DNA of 64,000 nt from Patescibacteria group bacterium. Lineage in GTDB: Bacteria; Patescibacteriota; Minisyncoccia; Phycocordibacterales; SBAW01. Both the position numbers and the translations under genes were made by a program. The stretch is taken from positions 67,062 to 131,061 of the forward strand of contig JAIEMM010000002.1 in the NCBI GenBank assembly GCA_019752125.1, written 5' to 3'. This document shows, piece after piece, positions 1 through 64,000 of this stretch. Numbering within the stretch: position 1 is the stretch's first letter; the number at the start of each line of letters is the position of its first letter. The notes below the pieces were generated by a model. That model saw only the letters and a list, made by a program, of their open reading frames with translations. It searched no databases and was not told where the DNA came from.

Positions 1-491
1 CCACCGGGACAGTAGTATGAAAGCGGGCCGCTGCAGATTACATAACTTTTGTTGTTGTAACCTCCAACCAAACTCTTTGGCTGGCAGGCATTTTCGACAC
101 TATTGAACGTAACTATGGTGTAATCAGAGGCAGTGGAACTGACCTCTATCCCCCAGTCGTTTGCGCCACCATTGGCACTTGGGTCACGCGGCCAGGCAGG
201 AAGATACGTTGGGACAAAGGCTGCATTGAGCGCAGCTTGGTGTGTGGCGTCGCAGCTTGCAGAAGCGCAGTCCATCCCTGTCCATCCTCCGAAAACAGGA
301 TAATTGCCTTTATGGTCGTCAGCATAGAGCTCAAATGCTCTTTGTACTTGCCGTATAGATGTTGCCCGGTAACTGTCACGACCTTTTGAACGCGCCGAAT
401 TTAGCGATGCCAGTACAATAGCTGCCAGAAGACCAATTATCGCGATGACAACCAACAGTTCAATAAGTGTAAAACCACGCTGCCGTGTCAT
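1..491 (-). CDS. Type IV pilin-like protein (prepilin-type N-terminal cleavage/methylation domain). 5' end is in the window; the C-terminal part runs off the window start
   Basis: Manual minus-strand translation from ATG at 489-491 gives [65 protein letters not shown]..., a class III signal peptide with a G|FTLIELL cleavage motif and hydrophobic helix. The frame stays open to position 1, so the ORF track missed it. Track ORF 146..379 is an out-of-frame artefact of this gene. Confidence 0.8.
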   Translation of the reverse strand, partial: MTRQRGFTLIELLVVIAIIGLLAAIVLASLNSARSKGRDSYRATSIRQVQRAFELYADDHKGNYPVFGGWTGMDCASASCDATHQAALNAAFVPTYLPAWPRDPSANGGANDWGIEVSSTASDYTIVTFNSVENACQPKSLVGGYNNKSYVICSGPLSYYCPG

Positions 492-507
492 TTACTTGAG
501 TATATCT

Positions 508-1053
508 CTATTTTGCAATGCATTGCAGATATGCTGAATACCCTTCATTGAGATACAACTTGCGCGCTGTATTCCAAGGATTAACCACATCGATGTATTG
601 GAGTGTGTTTGGGTCAGAGGTATTTTCCATCCACGCACAGAGTACGTAATGGGCGCCGTCACTTATATATGACAAAAATTTATTTTGCGCGACCGAACTA
701 CTATTTGGCCACGGCCCAGAGTCAGTATTAACAGGATCTTTTGGGACTGTGGTTGAAAACAAACCTTCAGTAATAAGCTCTGGTAGCCATCTCGACGCCG
801 CACCAGTACTCCAGTATGTCGCTGCTGAAGAATATGTTGTTGCGCTTGTAGCACCAGAGTTCGGATATGCATTGTGATTATTGTTGTAGATCTCAAGTGC
901 AGTTGAGATATTTTTCAACGCTGATTTACGCGCTGAGTCACGAGCTTTCAGACGCGCGTTTGTGAGAGCCGCCAAGACAATAGAAGCCAGTACTCCAATG
1001 ATTGCGATAGCAACCAGCAGTTCAATAAGTGTGAAGCCGCGGTGCCGATACAT
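508..1053 (-). CDS. Type IV pilin-like protein. Real start is probably the internal ATG at 1051-1053 ([27 protein letters not shown]...)
   Basis: Prepilin leader plus the G|FTLIELL motif and hydrophobic N-terminal helix. C-terminal region is variable and Ser/Thr/Asn-rich. The track ORF 508..1107 carries a spurious 18-aa N-terminal extension. Confidence 0.8.
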
Positions 1054-1072
1054 ACGAACAGTATAAACTGAC

Positions 1073-2449
1073 TTAATTACACGATTTACTGCCTGAATTC
1101 CCGGCAATAATATCTATTTGGCATTGATATTCAGTCGCAAACTCCGCAACCTGCTGGCCGTAGAACTGGAGGCTCTTATTACTTGCATTACCACAACCTG
1201 CGAGATAACACATTGCTGCTTTAAATTCTGCTGCGGTGGTCTGTGCGTCTGCACCATTGTCGGTCAGGTAAATTGCCGCCGCCATAAACGCATCTTGAGG
1301 CGCCCAAGGGTTAGGTGGAGTATTTCCAGTACGCTTACCGATGCGATCTTTTGCTTGGTTGTATTGATACTCTGGCGCGGCATACCCTGCATAGAGGGCC
1401 CACGTTGAAGGGATAAACTGCGCCGGACCCATAGCGCCTCCATAGCCGTACCACGGCTTCTTAGATACCGGCATGGTGTTGGGGTTAAGCCCAAGGCTTG
1501 CAGTAATTGCTTGGAAGGGCACCGTGTCGCGCGGAGCCTTCATGTCGACTGTCCACGTACCATTACCAACATTCTGTCCTAAGTTTGATTCTTCGCGGAT
1601 TATTGCCAAAAGGAACGCTGGCCGAATGCCTGTCTCCTTACTTGCCTTGTTTGCATATTCAAGTGCTGTGCCGAACGGGATTGCCGCAGAACCAGTGAGT
1701 TGGAAGAGTGCTGTACGAATCTGTGCAGCTGATTTCTGATTCTGCGCGATGATTGCTTGATATGCCTTTTCCTGTCCTTTTGTGTCAGCTAGAATCTTCT
1801 GCTTTTGTGCCTGTTGAGCTTGTATTTGTTGTTGTTGAAGTTGCTGAACTTGGCGCAACTGAGTTTCTTCTTCGAGTTGTTGTTCTAGATCGGCTTTCTC
1901 TGCTTCCGTCTGAGTGCGAGTGTCTGTTATCTGCATAAACGACTCTTGGAGATGTGCGTTTATTTGGTCGAATGTTGCAAGATCAGAAAAGAACTCCGAC
2001 ACATCTTCCGACGAGAGCGCCATAATTACCAAGGACGACGTGTCGAGCTGGTTTTTCTCGCGCATGATTGCTGCCAACGACTCGAGCTCAGAATTATATT
2101 GCGAGTTAAGACCGAATATTTTGTTCTGTTTGTCCCCTATGCCTGAGGTTAGTTGTTGTATGACCAATGTGCGTGCCTGAATAGCCAACTGCGCTTGTTT
2201 TATATTAGCGTTAAGGATGCTGATATCGCGCGCGAGCGACTGTTCCTGTTTCTGCGCGCTGTCGAGAATAGCCTGTTGCTGAGAAATCTGCTTCTCTAGA
2301 TCGCTGAGCTGTGCCTGGAGTTGTGCACGGTAGCTATCAACGTTTGTTGAATCTTGTGCCTTGGTTACCGACGGCTGTTGTACCAACACTGCCGCCAAAA
2401 AACCAATCGCTATGACTGCGGTAGAAAACCGCTTCATCGTACTATCCAT
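1073..2449 (-). CDS. Secreted coiled-coil protein with a C-terminal lysozyme-like / lytic-transglycosylase-like domain
   Basis: Signal peptide ([19 protein letters not shown]), then about 250 aa of Q/E/L-rich heptad-like coiled coil. The C-terminal domain has [13 protein letters not shown] (E-S catalytic-type motif as in SLT/goose-lysozyme folds) and aromatic-rich [19 protein letters not shown]. Family call is from motif recognition only. Confidence 0.55.
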
Positions 2450-2460
2450 CTCGTAAGTGT

Positions 2461-2492
2461 AACAAAAAAGCTGCCCCTTGGGGCAGCTTTTC
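2461..2492 (-). terminator. Rho-independent terminator downstream of rplY, with bidirectional potential
   Basis: Perfect 12-bp stem aaaagctgcccc/ggggcagctttt (2466-2491) with a 2-nt loop. An A-run on the plus strand gives a U-run on the minus strand. Confidence 0.6.
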
Positions 2493-2494
2493 TT

Positions 2495-3136
2495 TTATTC
2501 TGCGGATTCAGCAGGGGCTTCTTCCTCTTTCTTACCGCGCTCAACGCTGGTTTCAATAGCTGAAAGGTCCATAGGAGCGCTTTCTTCGACTTCATCTGAA
2601 GCAGTATCAATCATGGCAACCACCTCGTCTGTTGGAACGCTGATGATAGCACTTGCTGGAAGCTTCAAGTCTGACACTAAAATCTTACCGTCGAGAGTTG
2701 TGAGTTTTGAGATATCCACATGGATAAGGTTTGGGAGATCTTTTGGAAGCACTTCCATTTCAATCTCGTGAATAACTTTCACCAAAATACCACCAAGGTC
2801 TTTTACTGCAGGAGAAACGCCCTCAAATTCAAGCGGTACAGACACAGTAACGGTCTGACCCTTTTCAATAGCGTAAAAGTCGGCATGGAGAGGCTCACCA
2901 GAAACTGCGTGAAATTCAACGTCATGGATAAGGGCGTCTTTTTCTTCACCTAAACCCTTAAGGGTGATGACAGTTGCCGAACCTGCTGTCTTAAATAGTT
3001 TTTCAAAATCTTTACGAGACACAGAAATAGGAGTTGACTCCTCGCTGCGGCCGTATACAACCGCAGGCATAAGGCCGCCCTTGCGGATAGCCGCTGCTTT
3101 TACCTTTGTATCTCGCTTTTCTACTGCCAATTGCAT
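2495..3136 (-). CDS. rplY: 50S ribosomal protein L25 / general stress protein Ctc
   Basis: Full-length L25/Ctc architecture: N-terminal L25 domain (GLMPAVVYGR..., FHAVSGEPLHADF) plus an acidic C-terminal tail. Confidence 0.88.
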   Translation of the reverse strand: MQLAVEKRDTKVKAAAIRKGGLMPAVVYGRSEESTPISVSRKDFEKLFKTAGSATVITLKGLGEEKDALIHDVEFHAVSGEPLHADFYAIEKGQTVTVSVPLEFEGVSPAVKDLGGILVKVIHEIEMEVLPKDLPNLIHVDISKLTTLDGKILVSDLKLPASAIISVPTDEVVAMIDTASDEVEESAPMDLSAIETSVERGKKEEEAPAESAE

Positions 3137-3187
3137 GTGGAGACATCCTACCCCAAGAAGGCACGGGAATCAAGTATTTGAGGCTAT

Positions 3188-4045
3188 TTACTGCCCCGCG
3201 AACAGGCGCATCTTCTGCACCACGTATGCTTTTGTAGCCTCAACAGAAGGAGTAAGGAATTTGTATGGCGTAGTTTCAGTCCCCTCATCCAGCGTCTTTT
3301 TAAGAGTGTCGTGATAGATAACACGGAGGTCAGTATTGATATGGATCATTGCAACACCTGCGTGTACTGCCTGTTTGAATTCCTCGTCTGTTGAACCTGA
3401 GCCGCCGTGTAAAACCAGAGGTACGCCAGCTGCCGTATTCAAAGCTGCGATACGTTCAATAGAAAGTTTTGGTTGGCCGGAGAGTACGATGCCGTGAATG
3501 TTGCCGACAGCTGGTGCAACTAAGTCTATGCCTGTCTCTTCAACAAGCTTTCGGAGATCTTCTGGTTTAGTCATCATGTCTTCGGTAATCGCAGCACCTT
3601 CAGGGAGAGACTGCATCACGTTAGATGATGTGCCTATGTACCCAAGCTCACCTTCTACCAACACCTCACGGCCGCTTGCGCGTGCGCATTGTACAGACGC
3701 TGAAAGTAAGTGAGAATTTTCTTCAAATGGGAGTTTTGCTCCATCAACAACAACTGAATCTACGCCATCCGCTATCGCCTGCTGCACTTTTTCAACACTG
3801 TAGGTGTGGTCAGCGTTCAGGTACATCTGAATTCCCTGTTCGTTATAAAAATTAACAAGCGCACGAGCCTGTGGTATGGAGAAAAATTCGCGCTCGCCTT
3901 CAGAGAGACCGACGACGACAGGCAACCCCGTTTCTTTAGCAGCTGCAGCTATAGCCTGCAGTTGATTTGAGTCTGAAAAATTAAAATGCCCAAGCGCCCT
4001 TCCTGCCTTTCTGTATTCAGAAATAACTTCTTTCAAGGTTTGCAT
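3188..4045 (-). CDS. fba: Class II fructose-1,6-bisphosphate aldolase (FbaA/tagatose-bisphosphate aldolase family)
   Basis: Class II aldolase motifs: HGGSGS metal/phosphate-binding motif and LVLHGGSGSTDEEF. Length 285 aa. Confidence 0.88.
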   Translation of the reverse strand: MQTLKEVISEYRKAGRALGHFNFSDSNQLQAIAAAAKETGLPVVVGLSEGEREFFSIPQARALVNFYNEQGIQMYLNADHTYSVEKVQQAIADGVDSVVVDGAKLPFEENSHLLSASVQCARASGREVLVEGELGYIGTSSNVMQSLPEGAAITEDMMTKPEDLRKLVEETGIDLVAPAVGNIHGIVLSGQPKLSIERIAALNTAAGVPLVLHGGSGSTDEEFKQAVHAGVAMIHINTDLRVIYHDTLKKTLDEGTETTPYKFLTPSVEATKAYVVQKMRLFAGQ

Positions 4046-4059
4046 AGCTTCTATTATAT

Positions 4060-5079
4060 ATGAGATATAATCACTCTATGGACAGCTCTATCGACTTCTT
4101 TGCTATTGGCGACATTGTCACTGAGCCATTTATCCGCCTCAAGGAAGCGCGAGTTCATTGCAACATAAACGACGAGTCATGTGAGATCTGCATGCGCTGG
4201 GGTGACAAAATTCCCTACGACTATTTTGTGCTTATTCCGGCTGTTGGTAACGCTGCAAACGCAGCAGTCTCAGCGGCGCGGCTTGGGCTGGGGACAACGC
4301 TGCGGGCCTATATCGGCGAAGACAGGTACGGCGAAGACTGTCTTGCGGTACTTAAAAAAGAAGGCGTTGATATTTCATTCATGGTTAAGGACCCGACACG
4401 TCCAAGCAACTACCACTATGTATTGTGGTATGAAACTGAGCGCACAATTTTGGTAAAGCATGAACATTACGACTATCGTCTTCCGGAAATTCCAACTAAC
4501 ACACGATGGCTGTATCTTTCCTCACTCGCTGACAACTCACAAGCCTATCACGAACAGATTGCTCAGTGGCTTATACAGCACCCAGAAACCAAACTTGCCT
4601 TCCAGCCCGGCACATTCCAAATGAAACTAGGCGTGGAAGCTCTCAAAGATATCTACGCGCGCACAGAACTATTTGTATGCAATAAACAAGAAGCGGAGCG
4701 AATACTAAAACTCGAACCCACAGACAATAAAAAAGATTTACTGGATGGACTGCACGCGCTCGGTCCAAAACTTGTGATTATTACCGATGACCGTAAAGGC
4801 GCGTATGCAAGAGACGAACAGGGTGGATATTGGTATGTACCAATGTACCCCGACGCACGAGCACCGTTTGAACGTACAGGCGCAGGCGACGCCTTTGCCT
4901 CTACTGTCGCTGCCGCACTAGCGCTTGGAAAACCATTCCAGGAAGCGCTTCTGTGGGGGCCAATAAATGCAATGTCTGTCGTACAAGAAGTGGGTGCACA
5001 AAAAGGTTTATTAAACCGAGAAAAACTTGAAGAATATCTCCGTACTGCTCCACCTGAATATAAACTGACAAACCTCTAG
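4060..5079 (+). CDS. PfkB-family carbohydrate/nucleoside kinase (ribokinase-like)
   Basis: Ribokinase-fold signature TGAGDAF near the C-terminus and a GNAANAA N-terminal glycine motif. Substrate is unknown. Confidence 0.72.
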   Translation: MRYNHSMDSSIDFFAIGDIVTEPFIRLKEARVHCNINDESCEICMRWGDKIPYDYFVLIPAVGNAANAAVSAARLGLGTTLRAYIGEDRYGEDCLAVLKKEGVDISFMVKDPTRPSNYHYVLWYETERTILVKHEHYDYRLPEIPTNTRWLYLSSLADNSQAYHEQIAQWLIQHPETKLAFQPGTFQMKLGVEALKDIYARTELFVCNKQEAERILKLEPTDNKKDLLDGLHALGPKLVIITDDRKGAYARDEQGGYWYVPMYPDARAPFERTGAGDAFASTVAAALALGKPFQEALLWGPINAMSVVQEVGAQKGLLNREKLEEYLRTAPPEYKLTNL

Positions 5080-5080
5080 T

Positions 5081-5272
5081 CTATTTGTCTGGCAACGTTG
5101 TACGTTGCACGAGCGCAGTAGCAAATGCCTCTGCAATCGGGTTTTTCCCAAAGGCAGTATTGTACACGATCAAAAATGCGCCAAGAGAAAAACTTCCCAC
5201 AAACATCAAGCTAATGACGGGGTTAACCCATGAGCGGAAAATATCGGCTTTTCGTTGAGTCAGTTCAAACAT
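5081..5272 (-). CDS. Small hypothetical membrane protein (63 aa)
   Basis: Has one predicted TM helix (VISLMFVGSFSLGAFLIVY) and sits downstream of the tkt C-half on the same strand. No similarity recognised, so it could be spurious. Confidence 0.25.
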   Translation of the reverse strand: MFELTQRKADIFRSWVNPVISLMFVGSFSLGAFLIVYNTAFGKNPIAEAFATALVQRTTLPDK

Positions 5273-5282
5273 AAAAAAATAA

Positions 5283-6272
5283 TTATGTTAATTTGCGAGC
5301 GAATACAGTCCGTATCGCAGCTTGTATGCTTTCGACATCGAGCTTGTACTCTCTCCATAATTCCGCACCTCCCCCGGATTGTCCAAACCGGTCGTGCACA
5401 CCTATAAACTCCATCGGGACTGAATAATTCTGCGCGAGCACTTCTGCGACAGCGCTTCCCAAACCTCCTGCCACTTGATGCTCCTCTACAGTTACGACAG
5501 CACCCGCTTGTTTTGCAAAAGAAACTACAGCAGCCTCATCGAGAGGTTTGATAGTGTGTAGGTTTATAACGGTTACAGAAATTTCACTTGCAAGCGCCTG
5601 TGCAGCCAAAAGTGCGTTGTGTGCAAGTGGGCCAGTTACAAATACGGCAACTTGGGGGTTAGTACCTTGCCAGAGTTCCATCGCTTTCCCTATTTGAAAC
5701 GGAGTATCTGGAGTCGTAATCACCGGCGTCTTTTCCCGTGCGAGGCGGATATATACAGGCCCAGGGTGTGCTGCGGCGGCCAATGTTGCCTTGCGCGCTT
5801 CTTCTGCATCGCACGGCGAGATCACAGTCATATTGGGCTGTACTCGCATAAGCGCGATATCTTCAAGGGCTTGGTGTGTTGCACCATCTGGACCAACAGA
5901 GAGACCTGCGTGTGAGCCAACGATTTTTACTGGCACATTATTGAGAGAAATAGTCGTGCGAATTTGTTCGTTATTGCGACCCGGAGAGAACGCCGCGTAC
6001 GATGCGATAAATGGAATCTTCCCATAGTTTGCCAACCCCGATGCTATAGTTGCCAGATTTTGCTCTGCAACACCAACTTGTATAAACCGCTCAGGATATT
6101 TTTCCTTAAACGCGAGCATGCGCGTAGATTCTGACAAGTCTGCACACAGCGCCACAACACGTGGATCTTTTTCTCCAAGTTCTAGGAGGCCCCTACCAAA
6201 CCCATCACGCGTTGGCGCGAACGTAGGTTTACTTAAAAGTTCAGGAGCAAGCTTCTGTGCAGGAGAAAGCAT
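5283..6272 (-). CDS. Transketolase, C-terminal subunit (pyrimidine-binding plus C-terminal domains) of a split transketolase
   Basis: 329 aa. FIQVGVAEQN, FSPGRNNEQIR and SHAGLSVGPDGATHQALEDIALMR are typical of the TK C-terminal half, as in split TK of archaea and CPR. Confidence 0.9.
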   Translation of the reverse strand: MLSPAQKLAPELLSKPTFAPTRDGFGRGLLELGEKDPRVVALCADLSESTRMLAFKEKYPERFIQVGVAEQNLATIASGLANYGKIPFIASYAAFSPGRNNEQIRTTISLNNVPVKIVGSHAGLSVGPDGATHQALEDIALMRVQPNMTVISPCDAEEARKATLAAAAHPGPVYIRLAREKTPVITTPDTPFQIGKAMELWQGTNPQVAVFVTGPLAHNALLAAQALASEISVTVINLHTIKPLDEAAVVSFAKQAGAVVTVEEHQVAGGLGSAVAEVLAQNYSVPMEFIGVHDRFGQSGGGAELWREYKLDVESIQAAIRTVFARKLT

Positions 6273-6288
6273 ATCTTTTTAGTATAAC

Positions 6289-6822
6289 TCACCAGCACTG
6301 TGCACCAGGTGTGTAGAGTGCAAAGTCGTTCTCGTAGACAGTATTGTTATTGCAAGGGGCAAGAGACCCGCTGTAGAAAGGCCGCTTCATAGGATTGTTG
6401 CTTGACGTATATGTTTCTACCGTAGCGTACGATATGAGTATGTAATCGGTGCCGTTCGACGTATATATGTATGCATTCCCATAACTTGTGGCACATGTTG
6501 AGCCTCCTTTTGGATCAACTGGCAATGTCCCTATATATGTCGGGGCCAAATTCGGTATATAGCCGTTAGCGCCACTTGTGGTTTTTTGGCCTACGCTACT
6601 ATCAGCACAGATACTCGCCCACCCACTCGCAGGATAGAGGCCGTTATGGTCAGATGCGTACAACTCGAGAGCTTTTTGAAGCTCCTTCAATGTTACCAAG
6701 CGAGTCGCGTCGCGAGCCTTTGCTCTGGCACTATTGAGCGACGTAAGTACGATCGATGCCAAGAGACCGATAATTGAAATCACGACGAGAAGTTCTATCA
6801 ATGTAAACCCTCGCGCTTTCAT
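6289..6822 (-). CDS. Type IV pilin-like protein (paralog of the genes at 1-491 and 508-1053). Start is at the internal ATG at 6820-6822 ([26 protein letters not shown]...)
   Basis: Prepilin leader and hydrophobic helix. The N-terminus is nearly identical to the pilin at 1-491 and the C-terminus diverges. The track ORF extension 6823-6870 overlaps the upstream gene's 3' end. Confidence 0.8.
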   Translation of the reverse strand: MKARGFTLIELLVVISIIGLLASIVLTSLNSARAKARDATRLVTLKELQKALELYASDHNGLYPASGWASICADSSVGQKTTSGANGYIPNLAPTYIGTLPVDPKGGSTCATSYGNAYIYTSNGTDYILISYATVETYTSSNNPMKRPFYSGSLAPCNNNTVYENDFALYTPGAQCW

Positions 6823-6833
6823 TTTTAAATTGT

Positions 6834-7367
6834 TTACCCAAGCATAAACCACGCAGTCAGGCCTAGACACACAACAATGATGCCGATGAGTACCATGTTG
6901 GCCTGCTGCTGCGTTTTGACTAATCCAGTTTTCATCACCATACCAATAAGACCGGTCTGAGTCACAACAGGACTTTGTGTGGATCCAATGGAAATCGTTA
7001 CACCTCCTTGTGAAGGGGTTTGTGGATTAAGAGCCTCTGCCTCTTTGCGACGCTTTGTCATTTCAGCTAAGAACGCATCGTTTGGATTAGCTGCAGCTGC
7101 GGTTTGCGTAAGTGGTTTTGTCTGCGTTACCACAGGAGCTGCAGATGCCGGAGGTATAACAATCGCTACGGGTTGCATTTGGGCTGGCACTGGGGCTGGA
7201 GTCGGAGGAGCGACAGGCGCTACCGGGGCCGGGTGTTCAAGTTCCATAAATGCAGCAGAGATATCTATAGCCGACCACCCCGCACTTGAGAGCGACCGTA
7301 TAACAGCCTCTTTAGAAAACTTCGAGAGATTCTCCTGGATGTATGCCGTGAGTTGTGGATTTGCCAT
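6834..7367 (-). CDS. Hypothetical tail-anchored protein. It has a small N-terminal domain, a Pro/Ala-rich linker, a Ser/Thr-rich segment and a C-terminal TM helix
   Basis: APVAPVAPPTPAPVPAQMQPVAIVIPPASAAPVV linker. The only hydrophobic helix is at the extreme C-terminus (MVLIGIIVVCLGLTAWFMLG). Confidence 0.5.
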   Translation of the reverse strand: MANPQLTAYIQENLSKFSKEAVIRSLSSAGWSAIDISAAFMELEHPAPVAPVAPPTPAPVPAQMQPVAIVIPPASAAPVVTQTKPLTQTAAAANPNDAFLAEMTKRRKEAEALNPQTPSQGGVTISIGSTQSPVVTQTGLIGMVMKTGLVKTQQQANMVLIGIIVVCLGLTAWFMLG

Positions 7368-7376
7368 AAATATATG

Positions 7377-8234
7377 TTACTCGTGTTCGCTTGTTATCGC
7401 ACCCTTCAATGTTCTCAATTCTTTCAAAAACTTTTGCCCCTCTTCCTGCGTCGGCGGCTTACCGTGCCACGTATAGTCAAATTCTATCTCCTTAATCCCC
7501 TTACCTGGAATGGTATGTGCCAAGATAAGCGTCGGCCTCTCAAATATTGCTTTTGCTTGCTCAACTGCGTTGATAAATTCACGCATATTATGCCCATCAA
7601 CTTCAATAACGTGCCAGTTGAAAGCCTCGTACTTGGCACGCACATTTTCCAATGGCATCACATGTTCTGTCATGCCATCTATCTGGATATTATTACGATC
7701 CATAACAGCAGTGAGATTTGAAAGTTTGTTGTTGCCTGCAAACATAGCAGCCTCCCATATATTTCCTGCATCCTGTTCACCATCGCTCATAATGCAGTAG
7801 ACACGAAAATTTTTATTATCCATTCGTGCGCCATACGCATACCCCGCCGCCTGCGACAATCCTGAACCTAGTGGCCCTGAGGTGCTTTCAAGGCCCGGCA
7901 AGCGCATACGCTCCGGGTGGCCTTGAAGGCGTGAGCCAAATTTACGCAGTGTTAAGCATTCTTCAATTGGAAAATACCCAGCATGTGCCATGGCAGCATA
8001 GCGTACGGGTACAATGTGGCCATTTGAAAGGAAGAGTCTGTCACGTTCCTCCCAGTCTGGATGTTTTGGATCCTGTCTAAGGATATGGAAATAGAATGCG
8101 GTAAAAATATCAGCCATCCCTAAGGGGCCAGCTGTGTGGCCAGAACCTGCAGCCATAAGCATTTCAATAATGGTCTCGCGGATAGCCTCCGCTGTACGTT
8201 CTAGCTCTTTTACTTTTCCTTCCGTAAGCACCAT
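7377..8234 (-). CDS. Transketolase, N-terminal subunit (thiamine-diphosphate-binding) of a split transketolase
   Basis: GSGHTAGPLGMADI and the TPP-binding motif GDGEQDAGNIWEAAMFAG (GDG...N). Length 285 aa. Confidence 0.9.
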   Translation of the reverse strand: MVLTEGKVKELERTAEAIRETIIEMLMAAGSGHTAGPLGMADIFTAFYFHILRQDPKHPDWEERDRLFLSNGHIVPVRYAAMAHAGYFPIEECLTLRKFGSRLQGHPERMRLPGLESTSGPLGSGLSQAAGYAYGARMDNKNFRVYCIMSDGEQDAGNIWEAAMFAGNNKLSNLTAVMDRNNIQIDGMTEHVMPLENVRAKYEAFNWHVIEVDGHNMREFINAVEQAKAIFERPTLILAHTIPGKGIKEIEFDYTWHGKPPTQEEGQKFLKELRTLKGAITSEHE

Positions 8235-8257
8235 AGCTATAGCAAAGTATACGTTAC

Positions 8258-8893
8258 TTATTCTATTTCTTTTTGCAGTTGCTCAAATGCGCGAGCCGGG
8301 TCTTCTGCTTTAGTAATTCCTGAACCAATGACAAGTCGTGTCGCGCCAGCCTCTGCAACTTCGCGTGGGTGCGCGGCAACTCCACCATCACATTGCAATG
8401 GAAGGTTTGGATACAACACACGAAGAGTCTTTAAAAGTTCGAGCTCTTTATGGTGCGGGTCGGGCGGCTGACCCTGCACACCTATCGTGTCTATACCCAT
8501 AACCTGTACGTAGTCGTACAAACCTTCAAACAGTGCGAGCACTGAAGGTTCGTCATGTGCACGTAGTGCAACTCCCGCCTCCACCGCATAACTGCCGCCG
8601 CGCAAATGCTGCATACTCTCCAACGCCTCTTTTGCACTTTCCCCATCCGCGTGGATGACAATGCGCGACGCACCAAGTGCGACACATTTTTCTATATGTG
8701 CCTCAGGGTCGGGCAGCATAATGTCAAATTCAAAATCAAAATGTTCCCACAGAGGCATTACTGTTTCGTCCGCGAGAATATTTTCCCCAACGAGGTCAAT
8801 CTGCACCATAGGCGCCACATCACGCAATCGCACAAGCGCCATCTCGAGCTCATCTACACTCTTTGGAAGTATTGCGGGAATTATTTCAATCAT
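8258..8893 (-). CDS. Ribulose-phosphate 3-epimerase-like TIM-barrel protein (divergent)
   Basis: Rpe-like landmarks: IIPAILPKS (like IAPSILSAD), IVIHAD, DGGV and GATRLVIGSGI. The position of the canonical H-x-D metal motif reads QIDLVGEN, so catalytic competence is uncertain. Confidence 0.55.
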   Translation of the reverse strand: MIEIIPAILPKSVDELEMALVRLRDVAPMVQIDLVGENILADETVMPLWEHFDFEFDIMLPDPEAHIEKCVALGASRIVIHADGESAKEALESMQHLRGGSYAVEAGVALRAHDEPSVLALFEGLYDYVQVMGIDTIGVQGQPPDPHHKELELLKTLRVLYPNLPLQCDGGVAAHPREVAEAGATRLVIGSGITKAEDPARAFEQLQKEIE

Positions 8894-9353
8894 GATTCGA
8901 TGTACTCACCACAAGTTGGTCTAATTTAGCAATGCGGCGAATATGACGCTCTTCATTCGAAAACGGTGTGGTTAAAAAAAGTTCTACAGCCATCTTTGCA
9001 CCCTCTTCATTCACAAACCGTGCACCAAACGAAAGAATATTTGCATCATTATGTTTGCGCGTGGTTGGCACAATAGATACATCTCCCCCGTAATATACAG
9101 CCGCACGAACTCCCTTAACACGGTTGGCTGCGATGACCTCACCTTGTCCCGAGCCCCCTATCACGATGCCGAAACTGCCTTTATTTTGAGCCACTTTCTG
9201 AGCACACGGCATAATAAAGTCTGGGTAGTCATCGTCTTCCTTATATATAGAAGTTCCGCAGTCTTCGACTTCATGCCCCAACTCCTTCAAAAAAGGAATG
9301 AGGGTATTTTTTAATTCGAATCCTGCGTGATCAGAAGCTATATATATCTGCAT
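8886..9353 (-). CDS. rpiB: Ribose-5-phosphate isomerase B
   Basis: RpiB/LacAB fold: IASDHAGFELK start motif, GIVIGGSGQGE and catalytic-region C in EDCGTS. Length 155 aa. Confidence 0.88.
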   Translation of the reverse strand: MQIYIASDHAGFELKNTLIPFLKELGHEVEDCGTSIYKEDDDYPDFIMPCAQKVAQNKGSFGIVIGGSGQGEVIAANRVKGVRAAVYYGGDVSIVPTTRKHNDANILSFGARFVNEEGAKMAVELFLTTPFSNEERHIRRIAKLDQLVVSTSNHD

Positions 9354-9356
9354 ATA

Positions 9357-10394
9357 CTAAATATGTTTTGCGAGGCGCGATACATGTTCAACAAGCGCAT
9401 GCGTATATCCCATCTCGTTGTCGTACCATGCCATCACCTTCACCAAATTTCCGTCAATAACACGCGTAAGAGAAAGGTCTGCGATAGATGCAAAAGCGCT
9501 TCCTACAATATCGCTTGAGACGAGAGGCTCATCTGTTACAGAAAATACTGGTTTCCATCGCGCATCGGCCGCTGCCTTTTTCAACAAATCATTTACTTCT
9601 TGCGTACTCGTCGGACGCTTTGAAATAAACGTTACATCAGCAATAGACCCTGCAATAATAGGTACGCGCAGTGAGATGCCGTCAAACTTGCCCGCAAGCG
9701 CAGGCACCGCCTTTGTTACCGCAACAGCGGCCCCCGTTGAAGATGGCACGATATTGTGCGCGCCCGCGCGGCCATCACGAAAGTCTTCTTTAAGTTTTGC
9801 TTTCTTTACTGGACCATCGACTAAGTTTTGTGATGCAGTGTAGCCATGTGTCGTAGACAGCACCGCCTTTTCAATACCAAGACCTTCTTCCAAAATCTGG
9901 ATAAGCGGACTTGCTGCATTTGTCGTACACGATGCGTTAGATGTAATCATCGCGCCCTCAAACTTGTCATCATTGATGCCGACCAAGATAGTTGCGCCGG
10001 CAATACCTTCTGGCGCTTCATCTTTAACTGGCGCAGTGATCACTACCCTCTTGGCCCCGGCACTAAGGTGGACTTTTGCTTTTTCAAAACTCGTAAAGAA
10101 ACCTGTGCTTTCTACCACAATATCTACACCGAGTTTGCCCCACGGCAATTTTGCAGGATCTGCTTCTGCATATACAGGAATCTGTTTACCATCAATTATA
10201 AGAGAATGTTCTCCTGCTTCAACAGAAAAGTCCGCTCTGCCATAGACGCTGTCGTACTTAAGTAAGTATCCCAGATTTTCCGCATCGCCTAAATCGTTTA
10301 TTGCGACAATCTCAAACTCAGGACGCTCATGCGCGACACGCATAAACGCACGACCTATTCTTCCAAACCCATTGATTGCAATTTTCACTGACAT
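9357..10394 (-). CDS. gap: Glyceraldehyde-3-phosphate dehydrogenase
   Basis: NGFGRIGR NAD-binding motif and the active site ASCTTNA. Confidence 0.95.
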   Translation of the reverse strand: MSVKIAINGFGRIGRAFMRVAHERPEFEIVAINDLGDAENLGYLLKYDSVYGRADFSVEAGEHSLIIDGKQIPVYAEADPAKLPWGKLGVDIVVESTGFFTSFEKAKVHLSAGAKRVVITAPVKDEAPEGIAGATILVGINDDKFEGAMITSNASCTTNAASPLIQILEEGLGIEKAVLSTTHGYTASQNLVDGPVKKAKLKEDFRDGRAGAHNIVPSSTGAAVAVTKAVPALAGKFDGISLRVPIIAGSIADVTFISKRPTSTQEVNDLLKKAAADARWKPVFSVTDEPLVSSDIVGSAFASIADLSLTRVIDGNLVKVMAWYDNEMGYTHALVEHVSRLAKHI

Positions 10395-10475
10395 GCATAT
10401 ATTTTACCACTGACTTTATCTTCCCCCTATGCTCAGATTACTAGCAACTCATCTCATATCAGTACACTACAAAGT

Positions 10476-10494
10476 GGCGAGGTCCGACCTCGCC
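10476..10494. repeat. REP-like 19-bp palindrome GGCGAGGTCCGACCTCGCC, copy 1, just upstream of the RAYT start
   Basis: Near-perfect inverted repeat seen directly in the sequence. Two more copies are at 10668-10686 and 11174-11192. Confidence 0.55.
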
Positions 10495-10504
10495 CAAATA
10501 TTTC

Positions 10505-11170
10505 ATGTCGAGAAAGATCTCAATCGTTCCAGGTGAGTTTTACCACCTATATAACCGTGGTACGGAAAGAAGAAATGTATTTATGGATAATACCGACTAT
10601 CGCCGATTCCAAAGTCTACTTTATCTAGCAAATAGCATTTTACCTATCCATTTTGACCATATTAAACCGCGAGGTCGGACCTCGCCCGATATATATCTCC
10701 TTCAACGTAAGAATCTACTGGTTGAGGTGTGTGCATATACCATGATGCCTAATCATTTTCATATCTTGGTAAAGGAAAAAGTCGAGGGTGGAATAAGCCA
10801 TTTTATACAAAAACTTAGTACGGCGTATACGATGTACTTCAATAAAAAGAATGGGCGAAATGGTGTTCTGTTCCAAGGTAAATATAAAATAGTCCATGTG
10901 GACAATGACCAATACTTGAAATACTTGGTCTCCTATATTCACCTCAATCCAATAAAACTTATCGAACCGACATGGAAAGAAACGGGTATTAAAGATAGGG
11001 CTAAAGCTAAGGAATATCTTGCCACTTTCCCCTATTCAAGCTATCCAGATTTTCTGGGCGAACAACGACCGGAAAAGGCAATTATTTCAACACAGAGCCT
11101 CCCGATTTATTTCAACACCACAAAAGATTTTGAAGCTGAAGTTACGGACTGGCTAAGCTACGAAAAATAG
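10505..11170 (+). CDS. IS200/IS605-family HuH Y1 transposase, REP-associated tyrosine transposase (RAYT)-like
   Basis: HuH motif MMPNHFHILV and catalytic tyrosine region KYLVSYIHLNPIK. Flanked by REP-like palindromes. Confidence 0.75.
   Translation: MSRKISIVPGEFYHLYNRGTERRNVFMDNTDYRRFQSLLYLANSILPIHFDHIKPRGRTSPDIYLLQRKNLLVEVCAYTMMPNHFHILVKEKVEGGISHFIQKLSTAYTMYFNKKNGRNGVLFQGKYKIVHVDNDQYLKYLVSYIHLNPIKLIEPTWKETGIKDRAKAKEYLATFPYSSYPDFLGEQRPEKAIISTQSLPIYFNTTKDFEAEVTDWLSYEK
10668..10686. repeat. REP-like palindrome copy 2 (CGCGAGGTCGGACCTCGCC), inverted orientation, inside the RAYT coding sequence
   Basis: Reverse complement of copy 1 apart from 1 nt. It encodes PRGRTSP within the transposase. Confidence 0.45.
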
Positions 11171-11173
11171 GCT

Positions 11174-11192
11174 GGCAAGGTCCGACCTTGCC
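11174..11192. repeat. REP-like palindrome copy 3 (GGCAAGGTCCGACCTTGCC) between the RAYT stop and the giant-gene stop
   Basis: Same orientation as copy 1 with a compensatory G-C to A-T change at the paired positions 4/16. It lies between two convergent stop codons (11168-70 and 11194-96) and could act as a bidirectional terminator. Confidence 0.5.
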
Positions 11193-11193
11193 A

Positions 11194-14100
11194 TTACTGG
11201 ACGATGACGGTGCGGGTTGCGGTACCTGTGTTGCCCGCAGCGTCAGTTGCGCTAAAGAGGATGGTGTAGGTGGTTGAAGTTGAAGTATCGAGAGTCAGCG
11301 CAGAGATATCCATGCGTGGGCCGCCATCAACAGAAACCTGGAAGCCAAGATTCTGGTCAACATTGTCGGTTACGGTTGCGCCCATGTCACTGTAGGTTGA
11401 ACCGATAGAGATAGTTGCTGGATTATTCCCCTGCAAGATAATTGTTGGTGCTACTGTGTCTGTTGAAGTTGCATTACCACCATTTCCTCCCCCGCTTCCA
11501 TTGCCGCCTGTTTGTGGTGAGCCTGTCGAACCCACACCAGAGAGCAGCGAGTCGAGCTGGGCCTTGGTGATACAGGTTTCTCCGCCTGCGTCTGAGAGGC
11601 AGACTTGGTCGGTGTGAACTTCTTTTGCATAGACTTTGTTGAAGATACCGACAGTTGCTGAGATTGCTCCGTTAAACGCACGTACCACCATCGAACCGAG
11701 TCCGCTGATAGCTGAGTTAAGTGTTGATGAGAATCCGCTGACGACTGGGCTTGTTGTAGAAGCTGTAAGAGTTTGGGTTGTTGAGGTTGCCATTGAAGAA
11801 AGTGTGTCGAGTGCCATGTCGCTTACATAGAGGTCTGACTTGATGAACACTTCGATAGTGCCTGTGTTGCTGCTTGTTGCCATCTGCGCAGTCCATGGCT
11901 GGAGCGCAACACCGATGCGGTATGTTGCTGAAGTTGCTTTTGTAGCAACACCTTCTGTTGATGAAAGTACGATCGAGTCGCCTACTGCGATATCGCCGCC
12001 TTCAAGGTTTACCTTCACTGGTACGCGGCCTGAGAGTGCGACCGGCTTGGTTGTTGAAGCGGCCAACGCATCGGCACCGCCGAGGATAAGACCTGGATTG
12101 CTTGAGATAACACCGAGGGTCTTAGCACCTGCCTTTGCCTTCTCTATATATAGAGGGTTTTGAGGATCAAGCGCTACGACATCGCCGGCTGCAAGTGTCT
12201 GGTCGTTTGTTGCGTAGCGTTCAGCAACGTCGTAGTTACCAGTGTTTGCTGCAGTGTAGTAGATATTTCCTGGAGTTGTGCCGCAGGCAACCGTTGCGCC
12301 AGCGCCAACCGAGAAGCAACCTGAACCAACGACTGTGAGGTTTGAAGTTGGAGAGCTTGTACCGATACCAACATTTCCTGCATTTGTAACTGCAAACAAC
12401 GTTGTGGTTGCAGTTGCGGTTGAAGAGCCGATTGCAAACAGCGTTGTGTTGAGATCGCCGTTTTGTGCATGGACAGAAAGTTTTGCAAACGGAGTTGTTG
12501 AGCCAACACCTGTGTTGTTGCCAGCAGCACCTGCGGTTACATAGAAGCCGCGTGACGTAGATGCTGTGGTTCCTTCAAAGGCGCTCAAAAGATACGTGCC
12601 GTTGCCAGCGTTTGTACCAACCGTAAGAGTTGGGTTGACGAGCAAGGCAGACCATTTGCCTGCACCTCCACCGTTTGAAATTGAAGTAGTGACGCTGAGG
12701 CCAGAGCCGTGCTGTGTCGTATATCCAGATACATTGGTACTTCCTTGAATAGCGAACTGGGAGGTGTTTGAAGTTCCAGTACGAGAGATAGACGCACCGT
12801 TTGCATATACCTGGAACAGTGTGCCTCCTGCGTTTACCGCCAATCCCGAAACATTAGCGGTTGAACCACTGCCTGTGTTGATAGCCACATCTCCTTGGTT
12901 GTTTACGGTAAACAACGTCGTCGTTGCTGTTCCGGTAGACGACGCGATCAAGAACATGTTTGGTACCGCGCCATCAGTTCCCATTGGCGTTGCAACAGTA
13001 AGATATGCAAGGCTAGGAGACGTTGTGCCAATACCAAGACCCACCGAAGAGCTATTTCTTATATTCTTTATAGATATAGAGTTTGAAGCGTTCGAGGCGC
13101 CGCCTACCGTCAACAACAACTTCGTATTGGCAGACAGGAGCATGTCGCCCGTGGTAACACCTGAGTTATTACCTGTGCCCGCACTGTTGAACGCAAACCC
13201 ACCAAGAACTGGAGTAGTTGGAGAGTACGCATCGTTGTACATACGGAACATCCATGGACCTGAGCTCGGCGCGTGCAATTCAAGACAATTGTCTGAGGAA
13301 CCAGCACTTGCAGAACATTGAACCTTAAAGAAAGAGTTGTTGGTGTTTGCAGTCGTGCCAAACAAGACGCGGTGGTCTTGTGTAATAAGCATTTCAGATT
13401 GTGTTGACGAACCTACAGCAAACGCTGGAACTCCTGCAGCAAGACTTGATGTATCCACTGAAAGACGTGCGAGTGGAGTAGTTGAACCGATACCGATGTT
13501 GCCTCCACCAAGTGCTGTCAAAACAGGGGTTTTTGCGTTCATCATTCGTATCTGGAACGCTGCACTCGTACTATTGTAGTTATTTCCAATATACGCAGTA
13601 GTAGCGCCCGCTGCGCTATATCCACTGTAAGCAAAGTATAGTGGTTCATCTCCTGCGCTGTCGCTCCATCTAATTGCTTCCCCGTAAGCCGCCCCTGAAC
13701 CTGCCACACTTAAGTTAGATGAAGGTGCCGCTGTACCGACGCCGACGTTGCCAGTATTTGTAACTGCAAACAACGTTGTAGTTGCTGTTGGAGTTGATGA
13801 CGCAATTGCAAACAAGGTTGAAAGACTGCCGGTTGCGCCTGCTGGTGTTGCAATGGAAAGCTGAGCATATGGGGAGGTGGTTCCAATGCCGACGTTGCCC
13901 GCAGATGTGACAGTGAGGAGCGCACTTCCGTATCGAGCGGTTGCACGACCAGCACTTGAATCTAACACACTTGTCCTGCGAGCAATGACAAACGCGTCAC
14001 TGCTTCCAAGACTATCACCGCCGTACGGCCTGCCAGTAAACCATTCAGTCTGACCAGTGGTGTCGTAGTAGTAATTACCGAGACCGCGATAGTTTGTGGA

Positions 14101-17100
14101 AGTGTCTTCTGTTTTAAAGATAGCGCTTGCAGCAGTCCAATCAGTACTATTTACGCTACCATCGATAAGCATCGCGGTTGAATTTACGCCTGTTTGATAT
14201 ATATGGAGAGGCTTCGATGGAGAGGTGGTTCCAATGCCGACATTACCACCATTTAAATAACTTACACCGTTTGAGGCAAAGTTAATTGTCCTTGTATTAC
14301 CGTTCCAGATATCAAGCGTCTGGGCGACCGTACCATTACGCGCATCATAGAGACGCACAGCTCCGTTTGCAGGAGAGAGGTATAGGGTACTATTAGCCGA
14401 ACCAGAATTACTGAAGAGATACGCTCCATCCGTCGTCGTTCGAATATCCAACGACGCATTACCCGCCCCCTGCTGCACTGTAAGGGCAGAGCTAGAAGAA
14501 GGAGTCGACGTGCCTATGGCAACTTGACCAAGATTGTTTATTGCAAACAACGTTGTAGTTGCTGTTGGAGTTGAAGATGCGATAGCAAAAAGTGTTGTCT
14601 GGCTACCTGTTGCGCCTGCTGGTGTTGCAATGGAAAGCTGTGCATATGGAGAGGTGGTTCCAAGACCAAGATTACCTGCACTTGTGATACGCAAACGCTC
14701 AGAAGGAGCTGTGGTTGAATTAGTCGAATTACGTGTAAGGAAAATGAGATCACCCATTGTGGCAGCGGTGGCATCGGTCTCTATATACCCAATACTTGCT
14801 GGTGCGAGAGCGGTAACGCCATTGACATACCCGAACCCTATAAGTCGCTGTGAACCTACGCCATATTCACGACCGCCAAGTTGTAGGTAGTTCGAGTTCG
14901 CTACTGTTGTGGCGCCAAGATTTAAGTCTCCTTGGCTGCGAGCAAGTCTGACAAGCCCACGTTGAAGAGGTGTTCCAACAATATCTGTCAATACATCAGG
15001 AGCCGCAGTTCCAATTCCAACATTTCCTGCGAAGTATGCATTGCCAGTGGTGGTTGCCCCTCCATATATAGTGAGACCTGTTGTTTGAGTGCCACCACCG
15101 ATAGTTGAAGATGCAAACGCTGTGAAGCCACCAGCAAAACTTGAAGCTGTGGTTGATGTTGCTGTGAAGTAGCCTGCGATTGCCTGATTGCCTAAGGTTG
15201 AAGAACCTTCAACAGAGAGTTTGTATGCAGGTGAAGTAGTGCCAATGCCGACGTTGCGGCTGGAATCTATGCGCATTGCTTCTCCGCTGTTGGTCCAGAA
15301 TGAGACAGCTCCCGTTGAAGTTTGGTTAACGATTTCTATATTGTTTTGACGGTTTGCCGTTGCAAACGCTGAACCTATTTGGTTGATACCCCCCTTGGCC
15401 GTACTATTTTCCTTGAAGCTTATTTGGCTCAGGCCACTCGCGTTCGTGTTGTCGAACGTAAATATTGGTGTCGATCCAGAAACGTACAGGAGACTACCTG
15501 GTGAAGTTGTGCCAAGGCCAAGATTGCCTGCATTATCGATAACCACTTTCGTAGAACCCAAAGTTTGGAATGTAAACCCAAGTGAGTTAGTTCCTGTAGG
15601 AGTCGTGTTCGAACTATCGGTTGTAGAATTGAAAACAATTGGTTTTGAAGTGTTTGTGCCCGTGTAACCCTTAATAACGTTGCCGCCCGCACCCGTCTGG
15701 ATAGCAAGGTACTGTGTACTGTTTCGTCTAAATATTGCAGTGTCTGTATTGTCCGCTGTTTCTGTAATATCGAGCAATGCTGTCGGAGCAGTATTGTTTA
15801 TGCCGACAAACCCGCTGTTAAGAACAGTAAACAGAGTCGTCGTTGCCGTTGCGGTTGAAGAGCCGATGGCAAAGAGTGTTGTGTTTGTGTCACCGTTGTT
15901 TGCCTGGATTGCAAAACGAGCGAATGGAGATGTCGAACCAACACCAAGCTGGCCGGTTGCATATTTTGAACCGGTTGTTGAATTGCCCGTACCAAAGAGG
16001 ATGTTTGCAATGTTTATTTGGTTAGACGCTGTCCCATCCGCCACCGAAACATCATTGCCAATAAGAATGTTGTTTGCTCCACTAGTGATGTTTGAATTTG
16101 CGAGTGTCGAAGCCGCACCAAGCACAATGTTTTTTGAACCAGTCGTGATTAAGTTTCCTGCACCATACCCTATAAAGGTATTGTAATCTGCGCCTGTCAT
16201 GATGCCGTATCCAGCTCGGTACCCAACAGCCGTGTACCCTTGCGCGCTGTAGACACCGTTTGAACCGTGCGCCGCAGAAGATCCTATAGCTACTGATGAT
16301 GTAGCCGATGTGTTTTGACGGCTTGCATTTGTTCCAACGGCAACGTTATCTGAGCCGGTAACACTTTGGTCCATCGCGGTGCGTCCAATAGCAACGTTAT
16401 TTGAACCCGTTCTGTTGTTATCAAGTGCGTATCTACCGCCGATGGCAACGTTAGCAGAACCAGTTGTGTTGTTGCCCAACGCACCGGAACCAAAGGCGGC
16501 GTTTTCGGTACCAGTCGTGTTTAAGGTAAGCGCAGAAGAACCAAAGGCGCTGTTGCCGTCAGCTGTATTTGCTGCAAGTGCATTGTAACCAAACGCTGTG
16601 AGGTCAGTAACAACAGCGCCACCCGCAGACGGGAGTGTGTTAAGGGCACGATACCCAAAGGCTGTTGTGCGGATCACGGTCGACGTCGCATTAAACCATG
16701 TGCCACCTGACTGTCCGCCAAAGGTCGAGAAGTTGGTGCTTGATGCATAGAGCACTGAGTTGCCATCTATCTGGTATCCACCAGTCGCACCCGCGGCATT
16801 AAAGAAACCGGAAGTAAATATATTCCCTGCAACCGAGAGTCTTTGGCCTGGCGTTGTGGTGCCGATGCCAATGTTGCCGCCGGATTGAAGTGTAAGACGG
16901 TCGGCAGTGTCATAAAAGCGCAAGTCATTCCCGACTAGGTACTGAACCCACTTATCAGTTGCAGGAGTAGCTACATTGCGGAACGAAAGCCAGTTGGCAC
17001 TACTTCCGCCAGCGGTGATGACCAGAGACTCTCCGGAATTATTCGGATTGTAGACATGCAACATTCCAGCCGGGCTCGTAGTACCAATGCCGACGAGACC

Positions 17101-17682
17101 ATTATTGTCTATAACCATCTTCGTTGATGAATTGAAGTTTGCGGCACTTGCGCCCGCATTTGACGCAACCATAAAGCGCAACTTCGTTTCTCCTCCGAGT
17201 ACCCCGAGTGCCGCAACGTTTGCAGAAACTCCAACTCCGTTACCTGTTCCCAATTGCAACGCTGAAACATATGACCCTGTATTGTCGAGTGTGCCAGCGC
17301 GGATGACGGAGTCTCCAGAACCCACAACATCTAGTTTGTATGTAGGCGTTGTAGTGCCAATCCCAACATTGCCCGCAGAAGTGATGCGCATACGCTCTGC
17401 AACGCTCGCAGAGCCATCGGGGGTCGTAAGGAAAGATAGGTACCCTGGCGCATCTCCTGTACCTGTCCAGCCAGTATCAGCGACGCCAAGTATTTGAGCT
17501 CCTCGCAATGCGTTTCCACCAGCGGTTGTGCCAAAGAAATCAATTTGCCCCAGACCATCTCCTGCAGAGAGTTCTGCGCTTGGTCGACCTTTTTGCAGTG
17601 CCAATTTTGGCGCCGACGTATCGGCGCCGACGTAGTAGAGATTAAGCGAATTGCTGTTGATGGTCGAATAGTTGCGCAACAA
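11194..17682 (-). CDS. Giant repetitive extracellular protein (2162 aa as called). It has no signal peptide and is probably the C-terminal continuation of the upstream giant ORF
   Basis: Many GNVGIGTTSP-x-AKLSV modules and Hep_Hag/YadA-head-like repeats (NNVAIG, DNVAVG, SSVAIG), giving a G/T/S/A/N-rich beta-helix-like composition. C-terminal DUF5011-type Ig-like domain (TDTVAPTIILQGNNPATISIGSTYSDMGATVTDNVDQNLG...TYTILFSATDAAGNTGTATRTVIVQ). The called start is TTG (17680-82) with no ATG and no SD. The frame is open upstream to the TAA at 18001-18003. Confidence 0.8.
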   Translation of the reverse strand: MLRNYSTINSNSLNLYYVGADTSAPKLALQKGRPSAELSAGDGLGQIDFFGTTAGGNALRGAQILGVADTGWTGTGDAPGYLSFLTTPDGSASVAERMRITSAGNVGIGTTTPTYKLDVVGSGDSVIRAGTLDNTGSYVSALQLGTGNGVGVSANVAALGVLGGETKLRFMVASNAGASAANFNSSTKMVIDNNGLVGIGTTSPAGMLHVYNPNNSGESLVITAGGSSANWLSFRNVATPATDKWVQYLVGNDLRFYDTADRLTLQSGGNIGIGTTTPGQRLSVAGNIFTSGFFNAAGATGGYQIDGNSVLYASSTNFSTFGGQSGGTWFNATSTVIRTTAFGYRALNTLPSAGGAVVTDLTAFGYNALAANTADGNSAFGSSALTLNTTGTENAAFGSGALGNNTTGSANVAIGGRYALDNNRTGSNNVAIGRTAMDQSVTGSDNVAVGTNASRQNTSATSSVAIGSSAAHGSNGVYSAQGYTAVGYRAGYGIMTGADYNTFIGYGAGNLITTGSKNIVLGAASTLANSNITSGANNILIGNDVSVADGTASNQINIANILFGTGNSTTGSKYATGQLGVGSTSPFARFAIQANNGDTNTTLFAIGSSTATATTTLFTVLNSGFVGINNTAPTALLDITETADNTDTAIFRRNSTQYLAIQTGAGGNVIKGYTGTNTSKPIVFNSTTDSSNTTPTGTNSLGFTFQTLGSTKVVIDNAGNLGLGTTSPGSLLYVSGSTPIFTFDNTNASGLSQISFKENSTAKGGINQIGSAFATANRQNNIEIVNQTSTGAVSFWTNSGEAMRIDSSRNVGIGTTSPAYKLSVEGSSTLGNQAIAGYFTATSTTASSFAGGFTAFASSTIGGGTQTTGLTIYGGATTTGNAYFAGNVGIGTAAPDVLTDIVGTPLQRGLVRLARSQGDLNLGATTVANSNYLQLGGREYGVGSQRLIGFGYVNGVTALAPASIGYIETDATAATMGDLIFLTRNSTNSTTAPSERLRITSAGNLGLGTTSPYAQLSIATPAGATGSQTTLFAIASSTPTATTTLFAINNLGQVAIGTSTPSSSSALTVQQGAGNASLDIRTTTDGAYLFSNSGSANSTLYLSPANGAVRLYDARNGTVAQTLDIWNGNTRTINFASNGVSYLNGGNVGIGTTSPSKPLHIYQTGVNSTAMLIDGSVNSTDWTAASAIFKTEDTSTNYRGLGNYYYDTTGQTEWFTGRPYGGDSLGSSDAFVIARRTSVLDSSAGRATARYGSALLTVTSAGNVGIGTTSPYAQLSIATPAGATGSLSTLFAIASSTPTATTTLFAVTNTGNVGVGTAAPSSNLSVAGSGAAYGEAIRWSDSAGDEPLYFAYSGYSAAGATTAYIGNNYNSTSAAFQIRMMNAKTPVLTALGGGNIGIGSTTPLARLSVDTSSLAAGVPAFAVGSSTQSEMLITQDHRVLFGTTANTNNSFFKVQCSASAGSSDNCLELHAPSSGPWMFRMYNDAYSPTTPVLGGFAFNSAGTGNNSGVTTGDMLLSANTKLLLTVGGASNASNSISIKNIRNSSSVGLGIGTTSPSLAYLTVATPMGTDGAVPNMFLIASSTGTATTTLFTVNNQGDVAINTGSGSTANVSGLAVNAGGTLFQVYANGASISRTGTSNTSQFAIQGSTNVSGYTTQHGSGLSVTTSISNGGGAGKWSALLVNPTLTVGTNAGNGTYLLSAFEGTTASTSRGFYVTAGAAGNNTGVGSTTPFAKLSVHAQNGDLNTTLFAIGSSTATATTTLFAVTNAGNVGIGTSSPTSNLTVVGSGCFSVGAGATVACGTTPGNIYYTAANTGNYDVAERYATNDQTLAAGDVVALDPQNPLYIEKAKAGAKTLGVISSNPGLILGGADALAASTTKPVALSGRVPVKVNLEGGDIAVGDSIVLSSTEGVATKATSATYRIGVALQPWTAQMATSSNTGTIEVFIKSDLYVSDMALDTLSSMATSTTQTLTASTTSPVVSGFSSTLNSAISGLGSMVVRAFNGAISATVGIFNKVYAKEVHTDQVCLSDAGGETCITKAQLDSLLSGVGSTGSPQTGGNGSGGGNGGNATSTDTVAPTIILQGNNPATISIGSTYSDMGATVTDNVDQNLGFQVSVDGGPRMDISALTLDTSTSTTYTILFSATDAAGNTGTATRTVIVQ

Positions 17683-18000
17683 ATATCCACCGTTCTGTGC
17701 ATTACCGCCCGAGCTAATGGTAACGCCAGCAGCAAGAGTCGGGTCAGCATCAACTTTAAGTACGGGGACAGTACTTGTACCAACCGCAAACAGATACCCA
17801 CCTGCACCAGCATTTGGCGTACCTCCTCCAATAAGTAGCGCATGGGCAATCGTTGAAGTTGCGCTCCCGAGCGTCGTTGTTGCAGTGAAGGAGCCTGCGA
17901 GCGCATTAACACCGAGGTCAGATGAGCCATTAACTGAGAGGGCGCGCCATGGTGAGGTGGTGCCAACTCCAACGTTGCCGCCGCCTAGTATGGTCAGGCG

Positions 18001-21000
18001 TTATGCCGCCCCCGTGCCTCCACGTGTTGTGGTAAATCCGAGTTCGCTGTCTGTGAAGCTGCCGTTCCAGGTTTGTCGCACCTCCATGTATGCACGCATG
18101 TTGGACGCCTCACCACCACCTATCAGCAACTTATCGAGATCGGTCGAGCTGTTTGTGCTGAAGAAATTTCCAACAATACGATTTGTAACATTTCCTGCTG
18201 TGTATCCGCCGATACTGAGGCTGTTGGTCGTTGGCACCATGCCGATTCCTACAGTTCCTGCAAAGTACGCGTTGCCGGTTGTTGTTGCTCCACCAAATAT
18301 CGTGAGGCCAGTTGCCTGTCCGCCAGCGCCGATCGTTGATGATGCAAACGCAGTGAAGCCGCCTGCAAATGACGATGCGGTGGTTGAGGTTGCAGTAAAG
18401 TAGCCTGCGAGCGCATTAACACCGAGGTCAGATGAGCCATTCACTGAGAGGGCGCGCCATGGTGAGGTGGTGCCAACACCAACGTTACCTGCAGTGAAGA
18501 TGCTGCTGCCGGCGCCCTTCGGGGTGAAGTTAAGGTTGATATTGGTATCAGTTCCCTGTGCAGAGATAGTTGGGCCAGAAAGCGTCGCAGAGTTGGCTAT
18601 CTGCAGATAGTTCACCGCGCTTGCTGCCCCTGCCGTAATGACGAGAGCCGACTTCGCACTCGTATCCGAACCGTTGGAAACAAAGAAATTTAGGTTTCCG
18701 GGGGTGTTCGGATTGTTCGCCGAACCTGGGACAGAAGCCGTGATCTGCGCAGGGCTCGCAAGTCCTCCCGTATTTCGCACCTGGAAGTCGATCAGACCGA
18801 TCACATCGTTACCGGAAAGCGAGCTTGGAGAGGCGACGCTTCCTCCTTGTTTACTGAAGCGCAGTACGCCACTGTGAGTTGTCGCACCTCCGAACCTATC
18901 GGCCTCAATTACCGCATTCGTTCCACTCTCAGCCTGCATGACGATCTTATTCTCCTGCGAACCGGTGCCTTGGACGACGAGCGCTGTGTTCGTGTTGCTT
19001 ACTGTAGATGGCGCCGCGCCGATACCGAATCCGTTAGCAGTCGCCTGCGCCCGGAGCGTACCGCCGGCAGTGAAACCGAGCTGGTCCGCGCCGATGTTGT
19101 ACATGCCCGTATTCATGTCGCCCGTGAAGGTGAAGGCAGGCGCACCCGCGGTACCGGTGACGGAAGCCGCAAAATAGGTTGAGGTTGTAGTTGCGGACGA
19201 AGTAAGACCACCAGCAAAACTTGACGCCGTGCTTGATGTTGCAGTGAAGTAGCCAGCAATTGCTTGGTTACCGAGACTTGAGGTTCCTTCAACGGAGAGT
19301 TTGTAGAAAGGAGTTGTGGTACCAAGGCCGACGTTACCGTTATAGTCGATCCTCATCGCCTCAGCCGTGGTAGCGCCCGGGGAAGATGCGCTGCTTGTTT
19401 CAAATGCAAGGTACCCTCGGTATGAACCTGAATTACCTGACGTGATGCGTGCGCCGATGTTGTTGTTTGCTCCAGTTGCCTGTCTAAACGCCATGGACTG
19501 ATAAAAGCCAGTGCCCGCAGAGCTGCCCGAGAGAATAAAGTTATCCTGATTTCCACTGTTTACCGATGTACCAACCACCTCAAGTTTTGTCCCAGGAGTT
19601 GTTGTACCGATACCAACATTGCCGCCGTTAGTTATAGAAACACGATTCGCAATTGAACCTGCAGCACCAGTTGCAAACACAATGTCAGCACCGCCGCGTG
19701 GCTGAAGCACCAAATTACCAACGGTTTGGAACGGATAGGAAGCGCCAATATTGTCAGTGCGGTAAATAGCTGGGTACAACGAATTTTCTGGGTAGGTTGA
19801 TTCAAATCCGCGCAGCGTAAGAGGGCCCGCGACTGAAAGCTGTGTGGTCGAGGCAAAGCCGAGCGTCGTCAAACCCGTAACATTGAGCGTTGAACTGAGT
19901 ATTGTTGCGCCCGTAACAGCGAGCGTCCCTTGCGCGGTGATGTTTCCTGTCGTTGTTGCACCGCCGTTGATAGTAAGACCTGTTGTTTGAGTACCACCAC
20001 CGATCGTTGATGATGCGAGTGAAAGGAAGCCGCTGGTGAAGGTTGAGAGGCCACTGGTGGTAAATGTTCCAGTCGAAGTAATAACTCCTGTGTTGCTGAT
20101 GCTAAATAATGTACTTGTTGCCGTTGCGGTTGAAGAGCCGATTGCAAACAAGGTTGTGTTTGTGTCACCGTTGTTTGCATGGATTGCAAAACGAGCGAAT
20201 GGAGATGTCGAACCAACACCAAGCTGGCCGGCTGAGTATGTTTGGCCACTAAAGCTGCCGTTATTTGTTCCAAACAAAATATTTTGGATAGTAAGTTGCC
20301 CGTTCCCTGTTGATGACGGCAACATAACACCGTTACCGATAGAAACATTGCTGGTACCAGTAGTTATTTCATTGCTTTGCGCAGAGTATCGTGGACCTAT
20401 AACGACGTTGCCGCTACCTGTCGTAATTGCCGAACCAGTGTTATATCCTAATAATGTATTGTAACCCCCTGTCAAATAACTCGATGGACCACCCCCACCA
20501 GCCCCCATACCGACGAATGTAGATCCTGTCGTTGAGGCATACGCGCCAGCGCTCGCGCCAATAAAGGTATTTTGTACAAATGCTGTTGAAGAACCAATAA
20601 GCCCTGCGTTGTAGCCTAGGGCTGTATTACGAGCGAAGGCGCCAGCAAGGTCATTGAAGAGCGCTTGATATCCAACTGCTGTTTCGGCGCTGACAGAAAC
20701 ATTTGCTTGAGCATTCAAGCCGCCAGCGCGTGGGCCAACAAAGACACTCATGTTCGTCGTGCTTGCATACAACACAGTACTTCCGTCTATCTTGTAACCA
20801 CCGGTTGAAGCCGAAGTATTGAAGAAGCCTGATGTGTACACATTGCCCGCGACTGAAAGAGTCGATCCTGGGGTTGTGGTACCAATGCCAACGTTGCCGG
20901 TTGAGACCACAAGATTTCCAGACGTGCCAAGATTTCCAGGGCGCAACATAAGATCCGCGCGTGTATCGAAATAAGAATTTCCAGTTGATTCAGCTGTAAT

Positions 21001-24000
21001 TCTAAATTCATTCACTCCAGCAGTGCTTCCAAAGAAGCCCGCATAATTAGAGCTAGAATTAACGGTCAAGTGACCTGCGTTATCCATGGAAAGCAACGTT
21101 GTGGTTGCCGTTGCAGTTGAAGAGCCAATTGCAAACAAGGTTGTGTTTGTGTCACCGTTGTTTGCGTGGATTGCAAAACGAGCGAATGGAGATGTTGAAC
21201 CAACACCGACGTTGCCCTGGACAATCAAGCCGTTAGTTGGTGCCGTTGTTGCCCAATAACTACTACCGATAGTAGTACCTCCTGAAATCGCGAGCACGCT
21301 AAGTGGGCTACCGAGACCTGAAGCCGCGCCAATACCCACAGCGTTACCGTTTGGGTTAATAAAGAGTTGCGCGCCACCATTACCATAGGCACTCGTACCC
21401 TGAATAGCTCCGTAGCCTCCTATATAAGCACCGAGCGACACCCCTGCCGAGCTACCTATTGTTCCAATGTTGGTGCTTCCAAAGTAGTTGCTGCTTGAAA
21501 TGGTGCCACCGCCAACTACGGCGAGACCAGTCTGCGGCGTTGTAGTACCGATACCGACGTTTGAAGCAAAGTATGCACGGCCTGTTGTTGTTGCAGGGCC
21601 GTTAACTGTAAGGCCGAATGTACCATCACCGATAGTTGACGATGCAAACGCTGTGAAGCCGCCAGCAAAGCTTGAAGCTGTGGTTGATGTTGCAGTGAAG
21701 TAGCCAGCGATTGCCTGGTTACCAAGAGATGAAATTCCTTCAACTGAGAGTTTTGCCCATGGAGATGTTGTGCCAATGCCGACGTTGCCTGCATTTGTCA
21801 CCGCAAACAACGTGCTTGTTGCAGTTGCAGTTGAAGAGCCGATTGCAAACAACGTTGTGTTTGTGTCGCCGTTGTTTGCATGGACTGAAAGTTTTGCAAA
21901 TGGAGATGAAGTGCCAATACCTGTTGTGCCTGCGACGATAAGACCTGTTGATGGAGCCGCAACGAGCGGATACCCAACCGATGCATTAGTTCCAACGTTC
22001 AAGCCAGAAAGTGGAGTAGATCCCGAGCGGATAGAAACACCGTTCGCCCCCGCAGGCATGTACAGAAGACCGCTACCGTCGGTGTTGTGGAAGAAGACAT
22101 GCTGGCCGCTTACCTCAAAACCGTAGTTACCCAGCACTCCTGTTGTACCAATTGTAGTATTTCCATTTTGGAGTGTTCGGAACTGGCTACCAACAGCAAG
22201 CCCGCCGCTTATCGTTGTTGTTGCAGTCGAGACACCTGCATTGATATTGCCGGCATTGTCGACAAGGAAGAGTGTTGTTGAAGCGCTGTTTGAAAGTTCA
22301 AACGCACGGCTAGTAGCAGCGGAACCACCGCCCTGAACACTCAAGGCTGCATACCCCGTTGTAGTGCCAATAGCTACATACGTAGAACCTATTCCAAATG
22401 GGTTTATGGCAAACGGAACTGCGCCGTTGCCAGCTGTCGAGACCGACTCCATATACGGGGTGCTGGCTCCTGCTGAATTGAGCAGGCGTCCAAACCCAAG
22501 TGCGCCCGACGTACCAGTAAAGTCAAACTGAACGGCTGTTTGATTTACTCCTGTTGCAAAAATGCTGCTACTTACAACCAATTTTTTGGTTGGACTAGTT
22601 GAGCCGATGCCAACATTGCCAGCGAAGTACGCATTGCCAGTAGTTGTTGCGCCGCCGTTGATAGTGAGACCACCATTTTGGTTACCGTTACCAATAGTTG
22701 ATGATGCGAGTGAGAGGAAGCCATTTGTGAATGTTGAAAGGCCGGTAACGGTGAAGGTTGATGTTGCAACCAAATTTCCTGCAGTGAGCGTACCTGAAAC
22801 AAGCGCGTCGCCTTGAACTGAAAGTTTTGCGTATGGTGATGTGGTGCCGACACCAACACTACCGTTTGACGCGATAAAAAATGCGGTGCTCGTCCCAAGA
22901 CCGTTTGTTGAAGATGCAACCATAAAGAGCGGCGATGAGCCCACGCCATTTGCCACAACAGAGAACTTAGCCCATGGAGTAGTTGTGCCAATACCGATAT
23001 TGTTTTCGACGCCTAGATTGTTGAAATACAGTTTGTTGTTCCCATACCCAAATGTTTTATACCCATACGTCCCATCCCATCCGTTAGAGATCAATGCATT
23101 GCCACCTGCGTCTTTTACAAGTATGGCACTGCCATTGTTATCCATGAGTTGAATTGCGCTTGCAACCTGCACCAACCCGTTAGACGTCTTGAGAATTCTA
23201 AGCGAGTATGCGTCGGATGGTTTGTAAATATATCCAAATGAGATGTTGCCTGAAGAATCAACCTCTATGTCTCTTGTATTTCCATTCGACGATTCAACCA
23301 CAAACCGTGTTGTCGCATCGCTTACCACCGCAAACCCAGCAGATGGGCTCGATGTGCCAATTCCAACTCTCCCTGCAAAGTACGCATTACCCGTTGTTGT
23401 TGCGCCGCCGTTGATAGTGAGACCACCTGTTTGTGTGCCATTGCCGATGGTTGATGATGCGAGTGAGAGGAAGCCGTTTGTGAAGGTTGCAAGACCAGTT
23501 TGTGTAAGCGTACCCGTGTGTGTGGTGTTGCCTGAGACAGTGAGTCCTTGTGCAGTGAGTGTTCCAAACGCAGCAAGTTGTGCAAACAAGTTTGTTGATG
23601 ACGCTGTTGTTGCGAAGAATGCGCTTGAGGTTGCGTTTGCAAGGACTGTATTTCCGGAGACCGTGAGTGTTGAAGTTGCGGTGATTGCTCCACCGAAGAA
23701 TGCAGTGCCTGATGTGTATTGATTGCCTTGGACGGAAAGATTTGTTGATGGAGAGGTGGTGCCGATGCCAACGTTGCCATTTTGATCTATTCGCAAACGC
23801 TCAGTTTTAACCAGAGATGTGGATGGAGTTGTAAAGAAGGTCATGAACGTACCGTTGGACGCAGTGTTCCAGTTTTCAGATGCGTACATACCAATCGCCG
23901 CACGACTACCTGTTACAAAATTACTTCCGTCATACCCGCGAGCGCCGATGAAACCGATCTGATCATTCGCCAAAAGTGCCGTTGGCGCTACATTTGTTCC

Positions 24001-26598
24001 TCGAGCAGAGCGCAACATAAGAGAAGATCCGCCTGAACCTGAACCGTTGTAGTAACTATCAAAGTACGCAGTAGCATCCGAATTCATACTGGAAACAGTG
24101 AGTGGCACAAGCGGAGTTGATGTGCCGATGCCCACATACCCTGCATTTGTGACGATAAAGTCCGTTTTGGTTGAAGAACCAACTACAAACGATGGACCTG
24201 CAATGCCGTTTGGATTTACTGAAAGCTGACCCCATGGAGTTGTAGTTCCAACACCTACGTTGCCGGCCGTATCAATTGCTAGTTGAGTTGTTTGGCTTGA
24301 GCCAGTCTGGAAGTAGATTGGAAGATACGTGCCAGTGCCGCGACGATTTGCTGCAATCAAAACATTACTTGCAGTAATACCAAAGTTTGCAAAAGAGGCG
24401 TTAGTTGGGTCGGAATTGTTGTACGCATTAACTGCAGACGTAGGAGATGTTCCGTTTGGAAGGAACGAGAAATTTGTATTACCGTTTGTAACATTTGTTT
24501 GGAAGGCGACACGGTTTGCGATAGTGGCGTTGCTGTAGTCTCCCAAAATTCGAGCGCCTAGCGCACTGAGCACAAGGTTACCTGTTGTTGTTGCGCCACC
24601 ACTTACCGTAAGGCCGCCTGCCTGCGTACCATCACCAACTGTTGACGATGCCTGAGAAATGAATCCCTGTGTCAACGTGACACCAAGCGGACCAACCGCA
24701 AACATCGTGTCTCCTGTTGAAGAAGCAATTTGCAAAATGTCGCCTGTCTGGCCCGCAACACCTTGGAGTTTGAGAGTTGGAGTTGAAAGGGAGCCTGATT
24801 GGTTAGCGATGTAAAGTGCTTGGTTGATTTCAAAACGTTTTGGTGCCGTTTTCCAAGAAATGAGTGCGTTAGGAACTACGTTGCCGCGGAAGAAGATAAG
24901 GTCCATGTCTTCTGCGTCAGCCGAGACATTGTCGGAGTTGATGGTGAATGTTGCAGACGCAGTACCTGCGATGGTTGTTGATGCGGCAGAGATGTTGTTT
25001 GCAACGATGTTACCTACGTACACATTTTTCCAATAGAACGATGGAGAACCGAGGTCATACTGGATGTTTTGGTCCGGCGTGAGGTTTGATTTAATCGAAG
25101 AATTAATGATCAAGCTGTTGGATGAGCTGTTGCCGAGAGTCACTGTGTTGCCACCAACAAAAAGATCTCCGCCGAAGTATGCATTGTTCGCAACCTGTAG
25201 CGTGCCAGGCGCTGATGTTGCAATTCCGATACCAAGTCCTCCTACAAAGTAGGCGTTGCCTGTTGTTGTTGCGCCGCCGTTGATAGTGAGACCACCGTTT
25301 TGGTTACCGTTACCAACTGTTGACGATGCGAGTGAGAGGAAGCCGCCAAAGAAACTCGATACCCCTGAGAGGTTGATGGTTTGCGCATTGAGCGTTCCGA
25401 TTGTGCCAGTTTGTGCAAAAAGATTTGTGCTTGATGCTGTTGTCGCGAAGAAGTTTGTTGATGTTGCATTAGCGAGCGTCGTATCTCCAGTTACCGTAAG
25501 CGAACCTCCGTTGAGGAAAAAGTTTCCCGTCGTCGTTGCATTGCCGAGCACTGTAAGGTTCGAGAGCGTTGTTGTTCCTGCAGTGAGCGAATTTTGTATC
25601 GTGACATCACCGGCAAGATTTGATGTACCTGAAACAAAAAGGCGTCTAGTTTCTACGTACTGTGCATTGATGTCGTCAGCAGTAGTGGTGTTGCGAAGAC
25701 GAACATCCGAGAGATTATTTATGACCTGCGAAACAGCGAAGTTTTGGTGTGGACTTTCGTGGCCCGGATTCTGGAGGAAAGAAATCTGTACTGCGAGACG
25801 GTTGTAGAGATCCTCGAGGCGGCCGTTGAGTTCCTCCTGAGTGACACCGCCAACTGCAACACTGCGCTCCACAACACGCTCAACAACAGGATAGTTATTT
25901 ACGATCTGAGTTTTTGAAGTCGTACCAGATGCTGCGGATGCCGAAGTAGAATTCGTCCGCGGTGCCCCAGCACCGATCGGCGAATTCTGCGCAGGTTCGG
26001 TTGTAATTTTTTGTGTAGGCTGGATGACAACGTTTTGTGCAACTTGTGTCTTATCACCAAACAACGTTGCAAAAACATTCGAGAGAAAATTTGTTGCGCC
26101 CGCAAATGCGTTACCTGCGCCCGTTGGCAACACAACTGCTGGCGCCTGTGTGCCGAAGAATGGAGATTGTGCTTCAGAGATTGCAGCGTACTGATTTTGG
26201 TGCGGCACATTCATGCTGCTTGCAAACACAAGTGCGCCAACCAAAAGAACCGCACCAACCGCCATACCTATAGGGGCACCGACAGAAACTTTTTTTACAC
26301 GCAAAAAAATTTGCTCTATTAGAGTGCTGTTTTGAATTTGATATGAGGTCTTTTCGCTTCGGCGTTGCTCTGCAAGCTGGGCTGAGCGCTGCTCTTTAGC
26401 CAAGGTGCGAGCAGATTCAAACTCTTCGATGGAGGAAGGGACCACAAACCACTGGCCGCCAATCTGTTCACCAATGAGCTTTCCTTCACGGCAAAGCTTG
26501 GAGACATAGTCTGGAGCGCACTTCAAACGCGCAGCTACTTTGCGCGCCGAGAGCATCGGTTGACCATCGTTTGAAATTATTTTTTTCGAGGATGTCAT
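18001..26598 (-). CDS. Giant membrane-anchored repetitive surface protein (2865 aa). N-terminal excisionase-like HTH module, then one TM helix, then adhesin/fibre-like repeats
   Basis: N-terminus MLSARKVAARLKCAPDYVSKLCREGKLIGEQIGGQWFV is an HTH_17/excisionase-like motif. TM helix VGAPIGMAVGAVLLVGALVFA sits near residue 110. The remaining ~2700 aa are GNxGIGTTSP modules and Hep_Hag-like repeats. It ends with TAA at 18001-03, in-frame with the next ORF. Confidence 0.85.
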   Translation of the reverse strand: MTSSKKIISNDGQPMLSARKVAARLKCAPDYVSKLCREGKLIGEQIGGQWFVVPSSIEEFESARTLAKEQRSAQLAEQRRSEKTSYQIQNSTLIEQIFLRVKKVSVGAPIGMAVGAVLLVGALVFASSMNVPHQNQYAAISEAQSPFFGTQAPAVVLPTGAGNAFAGATNFLSNVFATLFGDKTQVAQNVVIQPTQKITTEPAQNSPIGAGAPRTNSTSASAASGTTSKTQIVNNYPVVERVVERSVAVGGVTQEELNGRLEDLYNRLAVQISFLQNPGHESPHQNFAVSQVINNLSDVRLRNTTTADDINAQYVETRRLFVSGTSNLAGDVTIQNSLTAGTTTLSNLTVLGNATTTGNFFLNGGSLTVTGDTTLANATSTNFFATTASSTNLFAQTGTIGTLNAQTINLSGVSSFFGGFLSLASSTVGNGNQNGGLTINGGATTTGNAYFVGGLGIGIATSAPGTLQVANNAYFGGDLFVGGNTVTLGNSSSNSLIINSSIKSNLTPDQNIQYDLGSPSFYWKNVYVGNIVANNISAASTTIAGTASATFTINSDNVSADAEDMDLIFFRGNVVPNALISWKTAPKRFEINQALYIANQSGSLSTPTLKLQGVAGQTGDILQIASSTGDTMFAVGPLGVTLTQGFISQASSTVGDGTQAGGLTVSGGATTTGNLVLSALGARILGDYSNATIANRVAFQTNVTNGNTNFSFLPNGTSPTSAVNAYNNSDPTNASFANFGITASNVLIAANRRGTGTYLPIYFQTGSSQTTQLAIDTAGNVGVGTTTPWGQLSVNPNGIAGPSFVVGSSTKTDFIVTNAGYVGIGTSTPLVPLTVSSMNSDATAYFDSYYNGSGSGGSSLMLRSARGTNVAPTALLANDQIGFIGARGYDGSNFVTGSRAAIGMYASENWNTASNGTFMTFFTTPSTSLVKTERLRIDQNGNVGIGTTSPSTNLSVQGNQYTSGTAFFGGAITATSTLTVSGNTVLANATSSAFFATTASSTNLFAQLAAFGTLTAQGLTVSGNTTHTGTLTQTGLATFTNGFLSLASSTIGNGTQTGGLTINGGATTTGNAYFAGRVGIGTSSPSAGFAVVSDATTRFVVESSNGNTRDIEVDSSGNISFGYIYKPSDAYSLRILKTSNGLVQVASAIQLMDNNGSAILVKDAGGNALISNGWDGTYGYKTFGYGNNKLYFNNLGVENNIGIGTTTPWAKFSVVANGVGSSPLFMVASSTNGLGTSTAFFIASNGSVGVGTTSPYAKLSVQGDALVSGTLTAGNLVATSTFTVTGLSTFTNGFLSLASSTIGNGNQNGGLTINGGATTTGNAYFAGNVGIGSTSPTKKLVVSSSIFATGVNQTAVQFDFTGTSGALGFGRLLNSAGASTPYMESVSTAGNGAVPFAINPFGIGSTYVAIGTTTGYAALSVQGGGSAATSRAFELSNSASTTLFLVDNAGNINAGVSTATTTISGGLAVGSQFRTLQNGNTTIGTTGVLGNYGFEVSGQHVFFHNTDGSGLLYMPAGANGVSIRSGSTPLSGLNVGTNASVGYPLVAAPSTGLIVAGTTGIGTSSPFAKLSVHANNGDTNTTLFAIGSSTATATSTLFAVTNAGNVGIGTTSPWAKLSVEGISSLGNQAIAGYFTATSTTASSFAGGFTAFASSTIGDGTFGLTVNGPATTTGRAYFASNVGIGTTTPQTGLAVVGGGTISSSNYFGSTNIGTIGSSAGVSLGAYIGGYGAIQGTSAYGNGGAQLFINPNGNAVGIGAASGLGSPLSVLAISGGTTIGSSYWATTAPTNGLIVQGNVGVGSTSPFARFAIHANNGDTNTTLFAIGSSTATATTTLLSMDNAGHLTVNSSSNYAGFFGSTAGVNEFRITAESTGNSYFDTRADLMLRPGNLGTSGNLVVSTGNVGIGTTTPGSTLSVAGNVYTSGFFNTSASTGGYKIDGSTVLYASTTNMSVFVGPRAGGLNAQANVSVSAETAVGYQALFNDLAGAFARNTALGYNAGLIGSSTAFVQNTFIGASAGAYASTTGSTFVGMGAGGGGPSSYLTGGYNTLLGYNTGSAITTGSGNVVIGPRYSAQSNEITTGTSNVSIGNGVMLPSSTGNGQLTIQNILFGTNNGSFSGQTYSAGQLGVGSTSPFARFAIHANNGDTNTTLFAIGSSTATATSTLFSISNTGVITSTGTFTTSGLSTFTSGFLSLASSTIGGGTQTTGLTINGGATTTGNITAQGTLAVTGATILSSTLNVTGLTTLGFASTTQLSVAGPLTLRGFESTYPENSLYPAIYRTDNIGASYPFQTVGNLVLQPRGGADIVFATGAAGSIANRVSITNGGNVGIGTTTPGTKLEVVGTSVNSGNQDNFILSGSSAGTGFYQSMAFRQATGANNNIGARITSGNSGSYRGYLAFETSSASSPGATTAEAMRIDYNGNVGLGTTTPFYKLSVEGTSSLGNQAIAGYFTATSSTASSFAGGLTSSATTTSTYFAASVTGTAGAPAFTFTGDMNTGMYNIGADQLGFTAGGTLRAQATANGFGIGAAPSTVSNTNTALVVQGTGSQENKIVMQAESGTNAVIEADRFGGATTHSGVLRFSKQGGSVASPSSLSGNDVIGLIDFQVRNTGGLASPAQITASVPGSANNPNTPGNLNFFVSNGSDTSAKSALVITAGAASAVNYLQIANSATLSGPTISAQGTDTNINLNFTPKGAGSSIFTAGNVGVGTTSPWRALSVNGSSDLGVNALAGYFTATSTTASSFAGGFTAFASSTIGAGGQATGLTIFGGATTTGNAYFAGTVGIGMVPTTNSLSIGGYTAGNVTNRIVGNFFSTNSSTDLDKLLIGGGEASNMRAYMEVRQTWNGSFTDSELGFTTTRGGTGAA

Positions 26599-26924
26599 GA
26601 AGTCCGATATTGCTTTTGTTTGTCCAGTGATTTCGGAGAAGGCACTACATATATTTTACGAGAAAAGTTGTTATTTCTTCAGGAAATTTTCATCAAAAAC
26701 TGTGGATAGAAAATAATTAAAAACTTCGTAAAAGCTTTTATAACAAAAGTTATTTTGGAAAACGTATTCAAGTACATCAACAAATTTTTATGCGCTGTTT
26801 TTAGTACAAAGTTTTTGAAAATTATTGCTAATTTTTGTTACTACTTTTTTTATTATGTTTTATAGATTTATCGTATTGCCTTACCGATATCTCGGCTAAA
26901 CGAGTTGATAAATATAAGAAAAAT

Positions 26925-26949
26925 GCCCTGATCGGGCTACCGTCAGGGC
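26925..26949 (-). terminator. Candidate intrinsic terminator downstream of the HTH-TM gene
   Basis: 7-bp stem GCCCTGA/TCAGGGC with an 11-nt loop. On the minus strand it is followed by ATTTTTCTT. Confidence 0.4.
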
Positions 26950-26994
26950 GATTTTCTATGAGATTTTTCTTAGTAAATTCTTACCAAAAAATTT

Positions 26995-27903
26995 CTAGTT
27001 TTTGCTGTTTTGACAATTTTTAAAAATGAAGCAAAATGTTTTTTCTTGAGCGAAAGCCACACTTGCAGGCTTTCCCTTCTCTACTATTACTACTGAATTG
27101 ATGCCCAAAGATCCAAAGAACGCGAACCCAAAAAAGATAGCTGCCACTACGGTGACTGAAGCTACCGCAAATCCTGTCTTCCATATACTTCTTTTAGGGC
27201 GCAAGATTGGCTGTGCTGTGTGTGCTGGTTTGGCTATTTGAGCCACTACATACTCATCTTTTCTTACCTCTGCTGCTGGTTTTGTCCTTTTCTGTATTGC
27301 TGGAAACAAAGGGCTGTTGTCAGGGATGTACGTAAGGGATGTTTTAAATGGAACCTTCTTTTCTGCAATTACTGGTTTTGCAAAACCTTCAGCAACAAAA
27401 GCTGCTTCAGAAACAAGCTTCCCGGAACGCGGAGAATTCTCTGCTAAGAATTCTCCTACGTACGGCACCGTCGTGCCTCCCTGCATTCCGGCTAAACTTA
27501 TTTCTTTAGCAGCTTCGACAGCTGGTGTCACGGTAGACTCTACTTGCGCAACCACGACGGGTGCAGATGCCGAAACAGGAACTTCTTGAGAAAAAGTCTG
27601 GCGCAAGGTTTCCGAAGGAAACCGAGGACCCCCGAGGACTTTCTCGAAAGAAGGTTCCTGTGTAGGTTCAGTCTTTTCCGGTGAGTTTGTATTCTGCGCA
27701 GGTGTCGCCAAGCTCTGACCTCTCTCCTTGCCGAGATACTCGGCAAAAGAAGCTTCATCTACATACCACGCACGACCTACTTTAGTACCAGAAACTCGGC
27801 CAGCTCGGATAAGCTGTCCTACGTAGTCTGGGTGATACTTATTTTCTTTAGCAATACGCTTAGCCGAGATGTATCGCTTTCCCGAGATTTCTAATTCATC
27901 CAT
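26995..27903 (-). CDS. Membrane protein with an N-terminal excisionase-like HTH module (paralogous to the giant protein N-terminus), a low-complexity region and a C-terminal TM segment
   Basis: ISAKRIAKENKYHPDYVGQLIRAGRVSGTKVGRAWYVDEASF matches the HTH module of the giant protein. TM helix FAVASVTVVAAIFFGFAFFGSLG lies near the C-terminus. Confidence 0.6.
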   Translation of the reverse strand: MDELEISGKRYISAKRIAKENKYHPDYVGQLIRAGRVSGTKVGRAWYVDEASFAEYLGKERGQSLATPAQNTNSPEKTEPTQEPSFEKVLGGPRFPSETLRQTFSQEVPVSASAPVVVAQVESTVTPAVEAAKEISLAGMQGGTTVPYVGEFLAENSPRSGKLVSEAAFVAEGFAKPVIAEKKVPFKTSLTYIPDNSPLFPAIQKRTKPAAEVRKDEYVVAQIAKPAHTAQPILRPKRSIWKTGFAVASVTVVAAIFFGFAFFGSLGINSVVIVEKGKPASVAFAQEKTFCFIFKNCQNSKN

Positions 27904-27926
27904 ACACAGCAGTATATCTCGGTAAC

Positions 27927-27947
27927 GAAAACCCCCACTTGGCGGGG
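27927..27947 (-). terminator. Candidate terminator after gatB
   Basis: Stem ACCCCC/GGGGGT with a 7-nt loop. On the minus strand it is followed by TTTTCGTT, immediately before the next gene start. Confidence 0.4.
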
Positions 27948-27971
27948 GTGTGCAAAAGTCCGTTTTATCGT

Positions 27972-29336
27972 CTATTGGAGCGCTTTCTTAAATTCCTCGG
28001 CAAGCGCTGCAGGGTTTGCTGAACCCTTACTTTCCTTCATTCCCTGTCCTACAAGGAACTGGAGAGAAGCGGCCTTCCCTGCCTTGTAGTCCGCAACTAC
28101 TGCCGGCTGAGCTTCGATAATTTTCTGAACAAGAACGGGTAGTGCCGCGTTATCGATCGCAGCAACTATCTTGCCAGTAAGGATCGCTTGCTTTGCCTGA
28201 GGTGACGCCATGGTGCCATCGGCATACTTTCGTACAACTTCAGAGAGGAACACGGCCTCTGGAATGGCCCAGGACGCATCTTTCTTCAGCTGCCCAGCAA
28301 TATCATTAAGAATAAAATTTGCAGCAATTTTTATCATCTCAGGAGAGTCGAGCTCTTTTTCCATCTCGCCAAACAATGCGGCAAGTTTCGCGTCCCCCAC
28401 CAACTGCTCTATGTCTTGGCTCTGCAAGAAACCGAGCGCAGTGAGACGTTCTCGTTTCTCCGAAGGTATCTCGGGTAGAGATGCACGGAGTGTTTCTGCC
28501 GAAAGTTCCGATATCTCGGATAGACGAAGCTTAGGGAGATCTGGGTCTGGGAAGTAGCGGTAGTCGTGGCTCGATTCTTTTTTACGCTGAGAGAATGTGC
28601 TCTGCGTATTCTCGTTCCAACCGCGTGTTTCCTGTACTAAGGTGCCGCCTTTTTCAAGCACCTCTATATGGCGCGCAACTTCGTATGCGATAGCTCGCTC
28701 AACCGAGCGGAATGAGTTAAGATTTTTGACTTCAACTTTTGTGCCAAGCGTGTCGTCGCGACTAACAGAAATATTAGCTTCCACACGCATCTCGCCCTTC
28801 TCCATATTTGCCTCCCCTGCTCCAAGGTAGCGGAGCAACAGCTGAAGTTCCCGTGCAAAATTACCTGCATCTTCTGCGGTATGGATGACAGGTTCTGTAA
28901 CAAGTTCCATCAATGGAACACCTGCGCGGTTGTAGTCGATGAGACTGTGATCTCCCTCGTGTTGCGAGCGAGCTGTATCTTCCTCGAGATGAATACGAGT
29001 TATCTGAACGTTACGAAGTGACCCACCACTTACAAGTGGAAACGCAAACTGGCTTAATTGGTAGCCCTTAGGAATGTCTGGGTAAAAATAACTTTTACGG
29101 TCAAACTCTGTATAGTCTGCGAGCTTCGAGCCAAGCGCGAGGCCCATCCTAAGTACATGTCGCACGGCCTCTTTGTTTATCACAGGAAGCGAGCCTGGGT
29201 GCGCCATACATACAGGGCAAACATTTACGTTTGGGCGCTTTTCATCAGCGTCGTTGAGACACGCGCAAAACATCTTCGTGCGCGTGTTGAGTTCAGCATG
29301 GATTTCAAGCCCTATGGTTGGGCGGTATTCTGCCAT
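27972..29336 (-). CDS. gatB: Aspartyl/glutamyl-tRNA(Asn/Gln) amidotransferase subunit B
   Basis: N-terminal PTIGLEIHAELNT..., Zn-binding-like CPVCMAHPG and a C-terminal GatB/YqeY domain. Length 454 aa. Confidence 0.9.
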   Translation of the reverse strand: MAEYRPTIGLEIHAELNTRTKMFCACLNDADEKRPNVNVCPVCMAHPGSLPVINKEAVRHVLRMGLALGSKLADYTEFDRKSYFYPDIPKGYQLSQFAFPLVSGGSLRNVQITRIHLEEDTARSQHEGDHSLIDYNRAGVPLMELVTEPVIHTAEDAGNFARELQLLLRYLGAGEANMEKGEMRVEANISVSRDDTLGTKVEVKNLNSFRSVERAIAYEVARHIEVLEKGGTLVQETRGWNENTQSTFSQRKKESSHDYRYFPDPDLPKLRLSEISELSAETLRASLPEIPSEKRERLTALGFLQSQDIEQLVGDAKLAALFGEMEKELDSPEMIKIAANFILNDIAGQLKKDASWAIPEAVFLSEVVRKYADGTMASPQAKQAILTGKIVAAIDNAALPVLVQKIIEAQPAVVADYKAGKAASLQFLVGQGMKESKGSANPAALAEEFKKALQ

Positions 29337-29348
29337 AACCCTTATATA

Positions 29349-30317
29349 CTACCGCAAAGCAGCAATAAGTGTATCTCGAAGATTCTTAACTGATTCATCA
29401 TCCAGGACAGAGACAAGGACCGTCCTCTTCCCCTCTTTTGCAAATAAGCCTTGTATTTTTTGTATATATTCAGAATCTCGGGTATCCGACTTCGTCAGTA
29501 CGATAATTTCATCCTTCTGTGACAGAACACCACCCTCAAATGCGCCGAGTTCCCCGCGGATAAGTGCGTAGTCTTCCATCGGAGTATCGGACTCGAGTGA
29601 CACACAGTGCATTAAAAACCGTGTACGCGAGATATGACGGAGGAAACGAGAACCGAGCCCCTTCCCCTCTGACGCACCCTCGATAATTCCTGGAATATCG
29701 GCAAGTACAAATCCGTACAAAGCGCCCAAGTTAGGGTCGAGCGTAGTAAAGGCATAAGAACCAACCTTAGCGGACGCTCCAGTTAATGCGTTGAGAAGTG
29801 ATGACTTCCCCGCGTTCGGCAAGCCTACCAGCCCAGCATCTGCAATAAGGCGCAGCTCGATGCGCAGCTGAGCAGTTTCGCCTCGCGCGCCTGGCGTACA
29901 TTCCATTGGGCTCTGATTCACAGACGACTTGAAGGCGGTATTCCCCGCTCCACCACGACCGCCCTTGAGCACGAGTATCGGCTTATCTTCCTCTATAAGT
30001 TCAAATTCTTCTCCGGTGCTTCCGTTACGGACGATAGAACCTACAGGCAAATCTAGCGTAAAATCTTTTCCTCCCCGACCGCCTCTATTTTGATTTTCTC
30101 CATCCTTTCCATCTTCCGCCTGGAATTTTTTCTCTCCACGATAGCGAGCAAGCAGGTTGATATCTCGTACGCCACGGATATAGAAATCTCCACCATTACC
30201 ACCATTACCACCAGAGGGCCCAGAATATTCTTTGCCTTTTTCGTGCAACCAACGCACGACGCCATCCCCGCCATTGCCAGCGCGCGCGGCTATTGTCATT
30301 TCATCAATAAATGCCAT
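29349..30317 (-). CDS. obg: GTPase Obg/CgtA
   Basis: Glycine-rich Obg fold N-domain (GNGGNGGD, GGRGGAGN) and G1 motif GLPNAGKSSL. Confidence 0.9.
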   Translation of the reverse strand: MAFIDEMTIAARAGNGGDGVVRWLHEKGKEYSGPSGGNGGNGGDFYIRGVRDINLLARYRGEKKFQAEDGKDGENQNRGGRGGKDFTLDLPVGSIVRNGSTGEEFELIEEDKPILVLKGGRGGAGNTAFKSSVNQSPMECTPGARGETAQLRIELRLIADAGLVGLPNAGKSSLLNALTGASAKVGSYAFTTLDPNLGALYGFVLADIPGIIEGASEGKGLGSRFLRHISRTRFLMHCVSLESDTPMEDYALIRGELGAFEGGVLSQKDEIIVLTKSDTRDSEYIQKIQGLFAKEGKRTVLVSVLDDESVKNLRDTLIAALR

Positions 30318-30680
30318 TTAATGTTCGAAGTTGTGTTTCGGTTTCTTAAGCAGCATATGGAGCACCATGGAAAGAACTGAAAGTATAAGCGTTGCTTCCA
30401 AAGCTGGGATAAAGCCACTGACAATAAACCCTGGCACAAGCATTGAGAGCAGCCAGAACAACAGTGCGTTGAGTATAAAAGAGAAAAGCCCGAGGGTAAG
30501 AATGGTAATCGGCAACGTCAGCAACCCAAGCAAGGGACGAACGGTGACCCCGACAATGCCCCAGAGCAATGCGACTAAAAGTGCTGTACCGAAGCTTGGA
30601 ATGACGATACCTGGCACAAAACGTGCAATAAGTAGCAGCGCCCCCGCAGTAACAAAGATGTGAAGTAGTGTTCTCAACAT
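30318..30680 (-). CDS. Small polytopic membrane protein (DUF360/YvlD-like, phage-holin-4-like family)
   Basis: 120 aa with four predicted TM helices. Family assignment is from overall pattern only. Confidence 0.45.
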   Translation of the reverse strand: MLRTLLHIFVTAGALLLIARFVPGIVIPSFGTALLVALLWGIVGVTVRPLLGLLTLPITILTLGLFSFILNALLFWLLSMLVPGFIVSGFIPALEATLILSVLSMVLHMLLKKPKHNFEH

Positions 30681-30697
30681 ATATGCATCTTAGTGCA

Positions 30698-31435
30698 TCA
30701 CAGGTACTTGAGCAATCCATCAAACCCAAATTGCATAAAGAAACCCATATATCCAAAGAGCATATAGAAACCGAACACAACGAGTATTCCTCCTGCAATT
30801 TTTGAAAGAAGCTCAACACTCCCCCTCATCTTCGCAAACCACTTTCCTGCGCTACCGATAAGAAATGCGGTGACCATAAACGGAAGTGTGAGTCCGAGTG
30901 AAAATACAAAAAGAAGTAGCGCACCTTGCGCAGCAGTTGAAGAACTTGATGCAAACAGCAGTACCGTTCCGAGTATGGGACCGACGCAAGGAGTCCATCC
31001 GAGCGCAAACAACATGCCTATAAGAAAAGAGCTTTCCGGTCGGCCGACGACAATAAAATGTGGCGTTCGTATACGACGCTCCGACATAAGAACAGGAATT
31101 TTAATAAGCCCGAGCATTGTCAGACCAAAGACAATAATAATTACACCAGCACCCTGGCTAATAAGCCCGCGCCAGGCCCCGAGCACTCCTCCAATACTTG
31201 CAGCAAACAATCCGAGCACTATAAACACCAGCGAGAAACCCACGCAGAACGCCAGCGCGTTGCGCATAACGCGGCGCTTTGCCTCACTAAAACCAGTTTT
31301 TGAAATTTCCTTCTCAGGCACTCCTGCAATAAATGCTAAGTAGCCAGGCACTATAGGCAGCGTGCACGGAGCGAGAAACATCAGTACTCCAGCAACGAAC
31401 ACTGCAGGAATCAGTGTAACCATGTCAGGCGTCAT
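30698..31435 (-). CDS. ccdA: Cytochrome c-type biogenesis / thiol-disulfide transporter CcdA (DsbD family)
   Basis: Six-TM DsbD-core topology with cysteines in TM1 (LAPCTLP) and TM4 (WTPCVGP). Confidence 0.72.
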   Translation of the reverse strand: MTPDMVTLIPAVFVAGVLMFLAPCTLPIVPGYLAFIAGVPEKEISKTGFSEAKRRVMRNALAFCVGFSLVFIVLGLFAASIGGVLGAWRGLISQGAGVIIIVFGLTMLGLIKIPVLMSERRIRTPHFIVVGRPESSFLIGMLFALGWTPCVGPILGTVLLFASSSSTAAQGALLLFVFSLGLTLPFMVTAFLIGSAGKWFAKMRGSVELLSKIAGGILVVFGFYMLFGYMGFFMQFGFDGLLKYL

Positions 31436-31848
31436 TGCTCTAGTATAGACCGAACTGAATTCAAAAACTCTTTGTCTTTTGGATGTGTAAGCAATTCGTA
31501 CGCTTCATCCAGCGTGGCCCAACGGACGCCAACTATTTCACCATCTTGAGGTCGCACTGCCGTCTGCGTAGTTGTAAAGAAAAATAATGTACGCGTATAT
31601 TCAGGCTCATCCAGCACTTCCCCCAGACCACCCTTACCTATACGTCGTCGTTTGTAGCTACCAAGAAGTTGTATGAGTGTGAGGTCAGTAATACCCGTTT
31701 CTTCTTCAATTTCTCGAATCGCTGCTTGGAGAGCGTCCTCCCCCATTTCAACGCCCCCTTTAGGGAATGACCAAACATTACTACCCTGATTCACGAGCAC
31801 AATACGGCCATCTGGACCTTTGATAATTCCTCCGGCAGATTCTCTCAT
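31432..31848 (-). CDS. NUDIX hydrolase
   Basis: Canonical Nudix box GGVEMGEDALQAAIREIEEETGI. Confidence 0.82.
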   Translation of the reverse strand: MRESAGGIIKGPDGRIVLVNQGSNVWSFPKGGVEMGEDALQAAIREIEEETGITDLTLIQLLGSYKRRRIGKGGLGEVLDEPEYTRTLFFFTTTQTAVRPQDGEIVGVRWATLDEAYELLTHPKDKEFLNSVRSILEQ

Positions 31849-31850
31849 AG

Positions 31851-34382
31851 CTATTCAACAATCTTCCACCCTTGGCTTAGCAATTGTTCTGCTTTTTTGA
31901 ATTTCATTTCGCGAGTCTCAACCCCATTAGTGATGGTAATTTTATCATTACGGCCGGTTGAGCGGACGATGGCGTCGGTTGCGGAGCCGAAGACCGACGC
32001 AGAGGTGTTGTCACCCGCTTGTAGATTTATAGTAGGAATTTCAGCAGGTGCAGGTTGCATTGCCTGTGCCGTAAGTCCATCAAGGATCTGGAATACGCGG
32101 TCTGCAAGCATATATTCCAACTCTTTATACATACGCGTGCCCTCTTTGCGGTACTCGGTAAGCGGGTCGCGTTGGCCGTAGGCGCGCAAGTTTACGCTGC
32201 CGCGTAGATACTCCATAGACTCCAAGTGCTCCATCCATAGCATGTCTATTGTCTGCAGAATGACGGTACGCGCAGCACCTAAAAACGCCTCACGGCCAAA
32301 CTCTATTTCTTTTTTCAAAACAATCTCTGCAGCTCCATCTAATTTTCCAGAAGGGTTTGAAGGGTCTGTCGCGAGTTCTGTAAGCACATCCTCTACATCA
32401 TCAAGAGTGCCAACCAACACCTTGCGGCGGCGATCGTAGACTGCCTTGCGCTGCCTGTCGAGCACGTTGTCAAACTCAAGCACATGTTTACGTGAATCAA
32501 AGTTAAACCCTTCTATTTTTGTCTGCGCACTTTCAAGCGCGCGCGTCACCATTGAGTTCTCTATAGGCTCATCTTCGGCTATACCAAAGCGGCCCATCAG
32601 TCCTTTAATGGAGTCAGGTGCAAAGACACGCATAAGGCTGTCTTCCAGAGAGACGAAAAATTGTGTCTCGCCCGGGTCACCCTGGCGACCGGAGCGGCCA
32701 CGCAGCTGGTTGTCGATACGGCGAGCTTCATGACGCTCGGTGCCAATAACGAAGAGTCCCCCAAGGGCTTTTACCTCGTCCGCATGCGTAGAATGTCCGC
32801 CAGCGCCACCCAACTTAATGTCGACGCCACGGCCTGCCATGTTTGTTGCAACAGTTACCTTCCCTTTCTCACCAGCTGACGCAACAATCTCGCCTTCACG
32901 TTCATGATTTTTGGCGTTCAATATTTCATGCGGAATACCCTCCTGTTTCAAATATGCAGAAAGTAACTCATTTTTCTCAATCGAGACAGTGCCTACAAGC
33001 ACTGGTTGGCCCTTTTTGTGGAGCTCTTTTACTTTTCGTGCGAGCGCCTTAAATTTGCCGTTCTCCGTCTGGAAAATCTGATCGTTACGGTCTACGCGCA
33101 CAACTGCTTTATTCGTTGGTATTTCAACCACCTCAAGTCCGTACACTTTATAGAATTCTTCTGAGGAGGTCTTTGCAGTACCTGTCATACCTGCAAGTTT
33201 GTCGTAGAGACGGAAGTAGTTCTGGTATGTGATGGATGCATAGGTGCGTGACTCTTTCTGTACGGGCACACCTTCTTTAGCTTCTATAGCTTGGTGCAGA
33301 CCTTCAGACCATCTGCGGCCTGGCTGCATACGGCCCGTAAATTCATCGACAATAATTATTTCACCATCTTTAGCAACATAGTGCTTATCTTTGTGGAAGA
33401 GCGCTTTTGCACGCACCGCTGTTTCCAGATGGTGCACGTATTTGATTCCCTTTTCTGTATATATATTTTCTACACCGAGCAACTTCTCTGCATGCTCAAT
33501 ACCGGCATCGGTAAGCTGGATAGCTTTTTGTTTTTCATCAACGGTATAGTCGGTTTCTGGATTGAGTTTTGTGGAAAGCTCCGCAAAGACTCTATACAGA
33601 TCTTCCGACTCAGCAGCAGGTGCTGAGATAATAAGGGGCGTACGGGCTTCATCAATCAAAATGGAGTCGATTTCGTCAACAATTGCAAAGTAGTGGCCTC
33701 GCTGACGTACCTCATTGGAGCTGTATGCAATATTGTCACGCAGATAATCAAAGCCGTATTCACTATTCGTACCGTAGGTTATGTCAGCCTCGTACGCTTC
33801 GCGACGGGAACATGGGCGCAGGAATTCATAAAATACGCGAAAGCTCCCCTCTTCATCGCGTATCGCATCATTTTCTGAATGCGCTCCGTCGTATATATAC
33901 GATTCATTATTATTGATGACACCAACAGAAAGTCCGAGTGCGGCATATACTTGCCCCATCCATACAGCATCGCGCCGTGCGAGATAGTCGTTCACCGTAA
34001 CAACGTGCACACCTAAACCAGGTAGTGCATTTAAATATGCAGGCAATGTTGCAACCAAGGTCTTACCTTCTCCTGTTCGCATCTCTGCAATACCACGTTT
34101 GTGCATAATGATGCCACCCACAAGCTGGACATCAAATGGACGCAAGTGGAGCGTGCGGCGCGCGCTCTCACGAACAGCAGCGAAGGCTTCAGGGAGAAGT
34201 GAGTCAAGCGTTTCTCCCTCTTTCAAGCGCTGACGGAACTCAAGCGTTTTTTCTTTTAGTGCCTCATTAGAAAGAGCCTGGAATTCAGGTTCAAAAGCAG
34301 CCACAGCTGCAATGGTCTTAGCATTATCCTTGAGAACACGAGACCCTCCACCAAAGAGATTTTTGAGCGAAATCATGGGCAA
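31851..34382 (-). CDS. secA: Preprotein translocase ATPase SecA. The called start is TTG at 34380-82, and the ATG six nt downstream (MISLKNLF...) is an alternative
   Basis: DEAD-motor Walker A MRTGEGKT, preprotein-binding and helical scaffold domains. Length 843 aa. Confidence 0.95.
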   Translation of the reverse strand: MPMISLKNLFGGGSRVLKDNAKTIAAVAAFEPEFQALSNEALKEKTLEFRQRLKEGETLDSLLPEAFAAVRESARRTLHLRPFDVQLVGGIIMHKRGIAEMRTGEGKTLVATLPAYLNALPGLGVHVVTVNDYLARRDAVWMGQVYAALGLSVGVINNNESYIYDGAHSENDAIRDEEGSFRVFYEFLRPCSRREAYEADITYGTNSEYGFDYLRDNIAYSSNEVRQRGHYFAIVDEIDSILIDEARTPLIISAPAAESEDLYRVFAELSTKLNPETDYTVDEKQKAIQLTDAGIEHAEKLLGVENIYTEKGIKYVHHLETAVRAKALFHKDKHYVAKDGEIIIVDEFTGRMQPGRRWSEGLHQAIEAKEGVPVQKESRTYASITYQNYFRLYDKLAGMTGTAKTSSEEFYKVYGLEVVEIPTNKAVVRVDRNDQIFQTENGKFKALARKVKELHKKGQPVLVGTVSIEKNELLSAYLKQEGIPHEILNAKNHEREGEIVASAGEKGKVTVATNMAGRGVDIKLGGAGGHSTHADEVKALGGLFVIGTERHEARRIDNQLRGRSGRQGDPGETQFFVSLEDSLMRVFAPDSIKGLMGRFGIAEDEPIENSMVTRALESAQTKIEGFNFDSRKHVLEFDNVLDRQRKAVYDRRRKVLVGTLDDVEDVLTELATDPSNPSGKLDGAAEIVLKKEIEFGREAFLGAARTVILQTIDMLWMEHLESMEYLRGSVNLRAYGQRDPLTEYRKEGTRMYKELEYMLADRVFQILDGLTAQAMQPAPAEIPTINLQAGDNTSASVFGSATDAIVRSTGRNDKITITNGVETREMKFKKAEQLLSQGWKIVE

Positions 34383-34402
34383 AGATTACCATAAATATGT
34401 AG

Positions 34403-34433
34403 AAAAATCCCCCGCCAGCGGCGAGGGATTTTT
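34403..34433 (-). terminator. Strong terminator-like hairpin 25-55 nt upstream of the secA start, with bidirectional potential
   Basis: AAAAATCCCTCGCC-(gct)-GGCGGGGGATTTTT forms a 13-14 bp GC-rich stem flanked by an A-run and a T-run. Confidence 0.45.
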
Positions 34434-34707
34434 CTTTCGAGAGGATATCCTTTAATCGAATATTAAAGGAGAGAGCGACTATGCGCGCTTCTTCTTCTTT
34501 GCTGCTTTCTTTTTCTTTGCCATTGTAGTAGCGATCTGATCGCAAAATTTTTATGACATCGACCGACCTTGTGTAAAGTTTGTCCGCGGACAATTCAATA
34601 CACAATCTCGATGCTCTACCAATCAGTATCGAGTAAATAAGTTATAGATACAATGAAATTAATCTTCGCAGTGTGGATAACTTTATTTTTTAAATAAAAA
34701 ATAATTT

Positions 34708-35715
34708 CTATAAAATTTTTACTTCTGGTTCAATTTTTATTTTCAACTCGTCAAAAACTTTTTTTTGTACAACATGTACAAGTTCTTTTACGTCCTGCGC
34801 AGAAGTTCCGCGCGTAGCAGCAACAACGAGTGCTTGTTTTTCAAACAAGCGTGCACCATTAACTGCATACCCTTTGAGATGCAGTGCATTATCAAGGAGC
34901 CAGGCCAAAGGTACTTTTACCCCCTCCGTTTCCGGCATGGAAAATAAAGGCATGTCAGGATATTTTTCTTTAAGAACCTCCGCATCGGCGCGCGACATAA
35001 TAGGGTTTTTAAAGAAAGAGCCTGCTGTTCCTAGGACTGAAAGGTCAGGGAATTTTCTATTGCGGATGGACAATATTTCACCACGAATTTCCTGCAATGT
35101 TGGTGTCTGACCCCCTGATGCAAAGCGCGCTTGCAGATCTTTGTAAGAAATATTTGGCGCAGGCGTAGAAGAAAGTCTAAGCGTTGCGGCAAGTACAACA
35201 TATCTTCCCTCCTCTTCTTTAAAGATGCTTCCTCGATATCCAAAAGCACACTCCTGTGCTGAAAGCATTTTTACTTGGTTGTTTTTCGTATCATACACAG
35301 CCACCAACGTCAGCACTTGTGAAAGCGCTGCTCCATAGGCACCTATATTTTGAACTACGGCCCCACCAAGAGTGCCTGGAATACCGGAAAGATTTTCTAT
35401 CCCCCACAAACCACGATCGACACAGAAAGCGACTAGTTCGTCCCAGTTCTCACCCGCCGATGCAGCCACACTAGTTCCATCAACAGTGATCCCGTTTTTG
35501 ATTTCAATTTTTATCACTAACCCATCGAACCCTTCATCTGGGATAAGCATGTTTGATCCTCCGCCCAAAATGAGGGTGGCTAGTTTTTTGTCCCGAGCGA
35601 AGTCGAGAGATTCTACAAGTTCAGCTACAGTTTTTACAACAACAAAATATCGCGCCAGCCCCCCTATCTTAAATGTCGTATAGGGTGCGAGCGCGATATT
35701 TTCTTGGAATTCCAT
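34708..35715 (-). CDS. murB: UDP-N-acetylenolpyruvoylglucosamine reductase
   Basis: FAD-binding domain (LILGGGSNML, GIENLSGIPGTLGGAVVQNIGAYG) plus the MurB C-terminal domain. Confidence 0.85.
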   Translation of the reverse strand: MEFQENIALAPYTTFKIGGLARYFVVVKTVAELVESLDFARDKKLATLILGGGSNMLIPDEGFDGLVIKIEIKNGITVDGTSVAASAGENWDELVAFCVDRGLWGIENLSGIPGTLGGAVVQNIGAYGAALSQVLTLVAVYDTKNNQVKMLSAQECAFGYRGSIFKEEEGRYVVLAATLRLSSTPAPNISYKDLQARFASGGQTPTLQEIRGEILSIRNRKFPDLSVLGTAGSFFKNPIMSRADAEVLKEKYPDMPLFSMPETEGVKVPLAWLLDNALHLKGYAVNGARLFEKQALVVAATRGTSAQDVKELVHVVQKKVFDELKIKIEPEVKIL

Positions 35716-35718
35716 GGA

Positions 35719-38028
35719 CTACTGCTGGAGTGTACCGTTTTGGATTTGAACGATAAGCGCCTCTATCTGAGATGCGAGCGAAGGCTGGATCTGTTCTGCA
35801 CGCTTGAGCGCTATGATGGCATTTTTCTTATCACCCGCAGTGTAATACGCAGCCGCAAGACCTACCTGGTATTGCAGATTTTGGGGGTCTTTCTTTATTC
35901 GGAGCTGCCACGTAGCGATAACACGGTCGTATTGCTTTGTCTGCACGTACACTTGGAGAAGGCGTGCGTCATCAACAATGACATCGCCAAACCCTTCCTT
36001 AAGAAGCGCATCAGCCTCTGCTTGATTACCTGTTTGTATAAGAGCTGCCGCATACAAACTGCGAGCACTGGTAAAGGCTGGAGCTTCGTCGAATGCTTTT
36101 TTAAGCGTTGACAGTGCATTCTGCTTATCCCCTGCATTTAAGTACGACACCCCAAGCTCAAACATAATTTGCTGTTTATATGGAGAGTCTGCAAGGGCCT
36201 GTGTAAGAATTTTCTGTGCCTCACCATATTGCCCGAACGAGTCCAGGAAGGCACCGGCAAATACTTCCAGGCGAGCATCATGCGAACGCTGCTGCATAAG
36301 CGTTTCTATTGAAGATTTTGCGAGGTTGAACGTATCTTGTTTAACAGATGGGTCAACTGATGTGGAAGCTGCCATGCCGGAAGTGTATTGGAGTAATTGC
36401 TCAACCACTTCCTGATACCCGATTACTGTTCCGGGCCAAGGACCAGGAGCGAGCGCGTCTTTGAAATCCTGTAGTTCCTGAGCTGCGGTCTTCGCCTGCT
36501 GGGTATACCCACCCTTGCCGTCGGACACAAGCACCTGCGGCACAAGGGCTTTGAGCAACCCTTGTGCGCGTGCAATGCCCGGCACGTTTACTGTCCACAC
36601 AACAAGGAGCGTCGCGATAATCACGACAGGCGCAGCAACTGCCACCGCGTTGTCACCAAGCGGTCTTGTCCACGACATCCATCGCGCAGGTGTTTTTTTA
36701 GAATACGAATGTACGAATGCGAGGATCAAGAAGAAGTACACCGAGCTCATAATGTCATCGAACACCGTGAGGTTATTGAAGGCATATGCAGCCAGAAGGC
36801 CGAGCAACACTGCTTGCTCAGGCACTGAAAGTTCTGAGCGCCAGATCATCCATATCGCAAGCATAAAGAGTGACACGTATAAGAGGAACGCCGGGAGGCC
36901 ACCTGCTATCAACCAGTCTAAGAACTGATTGTGGGCGCGGTCGAACCATTGCTCCTGGTTATACATCTCTGGTTGGTAATGTTTGTTGAAGACGAAGTTA
37001 AAGTTTTCTTGTCCCCATCCAAGGGCAATTGTCTTAGGTGATTCTGTAAACCCATGCCATGCCATATTCCAAATCTGAAAACGAGCGATGGTTGTTGGGT
37101 CGTTTAGAGAAATAGACGCGACACGCGAAAGGGTGTCGGAAGAATTTCGAAGAATTGGCGACGTACGCAGCGCGAAGAATGCAATAACGAGCACTGCAAT
37201 AACACCAAGCCCCCAGTACGAAACACGGCGGAGGGTACGCCACTCACTACCACGCCCCTGCCATGCAATATAGATAGCCGCAATGACAAGACCGCCGAAG
37301 AAACCCAAGAACGCACCGCGCGTTTGAGTAAAGTAGAGGCCCATAAATTGAAGTACCAATGCGATGCCATACAGCACCTGTGCCCCTGTTGAATTTCGCT
37401 GCCTCACAAGCATAAAGAGTGTGAGGAAGAGGTTGAAGAGCATGAAGATAGCGAGATACGTTGCATTTCCAAACGTACCATCAGCACGTGGACCGCTCTG
37501 GCTGCTGATTGGGAAAAAGTGTGCTGATTGCAACAATGCGTACACACCCATCAACGCACCGGACGCAATGGAAGCTTGGAACAATCTGTTCCACCAGCCC
37601 TCTGCCGCAACTACCGCACCGACAATAATAAAGTATGCACACAGATGGAGGATGGTGAGGTATCCTTCCATGCGTTCAAAGTTGCTCCAGAAGCTTTTTA
37701 GTGGGTCAACACTTACAATTGTTGCAATACCCATCCACACTACAAACGCGCACACTGCCCACATCAAGCTAGATGCGCGTGGACGATATTTTGGCTCACG
37801 AAGAGCGAGAAGTATGTACGCACCGGCAAGCAACTCAACAATAATGCGGAAAGCGAAGTTCTTTCCCGTGATGAACGGGAAGAACATGTTTGCAAGCGGA
37901 ATATAAAGGTTGTGTCCCGACTGATATCCTGCCCCACCGTCTGCAATAATAAAAGGAACAAAGAAAAGAAGTGCGGACCCAATAAGCAGCGTCCAGCGCA
38001 AAAAGCGTGTATATGACATAGCTCGCAT
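35719..38028 (-). CDS. O-antigen ligase/polymerase-like (Wzy_C) polytopic membrane protein with C-terminal TPR repeats
   Basis: About 400 aa with at least 10 TM helices of the O-antigen-ligase type, then a soluble Ala/Leu-rich TPR-like region (YNLAKSS..., ELGVSYLNAGDKQNAL..., VGLAAAYYTAGDKKNAI). Confidence 0.6.
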   Translation of the reverse strand: MRAMSYTRFLRWTLLIGSALLFFVPFIIADGGAGYQSGHNLYIPLANMFFPFITGKNFAFRIIVELLAGAYILLALREPKYRPRASSLMWAVCAFVVWMGIATIVSVDPLKSFWSNFERMEGYLTILHLCAYFIIVGAVVAAEGWWNRLFQASIASGALMGVYALLQSAHFFPISSQSGPRADGTFGNATYLAIFMLFNLFLTLFMLVRQRNSTGAQVLYGIALVLQFMGLYFTQTRGAFLGFFGGLVIAAIYIAWQGRGSEWRTLRRVSYWGLGVIAVLVIAFFALRTSPILRNSSDTLSRVASISLNDPTTIARFQIWNMAWHGFTESPKTIALGWGQENFNFVFNKHYQPEMYNQEQWFDRAHNQFLDWLIAGGLPAFLLYVSLFMLAIWMIWRSELSVPEQAVLLGLLAAYAFNNLTVFDDIMSSVYFFLILAFVHSYSKKTPARWMSWTRPLGDNAVAVAAPVVIIATLLVVWTVNVPGIARAQGLLKALVPQVLVSDGKGGYTQQAKTAAQELQDFKDALAPGPWPGTVIGYQEVVEQLLQYTSGMAASTSVDPSVKQDTFNLAKSSIETLMQQRSHDARLEVFAGAFLDSFGQYGEAQKILTQALADSPYKQQIMFELGVSYLNAGDKQNALSTLKKAFDEAPAFTSARSLYAAALIQTGNQAEADALLKEGFGDVIVDDARLLQVYVQTKQYDRVIATWQLRIKKDPQNLQYQVGLAAAYYTAGDKKNAIIALKRAEQIQPSLASQIEALIVQIQNGTLQQ

Positions 38029-38081
38029 TGTAGCAGATAGGTGTCTTTTGGGGCAAAAGACCCGTTATACTAGCCGTACAA

Positions 38082-39338
38082 ATGATCCATTGGACTAAGC
38101 AACAGTTATACGACCTTCTGCGGTGGTCTGAGCGTTACACCAAGGTAAACATGGTGCATTTTGTAGGTGGCAACGTGTGGATGAATTTGGGCAGAGTGTT
38201 TTCCATTGGGACAGGTCTCGTACTGACAGCCGCGTTTGCCAACCTCCTCGACCCCGAACTATTTGGTGTATATAAATATGTGCTCGCGGCCGCAAGTCTG
38301 GTTGGTGCGTTTACACTCAACAACATGAGCGGCGCACTGATGCGCGCCGTTGCACAAGGCAAACAGCACGTAGTGCCTGGTGTTGTGCGCACCATGATGC
38401 TCTGGAGTGTGCCGGCAAGCATCGTAAGTGCCGGGATTGGCGGATACTATCTCTTCCACGACAACACGACGCTTGGCTACGGATTTCTTTTTATAGCTGT
38501 GTTCAACGTCATTTCCAATGGGTATGGCTTAGCAAAGTCTATTATTATCGCGAAGGGCGATTTTAAAAATTCTTTTTTCTTGGGCCTTCCACGCACCATT
38601 TTCCCAATTATAGTAATTGTCGCTGCACTGTTTTTTACACACAGTGTTATCTGGATTCTTGCTGCATACTTTTTCTCAAACGCGTTTGCAAGTTGGATAC
38701 AATACCTATGGACTCTAAAGAGGTATGGTATACGAGGTTCAGAGCACGATGTTGAAGAAACTGTACGTTTTGGAAAACATTTGAGTATTCTGGGGTTTTT
38801 TGTGCTCGTAAGCGGGCAGATAGATCAACTTTTGTTGTTTCATTTTTCCGGAGGCACCCAATTGGCGATATATGCTCTTGCCCTTGCGCCTGTTCTTGAA
38901 ACACGCAATTTACTTGATAACTTTCTTTCCATACTGTTCCCGCGGCTAGCCGCAAAAGACAAGGAGGAAGCGCGACGTGGGCTAGGACTGAGACTGCGCC
39001 AGCTCACCGTAGCGGCCATTCTACTCACAGCACTCTATATTGTATGCATACCATTTCTATTTACATTCTTGTTTCCAAAATACATGCCTGCCATTCTCGT
39101 CAGCCAAGTACTTGCACTAGGAATTTTATTCCAACCACGAGGCGTAATAGACACCTATATTATTGCCCACGGAGAAGTGAAGCGACGGTATGTTGCTATT
39201 CTTTCAAGCCAAGCTGTTGAATTTATACTTTTCTGCACCCTCATTCCCCTCTTTGGGCTCTGGGGCGCAGTGTGGGCAACCGTGCTTTCTGAAGCTGGAG
39301 CGGCACTCGCACTCTATATCATCTACAAAACGCTTTAA
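38082..39338 (+). CDS. Polysaccharide flippase (Wzx-like, MOP/oligosaccharidyl-lipid flippase family). The start may be the internal Met at about 38151
   Basis: Twelve-TM profile characteristic of the Wzx polysaccharide-biosynthesis family. Confidence 0.6.
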   Translation: MIHWTKQQLYDLLRWSERYTKVNMVHFVGGNVWMNLGRVFSIGTGLVLTAAFANLLDPELFGVYKYVLAAASLVGAFTLNNMSGALMRAVAQGKQHVVPGVVRTMMLWSVPASIVSAGIGGYYLFHDNTTLGYGFLFIAVFNVISNGYGLAKSIIIAKGDFKNSFFLGLPRTIFPIIVIVAALFFTHSVIWILAAYFFSNAFASWIQYLWTLKRYGIRGSEHDVEETVRFGKHLSILGFFVLVSGQIDQLLLFHFSGGTQLAIYALALAPVLETRNLLDNFLSILFPRLAAKDKEEARRGLGLRLRQLTVAAILLTALYIVCIPFLFTFLFPKYMPAILVSQVLALGILFQPRGVIDTYIIAHGEVKRRYVAILSSQAVEFILFCTLIPLFGLWGAVWATVLSEAGAALALYIIYKTL

Positions 39339-39745
39339 GCGCTAGGCTGATTTTTGTACTCCTCGTGCAAAGGAGTCTCAAGGCGAAATGTATCTTTTTC
39401 AAAATCTTCGCCACCACGCAGACCGTCTACAAAGGTTATAAAAACAGAATCCTCGAGCGCAACAAATTCGTGCGCTTCTCCAGGCTCCCACACCGCTAGG
39501 TCATTTTTGTTCAAGATATATTTCTCAACCCTTCCTCCCTCTCCGTTCATGTCCTTGCCGTATGCCTCAAAGCTACCCGAGACAATAAAGTCGTGCTGGC
39601 GAGACACTTTGTGGAAGTGGTTGCCGCGGACACTACCTTTTGTAGTGAAGATAATAGTGCAGTGTTGTTTTGGTTCATTAACAAAAATGTCGGTGATGGT
39701 GCCGCGAGCGTCTTCAAAATTGATTGGTTTATGTTGGAGTTTCAT
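39335..39745 (-). CDS. Cupin-fold sugar 3,4-ketoisomerase-like protein (FdtA/QdtA/WxcM C-terminal domain family). Start at the internal Met (MKLQHKPINF...)
   Basis: Small cupin with the His pair HFHKVSRQHD. The internal start removes a 26-nt overlap with the upstream gene. Confidence 0.5.
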   Translation of the reverse strand: MKLQHKPINFEDARGTITDIFVNEPKQHCTIIFTTKGSVRGNHFHKVSRQHDFIVSGSFEAYGKDMNGEGGRVEKYILNKNDLAVWEPGEAHEFVALEDSVFITFVDGLRGGEDFEKDTFRLETPLHEEYKNQPSA

Positions 39746-39755
39746 ACGTACATTT

Positions 39756-41036
39756 TTACATGTGCGGAACGATAAACGCAATCTTCGGATATTTAGGTCC
39801 GAGTTTCTCTTTAAGGAATGGTGCGATGTTCCACGGCAAAATAAGCGCGTGTGTGACGGCGTCGGTAATAGCGTCGTCGGACACTATTGGTATGTGTGAG
39901 CCGGGTGTGTACTTACCTATTTTAAGAGACGATGTATCAGTAATAAATTCAAGTAGGCTTGTGTCGATTCCGCAGTAATGTAGTAGGGTGTTGCCCTTGG
40001 TTGCAGCGCCAATACCGATGACTGTTCCGCCACTGTGTTTTGCCGCAGTGAGTTCTGCCATCAAATTCAACTTAAATTGTTGGATGTTTTGCATCATGCG
40101 CTGGTACGTTCCAGCAACAAAGAGGCCGGCAGCTTCTTCTCTTGCGATATATGTTTTAACAAGCGGCGTCTCCTCTCCCCCTTTTTTAACAGTGATACGG
40201 ATGGAGCCACCCATATACTCGTTCTCCTGAATATCTGTAATGGTCATGCCGAGGTTTTTAAAGAAGCGCGCAAGCGGCTTGATTGCAAAGTACGACATGT
40301 GTTCGAGATAGATTGTGTCAAAGGCAAGCTTCTGGACGAGATGTAGCATATATGGAACTTCAGCAACAAATGCTCCTGCCTGCGCAGGCAGGCCACCTGA
40401 CACAAGCGCGCGTTCAACGTCCTGCATAAACGCGCTCATGTCGCCAATATGATTGAAGGCGTTCGTTGCAGTAATGATTTTTGCTCCGCCTTGTTTTACT
40501 ACTTCATCTACTGCCACCTTGCTCCAAAAATCATTAATGGTAGGTACGCCATTTTGTGTCGCGAGTGCTGCAATATTATGAGACGGCTCAACGCCAAGAA
40601 TTTTTGAACCCGATTGTGCACGAAACGCAGCAAGCAATGTTCCTACTGAGCTGCCGATATCTACAACCAAATCTTCTGCTCCAACTCCTTCTCGTGCAAT
40701 GACATCAGCTGCCATATCCTCGAAGTGCTGCACGGAAACTTCTGAGTTCTGTGAATCGTAACTGTAATCGTGCGCCTGGTAACGTTTCTGCGGTGGAACA
40801 ATAAAACCAGTCATCGTGTGTCCGCAGTCGCCACACAAAAGAACCTGGAGTGGGTACTTTTCCTCGGGCTCAGACAATTCCTCCTTTTTTAAAAATGTAT
40901 CGGCAAGCGGATGCAGCCCCAAATCAAGAATGAGTTTCAAATCGGCGGAGCCACACAGAAGACAAGTCGTGACAGGCATGAGTGCATACATTCTAACAGA
41001 AAGTGTTTTAAACACGTTTTTATTGACTTTCCTCAT
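39756..41036 (-). CDS. SAM-dependent sugar C-methyltransferase-like protein (TylC3/NDP-hexose C3-methyltransferase family) with an N-terminal Cys4 zinc ribbon
   Basis: C-x2-C...C-x2-C at the N-terminus (CLLCGS...CGDCGH), a class I methyltransferase core (VVDIGSSVGTLL) and a C-terminal C-methyltransferase-like domain. Confidence 0.55.
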   Translation of the reverse strand: MRKVNKNVFKTLSVRMYALMPVTTCLLCGSADLKLILDLGLHPLADTFLKKEELSEPEEKYPLQVLLCGDCGHTMTGFIVPPQKRYQAHDYSYDSQNSEVSVQHFEDMAADVIAREGVGAEDLVVDIGSSVGTLLAAFRAQSGSKILGVEPSHNIAALATQNGVPTINDFWSKVAVDEVVKQGGAKIITATNAFNHIGDMSAFMQDVERALVSGGLPAQAGAFVAEVPYMLHLVQKLAFDTIYLEHMSYFAIKPLARFFKNLGMTITDIQENEYMGGSIRITVKKGGEETPLVKTYIAREEAAGLFVAGTYQRMMQNIQQFKLNLMAELTAAKHSGGTVIGIGAATKGNTLLHYCGIDTSLLEFITDTSSLKIGKYTPGSHIPIVSDDAITDAVTHALILPWNIAPFLKEKLGPKYPKIAFIVPHM

Positions 41037-41086
41037 GATTATTGTATTCTTTCTCGGCCAACCAAAACAGCCTAAGGGAGGCTACG

Positions 41087-41998
41087 TTGCAGCAGTTCTT
41101 CGATATCATCCAAGAGGGTCGTTTCGATCCCAGAAAGATCAAGGTCGGCTGGGGCGCACCCGGCATGTCCCTCAAGCGGACGCCGGAGTCCGAAGCCTAT
41201 CTCGCCCACAAGTGGGAGGAACATCTGGCCAAGGGCAACACGCCCTGGCCGGACGATCTGAAGCCTAAGCGGGTCCGGCTGGCAAGCTTCCAACCGACCC
41301 AGGACGGTGCTGAAATCGTCCTCGATCCGTGCATCCGCTACTACGACTCGCTGGGTTCGAACTCGCCTGAGTTCGAAAAGCTGTTCGGCCACGAGTGTGT
41401 CCCCAACGCGCTGGCGGTATCGGTCTTCGTCGAGACGTATGACGGGCAGATGCTCGTCAGTGTCCGCAACAGCAAGACGGACTACAAGCCGCACGGCTAC
41501 CATCTCTCCAACGGCGGGTACTTCGAGTTCTGGAACGCGAAGGACCCCAAAAAGGCCGACAAGGACCCGACATCTGCGGCTCGGCGTGAGCTCAAGGAAG
41601 AAACCGGTCTCGACGATTCCCACGTGGTTTTGTTGGACTGCATCGGGGCGGCCTATGACCGGTGGGCGCTCCACACGGACATCATCTACCACGCTGTGAC
41701 CAACCTGACGGCGAAGCAGGCCCTCGCTCTCCCGCACGATGACGAGAACGACATGCGTGCGGTGCCGAGCGACAAGGAACACTTCGAGCTGTTCCTCGGT
41801 GGGTTCATGCATGCAAACGTCGTCATCCCGATGGCAACGTTGCTCATCATCGGCACCGAACGGTACGGCCTCCAGTGGAGGGAGGAAATGCTCAACGTCC
41901 TGGCCGACGGCAGCCAGTGCTACGATGATCCGGCCGAGCGCCTCCTCCGCGAAGCGGAAGACACCGCCCAGTTCCAGAAGTACATCCAGAGCCTGTAG
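41087..41998 (+). CDS. Hypothetical protein with a Nudix-like motif (RELKEETGL), encoded in a GC-rich island that is probably foreign. The start is probably TTG at 41087, 5 nt after the SD TAAGGGAGG
   Basis: GC is about 60% against 45-50% in the flanks, with strong GC3 bias (Lys AAG, Leu CTC/CTG). It has its own strong SD and a terminator. The track ORF (41042..) and the antisense ORF 41072..42016 are artefacts of the GC-rich composition. Confidence 0.5.
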   Translation: MQQFFDIIQEGRFDPRKIKVGWGAPGMSLKRTPESEAYLAHKWEEHLAKGNTPWPDDLKPKRVRLASFQPTQDGAEIVLDPCIRYYDSLGSNSPEFEKLFGHECVPNALAVSVFVETYDGQMLVSVRNSKTDYKPHGYHLSNGGYFEFWNAKDPKKADKDPTSAARRELKEETGLDDSHVVLLDCIGAAYDRWALHTDIIYHAVTNLTAKQALALPHDDENDMRAVPSDKEHFELFLGGFMHANVVIPMATLLIIGTERYGLQWREEMLNVLADGSQCYDDPAERLLREAEDTAQFQKYIQSL

Positions 41999-42019
41999 CC
42001 ACAGGCCCTCACACACTCA

Positions 42020-42054
42020 AGCCCTACCGGCAACGGCAGGGCTTTTTCTTTTTG
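42020..42054 (+). terminator. Rho-independent terminator of the GC-island gene
   Basis: Stem AGCCCTACCGG/CGGCAGGGCT with a GCAA loop, followed by TTTTTCTTTTT. Confidence 0.55.
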
Positions 42055-42070
42055 TAGTAAGCTACTCAGT

Positions 42071-42712
42071 ATGAAAACAGTATTGCTTACGGGAGCTGGT
42101 GGCGGCATTGGTAGCGCGATCGCATCATCCATGACTGGTGATGGGTATGAAGTGGTGACTATAGATCGAAACGATGCAGATCTTTCTTCCTACGAAGACA
42201 TTCAGAAACTTGCAGAAAAATTCTCTGCGGAGGGAAAAACGTTTGACTGGGTTGTCTGCGCGCATGGGTTTATAGACGGCGTGACGGAACCTGAGCAACA
42301 AGACCCTGAAATGATAGTTAAAAATTTCGAGGTAAATACATTCTCTCTTTTTTATATTTCGAAATTGTTTCTTCCTCTACTTACAGAGGACGGCGGAATG
42401 ATTTTTATTTCTTCGACCTCAGGTATACAAGCAAATGGGCGCTTTCTTGCATACTCAGCATCAAAGGCTGCAGTTAATTCCCTAGCCCAAGGATTGGCAC
42501 GTAATAAACCCGAACATCAATTTTTTAGCCTATGTCCTGGCCCAACAAATACATCTATGCGAGAACGCATTGCAGGTGATGCCACAAAAATGCAAAGTCC
42601 TGACGTAATTGCAAAAACTGTACTTGATCTTATAAACCAAAATGGCGATTTCAAGAGTGGAGATATTATCTCCGTCCGTGACGAACAAGTCGCTATTGTT
42701 TCAAAAATATAG
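42071..42712 (+). CDS. Short-chain dehydrogenase/reductase (SDR) family oxidoreductase
   Basis: TGAGGGIG cofactor motif and catalytic YSASK. Confidence 0.82.
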   Translation: MKTVLLTGAGGGIGSAIASSMTGDGYEVVTIDRNDADLSSYEDIQKLAEKFSAEGKTFDWVVCAHGFIDGVTEPEQQDPEMIVKNFEVNTFSLFYISKLFLPLLTEDGGMIFISSTSGIQANGRFLAYSASKAAVNSLAQGLARNKPEHQFFSLCPGPTNTSMRERIAGDATKMQSPDVIAKTVLDLINQNGDFKSGDIISVRDEQVAIVSKI

Positions 42713-42714
42713 TC

Positions 42715-43707
42715 TTACTTCTCAGCCGGCTTTGGATTTGCAAGGTACCAGTCGATGGTTCGGCGCAAACCTTCTTCAAGATTTACTTTTGCTTCCCAGC
42801 CCGTATCTGTTTTTATCTTTTCAACCGATGGTAGGCGGCGTTTAACACTACCCTCTGGAGAGTTCTTTTGGACAGTTTCTGTTGGATGCCACTGCATGAG
42901 CTCAAACATCTTTTCAACCAGATCTCCGATCTTCGTCTCAACATTTGTGCCAATGTGATACGTGCCGTTGTCAGTTTTCTTTGACTCCATGACTGTTTGG
43001 ATTGCCTCAACGGCATCGTCTATGTAGCAGAACGAGCGCGTGTCGTCTGCGCCAAAGATAGTAAATGGTTCTTCTTTAGCACTGATGCGAGCGACAAGCT
43101 CTGGGACTACATGGTCGTAGCCTGCGCGTGGCCCGTAGAAATTGTGTGGGCGCACGATAGCCATTCTAAGGTTGTAGGCCTTTGCGTAGTGAATAAAAAA
43201 CAACTCACCAATGAGCTTTTGCCCGCCGTATGACCAGCGCGAGTTGTACGTGTCAGAAATAATAAGCGGCGCAGTTTCAGGTGTTGGAATCTCAATTATG
43301 CCAAGATCAAAACCGCTCGCGTATGCTTCGTTTGAAGACGTGTAGAGAATTTTTGCATCAGGTTTTCCGTTCTTACTACGAAACCATTCGAGCGCATTCA
43401 TCGTTGTTGAGAGGCCAATGCGAAGCACTTCGTGCGGAATAGAGTAGAAAAGTTTTGTTCCGTTGATGCCAACCAAGTGATACACCTCATCGTAGCCAGT
43501 ACCAAGAGCGTCCCACGCCTCGGGCTTGGTCAAATCCCCCTCTATTAGTTTTACATTCGGAAGCTGGAGTAGTGCTTCAAAATCTGGGTTGCGTTTGCCA
43601 CGGAAAAAATTGTCTGCAAGCGTAAGTTCAACCCCCTGGCTAGCGAGGCGTTTAGAAAGATGGTAGCCGATGAATCCCGCTCCACCAGTGATAAGAACCT
43701 TTTTCAT
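42715..43707 (-). CDS. NAD-dependent nucleotide-sugar epimerase/dehydratase (extended SDR)
   Basis: ITGGAGFIG Rossmann motif and catalytic YGGQK. Confidence 0.8.
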   Translation of the reverse strand: MKKVLITGGAGFIGYHLSKRLASQGVELTLADNFFRGKRNPDFEALLQLPNVKLIEGDLTKPEAWDALGTGYDEVYHLVGINGTKLFYSIPHEVLRIGLSTTMNALEWFRSKNGKPDAKILYTSSNEAYASGFDLGIIEIPTPETAPLIISDTYNSRWSYGGQKLIGELFFIHYAKAYNLRMAIVRPHNFYGPRAGYDHVVPELVARISAKEEPFTIFGADDTRSFCYIDDAVEAIQTVMESKKTDNGTYHIGTNVETKIGDLVEKMFELMQWHPTETVQKNSPEGSVKRRLPSVEKIKTDTGWEAKVNLEEGLRRTIDWYLANPKPAEK

Positions 43708-43714
43708 TCAGCGA

Positions 43715-44503
43715 TTATAGCACCGTTGTCTTATACTTCTTGTTTATCTCGACAATGCCGTCAAAGATAGAAAGGTCGCCCGTGTTACCAAGAAGTTTCT
43801 TGGCATAGTGCGCAAGCGCAGAAGTGTCTTTAGGAAGGCATGCACCGCCGAAACCACGGAACTGTTCATTTGCATCAAGATATACATCACCAACATTGCG
43901 GTGTTTAACAATGGCATTTTTTACTTTGTTGTAGTCAGCTCCTGCAGCTTTGCAGAGGTCATAGAACTGGTTCGCATACACAATACGAAGCGCGTTGAAT
44001 ACATTCAAGAAATATTTTGCAAACTCAGCCTCAGTTGGGGTAACTACCGCATACGCTTTTGGCAATGGATCATGCACTTCTCTCAACAACTCAGCGTCAC
44101 GGGTATTGTAGACACCCATAATGCAGACATCGTGATTTTCTACGAAGTCGACATACATTGCGCGTTCACGGAGAAACTCTGGACAGAATGAGAGACGAAG
44201 ATTTGGATATTGTTTTGAGAGGCGGTCAGTGGTACCTGGCTCTACAGTAGATTTGATAGTGATGAGACCACGGAATTTTTCTGCAGCAAGATCTGCAACC
44301 ACCTTCTCTACAATGGATGTGTCGCAAGAACCGTCTGCCGACTGAGGGGTTGGAACGGAGACAAAGACGACTTCAGAGAAGAGGACGTCTTTGATAGACG
44401 TCTCAGGCATTTTAACGTCGTACACCGACACCTCATGTCCAATACGAGTAAGGCCGTGTTGAACGGCTGCACCAACTTTTCCGACTCCGATAATTCCGAC
44501 TCG
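43715..44503 (-). CDS. UDP-glucose/GDP-mannose 6-dehydrogenase family protein, short form (start probably MRVGIIGVGKVG)
   Basis: N-terminal Rossmann GIIGVGKVG, a CPEFLRE motif and the catalytic-Cys motif GGACLPKD. At about 262 aa it seems to lack the usual C-terminal UDP-binding domain. Confidence 0.55.
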   Translation of the reverse strand, partial: RVGIIGVGKVGAAVQHGLTRIGHEVSVYDVKMPETSIKDVLFSEVVFVSVPTPQSADGSCDTSIVEKVVADLAAEKFRGLITIKSTVEPGTTDRLSKQYPNLRLSFCPEFLRERAMYVDFVENHDVCIMGVYNTRDAELLREVHDPLPKAYAVVTPTEAEFAKYFLNVFNALRIVYANQFYDLCKAAGADYNKVKNAIVKHRNVGDVYLDANEQFRGFGGACLPKDTSALAHYAKKLLGNTGDLSIFDGIVEINKKYKTTVL

Positions 44504-44574
44504 CATAAAAACGTACCTTATCATAGCCACCGTTGGCCAACAACACAACTTGACTAAGAGGCAAGAAATATTGC

Positions 44575-46302
44575 CTATATACGTCGATAGATTACAAAAT
44601 CTCCGACGCGAGCCTGCTCTTTTAACACAGGGATCCTTGAGTATTCACCCACTTCCCCCGTTTGCGACACAACAAGTGTAATGTCTAGCAAGTCAAAGGC
44701 TTTGGCCCATGGCAAGGCATAAAATGCCGCATAGCCTTGGGAAAGTTTTCCAAACTCCTCTTCTGGGACAGCGGAGGGGTCACCAAACTTCTCTCGCAAC
44801 CACAACCCCCACAGACGATCGCCCACATGATGCGCTTCTGTGCGAATTGTATTTTCAAAATCTTTTGGCACTATTCCCTTTAAACGATATTCCAAGAAAA
44901 GTCGGTTCTCAAAGAATGTCTGAGGGATCGGATAGCTGCCCGCATTTACACTGTTTGGGGCATCGTCATGAGTGTAGATGGGAATAAAATCCGATGAATA
45001 TTCATCTGTCCAAACCACCTGGGGCGCTTCAATAGTATTGAGATACGCAACCAGCGGTCCATACTTTTGTTGCGACAAAGCATTCGCACGAGTGCTCTGA
45101 TACCATGGCGCCAAAAATCCCATGCTGTTGTAAACGAGAACGAGGAGCAGTGCAGCAGTAAGAGCCGGGCGGAAACGAATTGCCACAAATCGTTCAATCA
45201 GATATCCCGCAAACAACCCTGCAAGCACTCCCGCTAGAGGTTTAGTGAGGTACCAATGGTAATGACCAGGCTGAAGATATGAACCAGTGAGCATTTGTTG
45301 ATTAAGCACACACAGCAAGGCCGCTGAAATAATGAGAAAGAACACCTTGCCTGGTTTCGAAAATCCTTTTGGCCACAAAAACCCGACCACAAGCGCTATC
45401 AAGGGAAGAAGTGCTCCGAGTATAAACTCACGGCGATGAACAAGGCCGAGAAATTGTGAAAGATGTTCGTAGCCAGGCAATGCAGAAAGCGCCATGTAGT
45501 TAAAAAGGAATGGAACCGCGGCCAACAATCCTACGGTCCCGGAGAGAAATATGTATGATGCGTGCTCGTACTTTCGCTGTATAAGGAACCACCCAAACGA
45601 GAGGACCATAACAAGACCAAGAAATGTATACGTGAACGGTGTTATATAGAGCGTCGCTCCAACAAGCAGCCCGATAACAATGGTTTTCCACAACACAGCT
45701 TTTTCATGCCCGTCCGCCGTGGCAGATTGGAAAAACTCGCGGAACATACGCAACAACGAAGCAAACATAAAGATTCCTGCGATCGAGGGATTTACGAGAC
45801 GCGAAAAGAATACAAAAGGACCGCCAGAAGGACTACCTCGAAGAAGATCAAGAAATGGTGCGGGTGAAAACGCAATCAAGTTGTATCCAAACATCGGAAC
45901 CGCAGCGGCCAAAAGCGATGCAATGCGCGAACCTGAAAGCGCAAAGGCAAGCGCATAGATAAGTATGGTGATTATAAATACAGAAACTGATTTCGAAATA
46001 ATCGCTGCACGCGCAGGCTCTACATGAATTGCTTTTGCAAATAGTGCAATTATGTCCTCGCCCAAAGGCGGCGTTGCGTACGGAATATTTTTATTTGGGA
46101 GAAATGTATTACCCGCAGTACTGTGACCCTCTGACACTTCCACAATGCGCGCCAAATAATGATTTTCTGCATCGTGCATCATCATTTCTATACCCTTAAA
46201 TTCTGGCTCTCTCCACAACATAAGGTTTGGGGCAAGCACAATAAGCGCGGCAACTAAGGCGAGAGTGAGCGCAGCCCAATGTTCTTTTACGAGGAGTTTC
46301 AT
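44575..46302 (-). CDS. Large polytopic membrane protein, possibly a GT-C-fold glycosyltransferase. Start probably at ATG 46300-46302 (MKLLVKEHW), which overlaps the asnB stop as ATGA
   Basis: At least 11 predicted TM helices, an acidic DAE motif in the first extracytoplasmic loop and a C-terminal soluble domain. No specific family recognised. Confidence 0.5.
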   Translation of the reverse strand: MKLLVKEHWAALTLALVAALIVLAPNLMLWREPEFKGIEMMMHDAENHYLARIVEVSEGHSTAGNTFLPNKNIPYATPPLGEDIIALFAKAIHVEPARAAIISKSVSVFIITILIYALAFALSGSRIASLLAAAVPMFGYNLIAFSPAPFLDLLRGSPSGGPFVFFSRLVNPSIAGIFMFASLLRMFREFFQSATADGHEKAVLWKTIVIGLLVGATLYITPFTYTFLGLVMVLSFGWFLIQRKYEHASYIFLSGTVGLLAAVPFLFNYMALSALPGYEHLSQFLGLVHRREFILGALLPLIALVVGFLWPKGFSKPGKVFFLIISAALLCVLNQQMLTGSYLQPGHYHWYLTKPLAGVLAGLFAGYLIERFVAIRFRPALTAALLLVLVYNSMGFLAPWYQSTRANALSQQKYGPLVAYLNTIEAPQVVWTDEYSSDFIPIYTHDDAPNSVNAGSYPIPQTFFENRLFLEYRLKGIVPKDFENTIRTEAHHVGDRLWGLWLREKFGDPSAVPEEEFGKLSQGYAAFYALPWAKAFDLLDITLVVSQTGEVGEYSRIPVLKEQARVGDFVIYRRI

Positions 46303-48152
46303 TGTTGTACCCATTGATGATGCCATAGATGGAGCATGAGAAGCGAGAATAGTTTTTTTGAATGATTGCGCGTGCCTTCAATATGTTCTTCCACGTAGCG
46401 TGAGACTACGCGTGGCTCACACAAACCCGCCTTACGTACGTTAGATTCTGAAAGTGTCTCAGTGAGGAGCTCCTTCCACTCACCGCGCAACCACTGCCCT
46501 ACTGGCAACCCAAACCCATGTTTCTTTCTCCATGCAATAGAGTGTGGGAGTTTTTGTTCTGCAAGACGACGTAGAATATATTTGCCTCGGCCTCGATTCA
46601 ATTTTAAATGAGAAGGAAGGGTAAGCGCATATTCAGCTACTGCTCTGTCCAAAAACGGTGCCCTTGTTTCAAGCGACGCACACATGCTCGCACGGTCTGC
46701 TTTTGTTAAATACAGTTCAAGAAGAGCCCGCGAATACCACCATGAAGATTGTGTAAGTGGGGGCGCGCCAGATGCTTCTGAAAATATGTGTTCATCTCGT
46801 TTTGCAATGGAGTGTATCGTATCGCGGTGCGCCGGCGTGAGAAGCTGCGATATTTCCTGCTCTGAAAATGCCGCGAGCCATGCGTGGTGGACCTTAGGAG
46901 GCGCCTTGTCTGCCCCTTTAAGAAACTGTCGCGCCTTAAAATCAAAACTCATGTAGCCGTGTGATACCGGCAAATGATCTACTGCAGAGGAAATACCTTT
47001 CCTTACTGCCTGCGGAAGAAACTTATAGCCATGAAGAAGCTGCTGTGCAAAAAAAGTTGGATACCCTAAAAACAATTCATCACTACCATCACCTGAGAGC
47101 GCGACGGTGATTTTTTCGCGAGCAAAGCTTGAAAGAAGGTGGAGCGGGAGAGTGGCAGGATCTGCGATTGGCTCATCCACATACCCAGCCATAGTGTGGA
47201 GCGCCCCCTCTATATCTTTAGCATTAAGAATATGTTCATGGTGAATTGTGCCTATATGTTTTGCTACTTGCCGCGCATACGACGACTCATCGAAACTTTT
47301 CTCATCAAACCCAACAGAAAATGTGTGTACTTCTCCTGCAAGTTTTTTTGCATACGCTGCAATAAGAGATGAGTCGATGCCACCGGAGAGAAATACTCCG
47401 AGTGGCACATCGCTCACAAGCTGTCGCCCTACTGCTGCTTCGAGCAACGTATCGAGTTCTTTAAGAGCGACTGCTTCTGAAACAGGACTCGGCGTAAAAG
47501 ATGGGTGCCAATAGCGTTCTTCACGTAGGCCGGAACGGGTCACTACAAGGTATGTTGCCGGCGGCACTTTTGAAATATGCTCAAACATTGAAAACGGTGC
47601 CGCCGAGACATCGTATGAAAGATATGAGGCGAGCCCTTCTGAACTCACTGTATGTGCTATGCCCGTATGAGCAAAAAGAGCTTTTGGTTCAGACGCAAAC
47701 ATAAGTGTGCGCTCGGTTCGTATGTAATAAAGAGGTTTTTCTCCGAAACGATCGCGAGCAAGAAACAACGTATCGTTTGAGCCATCATAGAGACCTATAC
47801 TGAACATCCCTTCAAGGCGTGCAAACATTTTTTCTCCCTCCTCCTCAAAGAGTGCAAGTATAACTTCTGTATCTGATTGAGTAGAAAATGTACGCCCCTT
47901 TGATTCCAACTCCTTACGAAGTTCTTTGTAGTTATAGATCTCTCCGTTAAATACGATAGAGAGATTTTTCCTATGCATCGGTTGCGCTGCAGCTGGAGAA
48001 AGATCAATAATGGCAAGACGTCTGTGCGCTAAACCCACATCCTTCCCCTCCCATACGCCCTGCCCATCAGGTCCACGATGCGCAAGTATGTCATTTATGC
48101 GCGAAAGCTCGTCTTTGCTTCCTTCACCAAAATATCCACCAATGCCACACAT
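46299..48152 (-). CDS. asnB: Asparagine synthetase (glutamine-hydrolysing), AsnB family. Start is the ATG giving MCGIGGYF
   Basis: N-terminal Cys2 Ntn-amidotransferase domain, PP-loop SGGIDSS and full length of about 617 aa. Confidence 0.88.
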   Translation of the reverse strand: MCGIGGYFGEGSKDELSRINDILAHRGPDGQGVWEGKDVGLAHRRLAIIDLSPAAAQPMHRKNLSIVFNGEIYNYKELRKELESKGRTFSTQSDTEVILALFEEEGEKMFARLEGMFSIGLYDGSNDTLFLARDRFGEKPLYYIRTERTLMFASEPKALFAHTGIAHTVSSEGLASYLSYDVSAAPFSMFEHISKVPPATYLVVTRSGLREERYWHPSFTPSPVSEAVALKELDTLLEAAVGRQLVSDVPLGVFLSGGIDSSLIAAYAKKLAGEVHTFSVGFDEKSFDESSYARQVAKHIGTIHHEHILNAKDIEGALHTMAGYVDEPIADPATLPLHLLSSFAREKITVALSGDGSDELFLGYPTFFAQQLLHGYKFLPQAVRKGISSAVDHLPVSHGYMSFDFKARQFLKGADKAPPKVHHAWLAAFSEQEISQLLTPAHRDTIHSIAKRDEHIFSEASGAPPLTQSSWWYSRALLELYLTKADRASMCASLETRAPFLDRAVAEYALTLPSHLKLNRGRGKYILRRLAEQKLPHSIAWRKKHGFGLPVGQWLRGEWKELLTETLSESNVRKAGLCEPRVVSRYVEEHIEGTRNHSKKLFSLLMLHLWHHQWVQQ

Positions 48153-48164
48153 ATACAATGCATT

Positions 48165-49124
48165 TTATACTTCCTCCTCGTATATTTGTGCAATTGAAAA
48201 TGGGCGCTTGTTTTGAGATTCGTAATACGTGCGGACAATAATTTCCGCAAGAACACCAAAAAGTACAAATTGAACGCCGACTATGACAAACAATGCCGCG
48301 AGGTTTGGAAGCGGTGTTTCAATAAGCGTAGGACCGCCGGCAAACTTGACGCCAAACGCTACACACAGAGTTACAAAACCAGCAATGATACTCACAAACC
48401 CCCAACCACCAAAGAATCGCATCGGGTGGTTGAAGTACCGACGCATAAAGGCAACAAATACCAAGTCGAGAAGTACCCGCACAATGCGCCCAAAACCGTA
48501 TTTGCTTCTACCAAACCGACGAGGCTCAAACGAGACTGGCACTTCAGCGATTAGTCCGCCACGCCACGCAGCAAATGCCGCCACAAAACGATGCATGTCG
48601 CCGTACAGACGGATATCCTGCACAACCTCTGCCTTATATGCCTTGAGTGTGCATCCGTAGTCGTGCAAGTACACACCGGTAAAAAATGATATGAGTTCGT
48701 TTGCCATAACCGATGGGAGGCGACGCGCGAAAAACTCATTTTTCCAACGGCCCTGTCGCCACCCAGACACGACTGTAAAACCCTCATCGAGTTTTTCTAC
48801 AAGTTTCGGTATGTCGCGTGGGTCGTTTTCAAGGTCAGAATCGATCGTAACTATTACGTCACCGCGCGCGCGTTCTATACCTGCCGCAAGTGCTGCTGTT
48901 TGGCCAAAATTACGTCCAAAACGGATAAGACTAACGGGCATAGTCCCCTTCTCGCGAAGGATCGCATCTACCGTGCCATCGTTTGACCCGTCATCAACCA
49001 TTACAAGCTCAAAAGAGCCGAAGGAAGGTGCCGCTTCGCGGATACGTTCAAAAAATAAAGGCATACTTTCCGCTTCGTTATACAGCGGAACTACGATGGA
49101 AAGTTTGGGCGCTCTTACGCTCAT
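48165..49124 (-). CDS. GT2-family glycosyltransferase (polyprenyl-phosphate sugar transferase, DPM1/ArnC/GtrB-like) with C-terminal TM helices
   Basis: LSIVVPLYNE and DDGSNDGT motifs, DSD, and two C-terminal TM helices. Start taken as MSVRAPK (ATG 49122-24). Confidence 0.78.
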   Translation of the reverse strand: MSVRAPKLSIVVPLYNEAESMPLFFERIREAAPSFGSFELVMVDDGSNDGTVDAILREKGTMPVSLIRFGRNFGQTAALAAGIERARGDVIVTIDSDLENDPRDIPKLVEKLDEGFTVVSGWRQGRWKNEFFARRLPSVMANELISFFTGVYLHDYGCTLKAYKAEVVQDIRLYGDMHRFVAAFAAWRGGLIAEVPVSFEPRRFGRSKYGFGRIVRVLLDLVFVAFMRRYFNHPMRFFGGWGFVSIIAGFVTLCVAFGVKFAGGPTLIETPLPNLAALFVIVGVQFVLFGVLAEIIVRTYYESQNKRPFSIAQIYEEEV

Positions 49125-49146
49125 GGCGGCATGGTACCATGCGGAC

Positions 49147-50031
49147 ATGATTATCGCGAAGCTGCAAGGAGGGTTGGGAAATCAAATGTTCCAGTACGCA
49201 TTTGGTCGTGCACTCGCAGAGAAATACGGCGTTCCACTCAAGCTGGATGTCACGATGTTTCCTTCGTATAAGTATCACAGCCTCACAATAGACAAGCTCG
49301 CAATTACCGCACCCTTCGCGACAAACTCAGAGATACGACGTTTTACAATTCATCGCCGCCGCCCGAATTGGCCGTGGAAGATTTTAAACCTATTCCTACA
49401 CAATCCTAAAAAATACGTCGTAGAAAAAACCTCCTATTACTATCCTGAAGTCCTCGAGACACAACCTCCTTGTCTAGTTGATGGCTACTGGCTTACAGAA
49501 AAATATTTCTTAGATATCGAACCCCTCATTCGAAATGAGTTTGCCATTAGAGGAGAGTCCAACGACTACACAAGACAGATGGAAGAAAAAATTAAAGCCG
49601 CAGAGCACCCTGTCATGCTCCACGTACGACGTATGGACTTTGCACACGACTCAACAATGAAGAAATTTCATGGCACCGTATCTCCTGAATATTACGAACG
49701 TTCGATCGCATATATACGTGAGCGCATTCAAAACCCGACATTCTTTGTTTTCTCCGATGATCCTGAATGGGCGCGGGCAAACATACACCCAGGCGCACCG
49801 ACAGAATATATCGGCCAAGGCGCACAGTGGAACTATCTCGACCTCTACCTTATGACACTCTGCGAACATTTCATTCTGGCTAACAGCACCTTTGGGTGGT
49901 GGGGCGCATGGCTCTCGAAGCACTATCGCAAGAATATAACCATCATGCCTAAATATATGAGCATAAAAATGGATTCTCGTGACTTGGCCTGCCCAGGATG
50001 GGTAGTCTTCGATGACAAATCACTTCGCTAG
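49147..50031 (+). CDS. GT11-family glycosyltransferase (alpha-1,2-fucosyltransferase-like)
   Basis: N-terminal GGLGNQMFQYA signature. The track ORF start (48691) is a spurious antisense extension, and the start is taken at MIIAKLQGGLGNQ. Confidence 0.72.
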   Translation: MIIAKLQGGLGNQMFQYAFGRALAEKYGVPLKLDVTMFPSYKYHSLTIDKLAITAPFATNSEIRRFTIHRRRPNWPWKILNLFLHNPKKYVVEKTSYYYPEVLETQPPCLVDGYWLTEKYFLDIEPLIRNEFAIRGESNDYTRQMEEKIKAAEHPVMLHVRRMDFAHDSTMKKFHGTVSPEYYERSIAYIRERIQNPTFFVFSDDPEWARANIHPGAPTEYIGQGAQWNYLDLYLMTLCEHFILANSTFGWWGAWLSKHYRKNITIMPKYMSIKMDSRDLACPGWVVFDDKSLR

Positions 50032-50046
50032 AAATCAAAAAGGTAC

Positions 50047-51357
50047 ATGCTATACTCTTCATCACGTATGAAGAAACAGGCCCAAAAGTCCGTAAAGATT
50101 ACTCCAGCTCTACGAGCCCTTATAAAGAAGGCAGTTACTGAATCTGATTGGCTCCACCATCCAGAACCGGGGCGCGTAAACAATGGTTGGCCTATGTTTG
50201 ATGAGAAGGAAGTGTTAAACGCGCTTGATGCACTTCTCAATGTTCGTATCTCGCAAGGCGTAAAAGTGCAGCTCTTCGAGGAGATGGCCGCGAAATATGT
50301 CGGTACCAAATATGCAGTTGCGTGCAACTCGGGCTCATCTGCAAACCTTCTTGCACTTACCGCACTCATTGCATCAGGCAAAGTTAAACGCGGAGATGAA
50401 GTAATAATCCCTGCCACAACATTTGCCACGGTCGCCTCGCCTATCGTCCAAGCAGGTCTTATACCGGTATACGTGGACGTTGACCAGAATTCTTGGAACC
50501 TCGATATAAAAGAAGTTGAGAAAGCTATCGGTCCTAAAACTCGCGTGCTTATGCCCGTCCACACCTTCGGCAACCCCGTCGACATGCCCGCAATTATGAA
50601 AATTGCTAAAAAGCATAAACTGATTGTGCTCGAGGACTGCTGTGAAGCACACGGTGCCGCAATAGGTAAGAAAAAGGTTGGTTCATTCGGCGACATTTCC
50701 ACACTATCGTTTTTCGTCGCCCACAACATAACCACCGGCGAGGGCGGCATGATATTTACAAACGACAAGAAGCTCGATGAACTATTGCGCTCACTCCGCG
50801 AGTTCGGCCGCGTTTCCAACGATGTAATGAAAAACGAGCGTTTTACGCATGGAGACAAGGTACTGAAAGGTTTTGACGCGCGTTATATTTTTCTTCGCTT
50901 GGGCTACAACATGCGCATGACGGATATCACAGCGTCACTTGGCATCGAACAGATCAAGAAACTCGACTCGTTCAACAAGCAGCGCATCCGCAATGTAGAG
51001 GCATATCTTAAAGCCCTTGCTCCATACGAAAAATTCTTGATATTGCCAACTATCCGCAAAGGCACGTTCCACAGCTTCTATGGCTTCCCATTCTTGATAA
51101 AGAAAGACGCCCCGTTCTCCCGAATGGACTTTGTAAAATTCCTCGAGGCGCGCGGCATAGAGACACGACCTTTCTTTGGAGGATGCCTCCCAGACCAACC
51201 CGCATTTCGTGATGAACCAAAACGTGTTGTAGGCAACCTTCCTGTAGCTCGCTGGACCCGCGACTGGAGTATTTTCGTTGGGTGCCACCCAGCTCTTACC
51301 GCCGACCACATCAAACACGTAACGAAGGCTTTTAAAGAATTCCTTTCACAGTACTAA
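50047..51357 (+). CDS. DegT/DnrJ/EryC1/StrS-family PLP-dependent sugar aminotransferase/dehydratase
   Basis: Fold-type I aminotransferase of the DegT family (GDEVIIPATTFATV, SFFVAHNITTGEGG). The start may be the Met at 50068 (MKKQAQ...). Confidence 0.82.
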   Translation: MLYSSSRMKKQAQKSVKITPALRALIKKAVTESDWLHHPEPGRVNNGWPMFDEKEVLNALDALLNVRISQGVKVQLFEEMAAKYVGTKYAVACNSGSSANLLALTALIASGKVKRGDEVIIPATTFATVASPIVQAGLIPVYVDVDQNSWNLDIKEVEKAIGPKTRVLMPVHTFGNPVDMPAIMKIAKKHKLIVLEDCCEAHGAAIGKKKVGSFGDISTLSFFVAHNITTGEGGMIFTNDKKLDELLRSLREFGRVSNDVMKNERFTHGDKVLKGFDARYIFLRLGYNMRMTDITASLGIEQIKKLDSFNKQRIRNVEAYLKALAPYEKFLILPTIRKGTFHSFYGFPFLIKKDAPFSRMDFVKFLEARGIETRPFFGGCLPDQPAFRDEPKRVVGNLPVARWTRDWSIFVGCHPALTADHIKHVTKAFKEFLSQY

Positions 51358-51361
51358 CGCT

Positions 51362-52306
51362 ATGGAAAAACGTACGCACGTGCTTGTAACGGGCGCGAGC
51401 GGATTTCTCGGCAAAACCCTTATTCCTCTTCTTGAAGAAAATGGATATGGTGTCCAAACTCTTGGGCGAGGCGAAGCTCCATTTCCCCATCTCACTCACT
51501 ACAAAGCAGATGCTTCTGTGGAAATTCCGTGTGCCGCAGTAGAACATACCGACGCCATAGTTCACCTTGCAAGCGACGTTGCTATTGCAAAGTCTATACA
51601 AGAGCCTGCGGAGCACATCAAAACAAATCTTTCCATGACATTGAATGTGCTTGAGGCCTGCAAACAAGCCGGTCGCTCCCCTCTTTTCATCTATATCTCT
51701 ACCGACCGAGTGTATGGCAAAGCAACAAACACCGTGGATGAAGAGTCTGCAGTATTCCCTGTTGAACCATACGTTGCAGCAAAATTAATGAGCGAAACTG
51801 CTGTCGCCACATATGCACACCTACTTGGTATGTCGTACGCCATTATACGCACAAGCGCCGTGTTCGGTCCCTTTCAACCACGCCGTGGTTTTATTTCAGA
51901 CATGATATGTAAAATGCTTGAGCAAGACAGTATAACGGTAGGGCCACTGCAGGGAGTTAAAAACTTTACCTATGCACGCAATTTTGCTGATTCCATTCTA
52001 CGACTACTCGAAGCTGGACCAACCGCACTCAATCGCATCTATAACATAGGCGGCGCCCCATACTCATTGAGCCACATGCTAGAAACTGCACGAAATATAA
52101 TTGAGCGGCAAGATGGAAAACACATCACCGTACATATCGATGAGTCTATAAAGATTCCTGACAAGCACGACATAGGGCCGTTTAGACTTTCAACACAAGC
52201 AGCTCAGGAACGACTGGGCTGGAAAGAGAGTGTGTCTCTTGAAGAAGGTCTTGAAAAAACGATAGACTATTTTCGGCGCACTCTTAAAAACCCGAGCAGT
52301 ATGTAG
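51362..52306 (+). CDS. NAD-dependent nucleotide-sugar epimerase/dehydratase (extended SDR)
   Basis: VTGASGFLG motif and YVAAK. Confidence 0.8.
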   Translation: MEKRTHVLVTGASGFLGKTLIPLLEENGYGVQTLGRGEAPFPHLTHYKADASVEIPCAAVEHTDAIVHLASDVAIAKSIQEPAEHIKTNLSMTLNVLEACKQAGRSPLFIYISTDRVYGKATNTVDEESAVFPVEPYVAAKLMSETAVATYAHLLGMSYAIIRTSAVFGPFQPRRGFISDMICKMLEQDSITVGPLQGVKNFTYARNFADSILRLLEAGPTALNRIYNIGGAPYSLSHMLETARNIIERQDGKHITVHIDESIKIPDKHDIGPFRLSTQAAQERLGWKESVSLEEGLEKTIDYFRRTLKNPSSM

Positions 52307-53004
52307 TACTGGTAGAAGCCCCAAAGATACCAATAGAGATAGGATTTAATCCATCCCATAAGTGCGAAGCGTGAGGTTCCAACTGTCCTCTCAGTCCACT
52401 GTACTGGCACTTCAGCTATTGTTTCCCCTGAAAGATACGCTTTGAGCGTAAGCTCTATTGCGTAGGTAAAGCCTCGGGTTGACTCTATTGGCGTCTTCTT
52501 GAGAAATGATGTGCGGAAAAGTTTTGTGGCATATGTTGCATCATGAGTTGGAAGTCCAACAAGGAGGTAGAGAGAAAGGCCTGCTGTCCGCGAAAGAATT
52601 GCTTTGATTGTTCCACTGCTGCCGTGCGAACCGCCAGGCATATAGCGAGACGCAGCCACAACCGCTGCACCCGTTTCATTCATACGAGCATACATCGCAT
52701 CTACCTGACTGATAATCTCAACTGGGTCGTCTGCCATGAGCACAAGTGCAGCAGAAGCTTCAGCGCGCGCAAGACCAGTTTTCATTGCGCCTAAAACTTT
52801 TGTACCTTCGTTTACTATGAGGACGACGCGAGGGTCTTTTTCTGCAATCGGGCGAGCAACTTGAAGCGTTGTGTCTTCTAGAAAATCGTACACAACCAGC
52901 ACTCGCCATGGAGTGTGGACATGCGCACAGAGGTTTTTATACAGAGTTTCAAAATTCTCCTTTTCGTTATACACCGGGACAACAATATCCAAGCCGTTTT
53001 CCAT
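52267..53004 (-). CDS. GT2-family glycosyltransferase (polyprenyl-phosphate sugar transferase-like). Start at the internal Met (MENGLDIVVPVYNE)
   Basis: VVPVYNE motif, DD region and a C-terminal TM helix. Confidence 0.72.
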   Translation of the reverse strand: MENGLDIVVPVYNEKENFETLYKNLCAHVHTPWRVLVVYDFLEDTTLQVARPIAEKDPRVVLIVNEGTKVLGAMKTGLARAEASAALVLMADDPVEIISQVDAMYARMNETGAAVVAASRYMPGGSHGSSGTIKAILSRTAGLSLYLLVGLPTHDATYATKLFRTSFLKKTPIESTRGFTYAIELTLKAYLSGETIAEVPVQWTERTVGTSRFALMGWIKSYLYWYLWGFYQYYILLGFLRVRRK

Positions 53005-53053
53005 ATACGCGAGATGGTAGCACGTTTGCAAGGCACATCCTATACTTAAAGCC

Positions 53054-55258
53054 ATGCGCAAATTATCGTCTTTGTTTGTAACGTTTTTCCTCGCAGCTTG
53101 CACAGCAGGTTCATACATAGCCTCTATAGTAGTTTCAGAATTCGGAAATGCGGGGTCAGATCTCCAAACTTTCTACGTAGAAGGTTTTTCAAGGACACTC
53201 TTTTCTGTCTCTATATTTTTTGCACTATGTGCTGCAGCCTCCCTCACATACGCATCCTCTCCAGTATTCCGAAATAGACTTTCCAACGTATGGGCGCACC
53301 TACAGCATTACTTTGAAGGATCTCTTTTTCGGTACGCCATTCTTTCGTTTGGATCTGCTGCAGCATTTTTATTTGCACTTAATGCGCCGGGTATCATCCA
53401 CGGCACGTTTCTTATTGACGACTATGGTATGTACGCCATTGCTGTACAAAAAACCCCGTGGCAACTCTTTTGGACTCCCATTAACGACCACGTTATTCCA
53501 CTCTTTTGGTTGGAACTAAAAACAATCTTTACATTCATCGGCACTAATCCTCCCCTATTAAATTTTCCGCTCTTCCTGCCCGCTATAGTAGCCATAGGTG
53601 CGGCTGGGGTTCTTCTACGGCAACTTGGATTTGGTTTGGGGACACTCGCTGGACTCCTTATACTCTTCGGGAGCACAACTATCGTAAGCCACCAGTTGTA
53701 CGGATTTTATGCAGTGGCGCCGTATTTTCAAGTACTCGCACTACTCACGCTCTCGCTTGTATGTTTTACGCACGCACGCCAAAGTACTCGATATCCTAAA
53801 CCTTATTTCACAGCCTCACTCATCCTTATTGTCGTGTGTGTTTTGATTGAAAGCGGAGGTATTTGGGCCCCTCTTGCGCTCGCGCTTTTTGCAGTAGCGT
53901 ATCAACTTTCTAAAAAAGAAATCCTGTCTATTGAGTCTATATGGAAGGCTGTAAAGAAAGAGAAGCTGATGGTTTTCCTTTCTGTGCTCATTACCGCTGT
54001 GTATGTCGGGTATCTTGTGGTCATTCCGTATTTCTCTGATGCGTCATTTTACGGCCCAGACCGTCTCCCCATTTCAATTGCAAGCATATACGAACTGTAC
54101 AAAGTCCTAACCGCTGGAGTTCTTTCGTCGTTCCTTATGCCTCGCATGGGGCTTATCTTAAGCCAGCCGCGTTTTGAAAACGTCGAGATACTCTGGCACC
54201 TTGGGATGCTTCTGCTTTTCGTAGCGGCAGCATATATCTTCTGGTGGGCCTCAGTGAGAGGCACTATTCGTTCTCGAGTATGGGGATTGTATTTCCTTAT
54301 GCTTTCTCTTGGCACCTCTCTGCTTGTCGCAATTGCCCGCCCAAGCTCTCACGCTGTTTCGTTTTACCGAGACCAAAACTTACTCTTCCCTCTCTTTTTT
54401 ATCTCTCTTGCCTTTGTGGTCATTGGGTACGAATGGGTTCGCAGCGCTTCAAATGAACGCGGTAAGGAAATCCGCATCTCAGCAGTCGTCGCTGTTTGTG
54501 TTTTAGTGTTTGGATGCCAAATGGTATTTTCTTTCTACAAAGACCAGTACCTTGGTGATATTTATTTTAATAATTCACTCATCACAGAACTACAGGAGAC
54601 GTTAGTGCCTGCACTCAATGAACTGTCTGCACAGCATCCATCACTACCCATTCCAGTAATTGGCGGCGCGTTCCTTGGAAGCAGCGCTTACCAACTCCCC
54701 AACCTTTCAGCATTTTCTTTCTTTCTAGGGATACGAGATGTCGTTTGGATTACCCCTGGAACAAACGCTGCAACCTCATCTATGGTGTTTGCAGATGCCC
54801 TACGCCACGATGAGCGTCTACGTATGTGGTATCTCGCTCCAGGAGAAATTTCTGAAACCTGCAGTACGGAAGTGACCGGTACCGACACCCGCGAGCTTAT
54901 TCCAGAAAAACCATTGGTAGTAATACCAAGCGTAGATACAGCTAAATCAGGCAAGCTCACTTTTGGTATCATCGCCAAAGAGGCACCTGAAAAAATCCTT
55001 ATTGATATTTCTTTTAAAAATGACTTCGGTGCCACAAGCACTCTCGCCACTATACGTCTCGACCAATATACGCTTCGAGCCCAAGGAAAGGATCGCCGTT
55101 ATGCATGCGCCATTAACCTCAATGACATACCTGCATATGCACTCTCACGGACAGTGCGAACTATTTCCTTTACTGTTAGGACTCCTGGCACGTATGACGT
55201 TAGCGCGAGATTTTTGCAGAGCGGCGAAAGACTACCGAGCGATACAAAAAGAAATTAA
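53054..55258 (+). CDS. Large polytopic membrane protein (at least 12 TM) with a C-terminal soluble domain, possibly a GT-C-like glycosyltransferase/polymerase
   Basis: Hydropathy pattern, and a DD pair in the first extracytoplasmic loop (FLIDDYGMY). No specific family recognised. Confidence 0.5.
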   Translation: MRKLSSLFVTFFLAACTAGSYIASIVVSEFGNAGSDLQTFYVEGFSRTLFSVSIFFALCAAASLTYASSPVFRNRLSNVWAHLQHYFEGSLFRYAILSFGSAAAFLFALNAPGIIHGTFLIDDYGMYAIAVQKTPWQLFWTPINDHVIPLFWLELKTIFTFIGTNPPLLNFPLFLPAIVAIGAAGVLLRQLGFGLGTLAGLLILFGSTTIVSHQLYGFYAVAPYFQVLALLTLSLVCFTHARQSTRYPKPYFTASLILIVVCVLIESGGIWAPLALALFAVAYQLSKKEILSIESIWKAVKKEKLMVFLSVLITAVYVGYLVVIPYFSDASFYGPDRLPISIASIYELYKVLTAGVLSSFLMPRMGLILSQPRFENVEILWHLGMLLLFVAAAYIFWWASVRGTIRSRVWGLYFLMLSLGTSLLVAIARPSSHAVSFYRDQNLLFPLFFISLAFVVIGYEWVRSASNERGKEIRISAVVAVCVLVFGCQMVFSFYKDQYLGDIYFNNSLITELQETLVPALNELSAQHPSLPIPVIGGAFLGSSAYQLPNLSAFSFFLGIRDVVWITPGTNAATSSMVFADALRHDERLRMWYLAPGEISETCSTEVTGTDTRELIPEKPLVVIPSVDTAKSGKLTFGIIAKEAPEKILIDISFKNDFGATSTLATIRLDQYTLRAQGKDRRYACAINLNDIPAYALSRTVRTISFTVRTPGTYDVSARFLQSGERLPSDTKRN

Positions 55259-56351
55259 CTACTGCAACTGCCACTGTTGCTATGAGTGCGCCAAGTAGAT
55301 ATGGCATGTGGATCAGTTCAACTGAACACCACAAGATAGAGAGATTGATAAGAAAATCTATACCTACCACAATCATATACAACACAAATTGCACATGAGT
55401 CTGCGAAAGCGCGTGTTGACGGAACGTAAAGAACTTATGCAGTGAAAAACTTACAACAATTGCGATCGCAAGTGCCACAGAAGAAGCTGCAAGATAATGT
55501 ACGCCCCCAAATTGAACAAGCGCGAAGAGGACGCCAAAATACACTGCGGCTGCAGTGGCGCCCGAGATTATATAGCGGGCAAGTTGTGCCAAAGGCAGAC
55601 GCGCTAAGCGAGGCAACATCCTCTTTCCAAAATGAATGACGCTGGGCGGAAACATGCCCAACACTGGAATAATGAGATTCCATGGCGCCTCATAGCGAAC
55701 ATAGAGCTGCGGATGTACAAGCGAGAGCGCTCTGTTATGCCCCGCATTATATGCCTCATACAGCTCGGAATAGTTAGGGAGCTCACTTTCCTTTACATAA
55801 AACATGATGTTTTGCGCGTAGAAAAAGGCTACGCGTGCATCTCCCCAAAAGAACTTGCGCAAACAATCAACCGGAACATACCCTTGCTCCTTAAACCGTG
55901 CCTCCCAGTAATCAGGCCATTGTTCGTTAATGTGATGAACGCCACCCTGTCCTGGAATTGCTGCAGAAAATAAAATAACAGGCGCCGCGTCCGTAAGATT
56001 TTTTACAAATGTGCGTGACGCAGCGTCAGAGAGATGTTCGCCTACCTCAAGTGAAATAGCGAGATCAAAATTGCGGTTCAATGAGAGAGGTTTCTCCAAA
56101 TCAGCTGCAATAAATTTTTCTTTCGGGATGCTTAGCTTTTCCCGTTCAACATATTCACCATCGTAGCCGACAACATCGGAAATATCTTTCTCCATAAACG
56201 CCCTGAGCCACAAACCTTGTCCACATCCAATATCAAGCACTGATTCGGGTTTCAAATATTTTAATACCTGCGGGACGACAGTACGCGCTGACCGAAGATT
56301 TGCATCTTCCATTTCTTTAAAAAAATCGCCCGAATATGATCTTTCAGTCAT
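55200..56351 (-). CDS. Fusion protein of an N-terminal class I SAM-dependent methyltransferase and a C-terminal GtrA-like four-TM domain
   Basis: LDIGCGQG SAM motif and an acidic motif-II region. The C-terminal roughly 130 aa carry four TM helices typical of GtrA-family proteins. Confidence 0.58.
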   Translation of the reverse strand: MTERSYSGDFFKEMEDANLRSARTVVPQVLKYLKPESVLDIGCGQGLWLRAFMEKDISDVVGYDGEYVEREKLSIPKEKFIAADLEKPLSLNRNFDLAISLEVGEHLSDAASRTFVKNLTDAAPVILFSAAIPGQGGVHHINEQWPDYWEARFKEQGYVPVDCLRKFFWGDARVAFFYAQNIMFYVKESELPNYSELYEAYNAGHNRALSLVHPQLYVRYEAPWNLIIPVLGMFPPSVIHFGKRMLPRLARLPLAQLARYIISGATAAAVYFGVLFALVQFGGVHYLAASSVALAIAIVVSFSLHKFFTFRQHALSQTHVQFVLYMIVVGIDFLINLSILWCSVELIHMPYLLGALIATVAVAVVNFFLYRSVVFRRSAKISR

Positions 56352-56417
56352 TGCGGCAGTATAGCAGTTTTTGTGACGTTTTTCTCTCTCACGGAGTCAT
56401 ATATACTGATATCACCT

Positions 56418-58172
56418 ATGTGCGGCATTGTAAGCATAATCGGCAAAAATGCCGCCCAGGAGCCTCTTGAGGCTGCGCTCGACACGCTAAGTCACCGTGG
56501 TCCGGACGACCGCGGAACAATGGCTTTTGCAGGTGCCACCCTTGGCCAAACACGTCTCGCCATCATCGACCTTTCCCCTTCCGGCCATCAGCCGATGAAA
56601 GACAATGTCAAGAACATTGCCATCACCTTCAATGGCGAAATCTATAACTACCAAGAACTCCGCACAGAACTTGAGTCGAAGGGGCATCAATTTTCTACAC
56701 ACTCAGACACAGAAGTTATTTTAAAAGCCTACCAAGAATACGGCAGCGAATGTCCGAAAAAACTTGATGGAATGTTTGCCTTTGTTATTTGGGATGATGA
56801 AAAGAAAACAGCCTTTATGGCACGTGATCGCTTTGGTAAGAAACCTCTCTTCTATGCTCATACGCCAGGCGGCACTCTTGCAGTAGCATCAGAAATCAAA
56901 GCACTTAAAGCGGCAGGTGTTAAAACAGAAATAGATCCGCAAGGCATCGACGCCTATTTGACCCTTATGTACGTACCGCCCTGGCGCACGGTATACAAAA
57001 ATGTTCACACTATTCTTGGCGGACAGTGCGCTACCTACAAAAATGATGTGCTCAGCGTTGAGACGTACTGGAGAATGGAGCGCAAACCTGTCTCCGTATC
57101 CTACGACGAGGCGAAGGAAGAAGTTCGCGGATTGTTCACCGACGCAGTAAAGAAACGAATGGTTGCCGCAGATGTAGAAGTCGGCGCATTCCTTTCTGGC
57201 GGCATCGACTCAAGCCTTGTGACAGCCTATGCACAACGCGTGTTGGACCGTCCGCTTCAAACATTTTCACTTGGGTATGGCGACCTTATTGATGAACTCC
57301 CATTTGCAGACCAGCTCGCAAAAAAAGTTGGGACAAACCATCGTACCCTTCAAGCGTCAGCTGATCTCATTCATGAGTTTGAAGCAGCGATGGCATATTT
57401 TGACGAGCCGCATGGCGACCCTGCAGATTTTCCTCAACACCTTCTCTCTCAGGAAACTTCCACGTATGTGAAGGTTGCGCTTTCAGGTGAAGGTGGTGAC
57501 GAAATGTTTTTGGGCTATGGCCGATACTTCTCCTACTGGCACACGAGTAAACTTTCACGTTTACGAAACATGTTGTTTTCAAATCAGTACAAAGATTTTC
57601 TTAAAAACAGTACTGTCTTCCCTCTCTCACTTAGAAAAACTCTTCAGAAAGATTCAACACATGTGTGGACTGAACCAATCGACAAACTTGTACAGAACTT
57701 TAGCGGCTCTACTGTTCAAAAGATGGCCCTCTTCGATATCACCACAAACATGCAAGGCCAGCTACTTACAAAAGTGGACGAGATGGGCATGATGCATGGT
57801 CTGGAAGTGCGTTGCCCCTTCCTTGACTACAAACTCGCGGAGTTCGCGTTTAACCTACCAACTGAATATAAAACTGATGGCAACACAGGTAAGCTGATTC
57901 TTAAAGATTTGCTCGCAGAAGAAATGCCTCGAGAATTTGTTGATAGAAAGAAGCAAGGGTTCGGCGCTCCTGTACGCAAGTGGCTTGGAGAACCAACATT
58001 GCGAGCATATGTTGAAAATGCGTTCAAAGACGCACGTGTGTACGAATATCTCGACAAAGACGCAGTGCAACGATTTATTCAGCAAACCTATGCCAGCCAG
58101 AAACCAAAAGGTTATTACCAATTGTGGACACTTCTCTGCCTTGAGGTATGGTTAAAACGTCATGCAGATTAA
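56418..58172 (+). CDS. AsnB-family glutamine amidotransferase (second paralog). It is probably a sugar-carboxylate amidotransferase in the glycan locus. Start at MCGIVSII
   Basis: N-terminal Cys2, PP-loop SGGIDSS and full length of about 585 aa. Confidence 0.85.
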   Translation: MCGIVSIIGKNAAQEPLEAALDTLSHRGPDDRGTMAFAGATLGQTRLAIIDLSPSGHQPMKDNVKNIAITFNGEIYNYQELRTELESKGHQFSTHSDTEVILKAYQEYGSECPKKLDGMFAFVIWDDEKKTAFMARDRFGKKPLFYAHTPGGTLAVASEIKALKAAGVKTEIDPQGIDAYLTLMYVPPWRTVYKNVHTILGGQCATYKNDVLSVETYWRMERKPVSVSYDEAKEEVRGLFTDAVKKRMVAADVEVGAFLSGGIDSSLVTAYAQRVLDRPLQTFSLGYGDLIDELPFADQLAKKVGTNHRTLQASADLIHEFEAAMAYFDEPHGDPADFPQHLLSQETSTYVKVALSGEGGDEMFLGYGRYFSYWHTSKLSRLRNMLFSNQYKDFLKNSTVFPLSLRKTLQKDSTHVWTEPIDKLVQNFSGSTVQKMALFDITTNMQGQLLTKVDEMGMMHGLEVRCPFLDYKLAEFAFNLPTEYKTDGNTGKLILKDLLAEEMPREFVDRKKQGFGAPVRKWLGEPTLRAYVENAFKDARVYEYLDKDAVQRFIQQTYASQKPKGYYQLWTLLCLEVWLKRHAD

Positions 58173-59295
58173 AGAGATTTTTAATAGAATCGCCTTCAAG
58201 ATTAGAGGTGGTGTAGTTTCTTTATCCCCTTCTGGAACACCAAAAGGGTATGTTCTTATTTCCTATTTTGCGTATCCATTTCTGACTGACAAAGCACTTA
58301 CAGGACATACCAACTACTGGGAGGCGCGGCAGATGGCGAAGGAATTTCTTGACCGAGGCTATGCCGTAGATGTCATCGACACGACAAATAAGTCCTTTGT
58401 ACCAAAAAAGAAATACGCCATTTGTATCGACACACACAGCAACTTAGAACGTCTTGCGCCATTACTTGGAGACACATGCATCAAAGTACTCCACACTACA
58501 ACAACTCATTGGTGTACTCAAAACGAAGCTGCACAAAAGCGCAGCGCTGATCTATTGGCGCGGCGCGGCGCGTCACTTGCACCTGAACGCCAGCTTCCAC
58601 CGAGCAATGCGCTTGAAGTTGCAGACATAGTATTAATGCTCGGCAACAGCATTACGCAGCAGAGTTATGCATACGCGCACAAACAAATAGTTCCTATCTC
58701 AGTCTCGGCAGTAAAAACATTCGCCTCTCCTGAATCAAAAGACTTTGAGCGCGCGCGAAATAGTTTTATTTGGCTTGGTGGCGCAGGAGCAATTCATAAA
58801 GGCGCAGACTTGGTACTTGAAGCATTTGCCTCCCTTCCTGACCTGACACTCAGTATGTGCGGAAAATATCTGTATCCAGAATTTGAAGCAATTTACAAAA
58901 AAGAACTTCACGAAACCCCCAACATCAAAAGCTTGGGATATGTGCAGCTCGAGGGCGGGCAATTTGAGCAGATACGCTCAAGTTCAGCGTTCTTGGTATT
59001 CCCTTCGTGTGCTGAAGGCCAGGCTGGTTCTGTAGTCGCCGCACTACACGCAGGCCTTATACCAATCGTCACCAAGGAGTGTGGGGTTGATGTGGACGAT
59101 TTTGGTTTTGTATTGAAAGATGCAAGTGTTGAGGAAATAAAGAATACTGTGCAAATGGCAGCCGCCCTGCCAGTAGAAGAACTTAGGCGCCGCGCTACGT
59201 TAGGATGGAAATATGCAAACACACACCACACGCGTAAAACATTTGCTGCCCGATTCTCTGAGTTTGTTGATATGCTTGAAACAAAAATAAAATGA
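58162..59295 (+). CDS. Putative GT-B-fold glycosyltransferase (GT1/GT4-like)
   Basis: C-terminal region resembles GT-B donor-binding domains (IWLGGAGAIHKGADLVLEAF, E-x7-E-like spacing). Overlaps the neighbours by 11 and 4 nt. Family call is weak. Confidence 0.45.
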   Translation: MQIKEIFNRIAFKIRGGVVSLSPSGTPKGYVLISYFAYPFLTDKALTGHTNYWEARQMAKEFLDRGYAVDVIDTTNKSFVPKKKYAICIDTHSNLERLAPLLGDTCIKVLHTTTTHWCTQNEAAQKRSADLLARRGASLAPERQLPPSNALEVADIVLMLGNSITQQSYAYAHKQIVPISVSAVKTFASPESKDFERARNSFIWLGGAGAIHKGADLVLEAFASLPDLTLSMCGKYLYPEFEAIYKKELHETPNIKSLGYVQLEGGQFEQIRSSSAFLVFPSCAEGQAGSVVAALHAGLIPIVTKECGVDVDDFGFVLKDASVEEIKNTVQMAAALPVEELRRRATLGWKYANTHHTRKTFAARFSEFVDMLETKIK

Positions 59296-60155
59296 GTATG
59301 GAACAAGAACTAATTTCTGTCGTAATGCCCGTCTATAACGAAGAGGATCTTGTTACTCGCGCGCTCGAGTCATTACAAAATCAGACATGGAAGAATCTAG
59401 AAATTATTGTTGTTGACGACCACAGCACAGACAATACTGCGGCCATTGTAAAGAAAATTGCAGCACAAGACTCGCGAGTGCATTATTACTTAAATCCAAA
59501 GGGAGTTTCCAAGCGCAAAAACTGGCGAGGCTACGACATAAACGCAGGATGGTCTGCACGCGCATATGGGTTCTCTATTGCCAAAGCACAATGGGTAACA
59601 ACGCAAGACTCTGACGATGCGTCATTATTAAACCGCATTGAAGTCCAGTATATGCTCGCAAAAAAATACAATGCGACATTTGTTGCGGTTGGATGGATGG
59701 ATTTAAATGAACAAACGCTTGGGAAAAAACTCGACGTTGAGAGAATATTCAACGATGTCGGAGAGGAACACGTAATAATTACCCCGAAGGAAATATCGGC
59801 TATAGCGAAGAAGGAAAAAGGGGTGTTGATGGTTGAACCATTCCATCAATTCATCCCCTTCCCTTTCAAGTGGTTTCCCTATACACGCAAGCTGTTTTAC
59901 CGTTCGAGCGACGGTCCGCCAGGCGCAGACAACTGCATGTTTTTTAGCCGTGAAGTTATCGACCGTGGAATTAACTTCCGTACCCGCAACAAGCGTACGT
60001 GGGGCACACCTTCGGGACGTGGTTCCGGGCGTGACTTCTTTTTTCGCACTGCATATGAGCTGGGTAATAGTTGGTCATTCCGTTTGCCATTGTATCTGTG
60101 GAATGTGAAGTTAAAAAACAAAGACTACGTGGGTTACGACAAATATCTAGTATGA
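59292..60155 (+). CDS. GT2-family glycosyltransferase
   Basis: ISVVMPVYNEED, VVDDHSTDNT and a DSDD-type acidic motif. Confidence 0.8.
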   Translation: MSMEQELISVVMPVYNEEDLVTRALESLQNQTWKNLEIIVVDDHSTDNTAAIVKKIAAQDSRVHYYLNPKGVSKRKNWRGYDINAGWSARAYGFSIAKAQWVTTQDSDDASLLNRIEVQYMLAKKYNATFVAVGWMDLNEQTLGKKLDVERIFNDVGEEHVIITPKEISAIAKKEKGVLMVEPFHQFIPFPFKWFPYTRKLFYRSSDGPPGADNCMFFSREVIDRGINFRTRNKRTWGTPSGRGSGRDFFFRTAYELGNSWSFRLPLYLWNVKLKNKDYVGYDKYLV

Positions 60156-61060
60156 AATTTTCCATCATCACACCCGCATACGATATAGCGAAATGGCTCT
60201 CCCCCACTATCGAAAGTGTCCTTTCACAAGCGGGAGATTTTTCTATTGAATATATCGTTGTTGTAAACGATTCCCCTGACGAAACGCTTGGCGTTGCACA
60301 ACATTACAAACAAAAAATTGATGACGGGGTGTGGGATGTTAAGTGCAATGGCATCACTATGCAGATTATTGAAGCAGGAAAACCTGAGGGTATGTATGTG
60401 GCACTTAACGAGGGGTTTTCGCAGGCCACAGGCGAGATCTTTGCATGGATTGCAGGGGACGACATATACGAGCCGGGGGCATTTGAGGCCATGAAAGTGG
60501 CCTTCGCTGCTCGTCCTGATATCAGCTGGCTCAAAGGTATAACTTCAACAATTGATGAGCAAGGAAATAGGTTGCACCGCGGGCACTGCCGCACATACGC
60601 CCGCGATTGGCTTAAAATGGGCGTATACGGTATGGAAGCCTATCATGTGGAGCAAGACAGTGTATTTTGGCGTGCAGAGCTATGGCACAAAGCAGGCCCC
60701 TTTCCTTCGTACTTTAAAAGCTCAGGTGATTTTTGGCTCTGGCCCCAGATGGCAAAATATGCACCACTTATGAGCGTGGATGTATACACGAGTTGTTTCA
60801 GAAAGCGCGAAGGTCAAGACAGCCGAGTAAATGCTGTCCGTCTGCTTGCCCAAAAGAAACAGGCGCGCGGTAGGCGCCCACTCGGTGCTTGGATTCCTCG
60901 TCTCTTTTTCTGGCCATACTTCCACGTTCCGAGGAATTTCCAAAAAACGCTCGACCTTGTATATCCATTTCTTTTTCCTCTCACTCCCCGACCATATCTT
61001 TCAGTTGAAAATGGTACTGTTGTGGAGCGTCAGATGAAAACATTTTATATACCGGAATGA
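60152..61060 (+). CDS. GT2-family glycosyltransferase. Start at MKFSIITPAYD, overlapping the previous stop as ATGA. Paralog of the gene at 62837-63745
   Basis: FSIITPAYD and VVVNDSPDET motifs and a shared ALNEGF..TGEI block. The track's 27-aa N-terminal extension is spurious. Confidence 0.75.
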   Translation: MKFSIITPAYDIAKWLSPTIESVLSQAGDFSIEYIVVVNDSPDETLGVAQHYKQKIDDGVWDVKCNGITMQIIEAGKPEGMYVALNEGFSQATGEIFAWIAGDDIYEPGAFEAMKVAFAARPDISWLKGITSTIDEQGNRLHRGHCRTYARDWLKMGVYGMEAYHVEQDSVFWRAELWHKAGPFPSYFKSSGDFWLWPQMAKYAPLMSVDVYTSCFRKREGQDSRVNAVRLLAQKKQARGRRPLGAWIPRLFFWPYFHVPRNFQKTLDLVYPFLFPLTPRPYLSVENGTVVERQMKTFYIPE

Positions 61061-61749
61061 TAATGAAACTTAAAAATTTACTGCGACGATTCGGCTATGA
61101 TGTCCGACGCTATTATCCATTCTGGGAAACAGTGGCGCTGCCTCGCAACATCACTACAGTACTCGATATAGGCGCAAATAATGGCGAGTTTTCAAAAGAG
61201 ATATTCACTCATGTACCAAAGGCAGAAGTATATGCGTTTGAACCCCTTTCTGATTGTTTTACGACCATGCAAAAAGCATTGGGAGGCAACTCTCATTTTC
61301 ATGCGTTTAATACTGCGTTGGGTGACACAACCGGACAGACAACAATTCAACGTAGCAGTTTCCACCCCAGTTCTTCACTTCGAACGATGGCTGCGCTACA
61401 CAAAATTCTGTATCCAAAAACAGCAGGGGTACAAACAGAGACCATAGGAATTGTTCGTCTCGATGACATCATGAAAGATATTTCGATCAAAGGAACTATG
61501 ATGATCAAGATTGACGTTCAAGGCTTTGAAGACAAGGTCATAGCTGGCGGCACAGAAACGTTCAAACGTGCCTCTCTTATACTTATAGAGACTTCCTTTG
61601 TAGAGCTGTACGAAGGGCAGCCACTTTTTGGCGATATCCATGACCAGCTCCGCGCACTCGGTTTTTCCTACTATGGTTCAGCAGCAGAACATCGCAATCT
61701 AAAAACAGGCGAGCTTCTCTATCAAGATTCTATTTTTGTTCGAAATTAA
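61057..61749 (+). CDS. FkbM-family SAM-dependent methyltransferase
   Basis: VLDIGANNGEFS motif in a 230-aa FkbM-domain architecture. Confidence 0.68.
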   Translation: MIMKLKNLLRRFGYDVRRYYPFWETVALPRNITTVLDIGANNGEFSKEIFTHVPKAEVYAFEPLSDCFTTMQKALGGNSHFHAFNTALGDTTGQTTIQRSSFHPSSSLRTMAALHKILYPKTAGVQTETIGIVRLDDIMKDISIKGTMMIKIDVQGFEDKVIAGGTETFKRASLILIETSFVELYEGQPLFGDIHDQLRALGFSYYGSAAEHRNLKTGELLYQDSIFVRN

Positions 61750-62807
61750 TCCGCTGCGATTTTCTTAAAAAATTCTGCCAGCTGTTGTGTACAACGGTCG
61801 GGGTCAAGATTTTGCTCCGCGTATGTACGTGCGTTTCTGCCCAAGCGTTCGCGCAGTTCCCTATCACCAAGTAGTCGTTTGATCGCATCGCGCATTGCGC
61901 GGACATCATGCTGCGGCACAAGCACTCCGTTTACACCATCTTCAATATACGCCTCCATCCCCTGCGAACGAGAAGCAACGATGGGTTTACCCATCGCAAG
62001 CGCTTCATACACAGCAGAGATACCCATCTCATTATTGAGACCATTTGATGTGTCGAGAGGTATTACAACCACGGACGCATTTTCGTACGCAGTTTTCAAT
62101 TCTGGGACACTGAACGTTTTGTGTAATACATGCGCCGGTAAAGGTTTTAATTTCTCTAGTCGAGACTGACGAGTAGTGATAATCAATTCTTTTCCCAACC
62201 CTTCTGTGGCAGCGAATAGTAATTTGATATCGCGGTCGGGGTCTCGTCCCGGTGCAAAGATAGCCCCTTCTCCAAGCATGTGTGCTGGCGTAAAAAAGTT
62301 CAGATCAACACCGTAGGGAATAAATTCAACCTTGCCTCTGAGGTTTGGGAAACGTGCCTCCAGGAGATCTTTCTCTTTTTTACTTATGGTTACAATCCCT
62401 GCACATCGCGAGACCATCCACGCAAACACTTTTTGCAACGTGGTTTTTTCTTTTCCAATGAGGCCCATAACACTGAAGTCGTGCATGACCCATCTTGGTT
62501 TTTTTACATGAAGAAGCGTGTGCACCAACTGTGTCCCATATCCAGTTGAGGTAAAAACAATGTCGTAGGAAAAGAAGGCTGGGTATATCGGAAGATGGAC
62601 CCAGTACACGCTCAGCACGTATTTTCGTAAAACTCTGCATAGCCACAGAGGCAGAAATTGCTCCAGCTCCAGATGCTTTGCCTCAACACCAAATTTGTGG
62701 AGGCGTAGCATGCCCCAAAACCCATTCCCTTGTTCCTCTCCCCGCTTTGTCTTCTCCAAATGCGGCTTCCGATAGCCTGTAAAGAGGTATAAGACCCTTA
62801 TTTGCAT
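61746..62807 (-). CDS. GT4-family (GT-B fold) glycosyltransferase
   Basis: C-terminal E-x7-E-type donor-binding region (EMGISAVYEALAMGKPIVAS...EDGVNGVLV). Confidence 0.78.
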   Translation of the reverse strand: MQIRVLYLFTGYRKPHLEKTKRGEEQGNGFWGMLRLHKFGVEAKHLELEQFLPLWLCRVLRKYVLSVYWVHLPIYPAFFSYDIVFTSTGYGTQLVHTLLHVKKPRWVMHDFSVMGLIGKEKTTLQKVFAWMVSRCAGIVTISKKEKDLLEARFPNLRGKVEFIPYGVDLNFFTPAHMLGEGAIFAPGRDPDRDIKLLFAATEGLGKELIITTRQSRLEKLKPLPAHVLHKTFSVPELKTAYENASVVVIPLDTSNGLNNEMGISAVYEALAMGKPIVASRSQGMEAYIEDGVNGVLVPQHDVRAMRDAIKRLLGDRELRERLGRNARTYAEQNLDPDRCTQQLAEFFKKIAAD

Positions 62808-62836
62808 GGGCCCATTGTGGGGCTATACTGCCCTCT

Positions 62837-63745
62837 ATGCAATACCCGAAGATTTCGATTGTGGTCCACAGCTTCAACCGAGCAGATTACCTTAAAGAAG
62901 CTCTGGATTCTATATTGAATCAACAGTATCCAAACTTAGAGTTGGTTGTTGTCGATGACAACTCAAGCGATGACAGCTGGGAGGTCATCGAAGCCTACCG
63001 ACCAAGACTCGCGTACGCAGAAAAGCTTGAAGGCAGCCGGACAAGCCCTATTCACGCACTCAACGTAGGCTTCTCTCATACAACTGGCGAAATAATGGGT
63101 TGGCTTAATAACAAAAATAAACTTATGCCAGGAAGTTTACGTGCGCTCGCTGAAGTGTTTAACACGCTGCCCCATGTTGAATGGCTCACTGGTATAGGAC
63201 TTTTACTAAACAAAGATGGTGTCATCACCGATGTTATTCCTGTGCGTAAAGATCTCTATGAAAGTATGCTGTGTGTTCCTTGGAATATCCAGCAAGAGTC
63301 TACATTTTGGAAACGGTCTTTATGGGAACGAACAAAAGCCTCTTTTGATGAAAAGTATCCGTGGGCATTTGATGTCGCACTCTGGAACACAAAGTTTTTC
63401 TTACACGCATCTCTCTACCACTTAAACACTGTCCTTGGTGCATACCGCAAACTCCCCTCTGCACAAAGCACTGCTCGCAAAGATGAATTCTATTCCTACA
63501 TAGAACTGTCGAGACAAGAACTTAGGCGCAGGGTTCCATTTTCTGTGCTGATACTTTCGTATGTGTATGTTTTCCTACGCATCTTTAAACCAATCCTACG
63601 TAACATCCCCGACAGGATATATGCAATGATTCCTGTATTGAATTGTTTTTGTCACAAGGCAATCCGATTCCAAAACACCAATGGCAATCCACCACACGTA
63701 AAAATCTACAAACGCAATCCGTTTAGAACTATCTTTCCTTGGTAG
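62837..63745 (+). CDS. GT2-family glycosyltransferase (paralog of the gene at 60152-61060)
   Basis: ISIVVHSFNR, VVVDDNSSDDS and ALNVGFSHTTGEI. Confidence 0.75.
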   Translation: MQYPKISIVVHSFNRADYLKEALDSILNQQYPNLELVVVDDNSSDDSWEVIEAYRPRLAYAEKLEGSRTSPIHALNVGFSHTTGEIMGWLNNKNKLMPGSLRALAEVFNTLPHVEWLTGIGLLLNKDGVITDVIPVRKDLYESMLCVPWNIQQESTFWKRSLWERTKASFDEKYPWAFDVALWNTKFFLHASLYHLNTVLGAYRKLPSAQSTARKDEFYSYIELSRQELRRRVPFSVLILSYVYVFLRIFKPILRNIPDRIYAMIPVLNCFCHKAIRFQNTNGNPPHVKIYKRNPFRTIFPW

Positions 63746-63759
63746 ACTAACCATCTGAC

Positions 63760-64000
63760 ATGCAACATACGCAAGAAACAAAATTGCAGAAAATGAATCG
63801 GTTCTGGAATGATTCCCCAAGCCAGATGATTCGTTCCAAGAAAACACCAGGCTCCAAAGAGTTTTTTGATGAAATAGAGTGGCGTAGATATTTTCTTGAA
63901 ACCCACATCAAACCGTGGGCGAAATTTGAAACATACGCTGGGAAGAAAGTGTTGGAGGTAGGGTGCGGTATGGGAACTGACACTATGCAATTTGCCCGCG
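63760..64000 (+). CDS. Class I SAM-dependent methyltransferase, partial (runs off the window end)
   Basis: Manual translation from ATG 63760 gives MQHTQETKLQKMNRFWND...KKVLEVGCGMGTDTMQFAR with the VLEVGCGMG SAM motif. The frame is open to the window end. Confidence 0.6.
   Translation, partial: MQHTQETKLQKMNRFWNDSPSQMIRSKKTPGSKEFFDEIEWRRYFLETHIKPWAKFETYAGKKVLEVGCGMGTDTMQFAR

Follow-up and report, generated by a model that had tools for sequence, protein, structure and literature searches.

The Y1 gene and its palindromes

Within the 64 kb stretch of DNA analysed here (the window) lies a 221-aa Y1 HUH enzyme gene flanked by gap (upstream; 9357-10394, minus strand) and by the gene of a giant surface protein or adhesin (Table 1). 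The protein matches Pfam Y1_Tnp (E 5.6e-10) and carries the motifs NHFH, LFQG, YIHLNP and YSSY, which confirms the HuH Y1 transposase-type gene between gap and the adhesin that the earlier note had described. No Pfam domain beyond Y1_Tnp was found at E<=0.01, and no HTH domain was detected. Its sole match in NCBIfam is REP_Tyr_transpos, and the score against this equivalog (NF047646) is 37.6 bits, under the cut-off of 80. We searched solved structures by Foldseek with the AF2 model (pLDDT 85.8), in which the C-terminal tail is helical, and it turned out that the top structure was E. coli TnpAREP (4ER8, E 3.4e-6), followed by the TnpA structures of IS608 and ISDra2. More than 5000 homologs exist, and the gene is very common in Patescibacteria, where it is present in hundreds of species. 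Among 119 sequences, N83, H84 and H86 of the HuH motif, Y144, H146, N148 and P149 of the Tyr motif, and S178 and S179 (YSSY) are all invariant. The N-terminal segment MSR..YHxYNRG is also conserved among homologs; the public annotation of the gene begins at M27, by which the conserved first strand is cut off.

Table 1. Features of the locus, in coordinates of the window
Feature	Position	Strand	Basis or remark
Divergent intergenic region between gap (minus) and the Y1 gene, presumably holding both promoters	10395..10475	.	Weak consensus matches
5' palindrome GGCGAGGTCCGACCTCGCC, 8-9 bp stem	10476..10494	.	Mismatch search, core scan, ssDNA fold; end 10 nt upstream of ATG
Y1 HUH endonuclease CDS, 221 aa, TnpA-Y1 class 2 (RAYT-like), motif signature of subclass 2.1	10505..11170	+	Pfam, NCBIfam, AF2, Foldseek, homologs
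Internal palindrome CGCGAGGTCGGACCTCGCC, centre inverted	10668..10686	.	Core CGA GGT CGG ACC TCG (10670-10684) is codons 56-60, RGRTS, frame 0
HuH motif NHFHILV, residues 83-89	10751..10771	+	On strand 85-91 of the AF2 model
Tyr motif Y144-IHLNP, residues 144-149, class 2 signature Y---NP	10934..10951	+	In helix 135-152 of the model
3' palindrome, extended form TGGCAAGGTCCGACCTTGCCA, 9-10 bp stem	11173..11193	.	Begins 3 nt past the TAG stop; directly adjoins the stop codon of the 2162-aa convergent ORF
3' palindrome, 19-nt form GGCAAGGTCCGACCTTGCC	11174..11192	.	Extended stem is 11173-11193

For the palindrome, a search of the window with up to 3 mismatches gave three sites (6 strand-hits) and no others, while shuffled sequences gave 0.01 expected hits and never reached 6 (0 of 100 shuffles). 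The same three sites, and none besides, were returned by a scan of the window for the palindromic core AGG-N5-CCT. The flanking 19-bp palindromes and the inverted copy inside the CDS noticed earlier are thus real, and they belong to a conserved, covarying feature of the family (see below). As single-stranded DNA the 5', internal and 3' copies fold with -9.3 (z -5.4), -7.3 (z -2.7) and -9.4 kcal/mol (z -4.7) respectively. The 5' and 3' copies point in the same direction. No conserved tetranucleotide of the GT[AG]G foot type flanks the three window copies or 61 aligned 5' hairpins of the family; the conserved part of the hairpins is the AGG...CCT adjoining the loop. Dispersal, the property by which REPs are defined, is not seen in the window: its 64 kb contain no extra palindrome, and REP-type mobilisation has therefore left no direct sign in this genome.

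The 3' palindrome is placed between the TAG stop (11168-70) and the stop (11194-96) of the minus-strand 2162-aa ORF. In terminator-like scoring, all three window hairpins score on the minus strand. The bidirectional terminator proposed earlier holds for one direction: after the 3' hairpin there is a T-run on the minus (adhesin) strand and none on the plus strand.

Flanking palindromes across the family

To describe the family, we surveyed 80 fetched Patescibacteria loci with about 82 orthologous genes. Matched 5'/3' palindrome pairs occur in 66 of the 80 loci (66 of about 82 genes) and fall into 48 distinct types, which are alike inside one genome and unlike from genome to genome. The distance between 5' and 3' palindromes is 1.7 of 15 nt within a locus and 6.6 between loci, a difference reached in 0 of 5000 permutations. 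The centre of the 5' palindrome has a median position of -36 relative to the ATG. The 3' palindrome lies at or over the stop codon family-wide (median centre +12.5; stop codon overlapped in 22 of 66), and this position is independent of which way the neighbouring gene points. The two copies are oriented towards each other about at random, with 33 pairs in the same orientation and 31 inverted, a result difficult to reconcile with the loop being recognised in a strand-specific manner.

The stems covary strongly. Among the 61 5' hairpins, 94.3% of the cells pair, a percentage that is partly true by construction as the alignment was anchored on detected hairpins, and 149 cells are changed on both sides; the covariation score is 0.73 vs 0.14 for shuffles, and 0 of 500 shuffles reach it. 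G-U cells are nearly absent among the 488 stem cells, with only 3 in the inner six pairs. The near-absence of G-U pairs together with the very strong Watson-Crick covariation marks the palindrome as one of DNA. This also bears on the G>A and C>T differences between the 5' and 3' copies of the window, which the earlier note took as compensatory and as a sign of selection on structure. The difference is real and keeps the pairing; the 3' copy of the closest relative (L185, 83% aa identity) is still CGAGG...CCTCG, so the double change in the window is recent. Selection on structure, however, is not the sole reading, because the same perfect Watson-Crick stems with almost no G-U could also arise by templated (quasi-palindrome) mutation or by an exchange of hairpins.

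Protein distance correlates with hairpin distance (Mantel r 0.42; 0 of 2000 permutations). The loops at syntenic orthologs are TCCGA or TCGGA (window and L185), TTCGA (L186), CTCAA (L188) and TCTCG (L001), and the change of loop is common to all copies of each syntenic genome, i.e. it is concerted.

The in-frame internal copy

The internal copy recurs in orthologs: a copy matching the own flank with at most 2 mismatches is present at 21 of 64 loci, being exact in 15, and 20 of the 21 copies are in frame 0. When palindromes of other loci were used as control, the internal mismatches were never fewer than 3. The peptide encoded in the window (residues 54-60) has pLDDT <50 in the AF2 model and is therefore predicted to be a disordered loop. 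It is built from minor codons (CGG and CGA are 6% and 14% of Arg codons), and the segment of about 29 aa that bears it is absent in proteobacterial homologs. Across the family the loop peptide is confined to complementary codon pairs (Arg-Ser, Gln-Leu or Glu-Phe), and palindromes of the CTAGG types, whose stem would introduce a stop codon into the reading frame of the loop, never occur inside the gene. In this loop the structure of the DNA clearly takes precedence over the sequence of the protein.

Promoter geometry

A -10 box was found upstream of the gene at 61 of 80 loci, compared with 8.5% at random positions, and in 36 of the 61 it ends 6 nt upstream of the ATG. The median distance by which the hairpin centre precedes this box is 23 nt. 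In most orthologs the promoter is leaderless and the 5' copy covers its -35 region, a position that suggests autoregulation. The locus in the window is atypical in this respect. Here and in the two closest relatives, the 5' hairpin and the ATG are separated by 7-11 nt that contain no -10 box, so the reading of a -35 operator is not directly transferable. Only weak consensus matches to a promoter of the Y1 gene were found in the divergent intergenic region of the window, and a hexamer TACACT (TACAGT in L185) lies 7 nt upstream of the 5' hairpin.

Synteny, copy number and spread

Across Adlerbacteria-type genomes the Y1 gene keeps its place in the chromosome. The junction with gap and the adhesin is kept in relatives at 68%, 62% and 56% identity, and in three of the loci (L001, L186 and L188) gap is directly upstream or the full order rpe-rpiB-gap-gene-surface protein is preserved. 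The divergence of the gene is similar to that of its housekeeping neighbours (rpiB 52%, rpe 39%). The window has a single copy, and a second copy was found in only 2 of the 80 fetched loci, both divergent. No near-identical duplicates of the gene were found, each cluster coming from one contig or a few, and tnpB is absent. IMG/VR contains no more than two distant relatives, at 25-34% identity, and the gene family is therefore not phage-borne.

Outside the gene the palindrome is sparse in the family: 1.03 Mb from other loci contain 27 additional copies, where about 0.15 would be expected by chance. Intergenic spread, as singlets and inverted doublets, is seen in a few genomes, and one Lloydbacteria locus (L020) is REP-rich: its 14.3 kb contain 16 copies, among them inverted doublets with a spacing of 27 nt.

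Interpretation of the enzyme and its palindromes

The locus probably represents a vertically inherited, single-copy gene for a RAYT-like Y1 HUH ssDNA endonuclease that is embedded in its own cognate palindrome. The cognate sites lie upstream of the start, at the stop codon and, in about one third of the orthologs, also in the disordered loop at the protein surface. The enzyme would bind the hairpins when the DNA is single-stranded, at the replication fork or in the transcription bubble. Its cleave-and-rejoin chemistry could keep the copies alike and occasionally seed new ones, similar to the presumed spread of REPs and REPINs. At the promoter-proximal copy, the enzyme or the extrusion of the hairpin may throttle the gene's own expression. 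The in-frame copy would be tolerated because it encodes a floppy loop, and only where the codons of the stem are sense codons. Several points count against this explanation: subclass 2.1, whose motifs the protein bears, is reported without REPs (PMC6006769), the GT[AG]G guide tetranucleotide is missing, and the score of the RAYT model is below its cut-off.

A second reading, which we regard as unlikely, takes the locus as a self-contained enzyme-palindrome module and not as a REP-spreading transposase. The enzyme would have its recognition palindrome in its own promoter, CDS and stop, and by catalysing hairpin exchange it would maintain these copies as identical. Its main target would be its own gene, and it would sense when this gene is single-stranded. 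The module would serve as an autoregulatory switch, coupled to replication or transcription, that reduced genomes keep for a host function, and dispersed REPs would arise as an occasional by-product.

It is improbable that a DNA-binding dimer of the protein uses the palindromes as double-stranded operators, i.e. that a transposase was domesticated as a transcription factor without cleavage and uses the stop and in-gene copies as auxiliary operators (looping or roadblocks). Such operators would account for perfect palindromes centred on the own -35 region in most orthologs, for an orientation that is irrelevant, as expected of a symmetric duplex site, and for sites almost confined to the gene itself. 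However, the invariant HuH and Tyr residues in the 119 homologs argue for retained chemistry, the intergenic singlets and inverted doublets at L020 and other loci need a copying activity, and the Pfam search detected no HTH domain. Besides, E. coli TnpAREP is a monomer and binds ssDNA (PMC3479197).

We consider it very unlikely that the hairpins work as RNA, unlinked to DNA activity, the 5' one as a 5'-terminal stabiliser or in translational control and the 3' one as a terminator or 3' stabiliser. The -10-like hexamer upstream of the 5' hairpin in the window and L185 means that the mRNA could start with a stem-loop there, but the 5' palindrome of most orthologs lies upstream of the -10 box and would be untranscribed. 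Similarly, the 3' hairpin directly past the stop and the terminator-like scores of the window hairpins on the minus strand could be explained in this way, but a sense-strand T-run after the 3' hairpin is missing here and not consistent in the family. RNA function also offers no reason for the same sequence, loop included, at three sites or for free inversion of the loop, the stems have almost no G-U pairs, and Rfam gave no match.

A plain IS200/IS605-type insertion sequence, in which the outer hairpins are left and right subterminal ends and the unit moves as ssDNA, is disfavoured as highly improbable: it would share the Y1 HUH fold of IS608 and ISDra2 TnpA, the same orientation of the 5' and 3' copies in the window (as for the IS608 ends) and the absence of a further hairpin in 64 kb, which the earlier note had itself named as its criterion for such an insertion, but the motifs are NHFH and Y---NP and not the DH[VI]H and Y---Q of IS200 (PMC6006769), the gap/adhesin junction persists through a divergence like that of the neighbours, near-identical duplicates and tnpB are lacking, the orientation of the ends is random across the family, and the ends are perfect palindromes and not imperfect hairpins. 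By fold, Y---NP motif, single copy and synteny, the window protein is a RAYT-like class 2 TnpA-Y1, in agreement with the earlier assignment as RAYT-like and not IS200 TnpA, to which the best structure (4ER8) and the only NCBIfam match also lead.

The host role of RAYTs has been an open question ever since their description. The model systems of E. coli and Pseudomonas hold hundreds of REPs, so that cause and effect are hard to separate. The Patescibacteria genes typically have two or three cognate palindromes, all on the own gene and at fixed landmarks (promoter, disordered loop, stop), which provides a minimal system for testing binding, cleavage, autoregulation and copy homogenisation. The range of REP-type palindromes is extended to Patescibacteria, a phylum for which a literature search gave no report of them, and also to a branch of TnpA-Y1, that with the subclass 2.1 signature, reported to lack them.

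Comparison with known systems

The E. coli TnpAREP/REPtron (RAYT, subclass 2.2, 4ER8) is alike in the Y1 HUH fold, where it is the best structural match, in the Y---NP motif, in being single-copy and vertically inherited, and in having a gene flanked by its own coevolving cognate palindromes. The similarity in sequence is marginal, with a profile E of 0.039 and 14% identity in the fold alignment, and the window protein has a C-terminal extension of about 70 aa and an insert of about 29 aa before strand 2. In E. coli, REPs have a 5' GTAG foot, form imperfect hairpins with bulges and are dispersed in hundreds of copies, whereas the palindromes of the window family are perfect, have an AGG-N5-CCT core, lack GTAG and hardly occur outside the gene. 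More generally, the characterised substrates of RAYT and IS200 enzymes are asymmetric, imperfect hairpins, in contrast to the perfect palindromes of these stems.

IS200/IS605 TnpA (IS608, ISDra2) resembles the window gene in the HUH/Y1 fold, the hairpin-flanked gene and a promoter adjoining the left hairpin. It differs in the class of the catalytic motif, and the window gene is not multi-copy, is syntenic across species, lacks tnpB and has hairpins whose relative orientation varies across the family. Besides, IS200/IS605 TnpA is core-only (about 150 aa), while the window protein has 221 aa with the C-terminal extension.

Y---NP is the Tyr signature of class 2 (PMC6006769). Within this class, an in-gene REP is described as unique to subclass 2.4 (Quentin et al. 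2018, PMC6006769). This subclass (Bertels group 4; Cyanobacteria and Bacteroidetes) is the sole published precedent, with in-frame cognate REPs inside tnpAREP in a peripheral loop (PMC6006769). The internal copy of the window, by comparison, precedes the HuH motif and lies between helix A and strand 2. The motifs are different as well (YIxNNP and WQ in subclass 2.4, YIHLNP and FQ in the window), and the REPs of subclass 2.4 are long 'double foot' GT[AG]G types, unlike the window palindromes.

The motif signature of the window protein fits subclass 2.1 (Bertels RAYT group 1; 'TIRYT'), a putative membership assigned by motifs and not by phylogeny. The subclass 2.1 row in Table 1 of PMC6006769 gives NH[YF]H, FQ, Y[IV]HLNP and an SS tail, so the key motifs are exact, and the length is 221 aa against a median of 238. 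Subclass 2.1 is reported without REP-like sequences near the gene and with a distal C-terminal HTH or DnaA_C-like domain (Bac_DnaA_C, HTH_23 or HTH_28-like; PMC6006769), whereas cognate palindromes flank nearly every gene of the window family and no Pfam HTH is present. The nearest homologs found beyond Patescibacteria are plasmid 'transposases' of Skermanella and Pseudomonas (29-31% identity), which bear the other signature of subclass 2.1, NH[VF]H, WE and Y[IV]E[LA]NP.

A RAYT-like gene with three copies of one palindrome

The Y1 gene of the window is located between gap and a repetitive surface-protein ORF, and palindromes lie before it, inside it and at its end, as collected in the table. 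The three copies of one palindrome reported by the earlier note were all located, and it turned out that no further copy exists in the 64 kb window with <=3 mismatches (shuffles expect 0.01), and a scan of the window for any AGG-N5-CCT palindrome returned these three sites only. The core of the internal copy, CGA GGT CGG ACC TCG, forms the in-frame codons 56-60 (RGRTS) and is built from minor codons (CGG 6% and CGA 14% of Arg codons). A permissive Rfam search of window 10200-11400 gave no match.

Features of the Y1 gene region in the window, with folding energies for single-stranded DNA
Feature	Position	Strand	Size or folding energy	Remark
gap	9357-10394	minus		neighbour upstream of the Y1 gene
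5' palindrome GGCGAGGTCCGACCTCGCC	10476-94		-9.3 kcal/mol	
Y1 gene ORF	10505-11170	+	221 aa	
Internal palindrome CGCGAGGTCGGACCTCGCC	10668-86		-7.3 kcal/mol	centre inverted
3' palindrome GGCAAGGTCCGACCTTGCC	11174-92		-9.4 kcal/mol	stem reaching 11173-93
Repetitive surface-protein ORF	11194-17682	minus	2162 aa	recurring GNVGIGTTSP-like repeats

The window protein is matched to Y1_Tnp in Pfam (E 5.6e-10), and its sole match in NCBIfam is REP_Tyr_transpos with 37.6 bits (cut-off 80). More than 5000 homologs were found in the database, essentially all of them from Patescibacteria. Among 119 aligned homologs, the HuH residues H84 and H86, Y144, N148, P149 and the SS pair (S178/S179) are invariant. 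Since the search of PDB by sequence alone gave only marginal matches (E about 0.04-0.05), fold comparison was needed: Foldseek placed 4ER8, the E. coli TnpAREP with REP hairpin bound, at the top (E 3.4e-6), followed by the TnpA structures of IS608, ISDra2 and IS200. Besides, the public annotation of the window protein (P0001) has 195 aa and begins at Met27, so that window 10505-10582 is left out and with it the conserved first strand (YHxYNRG), including invariant H14, Y16, N17, R18 and G19.

TnpA-Y1 proteins have been sorted by key motifs (Table 1 of Quentin et al. 2018, PMC6006769). In this scheme, the NHFH, FQ, YIHLNP and SS motifs of the window protein match the signature of subclass 2.1 (Bertels group 1), which is stated to have no REPs, and differ from the IS200 signature (DH[VI]H, Y---Q). 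Outside Patescibacteria, the nearest homologs found are plasmid “transposases” from Skermanella and Pseudomonas (29-31% identity), which show the other signature of subclass 2.1 and do not have the ~29-aa segment between helix A and strand 2, where the internal palindrome sits in the window. In the Skermanella locus (L183), two identical hairpins, GTTGCGCC-N3-GGCGCAAC, are located 3' of the subclass 2.1-type gene (2298-2316 and 2370-2388) and no such hairpin is located 5' of it; they may be local REPs.

A resident gene whose palindromes change in concert

The gene order around the Y1 gene is kept in Adlerbacteria-type relatives. For example, locus L001 has the order rpe-rpiB-gap-gene-adhesin-like ORF, with identities to the window of 56% for the gene, 80% for gap, 52% for rpiB and 39% for rpe. 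The same order is found in L188/L189, which encode the 62% identical homolog P0006 followed by a 4428-aa surface protein, and in L186 (P0003, 68% identical) gap is directly upstream. It indicates that the gene is orthologous and long-resident there, not an insertion sequence. Carriage by phages was rejected, as viral contigs yielded only two distant relatives.

The loop of the palindrome differs among the syntenic genomes and is common to the copies within one genome: TCCGA/TCGGA in the window and L185, TTCGA/TCGAA in L186, TCTCG/CGAGA in L001, and CTCAA in L188, where the 5' copy is decaying and the 3' copies are mixed. In L185, whose protein is 83% identical, the 3' end is still CGAGG...CCTCG, thus the G>A and C>T pair of the window's 3' copy is recent.

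What's more, a giant repetitive surface protein stays adjacent to the Y1 gene throughout the lineage; the L188 counterpart (6734-12666) contains a Bact_surface_Ig-like domain.

Palindromes across the family

Hairpins were searched for in 80 orthologous loci, taken from assemblies with one genome per species. Generally, a hairpin before the start (centre median -36 from ATG) is paired with a matching one at the stop (centre median +12.5), which is the case for 66 genes, and in 22 genes the stop codon and the 3' hairpin overlap. There are 48 distinct 15-mer types, which have the AGG-N5-CCT core in common and are variable in the outer stems. The 5' and 3' copies mismatch at 1.7 of 15 positions within a locus and at 6.6 between loci (0 of 5000 permutations as extreme). 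Their relative orientation is the same in 33 cases and inverted in 31. Palindrome distance also tracks protein distance (Mantel r 0.42, a value reached by 0 of 2000 permutations).

In an alignment of 61 5' hairpins, 94.3% of the stem cells are paired. This figure is partly true by construction, because each alignment window was centred on a hairpin that had been detected, which does not apply to the compensatory diversity. Two-sided changes occur at all 8 stem pairs, in 149 cells, and covariation scores 0.73, compared with 0.14 after shuffling and <=0.13 in every slid control. G-U pairs are near absent (3 cells within the inner six pairs), which speaks for a palindrome of DNA rather than a structure of RNA only. 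Perfect stems could also persist via templated (quasi-palindrome) mutation, not by selection alone.

At the level of sequence, these comparisons demonstrate a RAYT-like Y1 HUH gene, predicted to be catalytically intact, which is vertically inherited and wrapped in cognate DNA palindromes. They also demonstrate concerted evolution among the palindromes, and of the palindromes with the protein.

Some genomes have two or three divergent paralogs, such as L024 (two genes) together with L060 on contig CAVYCR010000012.1, and L045 (two genes). Each paralog has its own palindrome type, like CGAGGTTAAACCTCG, TGATGTCCGACATCA and CCAGGTCTTGCCTGG, mirroring the rule of one REP family for one RAYT.

In 13 of 82 loci, perfect DnaA boxes (TTATCCACA, frequently in the form AGTTATCCACAG) adjoin the flanking palindromes; the window has none at this position. 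Loci with boxes <=150 nt from the gene are L008, L031, L034, L046, L053, L063, L067, L069, L071, L075 and L079, and the box density is 0.19 per kb close to the gene and 0.04 per kb overall. These boxes are intriguing because subclass 2.1 relatives often bear a DnaA_C-like HTH domain.

The in-frame internal copy

Conservation of the internal copy was checked in orthologs: 21 of 64 matched-flank loci contain their own palindrome with <=2 mismatches around nt 156-186 of the coding sequence, and 15 loci match exactly, loop included. The mismatch distribution is bimodal (0-2 and 5-8), and controls with palindromes from other loci always had >=3 mismatches. It turned out that 20 of the 21 internal copies are in frame 0, with the codon pattern (CAA/CGA/GAA) GGN NNN NCC (TTG/TCG/TTC), which restricts the peptide to Gln..Leu, Arg..Ser or Glu..Phe pairs flanking an invariant Gly. 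In the AlphaFold model built from the 119-homolog alignment (mean pLDDT 85.8), residues 54-60, the peptide encoded by the palindrome, are the sole internal segment with pLDDT <50. In-gene REPs are known from subclass 2.4 (PMC6006769), and the internal copy of the window belongs to another branch and lies at another site.

In a CTAGG-type palindrome, the reading would be ...CCT AG, which puts a TAG in frame. No in-frame internal copy was found in the CTAGG clade, as expected, because the stem would bring in a stop. This clade often takes the stop of the gene from the TAG within the palindrome stem, while other clades take TAA/TGA in the loop. Palindrome-borne stops were seen at the 3' ends of L021, L023, L026, L028, L036, L037, L039, L044, L048, L050, L054, L055, L058 and L060.

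Promoter and terminator geometry

A TATAAT-like hexamer is located just before the ATG in 61 of 80 loci, compared with 8.5% at random positions. In 36 of the 61, its end is exactly 6 nt from the ATG, implying mRNAs without a leader. The centre of the palindrome is located over the -35 region, upstream of the hexamer by a median of 23 nt. Atypical cases are the window, L185 and L186, in which the end of the hairpin is 7-11 nt from the ATG, this stretch contains no -10 box, and a -10-like TACACT or TACAGT is located 7 nt upstream of the hairpin. For the window gene, the consensus scan for a promoter gave matches at chance level only.

The 5' loop was also considered as the source of the -35 hexamer. 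In the ...GGTCTTGCC... clade, the loop gives TTGCCT with a 17-nt spacer and the 5' orientation bias is about 11:1. This fails in the CAAGGTTCAACCTTG clade, so the claim was dropped for the family.

The 3' copy had been proposed in the earlier note as a bidirectional terminator, of which the minus-strand half stands: a T-run follows the 3' hairpin on the minus strand and none follows it on the plus strand, so a sense-strand intrinsic terminator was rejected. This hairpin could act as terminator of the giant adhesin gene. All three palindromes of the window (10476-10494, 10669-10685 and 11173-11193) are terminator-like on the minus strand (shuffle expectation 0.6), because a T-rich tail follows each of them there.

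Dispersal and possible role of the palindromes

Copies of the locus-specific 17-mer (<=2 mismatches) were counted at >200 nt from the gene on either side. There are 27 extra copies in 1.03 Mb, compared with ~0.15 by chance, and most loci have zero. The Lloydbacteria locus L020 contains 16 intergenic copies of C[AG]AGGTC[CG]GACCT[CT]G within 14.3 kb, which is the window's own type, with CGAGG/CCTTG hybrids among them. Close to the gene they are singlets at ~64-nt spacing, and elsewhere they form inverted doublets with a spacing of 27 nt. The palindromes can therefore spread in REP/REPIN fashion and usually have not. Within L020, tandem copies ~64 nt apart flank the gene on both sides (9842-10807) with a repeated flank ggacttgcata..., and CGAGG and CAAGG stem alleles are both present, plus mismatched hybrids.

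We propose that the enzyme would recognise the palindrome hairpins in single-stranded DNA, that its cleave-and-rejoin activity would homogenise the copies and now and then seed new ones, and that the promoter-proximal copy may give autoregulation. A role as duplex operator, with the protein acting as a regulator only, is compatible with the symmetry of the palindrome, but conflicts with the invariance of the catalytic residues and with the fact that the palindromes have spread in some genomes. Both the promoter geometry and the lack of G-U pairs argue against a purely RNA-level role of the hairpins. Motifs, copy number and synteny all argue against an IS200-type insertion sequence.

The gene follows the logic of the RAYT/REPtron, and both the phylum and the branch are new for it; the literature searched contained nothing relevant on RAYT, REP or IS200 in CPR, Patescibacteria or Parcubacteria, and no description of RAYT or REP systems in Patescibacteria. 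Its palindromes are atypical in being without the GTAG foot that is the norm for REPs. Their population is minimal, with a fixed arrangement of a promoter copy, an in-frame loop copy and a stop-codon copy.

A metagenome scan for the 19-mer GGCRAGGTCSGACCTYGCC gave 102 loci, about half on contigs with >=60% GC, and in 5 loci only does the palindrome adjoin a recognisable homolog. This count is near chance expectation, so the scan is uninformative on dispersal. On a few CPR-like metagenome contigs, the palindrome flanks other small genes. In L088 (1-1032), the genes flanked by the exact palindrome of the window are a RelE/YafQ-type toxin-antitoxin pair, and in L143 (1-1750) it flanks a 277-aa ORF, a putative methyltransferase as judged by eye, which adjoins another toxin-antitoxin pair. 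The layout in these two contigs resembles a cassette.

Follow-up and report, generated by a model that had tools for sequence, protein, structure and literature searches.

Among the closest described counterparts of the locus studied here are the mosaic adhesive trimer (MAT) fibres of Bdellovibrio bacteriovorus, namely Bd1334, Bd2439, Bd2133 and Bd3182 (PDB 8oml, 8onf/8ol4, 8ond, 8ojn; Caulton et al., 2024, PMC10769870). These proteins measure ~600-1,150 aa and have a cleavable signal peptide, a conserved, beta-rich N-terminal domain of 130 aa and a variable C-terminal tip, and they end either in an S74 chaperone-protease (SDxxxK) or in an alternative adhesive tip domain (PMC10769870). Within the Patescibacteria, giant adhesion-type proteins of 6,025 aa and 4,939 aa, belonging to the >4,000-aa class and carrying FhaB/DUF2341 domains, have been described in Patescibacterium danicum (PMC11809585). 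Split genes are not treated in the paper on giant genes in Omnitrophota.

Here we analyse a giant fibre locus in a 64,000-nt stretch of a Patescibacteria contig (the window; JAIEMM010000002.1, positions 67,062 to 131,061). We show that its two long ORFs share an ancestry as one gene, in which a stop codon has replaced a conserved glutamate, that relatives carry this gene intact, and that its second half has neither a start nor an export signal of its own. Sequence comparison makes it highly probable that 11194-26598 of the minus strand is a single gene broken by a point nonsense codon.

Results

One frame with a single internal stop

Translated in a single frame, 11194-26598 of the minus strand yields 5,135 codons and no internal stop other than the TAA read at 18003..18001, in agreement with a first-pass annotation that had described two giant ORFs in one phase separated by a single TAA (Table 1; ORF1 was originally listed as 18001..26598 on the minus strand, 2865 aa, with the stop codon included in its coordinates). 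That annotation had also read 17683-18000 as open and had named an in-frame stop there as the observation that would count against it; none was found in the 106 sense codons. The letters directly 3' of the TAA are, as it reported, RLTILGGGNVGVGTTSPWRALSVNGSSDLGVNALAGSF, and the first start-type codon past the TAA is indeed the TTG at 17682, the nearest in-frame ATG being codon 204. The absence of a Shine-Dalgarno (SD) sequence before ORF2, listed among its arguments, is uninformative, an SD core being present in only one of the 37 ATG-start ORFs of the window. Its statement that the second ORF has no signal peptide holds: no hydrophobic export segment was found in the first ~430 residues past the TAA, where the best 19-residue window reaches a Kyte-Doolittle value of 1.2 (threshold 1.6). 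No promoter-like or terminator-like site was found between ORF1 and ORF2.

Table 1. Features of the fibre locus (window coordinates).
Feature	Coordinates	Strand	Remarks
Upstream neighbour, 302 aa	26995..27903	-	HTH-like N-terminus as in the fibre, C-terminal TM segment; BLASTP E=9e-11 to fibre N-terminus
ORF1, N-terminal part of fibre gene, 2,865 codons	18004..26598	-	ATG start; NCBI MBY0472751.1, 'hypothetical protein K2Q00_00485'
HTH_17-like domain (excisionase/MerR-type), predicted cytoplasmic, residues 15-61	26416..26556	-	Pfam HTH_17 E=3e-4, 21.4 bits (cutoff 27 bits), sub-threshold
Single predicted TM segment (signal anchor), residues ~103-127	26218..26292	-	Kyte-Doolittle peak 2.29
101-nt direct repeat, upstream copy	18389..18489	-	encodes GNVGVGTTSPWRALSVNGSSDLGVNALAGYFTA
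In-frame TAA, codon 2866	18001..18003	-	aligned with the conserved Glu of module motif A-E-R-L-x-I; inferred ancestral codon GAA
106 sense codons from TAA to first start-type codon	17683..18000	-	fibre-module coding, not intergenic spacer; stop-free
101-nt direct repeat, downstream copy	17879..17979	-	95% identical to upstream copy, 510 nt away
ORF2 as called, remainder of C-terminal half, 2162 aa	11194..17682	-	TTG start; ends in TAA at 11194-11196
Peptidase_G2 (intramolecular-chaperone/autocleavage domain of phage fibres/spikes), weak	12073..12282	-	E=4.3e-5, 23.5 bits (cutoff 25 bits), sub-threshold
C-terminal Bact_surface_Ig-like domain, PF16403 (formerly DUF5011)	11200..11439	-	E=3.4e-14, 53 bits

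Same-frame neighbours are common in this compact genome, with 16 cases of open stretches of at least 100 codons that have one stop between them. Continuity of the frame past the TAA is nonetheless more than chance, because the region past it shares 61% identity with a fibre protein from the database (P0001), in a match that begins 4 codons after the stop, and because the tail-fibre profile phrog_18345, whose match starts at residue 1 after the stop, is matched on both sides by a 137-aa junction piece with X at the stop. Alignments with two further proteins, P0002 and P0361, run uninterrupted through the stop position in the same frame on either side. We also considered and rejected a gene that would run on the other strand or in a different frame across the junction, where Pfam gave zero hits.

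Relatives carry the gene as a single ORF

The orthologue was found through homologues of GatB and GAPDH and their contigs, and through an exhaustive search of representatives; a word-indexed protein search with a 400-aa junction query returned only proteins of <700 aa, the giant relatives being invisible to it. In the closest relative, whose GatB and GAPDH are 91% and 96.5% identical to those of the window, the locus consists of gatB, a 258-aa gene, the giant gene, RAYT and GAPDH, and the giant gene is a single ORF of 4,428 aa (4,429 codons when retranslated, with the terminal stop only). Its start is 71% identical to the first 300 aa of ORF1 and its C-terminus 79-85% identical to the last 334 aa of ORF2 (dN/dS 0.17-0.19); between these conserved ends the fibre body is reshuffled even in this nearest relative, at 25-55% identity. 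Seven more contigs drawn from NCBI, JGI, ENA and Logan (L073, L077, L093-L096 and L098) carry this orthologue without a stop at 99.97-100% identity. Further syntenic relatives have single ORFs of 2,640, 2,651, 3,103 and 3,277 aa, all with the HTH start, and P0361, a non-syntenic member of the family, is a single ORF of 5,287 aa whose alignment to the joined protein runs from one end to the other. In the available parts of the genes of six relatives there is no internal stop. Uninterrupted orthologous loci, which the first-pass annotation had suggested looking for, thus exist in the 4,428-aa ORF and four more syntenic genes, and no two-gene orthologue was seen among them. Two candidates were set aside in the course of these searches: P0109, 77% identical to part of ORF1, is a separate 675-aa secreted fibre with a common module and not an orthologue, and the small ORFs upstream of GAPDH in GCA_029288895.1 are unrelated secreted proteins and not decayed fragments of a giant gene.

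The fibre locus is chromosomal and flanked by housekeeping genes (gatB, obg and secA on one side, gap and rpiB on the other), with no phage genes seen around the fibre gene among the window ORFs examined. The position of the 302-aa upstream neighbour holds a gene of 237-281 aa in the syntenic relatives examined, and this neighbour may partner the anchor of the fibre.

The stop replaces a conserved glutamate

The fibre modules share the motif (A/S/T)-E-R-(L/M)-R-I-x4-GNVGIGTTSP, and the TAA falls on its conserved Glu. This residue stands opposite the TAA in five of eight paralogous module copies (four times as GAG, once as GAA), is near-invariant at the aligned position (at least 90% of a 20-protein alignment), and recurs at the corresponding site in the collinear homologue P0361 (PAERLRITGGGNVGVGTTSPW versus AA*RLTILGGGNVGVGTTSPW), in the 4,428-aa orthologue and in the solved Bd1334 fibre. 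Glu codons in the fibre gene are GAA in 48 cases and GAG in 24. As the TAA stands on a conserved Glu, one G>T change (GAA -> TAA) explains the stop. The assignment is by module homology and not by a one-to-one orthologous codon, because the stop-bearing module has no positional orthologue: scans of genome and metagenome contigs with junction peptides returned distant paralogues only, nothing near-identical. In a model of a neighbouring module copy the stop-bearing motif is a predicted beta-strand and not a domain boundary, and the change from Glu2866 to stop would end translation in the last strand-forming motif of its module. With the syntenic single-ORF orthologues, the conserved Glu at the stop upholds the earlier proposal of a single anchored fibre of ~5,100 aa with HTH, TM, repeats and an Ig-like end.

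Repeats around the stop and age of the break

The TAA had been placed inside a recently duplicated segment of 75 nt. Near-identical blocks do exist there, but they measure 101 nt and the TAA lies between the copies, in locally unique sequence 22 nt upstream (in the sense of the gene) of the downstream one. The longest exact match between the copies is 40 nt. A repeat mis-join was rejected as the origin of the stop, since the TAA is in unique sequence outside the block and the exact match is so short. Removing in silico the 510 nt between corresponding positions eliminates the TAA and leaves one ORF of 4,964 aa. DNA repeat families are common to both halves, and all their spacings in the gene are multiples of 3. 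Neither tandem repeats nor simple-sequence tracts were found in 11000-27000; a phase-variable truncation in the usual sense, one of the options first raised, is therefore unsupported, the lesion being a substitution.

Past the TAA, the 2,268 codons contain neither another stop nor a frameshift, which bounds neutral decay to < ~1.5% divergence, and dN/dS is 0.19 downstream versus 0.20 upstream of the stop (dS to the nearest relative 0.8-1.0). Given this absence of a second lesion and the similar constraint on both sides, the break is either recent or artefactual; the intact downstream 6.8 kb would fit a sequencing error, or continued selection, just as well as a recent break.

Architecture of the encoded protein

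The HTH region also matches phrog_6401, a DNA-binding protein (E=3.9e-5), and its sequence is kept in all syntenic orthologues. Residues ~103-127 are the sole 19-residue window with a Kyte-Doolittle value of at least 1.6 in 5,134 residues. The repeat modules match the PHROG tail-fibre profiles 9942 and 18345 (best E=8e-28), and one orthologue carries the Pfam family Gp34_trimer. The MAT chains 8oml, 8on4, 8ol4, 8ond and 8ojn are matched by sequence, at E=4.8e-10 to 4e-5 with whole halves and at 4.4e-12 with a 241-aa segment. The predicted structure of the module after the TAA (mean pLDDT 63, confident in residues 140-227) has a Foldseek match to 8onf with E=5.6e-8 and 38% identity. The Hep_Hag-like repeats of the first-pass annotation did not survive this scrutiny: Hep_Hag/YadA families are absent in Pfam searches from both halves and from ten ~500-aa pieces, even at E<=1, and we reject a trimeric autotransporter identity in favour of modules homologous to MAT and tail fibres. 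Its DUF5011 Ig domain is confirmed as PF16403, which is also found at the C-terminal end of the 4,428-, 3,277- and 5,287-aa relatives. The Peptidase_G2 similarity spans positions 30-100 of the 228 in the profile, and the protein has no match to Peptidase_S74. A single-sequence AlphaFold model of the C-terminal 390 aa was unusable (pLDDT 34), and a PDB sequence search with the C-terminus gave no significant match.

By sequence, the modules are homologous to those of MAT and phage tail fibres, with a putative trimeric state and a putative surface location. The intact product would be a type-II membrane protein, with its HTH-like domain in the cytoplasm at the N-terminus, followed by one TM anchor, beta-helix modules of the trimeric tail-fibre/MAT type over ~4,600 residues, a region with weak similarity to a G2-type chaperone and an Ig-like C-terminal tip. 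By analogy, it would form a surface fibre of ~0.2 micrometre in length through which an Adlerbacteria-like epibiont (Patescibacteria) contacts other cells.

Discussion

We see here no new coding mechanism, but either a gene break of the ordinary, recent sort or an error in one base. On balance we favour a genuine nonsense allele over an error, with somewhat better than even confidence, and we infer that such an allele is very recent. Its truncated product would be an anchored stump of 2,865 aa, leaving the distal 2,268 codons untranslated. Since trimeric fibres nucleate at their C-terminus, a stump that would have neither the tip nor the C-terminal folding region points to a loss-of-function or truncation allele, although the chaperone-like domain is here a sub-threshold match.

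It is also conceivable, though we consider it the less probable course, that the organism has GAA and an intact 5,134-aa ORF, and that the T is a consensus or assembly artefact, either a base-call error or a minority allele that the assembler adopted in a gene rich in repeats and variable between strains. The source is a metagenome-assembled genome, the lesion amounts to one base, and everything downstream of it is wholly intact and under normal constraint. Assemblies of the nearest relative show irregularities in the same gene, with a 1-nt indel in contig L097, a repeat rearrangement in L076 and many contigs that end inside the giant gene. However, the local uniqueness of the TAA speaks against a mis-join, and the other window ORFs examined showed no broken gene. 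Moreover, substitution errors are rare in short-read consensus sequences, and a 15-kb gene is a big target for real mutations.

A more elaborate scenario would make the TAA a reversible OFF state, either tolerated or put to use by the population: the stump would be kept on the HTH-like domain, and recombination or slippage between the 101-nt repeats would excise the stop in frame to restore a 4,964-aa fibre. The geometry is suitable, with 95%-identical repeats 510 nt (170 codons) apart bracketing the TAA, a deletion that yields a single ORF, and repeat spacings that preserve the frame throughout the gene. The reshuffled gene body of close relatives and the rearranged L076 assembly from the population of the nearest relative go in the same direction, as does the module reshuffling proposed for giant Patescibacteria proteins (PMC11809585). 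Still, we regard this scenario as improbable. There is no evidence of the deleted form, such repeats arise by chance in any repetitive gene, and nothing points to a maintained stop; with 40 nt as the longest exact match, recombination between the repeats should be infrequent. If true, an ultrasmall epibiont would be switching a giant host-contact fibre by recombination. On this reading the combination of HTH, TM and fibre might, with the paralogous HTH-TM neighbour, further act as a putative ToxR-like contact sensor.

Programmed readthrough or recoding of the TAA, also put forward in the first pass, would produce isoforms of 2,865 aa and 5,134 aa. The continuous frame is compatible with this, and the base after the stop is a C (TAA-C). 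In E. coli, a C after the stop codon makes for comparatively weak termination. Against it, TAA is the commonest stop of the window ORFs (21 of 46, with 17 TAG and 8 TGA), the six relatives have no stop to read through in the available parts of their genes, the 150 nt that surround and follow the stop show no folding advantage over shuffled sequences (z = +0.61), no Rfam match at E<=1 lies within 3 kb and no tRNA gene lies in the window. The stop also sits on a conserved residue of a motif predicted, from the neighbouring copy, to be a beta-strand, and not at a domain boundary. We therefore hold readthrough to be very improbable.

Equally hard to sustain is the layout of the public annotation, an anchored 2,865-aa protein and an independent one of ~2,160 aa: ORF1 has its own NCBI entry, the accession numbering appears to leave room for ORF2 as MBY0472750.1, and more distant relatives do have tandem fibre genes, but ORF1 stops mid-module without a tip domain, ORF2 starts mid-module at a TTG without promoter, signal peptide or TM segment, single-gene orthologues have ends matching ORF1 and ORF2 respectively, and the genuine tandem pairs are quite unlike these two ORFs. 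Such pairs show a distinct C-terminal domain and an AT-rich spacer, and in them the second gene has an ATG and a signal peptide of its own.

Returning to a single gene broken by a nonsense codon, we propose that the 2,865-aa 'hypothetical protein' of the public record and the other protein that it probably lists should give way to one interrupted gene of ~5,134 codons, or to an intact one if the organism has GAA. The stop codon itself brings no new lesson on decoding. With this locus, Adlerbacteria-like Patescibacteria gain a clearly bounded family of giant fibres, whose architecture runs from an HTH-like domain and a TM anchor through MAT/tail-fibre modules to an Ig-like tip, and whose syntenic members lie between gatB and gap.

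As a lesion, the break resembles the ordinary nonsense pseudogenes or truncation alleles of large repetitive surface-protein genes, with the same single-base stop on a conserved sense codon, intact orthologues and open downstream frame; nothing essential differs, except that this gene is unusually long and its allele a putative one. As a protein, it shares with the giants of P. danicum the phylum-level group, the size class and an inferred role in host contact, and in both cases full-length homologues across genomes are lacking and domain reshuffling is suspected. It departs from them in being built of tail-fibre/MAT modules on an HTH-TM anchor. Among phage tail fibres, its modules match the T5 L-shaped fibre pb1 (PDB 4uw7/4uw8) by sequence and fold, and the likeness to T4 gp34 (PDB 4uxg) comes through the Gp34_trimer family of one orthologue. 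Unlike phage fibres, the gene is chromosomal among housekeeping genes, and its product is predicted to be membrane-anchored and is ~5x longer.

The MAT fibres of Bdellovibrio are likewise cell-encoded and phage-tail-fibre-like, in a bacterium that lives on other bacteria, and a variable C-terminal tip is a common trait. The same module is visible in Bd1334 as '...T-E-R/K-M/V-R/V-I-x3-G-N/L-V-G-I/V-G'. The window protein differs in its ~5,100 aa, in having an N-terminal HTH-like domain and TM anchor instead of an N-terminal signal peptide, and in a distal end with sub-threshold G2-type similarity and an Ig-like tip, where no S74 domain was detected. Its conserved ends, combined with a body reshuffled between relatives whose GAPDH is 96.5% identical, make this fibre a candidate organelle for attachment to a host and a relative of the fibres with which Bdellovibrio recognises its prey.

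The two ORFs are very probably one gene cut by a stop codon

Translation of the minus strand between 11194 and 26598 yields 5,135 codons in a single frame with one internal stop, a TAA, and the 106 codons between this stop and ORF2, where a further stop might have been misread, are all open (the residues directly after the TAA are RLTILGGGNVGVGTTSPWRALSVNGSSDLGVNALAGSF). The two giant ORFs do share one frame, and the first-pass annotation was equally right to regard the TTG at 17682 as simply the earliest start-type codon past the TAA. It had also stressed that ORF2 lacks both an ATG and a Shine-Dalgarno sequence. The first part stands, the earliest in-frame ATG lying 204 codons past the TAA and encoding the Met of the conserved 'AERMRI' module motif, while the second carries no weight, because a Shine-Dalgarno core is present in only 1 of the 37 ATG-start ORFs of the window. 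Same-frame adjacency is by itself unremarkable in this compact window, where one stop divides two open stretches of 100 codons or more in 16 cases; the special feature is that homology runs through the stop. The alignment with the best database match (P0001, 61% identity) begins four codons past the TAA, and one alignment segment of a second homologue, P0002, spans it. When a 137-aa segment spanning the junction is searched with the stop written as X, its match to the tail-fibre profile phrog_18345 extends across the X, at profile positions 415-480, a stretch enclosed by the span that an intact downstream module matches (389-481).

Features of the interrupted fibre gene and its surroundings
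Feature	Position	Strand	Description
ORF1	18001..26598	-	2,865 aa, ATG start; NCBI MBY0472751.1 'hypothetical protein K2Q00_00485'
Internal stop	18003..18001	-	TAA
Open interval between stop and ORF2	17683-18000	-	106 codons
ORF2	11194..17682	-	2,162 aa, TTG start
Near-identical 101-nt blocks	17879-17979 and 18389-18489		95% identical, 510 nt apart
HTH_17-like domain	residues 15-61		Excisionase/MerR-type; Pfam sub-threshold, 21 bits; PHROG DNA-binding family support
TM-like segment	residues ~103-127		Only one in protein
Bact_surface_Ig-like domain	C-terminal end		E=3e-14
HTH-TM gene upstream of fibre gene	26995-27903	-	302 aa
IS200/Y1-transposase-like (RAYT-like) ORF	10505-11170	+	Immediately past the fibre gene's stop
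Hairpins	near 10479-10494, 10671-10688, 11173-11191		
Type IV pilin-like gene	6289-6870	-	N_methyl motif
Phage_holin_4_2 gene	30318-30680	-	Between obg and DsbD-like gene

At 100% identity, the window's GatB and GAPDH match NCBI entries from a Patescibacteria MAG. Among its relatives, Candidatus Adlerbacteria MAGs come nearest, with GatB 91% and GAPDH 96.5% identical to those of the window. Their contig ERZ27254847:k141_4303 keeps the order of the window (obg, gatB, a small HTH-TM gene, the giant gene, a Y1-transposase-like gene, gap, rpiB), and the search for a syntenic orthologue found there one uninterrupted ORF rather than two genes, called as a single product of 4,428 aa with a C-terminal Ig-like domain. 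A fresh translation of the gene, put together from L072 and L092, which overlap, runs for 4,429 codons with a terminal stop only, and the same stop-free sequence recurs at 99.97-100% identity in seven more contigs from NCBI, JGI, ENA and Logan (L073, L077, L093-L096, L098). The product shares 71% identity with ORF1 over its first 300 residues and 70-85% with the end of ORF2 over its last ~410, so ORF1 and ORF2 match opposite ends of a single orthologous gene. The ~4,000-aa body in between shows 25-55% identity, a changed order and a length differing by ~700 aa; such conserved ends around a shuffled body, despite the closeness of GatB and GAPDH, indicate rapid module shuffling. More distant syntenic relatives have single ORFs of 3,277, 3,103, 2,640 and 2,651 aa with the same initial HTH motif, the first of them carrying HTH_17, Gp34_trimer and Ig-like domains. 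An exhaustive representative search retrieved P0361, a 5,287-aa protein from a single 15.9-kb ORF; the joined window protein and P0361 are collinear (residues 16-4811 vs 13-5257). We consider it very likely that one ancestral gene has been cut by a point nonsense codon.

The codon that was lost can be proposed as well. Fibre modules end in ...(L/M)xFxT...(A/S/T)-E-R-(L/M)-R-I-x4-G-N-V-G-I-G-T-T-x-P, a motif with counterparts in the solved Bdellovibrio fibre Bd1334 ('...TDSERMRITGSGLVGIGT' and '...GSTEKVVIDQNGNVGVG'), and the TAA takes the position of its Glu ('GTGAA*RLTILGGGNVGVGTTSP'), a residue whose conservation reaches 90% or more across 20 aligned homologues. P0361 reads 'PAERLRITGGGNVGVGTTSPW' at the aligned position, and the aligned codon in eight paralogous copies within the gene is GAG (four copies), GAA, GAC, AAT or ACG (one each). 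Glu codons across the gene are GAA 48 vs GAG 24, and a single G>T change from GAA to TAA is the parsimonious origin of the stop. AlphaFold predicts a beta-strand for the 'RLTI' residues right after the TAA, in the next module, and for the equivalent 'ERMRI' at that module's own end (pLDDT >90), so that the stop would take out a strand rather than fall between domains.

Age and nature of the lesion

No second stop and no frameshift occur in the 2,268 codons past the TAA. About 3% of the possible single-base changes in these codons would yield a stop, and under neutral decay such intactness has a probability below 5% above ~1.5% divergence. In comparison with the nearest orthologue, dN/dS is 0.19 (dS 0.78) past the stop, in the C-terminal 410 codons, and 0.20 (dS 1.0) ahead of it, in the N-terminal 300. 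The intact downstream frame can mean that the lesion is very young, that it is not real, or that selection still acts on the part past the stop.

The probable explanation is a real nonsense allele of recent origin, whether fixed or polymorphic, because a fast-evolving and probably dispensable 15-kb surface gene is a large mutational target, because the TAA lies in unique sequence, and because the other window genes examined show no damage. An error of consensus or assembly is less likely: the source is a MAG, and the relative's own assemblies of the fibre gene include a repeat rearrangement (L076) and a 1-nt indel (L097). We regard a recombination-reversible OFF state as improbable. The TAA had been placed inside a duplicated segment with near-identical 75-nt blocks; the blocks are in fact 101 nt long, and the TAA lies between them in locally unique sequence, 22 nt from the downstream copy. 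They differ at five sites, four of them synonymous, with a longest exact run of 40 nt, and in-silico removal of the stop-bearing 510 nt that they bracket leaves one 4,964-aa ORF. No simple-sequence tract was found.

Programmed readthrough, raised earlier as an option, seems very improbable: TAA is the commonest terminator of the 46 window ORFs (TAA 21, TAG 17, TGA 8), which also excludes codon reassignment, the 150 nt around and after the stop are no more stably folded than shuffled sequences (z = +0.61), and Rfam gave no match at E<=1 between 16500 and 19500. The window has no tRNA genes, and alternative-frame or opposite-strand ORFs at the junction gave no Pfam matches. The interval between the ORFs contains nothing resembling a promoter or terminator, and none of its start codons has a -10-like hexamer nearby. 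The first ~430 residues past the TAA were checked for an export signal and contain no hydrophobic segment; from its sequence, an internally started ORF2 product would begin mid-module and could not be exported.

Elsewhere in the window, a TAnAnT hexamer (-10-like, often TATACT) ends 3-12 nt before the ATG in 13 of 37 ATG-start ORFs, against a background of 3% (for example at 27903(-), 29336(-), 31435(-), 38082(+), 43707(-), 53054(+), 56351(-) and 62837(+)). Together with the rarity of Shine-Dalgarno cores, this suggests that mRNAs of the organism are mostly leaderless or have very short leaders.

The fibre and its neighbours

The HTH_17-like domain is conserved in all orthologues, and under the positive-inside rule the RVKK just before the TM-like segment points to a cytoplasmic N-terminus. 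The rest of the protein, ~5,000 residues, matches PHROG tail-fibre families (down to E=8e-28) and, by sequence and by fold, solved chains of the mosaic adhesive trimer (MAT) fibres of Bdellovibrio and phage T5 pb1. The Hep_Hag-like repeats of the first-pass annotation were not recovered, Hep_Hag/YadA giving no match in the protein at any threshold tried, whereas its C-terminal Ig domain is clear. Near the C-terminus there is a sub-threshold similarity to the Peptidase_G2 intramolecular chaperone (23.5 bits vs a 25-bit cutoff).

By analogy, the intact protein would be a membrane-anchored trimeric fibre with its tip touching another cell, of the order of 0.2 micrometre long if scaled from Bd2133's 142 Å per 370 residues. 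Such contact would fit the epibiotic lifestyle proposed for Patescibacteria, in which giant adhesion-type proteins have been reported (PMC11809585). With the TAA, translation would end after 2,865 residues, and the product would retain the anchor and ~2,700 residues of shaft, with the module's last strand, all of the distal shaft, the tip and the chaperone-like region missing. Fibres of the MAT class need their C-terminal part for folding and binding, and loss of function would therefore be expected.

Directly upstream, the 302-aa protein combines a C-terminal TM segment with a fibre-like HTH N-terminus (BLASTP E=9e-11) and may act as partner to the cytoplasmic domain of the fibre; the syntenic relatives examined have a gene of 237-281 aa at this position. 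On the other side, GC-rich 'ggtccgacc' palindromes flank the RAYT-like ORF, which has long been at this site and is no recent insertion, as the nearest relative has one at the equivalent place (L092 9253-9918). Type IV pilin-like genes lie among pentose-phosphate genes near the fibre locus, in more copies in the relative (L092 12560-15602) than in the window. The Phage_holin_4_2 gene is found between the same neighbours in most relatives examined, and this conserved position argues for a housekeeping membrane protein, not a prophage remnant.

Comparison with known fibre systems

The phenomenon is ordinary, a nonsense-interrupted gene that the public record lists as separate hypothetical proteins, and its first outcome is an annotation correction. 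The second is that a family of giant HTH-TM-MAT-like fibres can be delimited: it occupies a conserved locus in Adlerbacteria-like bacteria, and its members keep their ends while the body is reshuffled. That ORF1 and ORF2 are two true genes is very doubtful when they are set against the true tandem fibre loci of more distant relatives, where a distinct C-terminal domain ends the first gene, AT-rich sequence with several stops forms a short spacer, and the second gene starts at an ATG of its own and encodes a signal peptide; ORF1 and ORF2 show none of these features.

A short secreted fibre on a Logan contig (P0109, 675 aa) has a ~360-aa module 77% identical to ORF1 residues ~2419-2775, far above the body of the true orthologue, and this hints that fibre genes or genomes have exchanged modules. 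MAT fibres, displayed by the predator on its surface, have a trimeric beta-helix form and variable C-terminal tips that recognise prey glycans, and S74-type C-terminal chaperones secure their productive trimerisation (PMC10769870). In L084/L085 and the second ORFs of L010, L035 and L043, a C-terminal domain '...DLW(V/L)(W/F)...(Y/F)R(L/I)xGKR(F/L)DW..WP...' replaces the Ig-like tip, and these alternative domains suggest tip swapping like that described for MAT fibres.

Follow-up and report, generated by a model that had tools for sequence, protein, structure and literature searches.

Why would a giant surface protein of an ultra-small bacterium begin with a domain that resembles a phage excisionase? 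In the stretch of 64,000 nucleotides analyzed here (the window), which comes from a member of the Patescibacteria/CPR, two adjoining minus-strand ORFs, 18001-26598 and 26995-27903, open with an excisionase-like winged helix-turn-helix (wHTH) followed by one membrane helix, and they are the sole two ORFs with this prefix in the 64-kb window. The original prediction offered three functions for the prefix: an anchoring or sorting module, an anti-sigma-like transducer, or a link to DNA. The DNA-linked reading fits best, because the closest folds bind DNA, basic residues at BldC contact positions are kept, and tandem and split variants of the module exist. With confidence a little short of even, we propose a membrane-tethered DNA-binding module that would tie the surface fibre to DNA, as a regulator or tether aimed at operator-like boxes.

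The gene pair and the giant reading frame

The features of the two genes are the following.

26995-27903 (-): gene of the small HTH-TM protein, 302 aa
27718-27903 (-): winged HTH of the small protein, aa 1-62
27289-27348 (-): short linear motif K..LTYI.D..PLFP.I..R, aa about 186-205, in the small protein's disordered cytoplasmic linker
27106-27186 (-): TM helix of the small protein, aa 240-266
18001-26598 (-): first ORF of the giant gene, 2,865 aa, with HTH, helix, TM and Gly/Thr/Ser-rich repeats (GNVGIGTTSP..KLSV)
26413-26565 (-): winged HTH of the giant protein, aa 12-62
26284-26439 (-): long basic alpha-helix, aa 54-105, joining the HTH to the membrane
26212-26280 (-): hydrophobic helix, aa 107-129, ending V-F-A|S-S; signal anchor or cleavable h-region
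26152-26166 (-): juxtamembrane extracellular motif SPFFG, aa 145-149
18001-18003 (-): in-frame TAA splitting the giant frame; the in-frame sequence runs on as ...GGNVGVGTTSPWRALSV...
11194-18000 (-): second part of the giant frame, 2,268 codons, with a Bact_surface_Ig-like domain at its end (PF16403, E=3.4e-14)

The small protein is 100% identical to database entry P0006, named by NCBI 'helix-turn-helix domain-containing protein [Patescibacteria group bacterium]', and its family has at least 279 members of about 185-342 aa among the matches listed. In the AlphaFold2 (AF2) model its HTH (pLDDT 90-96) consists of an N-terminal hairpin, helices 14-21 and 25-33, a wing at 39-49 and a helix at 50-62, and is followed by a 175-aa disordered linker, the TM helix (pLDDT 92-96) and, outside the cell, a 36-aa tail that contains a hairpin and a C-x5-C motif. 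The linker motif was recognized by its conservation, with Y192 and P201 invariant and L190, D195 and P198 at least 90% conserved (n=65 sequences).

In the giant protein, the AF2 model and the ORF structure bore out the predicted order of charged linker, single TM helix and huge ectodomain. Its HTH (pLDDT 96-98) comprises a strand at about 16-17, helices 18-25 and 29-37 and a wing at 43-52; the long helix, seen both by AF2 and in the alignment, carries a conserved stripe (R64, R71, L75, R79, E82), and the model places the TM helix at aa 110-129. Outside the membrane, P146, F147 and F148 are invariant in A3, and the motif [ST]P[FLIVM]F is present in 60 of 112 homologues. Because the ORF at 11194-18000 continues in frame past the TAA at 18001-18003, the giant reading frame amounts to 5,134 codons with one in-frame TAA, corresponding to a surface fibre of roughly 5,000 residues. 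Two orthologues (L009 and L011) have unsplit ORFs that run from the HTH through to a matching C-terminal Ig-like domain, and the C-terminus of the window's giant protein is 59% and 42% identical to theirs. The giant ectodomain of the original prediction thus stands, and in a longer frame than described, whereas its description as an adhesin found no domain match: over the 5,134-codon frame, Pfam detected only HTH_17 and the C-terminal Bact_surface_Ig-like domain, so that 'adhesin' is a label we infer. A trimeric autotransporter adhesin, the JGI label of homologue P0190, was rejected, as Pfam found no YadA-type head, stalk or C-terminal anchor domains. The giant protein has neither a second TM helix nor a Pfam anchor domain, and it was not found itself in the protein database searched, where the best match is 57% identical.

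The two proteins have homologous N-termini, which BLASTP aligned over 112 aa at 28% identity (E=2e-10), confirming that the neighbouring gene carries the same module. The two genes adjoin in 38 of 40 loci, and the pair is conserved beside gatB across Adlerbacteria and Paceibacteria-type genomes. By these sequence comparisons the small and giant genes are ancient paralogues, and the prefix and the gene pair are conserved lineage-wide. The low identity (about 28%) and the synteny rule out a recent or local duplication as the origin of the pair; what had been read as a duplicated anchor cassette is therefore a paralogous pair, but an old and syntenic one.

Fold, topology and distribution of the N-terminal module

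The giant N-terminus matched Pfam HTH_17 (PF12728) at E=4.2e-5 and 24.2 bits and the small protein at E=3.4e-3 and 18.1 bits, scores short of the gathering cut-off of 27 bits. The MerR and MerR_1 models gave no match; of the families suggested at the outset, only HTH_17 was matched, and that below threshold. The giant N-terminus also matched PHROG DNA-binding and excisionase families (E=7.6e-5 and 2.5e-3), the small HTH matched a PHROG excisionase family (E=8.7e-7), and the NCBIfam model 'excise' reached E=0.07-0.12 with the window proteins. Two homologues pass the HTH_17 gathering score, P0211 with 61.3 bits and P0191 with 37.1 bits, and are linked to the window family by profile E-values of 2e-29 and 5e-34, respectively. 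AF2 predicted a confident strand-helix-helix-hairpin winged helix in both proteins (pLDDT 96-98 over aa 11-100 of the giant), in agreement with the excisionase-type HTH first proposed.

A sequence search against PDB chains gave no significant similarity. Foldseek superposed the giant HTH on Xis (4j2n), BldC (6ama/6amk) and RacA (5i44) at target-normalised TM-scores (TMt) of 0.62-0.79 and on the two-domain TraN (4p0z) at 0.36, with rmsd values of 1.1-2.8 A; with 8dgl included, TMt was 0.57-0.79 at a probability of 0.97-1.00, and the E-values were only 0.01-0.2 because the domain is small. The best PDB matches (Foldseek probability 0.97-1.00) are all DNA binders: Pukovnik Xis, BldC, RacA, TraN, Rv2175c and RdfS. 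The strand-helix-turn-helix-hairpin fold that superposes on Xis and MerR N-domains is thus present in the AF2 and Foldseek results. In MerR regulators the wHTH is followed by a coiled coil that mediates dimerisation and by a C-terminal region that binds effectors. Membership of the MerR family was rejected, since the Pfam models do not match, the long post-wing helix enters the TM helix, and an effector domain is lacking.

DNA-contact positions of BldC include T27, R30, K33, K36 and the base-contacting K26 (PMC5859096). Compatible residues are kept at four of these positions in the cassette: R30 is replaced by K34 in the giant type, where it is invariant, and by Q30 in the small type, the K33 position is an invariant R, the K36 position is K and the T27 position is an invariant Y. 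The K26 position is an invariant Asp, and the wing lacks BldC's two minor-groove arginines, the giant type having W-F there. The HTH is basic overall, with a net charge of +2.6 (giant type) or +5.7 (small type). Both paralogue families keep DY.xxL.R.GK and W with little or no variation, and hundreds of genomes share a nearly unchanged recognition helix, a degree of conservation that a conserved protein partner would explain as well as a conserved operator.

We applied the positive-inside rule to more than 200 homologues (109 giant-type and 106 small-type). In giant-type proteins K+R amounts to 3.7 on the N-terminal side of the hydrophobic helix and 0.95 on the C-terminal side, and the N-terminal side is the richer one in 99 of 109; small-type proteins have 4.45 before and 1.16 after, with the same orientation in 103 of 106. 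Since, in addition, the hydrophobic helix lies more than 100 aa from the N-terminus, these predictions showed that the HTH is cytoplasmic (N-in), as originally predicted, and not outside the cell. A cleavable Sec signal has its short h-region near the N-terminus, followed by small residues at -3 and -1. The uncharged stretch of the giant type is 22 residues long at the median, starts more than 100 aa from the N-terminus and ends in a conserved signal-peptidase-like V/A-F-A|G/S (VFA|S, VFA|G, LA|G), with Gly at about -6. Given this motif, the ectodomain might be cut off from the HTH-helix part.

An exhaustive profile search retrieved 5,837 protein clusters, 1,611 of them at E<=1e-10, in which a single or double HTH is followed by one TM helix and by an ectodomain that ranges from about 50 aa to over 5,500 aa; database proteins with the HTH-TM prefix reach 5,777 aa. 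Two tandem HTH copies are present in 64 of the 152 top matches, and the spacer differs by type: giant-type proteins have a long basic alpha-helix there, small ones a disordered linker. Across 40 related genomes, the ORFs that begin with the prefix are 2,100 to more than 3,600 aa long (seven complete ORFs of 2,132-3,594 aa, and eight others of more than 2,000 aa at the edge of the fetched DNA), and the giant N-terminus is conserved from the first Met. The in-frame fusion of the HTH prefix to a giant ectodomain is real, and the survey for which the original prediction had asked shows the module throughout a lineage. A full-text literature search found no description of an HTH-TM-giant-ectodomain cassette; the architecture is accordingly unusual with respect to the literature, but it belongs to a whole lineage and is not the oddity of one gene. 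In split variants, the HTH and helix form a free 89-90-aa protein, whose gene stops 3 nt before the giant gene or overlaps it by 4 nt, and the downstream giant gene has its own signal peptide (MLPLKKKIFWILLAALTCAPLLTFAAA|PP), directly past the HTH stop codon and, in L005, in the same frame. The HTH thus has a role independent of covalent anchoring, which weakens the idea of a pure anchor or sorting module.

The cassette is a lineage-specific Xis/BldC/RacA-type winged helix (HTH_17 superfamily) joined through a spacer to one hydrophobic helix inserted N-in.

Promoters and candidate operator boxes

The noncoding features bearing on expression of the pair are the following.

27911-27916 (-): TATACT -10-like box, 7 nt before the ATG of the small gene
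26599-26994 (-): long AT-rich spacer between the small and giant genes, 29% GC; promoter region of the giant gene
26884-26898 (-): pseudo-palindrome TAGCCGAGATATCGG, located about 300 nt ahead of the giant start codon
26700-26709 (-): CTATCCACAG box, DnaA-box-like, about 110 nt upstream of the giant ATG
26653-26658 (-): TAAAAT -10-like box of the giant gene, 50 nt downstream of the CTATCCACAG box
34672-34680 (-): second TTATCCACA box, 303 nt upstream of secA (31851-34375)

A (G)TATACT or TATAAT stands at the equivalent place before the small gene in nearly all loci, and the distance of only 7 nt between the box and the ATG suggests that the small-gene mRNA is leaderless. Small-to-giant spacers measure 311-843 nt with 28-44% GC (38/38 loci), and in that of the window visual inspection showed a terminator-like hairpin belonging to the small gene. 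The pseudo-palindrome TAGCCGAGATATCGG recurs with at most 2 mismatches in 28 of 38 spacers (27/37 loci and the window), in either orientation and sometimes twice. The CTATCCACAG box is present in 36 of 38 (35/37 loci and the window), with constant orientation and position. The sequence TATCCACA was found in 33 small-to-giant spacers, ahead of 5 additional HTH-giant copies and, in 21 of 22 loci, ahead of secA, with few copies elsewhere in 578 kb, and the TATCCACAG box lies at an equal distance from the -10 box in the giant-gene and secA promoters. We regard TATCCACAG as a candidate operator. It is essentially the DnaA-box consensus, and therefore DnaA could be its binder.

In the DNA-linked reading, the HTH would remain a DNA-binding domain held at the inner face of the membrane, where it would link the surface fibre to DNA. 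Its likeliest targets would be TATCCACAG, whose distance to the -10 box is constant at 50 nt, and the CCGAGATATCG pseudo-palindrome, both before the giant gene; the TATCCACAG box is also present in the secA promoter. The connection of the HTH to either DNA box is one of guilt by association. If the module is indeed a DNA regulator, the cell would adjust both fibre synthesis and SecA capacity to the amount of fibre in, or passing through, the membrane.

Alternative readings and comparison with known systems

Some HTH domains have turned to protein binding, and that of RodZ binds MreB. The HTH of the cassette might similarly be a cytoplasmic adaptor that, having lost DNA binding, attaches the fibre and the small protein to a conserved partner, for instance a cytoskeletal, division or export protein, and so positions the fibre. 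The RodZ-like order of HTH, TM helix and extracytoplasmic part, the extreme conservation of surface residues in both paralogue families and the conserved linear motif in the disordered linker, typical of partner recruitment, are consistent with such a role. We nevertheless consider it unlikely, since the fold is Xis/MerR-like and not the Xre type of RodZ (no RodZ family match, and HTH_31, an Xre-type model, only at E=0.052), the close structural neighbours all bind DNA, the DNA-contact positions are still basic with a positive net charge, and tandem HTH duplication is more typical of DNA binders.

The possible cleavage motif raises a rather improbable second alternative, an HTH-bearing extended export signal. 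Signal peptidase would cut after V/A-F-A|G/S and release the fibre, held at the surface by other means, while a stub of about 125 aa would stay in the membrane or be freed by intramembrane proteolysis and report export events to DNA. The small-x-small motif with its Gly, the ordinary signal peptide at the equivalent position in split variants, the lack of another recognisable anchor in the giant and the box common to the secA and giant promoters all agree with this. On the other hand, the uncharged stretch is long for a cleaved signal, the 27-residue TM helix of the small paralogue looks like a stable anchor, and the n-region would have to hold a folded 55-aa domain and a 50-aa helix, for which we know of no precedent.

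Quite doubtful is a passive topogenic anchor, in which a fast-folding N-terminal domain without a ligand of its own forces N-in insertion and serves as a membrane stalk. Although the fibre requires some anchor and the module heads ectodomains of many sizes, any small domain would do, yet the exposed recognition-helix residues are invariant, the HTH is duplicated in tandem and survives as a separate soluble protein in split variants, and the small paralogue has almost no ectodomain to hold. An anti-sigma-like transducer, which would keep a sigma factor bound until engagement of the ectodomain, has in its favour the single-pass N-in layout common to anti-sigma factors, but the chance of it is very slim: the fold is an Xis-type wHTH, Pfam and NCBIfam gave no zf-HC2, RskA or RsgI signal, and the genes called in the loci with Pfam annotations included no conspicuous sigma factor gene. 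An artefact, in which a mis-called start or a chimeric assembly fused an excisionase gene to a surface-protein gene, might account for the absence of the giant from the database and for its internal stop, but is refuted by the same fusion in independent genomes (40 loci), by conservation from the first Met and by database-wide occurrence.

The module has partial counterparts in several known systems. Extended signal peptides (ESPR of autotransporters, YSIRK) likewise place an N-terminal extension before the hydrophobic export signal of huge surface proteins, and the h-region of the cassette may be followed by a signal-peptidase motif. Their extensions have about 20-25 unstructured residues instead of a folded 55-aa domain and a 50-aa helix. 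RodZ uses a membrane HTH outside transcription; its Xre-type HTH (HTH_25) and C-terminal periplasmic DUF4115 were both not found by Pfam in the cassette proteins. TraN of the Enterococcus pIP501 type IV secretion system has two tandem excisionase-like wHTH domains, of which the family members with two copies are reminiscent, but is soluble and plasmid-borne, without TM helix or ectodomain. The tandem copies also recall the head-to-tail multimers of BldC and Xis, which are small soluble proteins. RacA, the chromosome anchor of Bacillus subtilis, shares the long helix after the HTH and tethers DNA to the envelope, but has no TM helix and reaches the membrane indirectly through DivIVA.

ToxR-like receptors (ToxR, TcpP, CadC, PsaE) are membrane-integrated one-component regulators that act on DNA from the membrane (PMC10629549, PMC5430869). 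The cassette shares their architecture of an N-terminal cytoplasmic winged helix, a linker, one TM helix and an extracytoplasmic domain, and the giant beside its small neighbour resembles their frequent pairing with a small membrane partner (ToxS, TcpH, PsaF). It differs in that their HTH is of the OmpR/PhoB type, whereas that of the cassette is Xis/MerR-like (HTH_17) without a Trans_reg_C match; in that their outer domain is a small sensor and that of the giant a fibre of thousands of residues; and in that here both partners carry an HTH, whose DNA binding is predicted. The cassette may be viewed as a putative membrane-integrated one-component regulator or tether that would combine a ToxR/CadC-like logic with a RacA/BldC-like fold.

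An HTH–TM cassette on giant surface proteins and a small membrane protein

Downstream of obg and gatB, the window carries two successive ORFs on the reverse strand.

Genes of the small–giant locus
29349–30317, reverse strand: obg, upstream of gatB
27972–29336, reverse strand: gatB, upstream of the small gene
26995–27903, reverse strand: small gene (302 aa), the ORF that follows obg and gatB
18001–26598, reverse strand: first ORF of the giant gene (2,865 aa), separated from the small gene by a 396-nt spacer

The giant and small ORFs had a related N-terminal stretch of approximately 55 aa in common (pairwise BLASTP of the N-termini, E = 2e-10, 28% identity over 112 aa), and when the six-frame ORFs of the window were searched with either N-terminus, only these two ORFs matched. 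The original prediction had read this stretch as an excisionase-type helix-turn-helix (HTH) domain followed by a TM helix and, in the larger protein, by a giant adhesin. Pfam HTH_17 matched both proteins below its curated cut-off of 27 bits (24.2 bits, E = 4.2e-5 for the giant N-terminus; 18.1 bits, E = 3.4e-3 for the small protein), and the NCBIfam 'excise' model gave a faint match only. The PHROGs excisionase and DNA-binding families were matched by the small protein at E = 8.7e-7 and by the giant protein at E = 7.6e-5. These matches, combined with the Xis-like fold predicted for both N-termini, support an excisionase-type HTH in each protein.

A word-indexed search with the giant N-terminus returned only five short proteins when the sequence was used alone and eight when it was used as a profile, as though the family were rare and small. 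The paucity of early matches was due to the limited sensitivity of the search and to fragmentation of the proteins, and the rare-family reading was overturned by a DNA-level genome scan and an exhaustive profile search. The scan, which took one genome per species, yielded 40 loci in MAGs of Adlerbacteria, Paceibacterota, Nomurabacteria or Parcubacteria, some of them deposited as Saccharibacteria. Complete HTH-led ORFs at these loci spanned 2,132, 3,277, 3,594, 2,647, 2,730, 2,502 and 2,608 aa; eight further ORFs exceeded 2,000 aa up to the edge of the DNA examined (five of the eight were at least 3,600 aa), 19 were ended by a contig edge, and six were shorter complete ORFs of 212–1,687 aa. The giant-type N-terminus was kept from the first Met onward in 31 sequences, with R19, C27, D30, Y31, K34, L35, C36, R37, E38, G39, L41 and W50 invariant.

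The HMMER profile search covered 1.84 billion cluster representatives and matched 5,837 clusters at E ≤ 1e-3, 1,611 at E ≤ 1e-10 and 76 at E ≤ 1e-30. HTH-only matches of 75–120 aa were not counted as free-standing proteins, because they had frameshift-like tails or were truncated at contig ends. Architecture was counted in 152 proteins, namely the 150 matches listed plus the two seed sequences. Nearly all of them had one or two N-terminal HTH copies followed, a median of 46 aa further on, by one hydrophobic helix; 37 of the 152 were at least 1,000 aa long and 13 at least 3,000 aa. A tandem double HTH preceded the TM helix in 64 of the 152 and was also present at loci L011, L040, L044, L046 and L009, the last being the closest relative of the window. 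Two relatives exceeded the Pfam HTH_17 threshold (61 and 37 bits), and no Pfam domains were found in the ectodomains of the family. Since the same in-frame architecture was found in independent genomes and in database proteins of up to 5,777 aa, the fusion is a real, widespread and lineage-specific cassette. The architecture originally predicted was upheld, and it reaches far beyond the one gene pair.

Predicted fold, orientation and DNA-binding surface

Residues 1–160 of the giant protein were modeled with AlphaFold2 on a 32-sequence alignment and the small protein on 65 sequences, database proteins being used for these alignments. The giant model (pLDDT 96–98 across residues 11–100) comprised a short strand, helices 18–25 and 29–37, and a hairpin wing (43–46 and 49–52), followed by a long helix (54–105) and a helix formed by the hydrophobic segment (110–129). 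The small protein was predicted to have the same winged-HTH fold at residues 1–62 (pLDDT 90–96) with an additional N-terminal hairpin, a disordered stretch (63–239), a confident TM helix (240–266) and a 36-aa tail with a hairpin. When the giant model was compared with the PDB using Foldseek, mycobacteriophage Pukovnik Xis, Streptomyces BldC, B. subtilis RacA, Enterococcus TraN, Rv2175c and the RdfS excisionase were matched, all of which are DNA-binding proteins. The single-domain matches had target-normalized TM scores of 0.57–0.79 (rmsd 1.1–3.6 Å over about 50 residues), and the larger chains TraN and Rv2175c scored 0.26–0.38. Foldseek probabilities were 0.97–1.00 with weak E-values (0.01–0.2), because the domain is so small. 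A profile search of PDB sequences found nothing relevant, and a search of PDB sequences with the C-terminal 668 aa of the giant protein found no match.

From the N-terminus to the hydrophobic helix, the distance is more than 100 aa in the giant protein and about 240 aa in the small one. Lys and Arg residues flanking the helix averaged 3.7 before versus 0.95 after it in giant-type proteins (n = 109; more before than after in 99) and 4.45 versus 1.16 in small-type proteins (n = 106; more before than after in 103). Because the helix is far from the N-terminus and the basic residues are enriched on its N-terminal side, the HTH domains of both proteins are predicted to face the cytoplasm, in agreement with the original prediction and at odds with an extracellular N-terminus.

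The BldC–DNA structure served as the template for judging the DNA-binding surface of the domain. In that structure, R30 contacts bases, and K33 and T27 contact phosphates (PMC5859096). At the R30 site, giant-type proteins have an invariant K34 and small-type proteins Q30; an invariant Arg stands in for K33, an invariant Tyr for T27 and a conserved Lys for K36. These sites are compatible with DNA binding, and the 55-aa domain carries a net positive charge (+2.6 in giant-type and +5.7 in small-type proteins), as does the helix that follows it in giant-type proteins (+3.4). On the other side, W-F or W-Y occupies the place of the wing arginines R47 and R48, and an invariant Asp that of K26. Given the contact residues, the charge, the tandem copies and structural neighbors that are all DNA binders, DNA binding would be the most economical function of the domain, and a membrane-tethered DNA-binding role is the reading that we tentatively favor, at somewhat short of an even chance. 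The HTH could instead serve as a protein adaptor, for which RodZ offers a precedent, as an HTH near the membrane can take a protein partner in place of DNA; we consider this unlikely.

The gene pair, split variants and the giant frame

In 38 of the 40 loci, a small-type gene lay 300–850 nt upstream of a giant-type gene on the same strand; of the two loci without such an arrangement, one was a second paralogous copy and the other lay at a contig edge. Wherever the locus DNA extended far enough, the order dsbD–obg–gatB–small–giant was maintained. Small-type HTH domains were far less identical to the HTH of the window's giant protein (19–32%) than giant-type ones were (36–60%), indicating that the duplication was ancient and not local. 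Thus, of the duplicated anchor cassette originally proposed, the sharing of one module by both genes stood and a local duplication did not; judged from sequence and synteny, the two genes are an ancient paralogue pair. At least 279 proteins belong to the small family (about 185–342 aa among the matches listed), which has invariant positions of its own.

Conserved elements of the small gene
27911–27916, reverse strand: TATACT box, 7 nt ahead of the small gene ATG, kept in almost every locus
27289–27348, reverse strand: linear motif K..LTYI.D..PLFP.I..R, conserved within the otherwise disordered cytoplasmic linker

The linear motif is a candidate partner-binding peptide, and the small gene mRNA is probably leaderless, with a predicted start at 27903.

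Split variants were counted at L002, L005 and L043 only, where they were accepted from the DNA. At L005 (10884–11240), a third HTH gene encodes 89 aa comprising the HTH and a helix without a TM helix and ends in TAA; 3 nt further on, a giant gene (more than 2,100 aa) in that frame opens with an ordinary signal peptide, MLPLKKKIFWILLAALTCAPLLTFAAAPP. At L002 (10533–11023), a 90-aa HTH gene and a giant gene share 4 nt; the giant gene begins with MKLLMHLTRVIFLLGIILLPYAASAPAHA and has its own signal peptide. L043 (14162–14551) also has a third HTH ORF; the in-frame sequence after it was not protein-like, and no giant gene was confirmed downstream. The presence of free HTH genes directly before giant secreted genes suggests that the HTH is functionally tied to the giants even without a covalent link, which argues against the anchoring module of the original prediction, if this is taken as purely mechanical. 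In genomes with a 'mini' HTH–TM gene, three genes of 436, 303 and 315 aa (L005 7456–10611) separate the mini gene from the next HTH and giant genes. They were rejected as giant-gene fragments, being separate secreted proteins that each have their own signal peptide, and the locus is a predicted surface-protein island.

Elements of the giant gene
26212–26280, reverse strand: giant-type hydrophobic helix, ending in conserved V/A-F-A|G/S
26152–26166, reverse strand: conserved extracellular motif AA.AQ..SPFFG, 20–30 aa past the helix
18001–18003, reverse strand: in-frame TAA, splitting a 5,134-codon frame (11194–26598)

The split variants further imply that the fused hydrophobic helix occupies the position of a signal peptide, and its V/A-F-A|G/S end looks like a signal-peptidase site. 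The cassette might accordingly be a cleaved export signal that happens to bear an HTH, a reading that we hold distinctly unlikely; what probability remains falls to minor options.

Past the TAA, the same frame continues (...RLTILGGGNVGVGTTSPWRALSV...) into a 2,162-aa ORF (11194–17682), so that the giant frame amounts to 5,134 codons with one internal stop. A Bact_surface_Ig-like domain (PF16403, E = 3.4e-14) closes the second part of the frame, whose C-terminus was 59% identical to that of L009 (2,132 aa) and 42% identical to that of L011 (3,277 aa). Since both of these frames run unbroken from the HTH to the C-terminal Ig-like domain, the TAA reflects a nonsense mutation, a polymorphic site or a sequencing error, and we infer that it explains the absence of the giant protein from the protein database. 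'Mini' versions of 271–320 aa retain the HTH, the TM helix, SPFFG, a VERVVE-like motif and a C-terminal C..C.TK.QL..LL, and one of them, the database protein P0128, additionally retains one GVGT.SP repeat; fiber length therefore varies with repeat number. Immediately beyond the 3′ end of the giant gene, the forward strand encodes an IS200-like Y1 transposase (PF01797, E = 5.6e-10; 10505–11170).

Candidate operators and relation to known systems

The spacers between small and giant genes were 311–843 nt long with 28–44% GC in all 38 loci examined.

Candidate regulatory elements
26700–26709, reverse strand: [ACT]TATCCACAG box, in 36 of 38 spacers, in constant orientation
26884–26898, reverse strand: pseudo-palindrome TAGCCGAGATATCG (TAGCCGAGATATCGG in the window), at about −300 of the giant gene, in 28 of 38 spacers
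26603–26637, reverse strand: conserved inverted repeat TCCGA/CCGAA...AAACAAAAG...TCGG(A) in the giant 5′ UTR, just ahead of the ATG
34672–34680, reverse strand: second TATCCACA box, upstream of secA
34479–34523, reverse strand: tiny Lys-rich ORF MAKKKKAAKKKKRA, flanked by the TTATCCACA box and secA; a terminator-like hairpin separates it from secA

The [ACT]TATCCACAG box precedes the giant ATG by about 110 nt and a TA[CA]AAT −10-like box by a constant 50 nt. In the window this −10-like box is TAAAAT at 26653–26658, and the giant transcript is predicted to start about 7 nt past it. The pseudo-palindrome occurs in either orientation, occasionally as two copies 21 nt apart. The inverted repeat might control translation or constitute an atypical ribosome-binding region; a search of 26400–28100 against Rfam gave chance-level matches only and none for this element. 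A σ70 consensus scan was uninformative. We rejected TATCCACA as a general promoter element because the 64-kb window has only three copies and no overall enrichment, from which it follows that the box is specific to particular promoters. Of 69 copies in 578 kb of loci, 33 were in spacers and five upstream of other HTH–giant copies, split variants included; in 21 of 22 informative loci, a copy lay approximately 295–373 nt upstream of secA, and the remainder were a handful. The secA promoter repeats the geometry of the giant promoter, with the box, TTGTAT (−35-like) and GATACT (−10-like) 50 nt from the box start, and a CGAGAT core resembling the pseudo-palindrome follows the −10 box. Before the small gene, the CCGAGATAT box was found in just two loci and hence is not conserved there. 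The sharing of the box by the giant and secA promoters suggests a small regulon of the export motor and its largest cargo. Because the box matches the DnaA-box consensus, DnaA is an obvious alternative binder; the AT-rich spacer itself was rejected as oriC, with one or two DnaA-like boxes per spacer. ORFs of 13–18 aa similar to MAKKKKAAKKKKRA were present in 16 of 22 loci and may encode a leader peptide or attenuator of secA.

A further reading, which we regard as quite improbable, is a secretion- or contact-coupled signaling device acting on the giant-gene and secA promoters. Every giant fiber would bear its own cytoplasmic transcription-factor domain, which would either stay tethered or, once signal peptidase had cut at V-F-A|S, remain as a stub that intramembrane proteolysis sets free. 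The HTH would bind the TATCCACAG and CCGAGATATCG boxes common to both promoters, and a very small genome could in this way match SecA capacity and fiber synthesis to fiber export or host attachment.

CPR bacteria (Patescibacteria) are mostly uncultured, and those studied are typically attached to host cells. Prime candidates for their attachment apparatus are the giant surface proteins, about whose anchoring, export and regulation, to our knowledge, hardly anything is known. In one lineage, thousands of surface proteins, some of them fibers of more than 5,000 residues, are headed by a predicted cytoplasmic Xis/MerR-like fold, and the adjacent gene encodes a conserved small membrane protein that bears a second copy of this fold. 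Should the HTH bind DNA, the cassette would form a new class of membrane-integrated regulators or tethers whose receptor is the adhesin itself; should it bind a protein, the cassette would form a new docking system for surface proteins. Either way, the family offers a searchable signature of surface proteins in these genomes, a concrete candidate regulon of two promoters (giant gene and secA), and small soluble domains (aa 1–105) whose expression and testing require no culture of the organism.

Membrane-tethered HTH proteins as such are known. Full-text literature searches gave no description of surface proteins, from CPR bacteria or other organisms, that are joined via a TM helix to an HTH_17-type domain, and the term 'helix-turn-helix' is absent from the published giant-gene survey. 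The signaling device would resemble Notch signaling in logic, without a separate sensor system. Membrane-integrated regulators such as ToxR and CadC are the closest in logic, but the cassette lacks the OmpR-type domain that defines that family. By fold, it belongs with Xis, BldC, RacA and the MerR N-terminal domains. The nearest overall analogue is RacA, in which a winged HTH and a long helix tie DNA to the envelope, although RacA has no TM helix.
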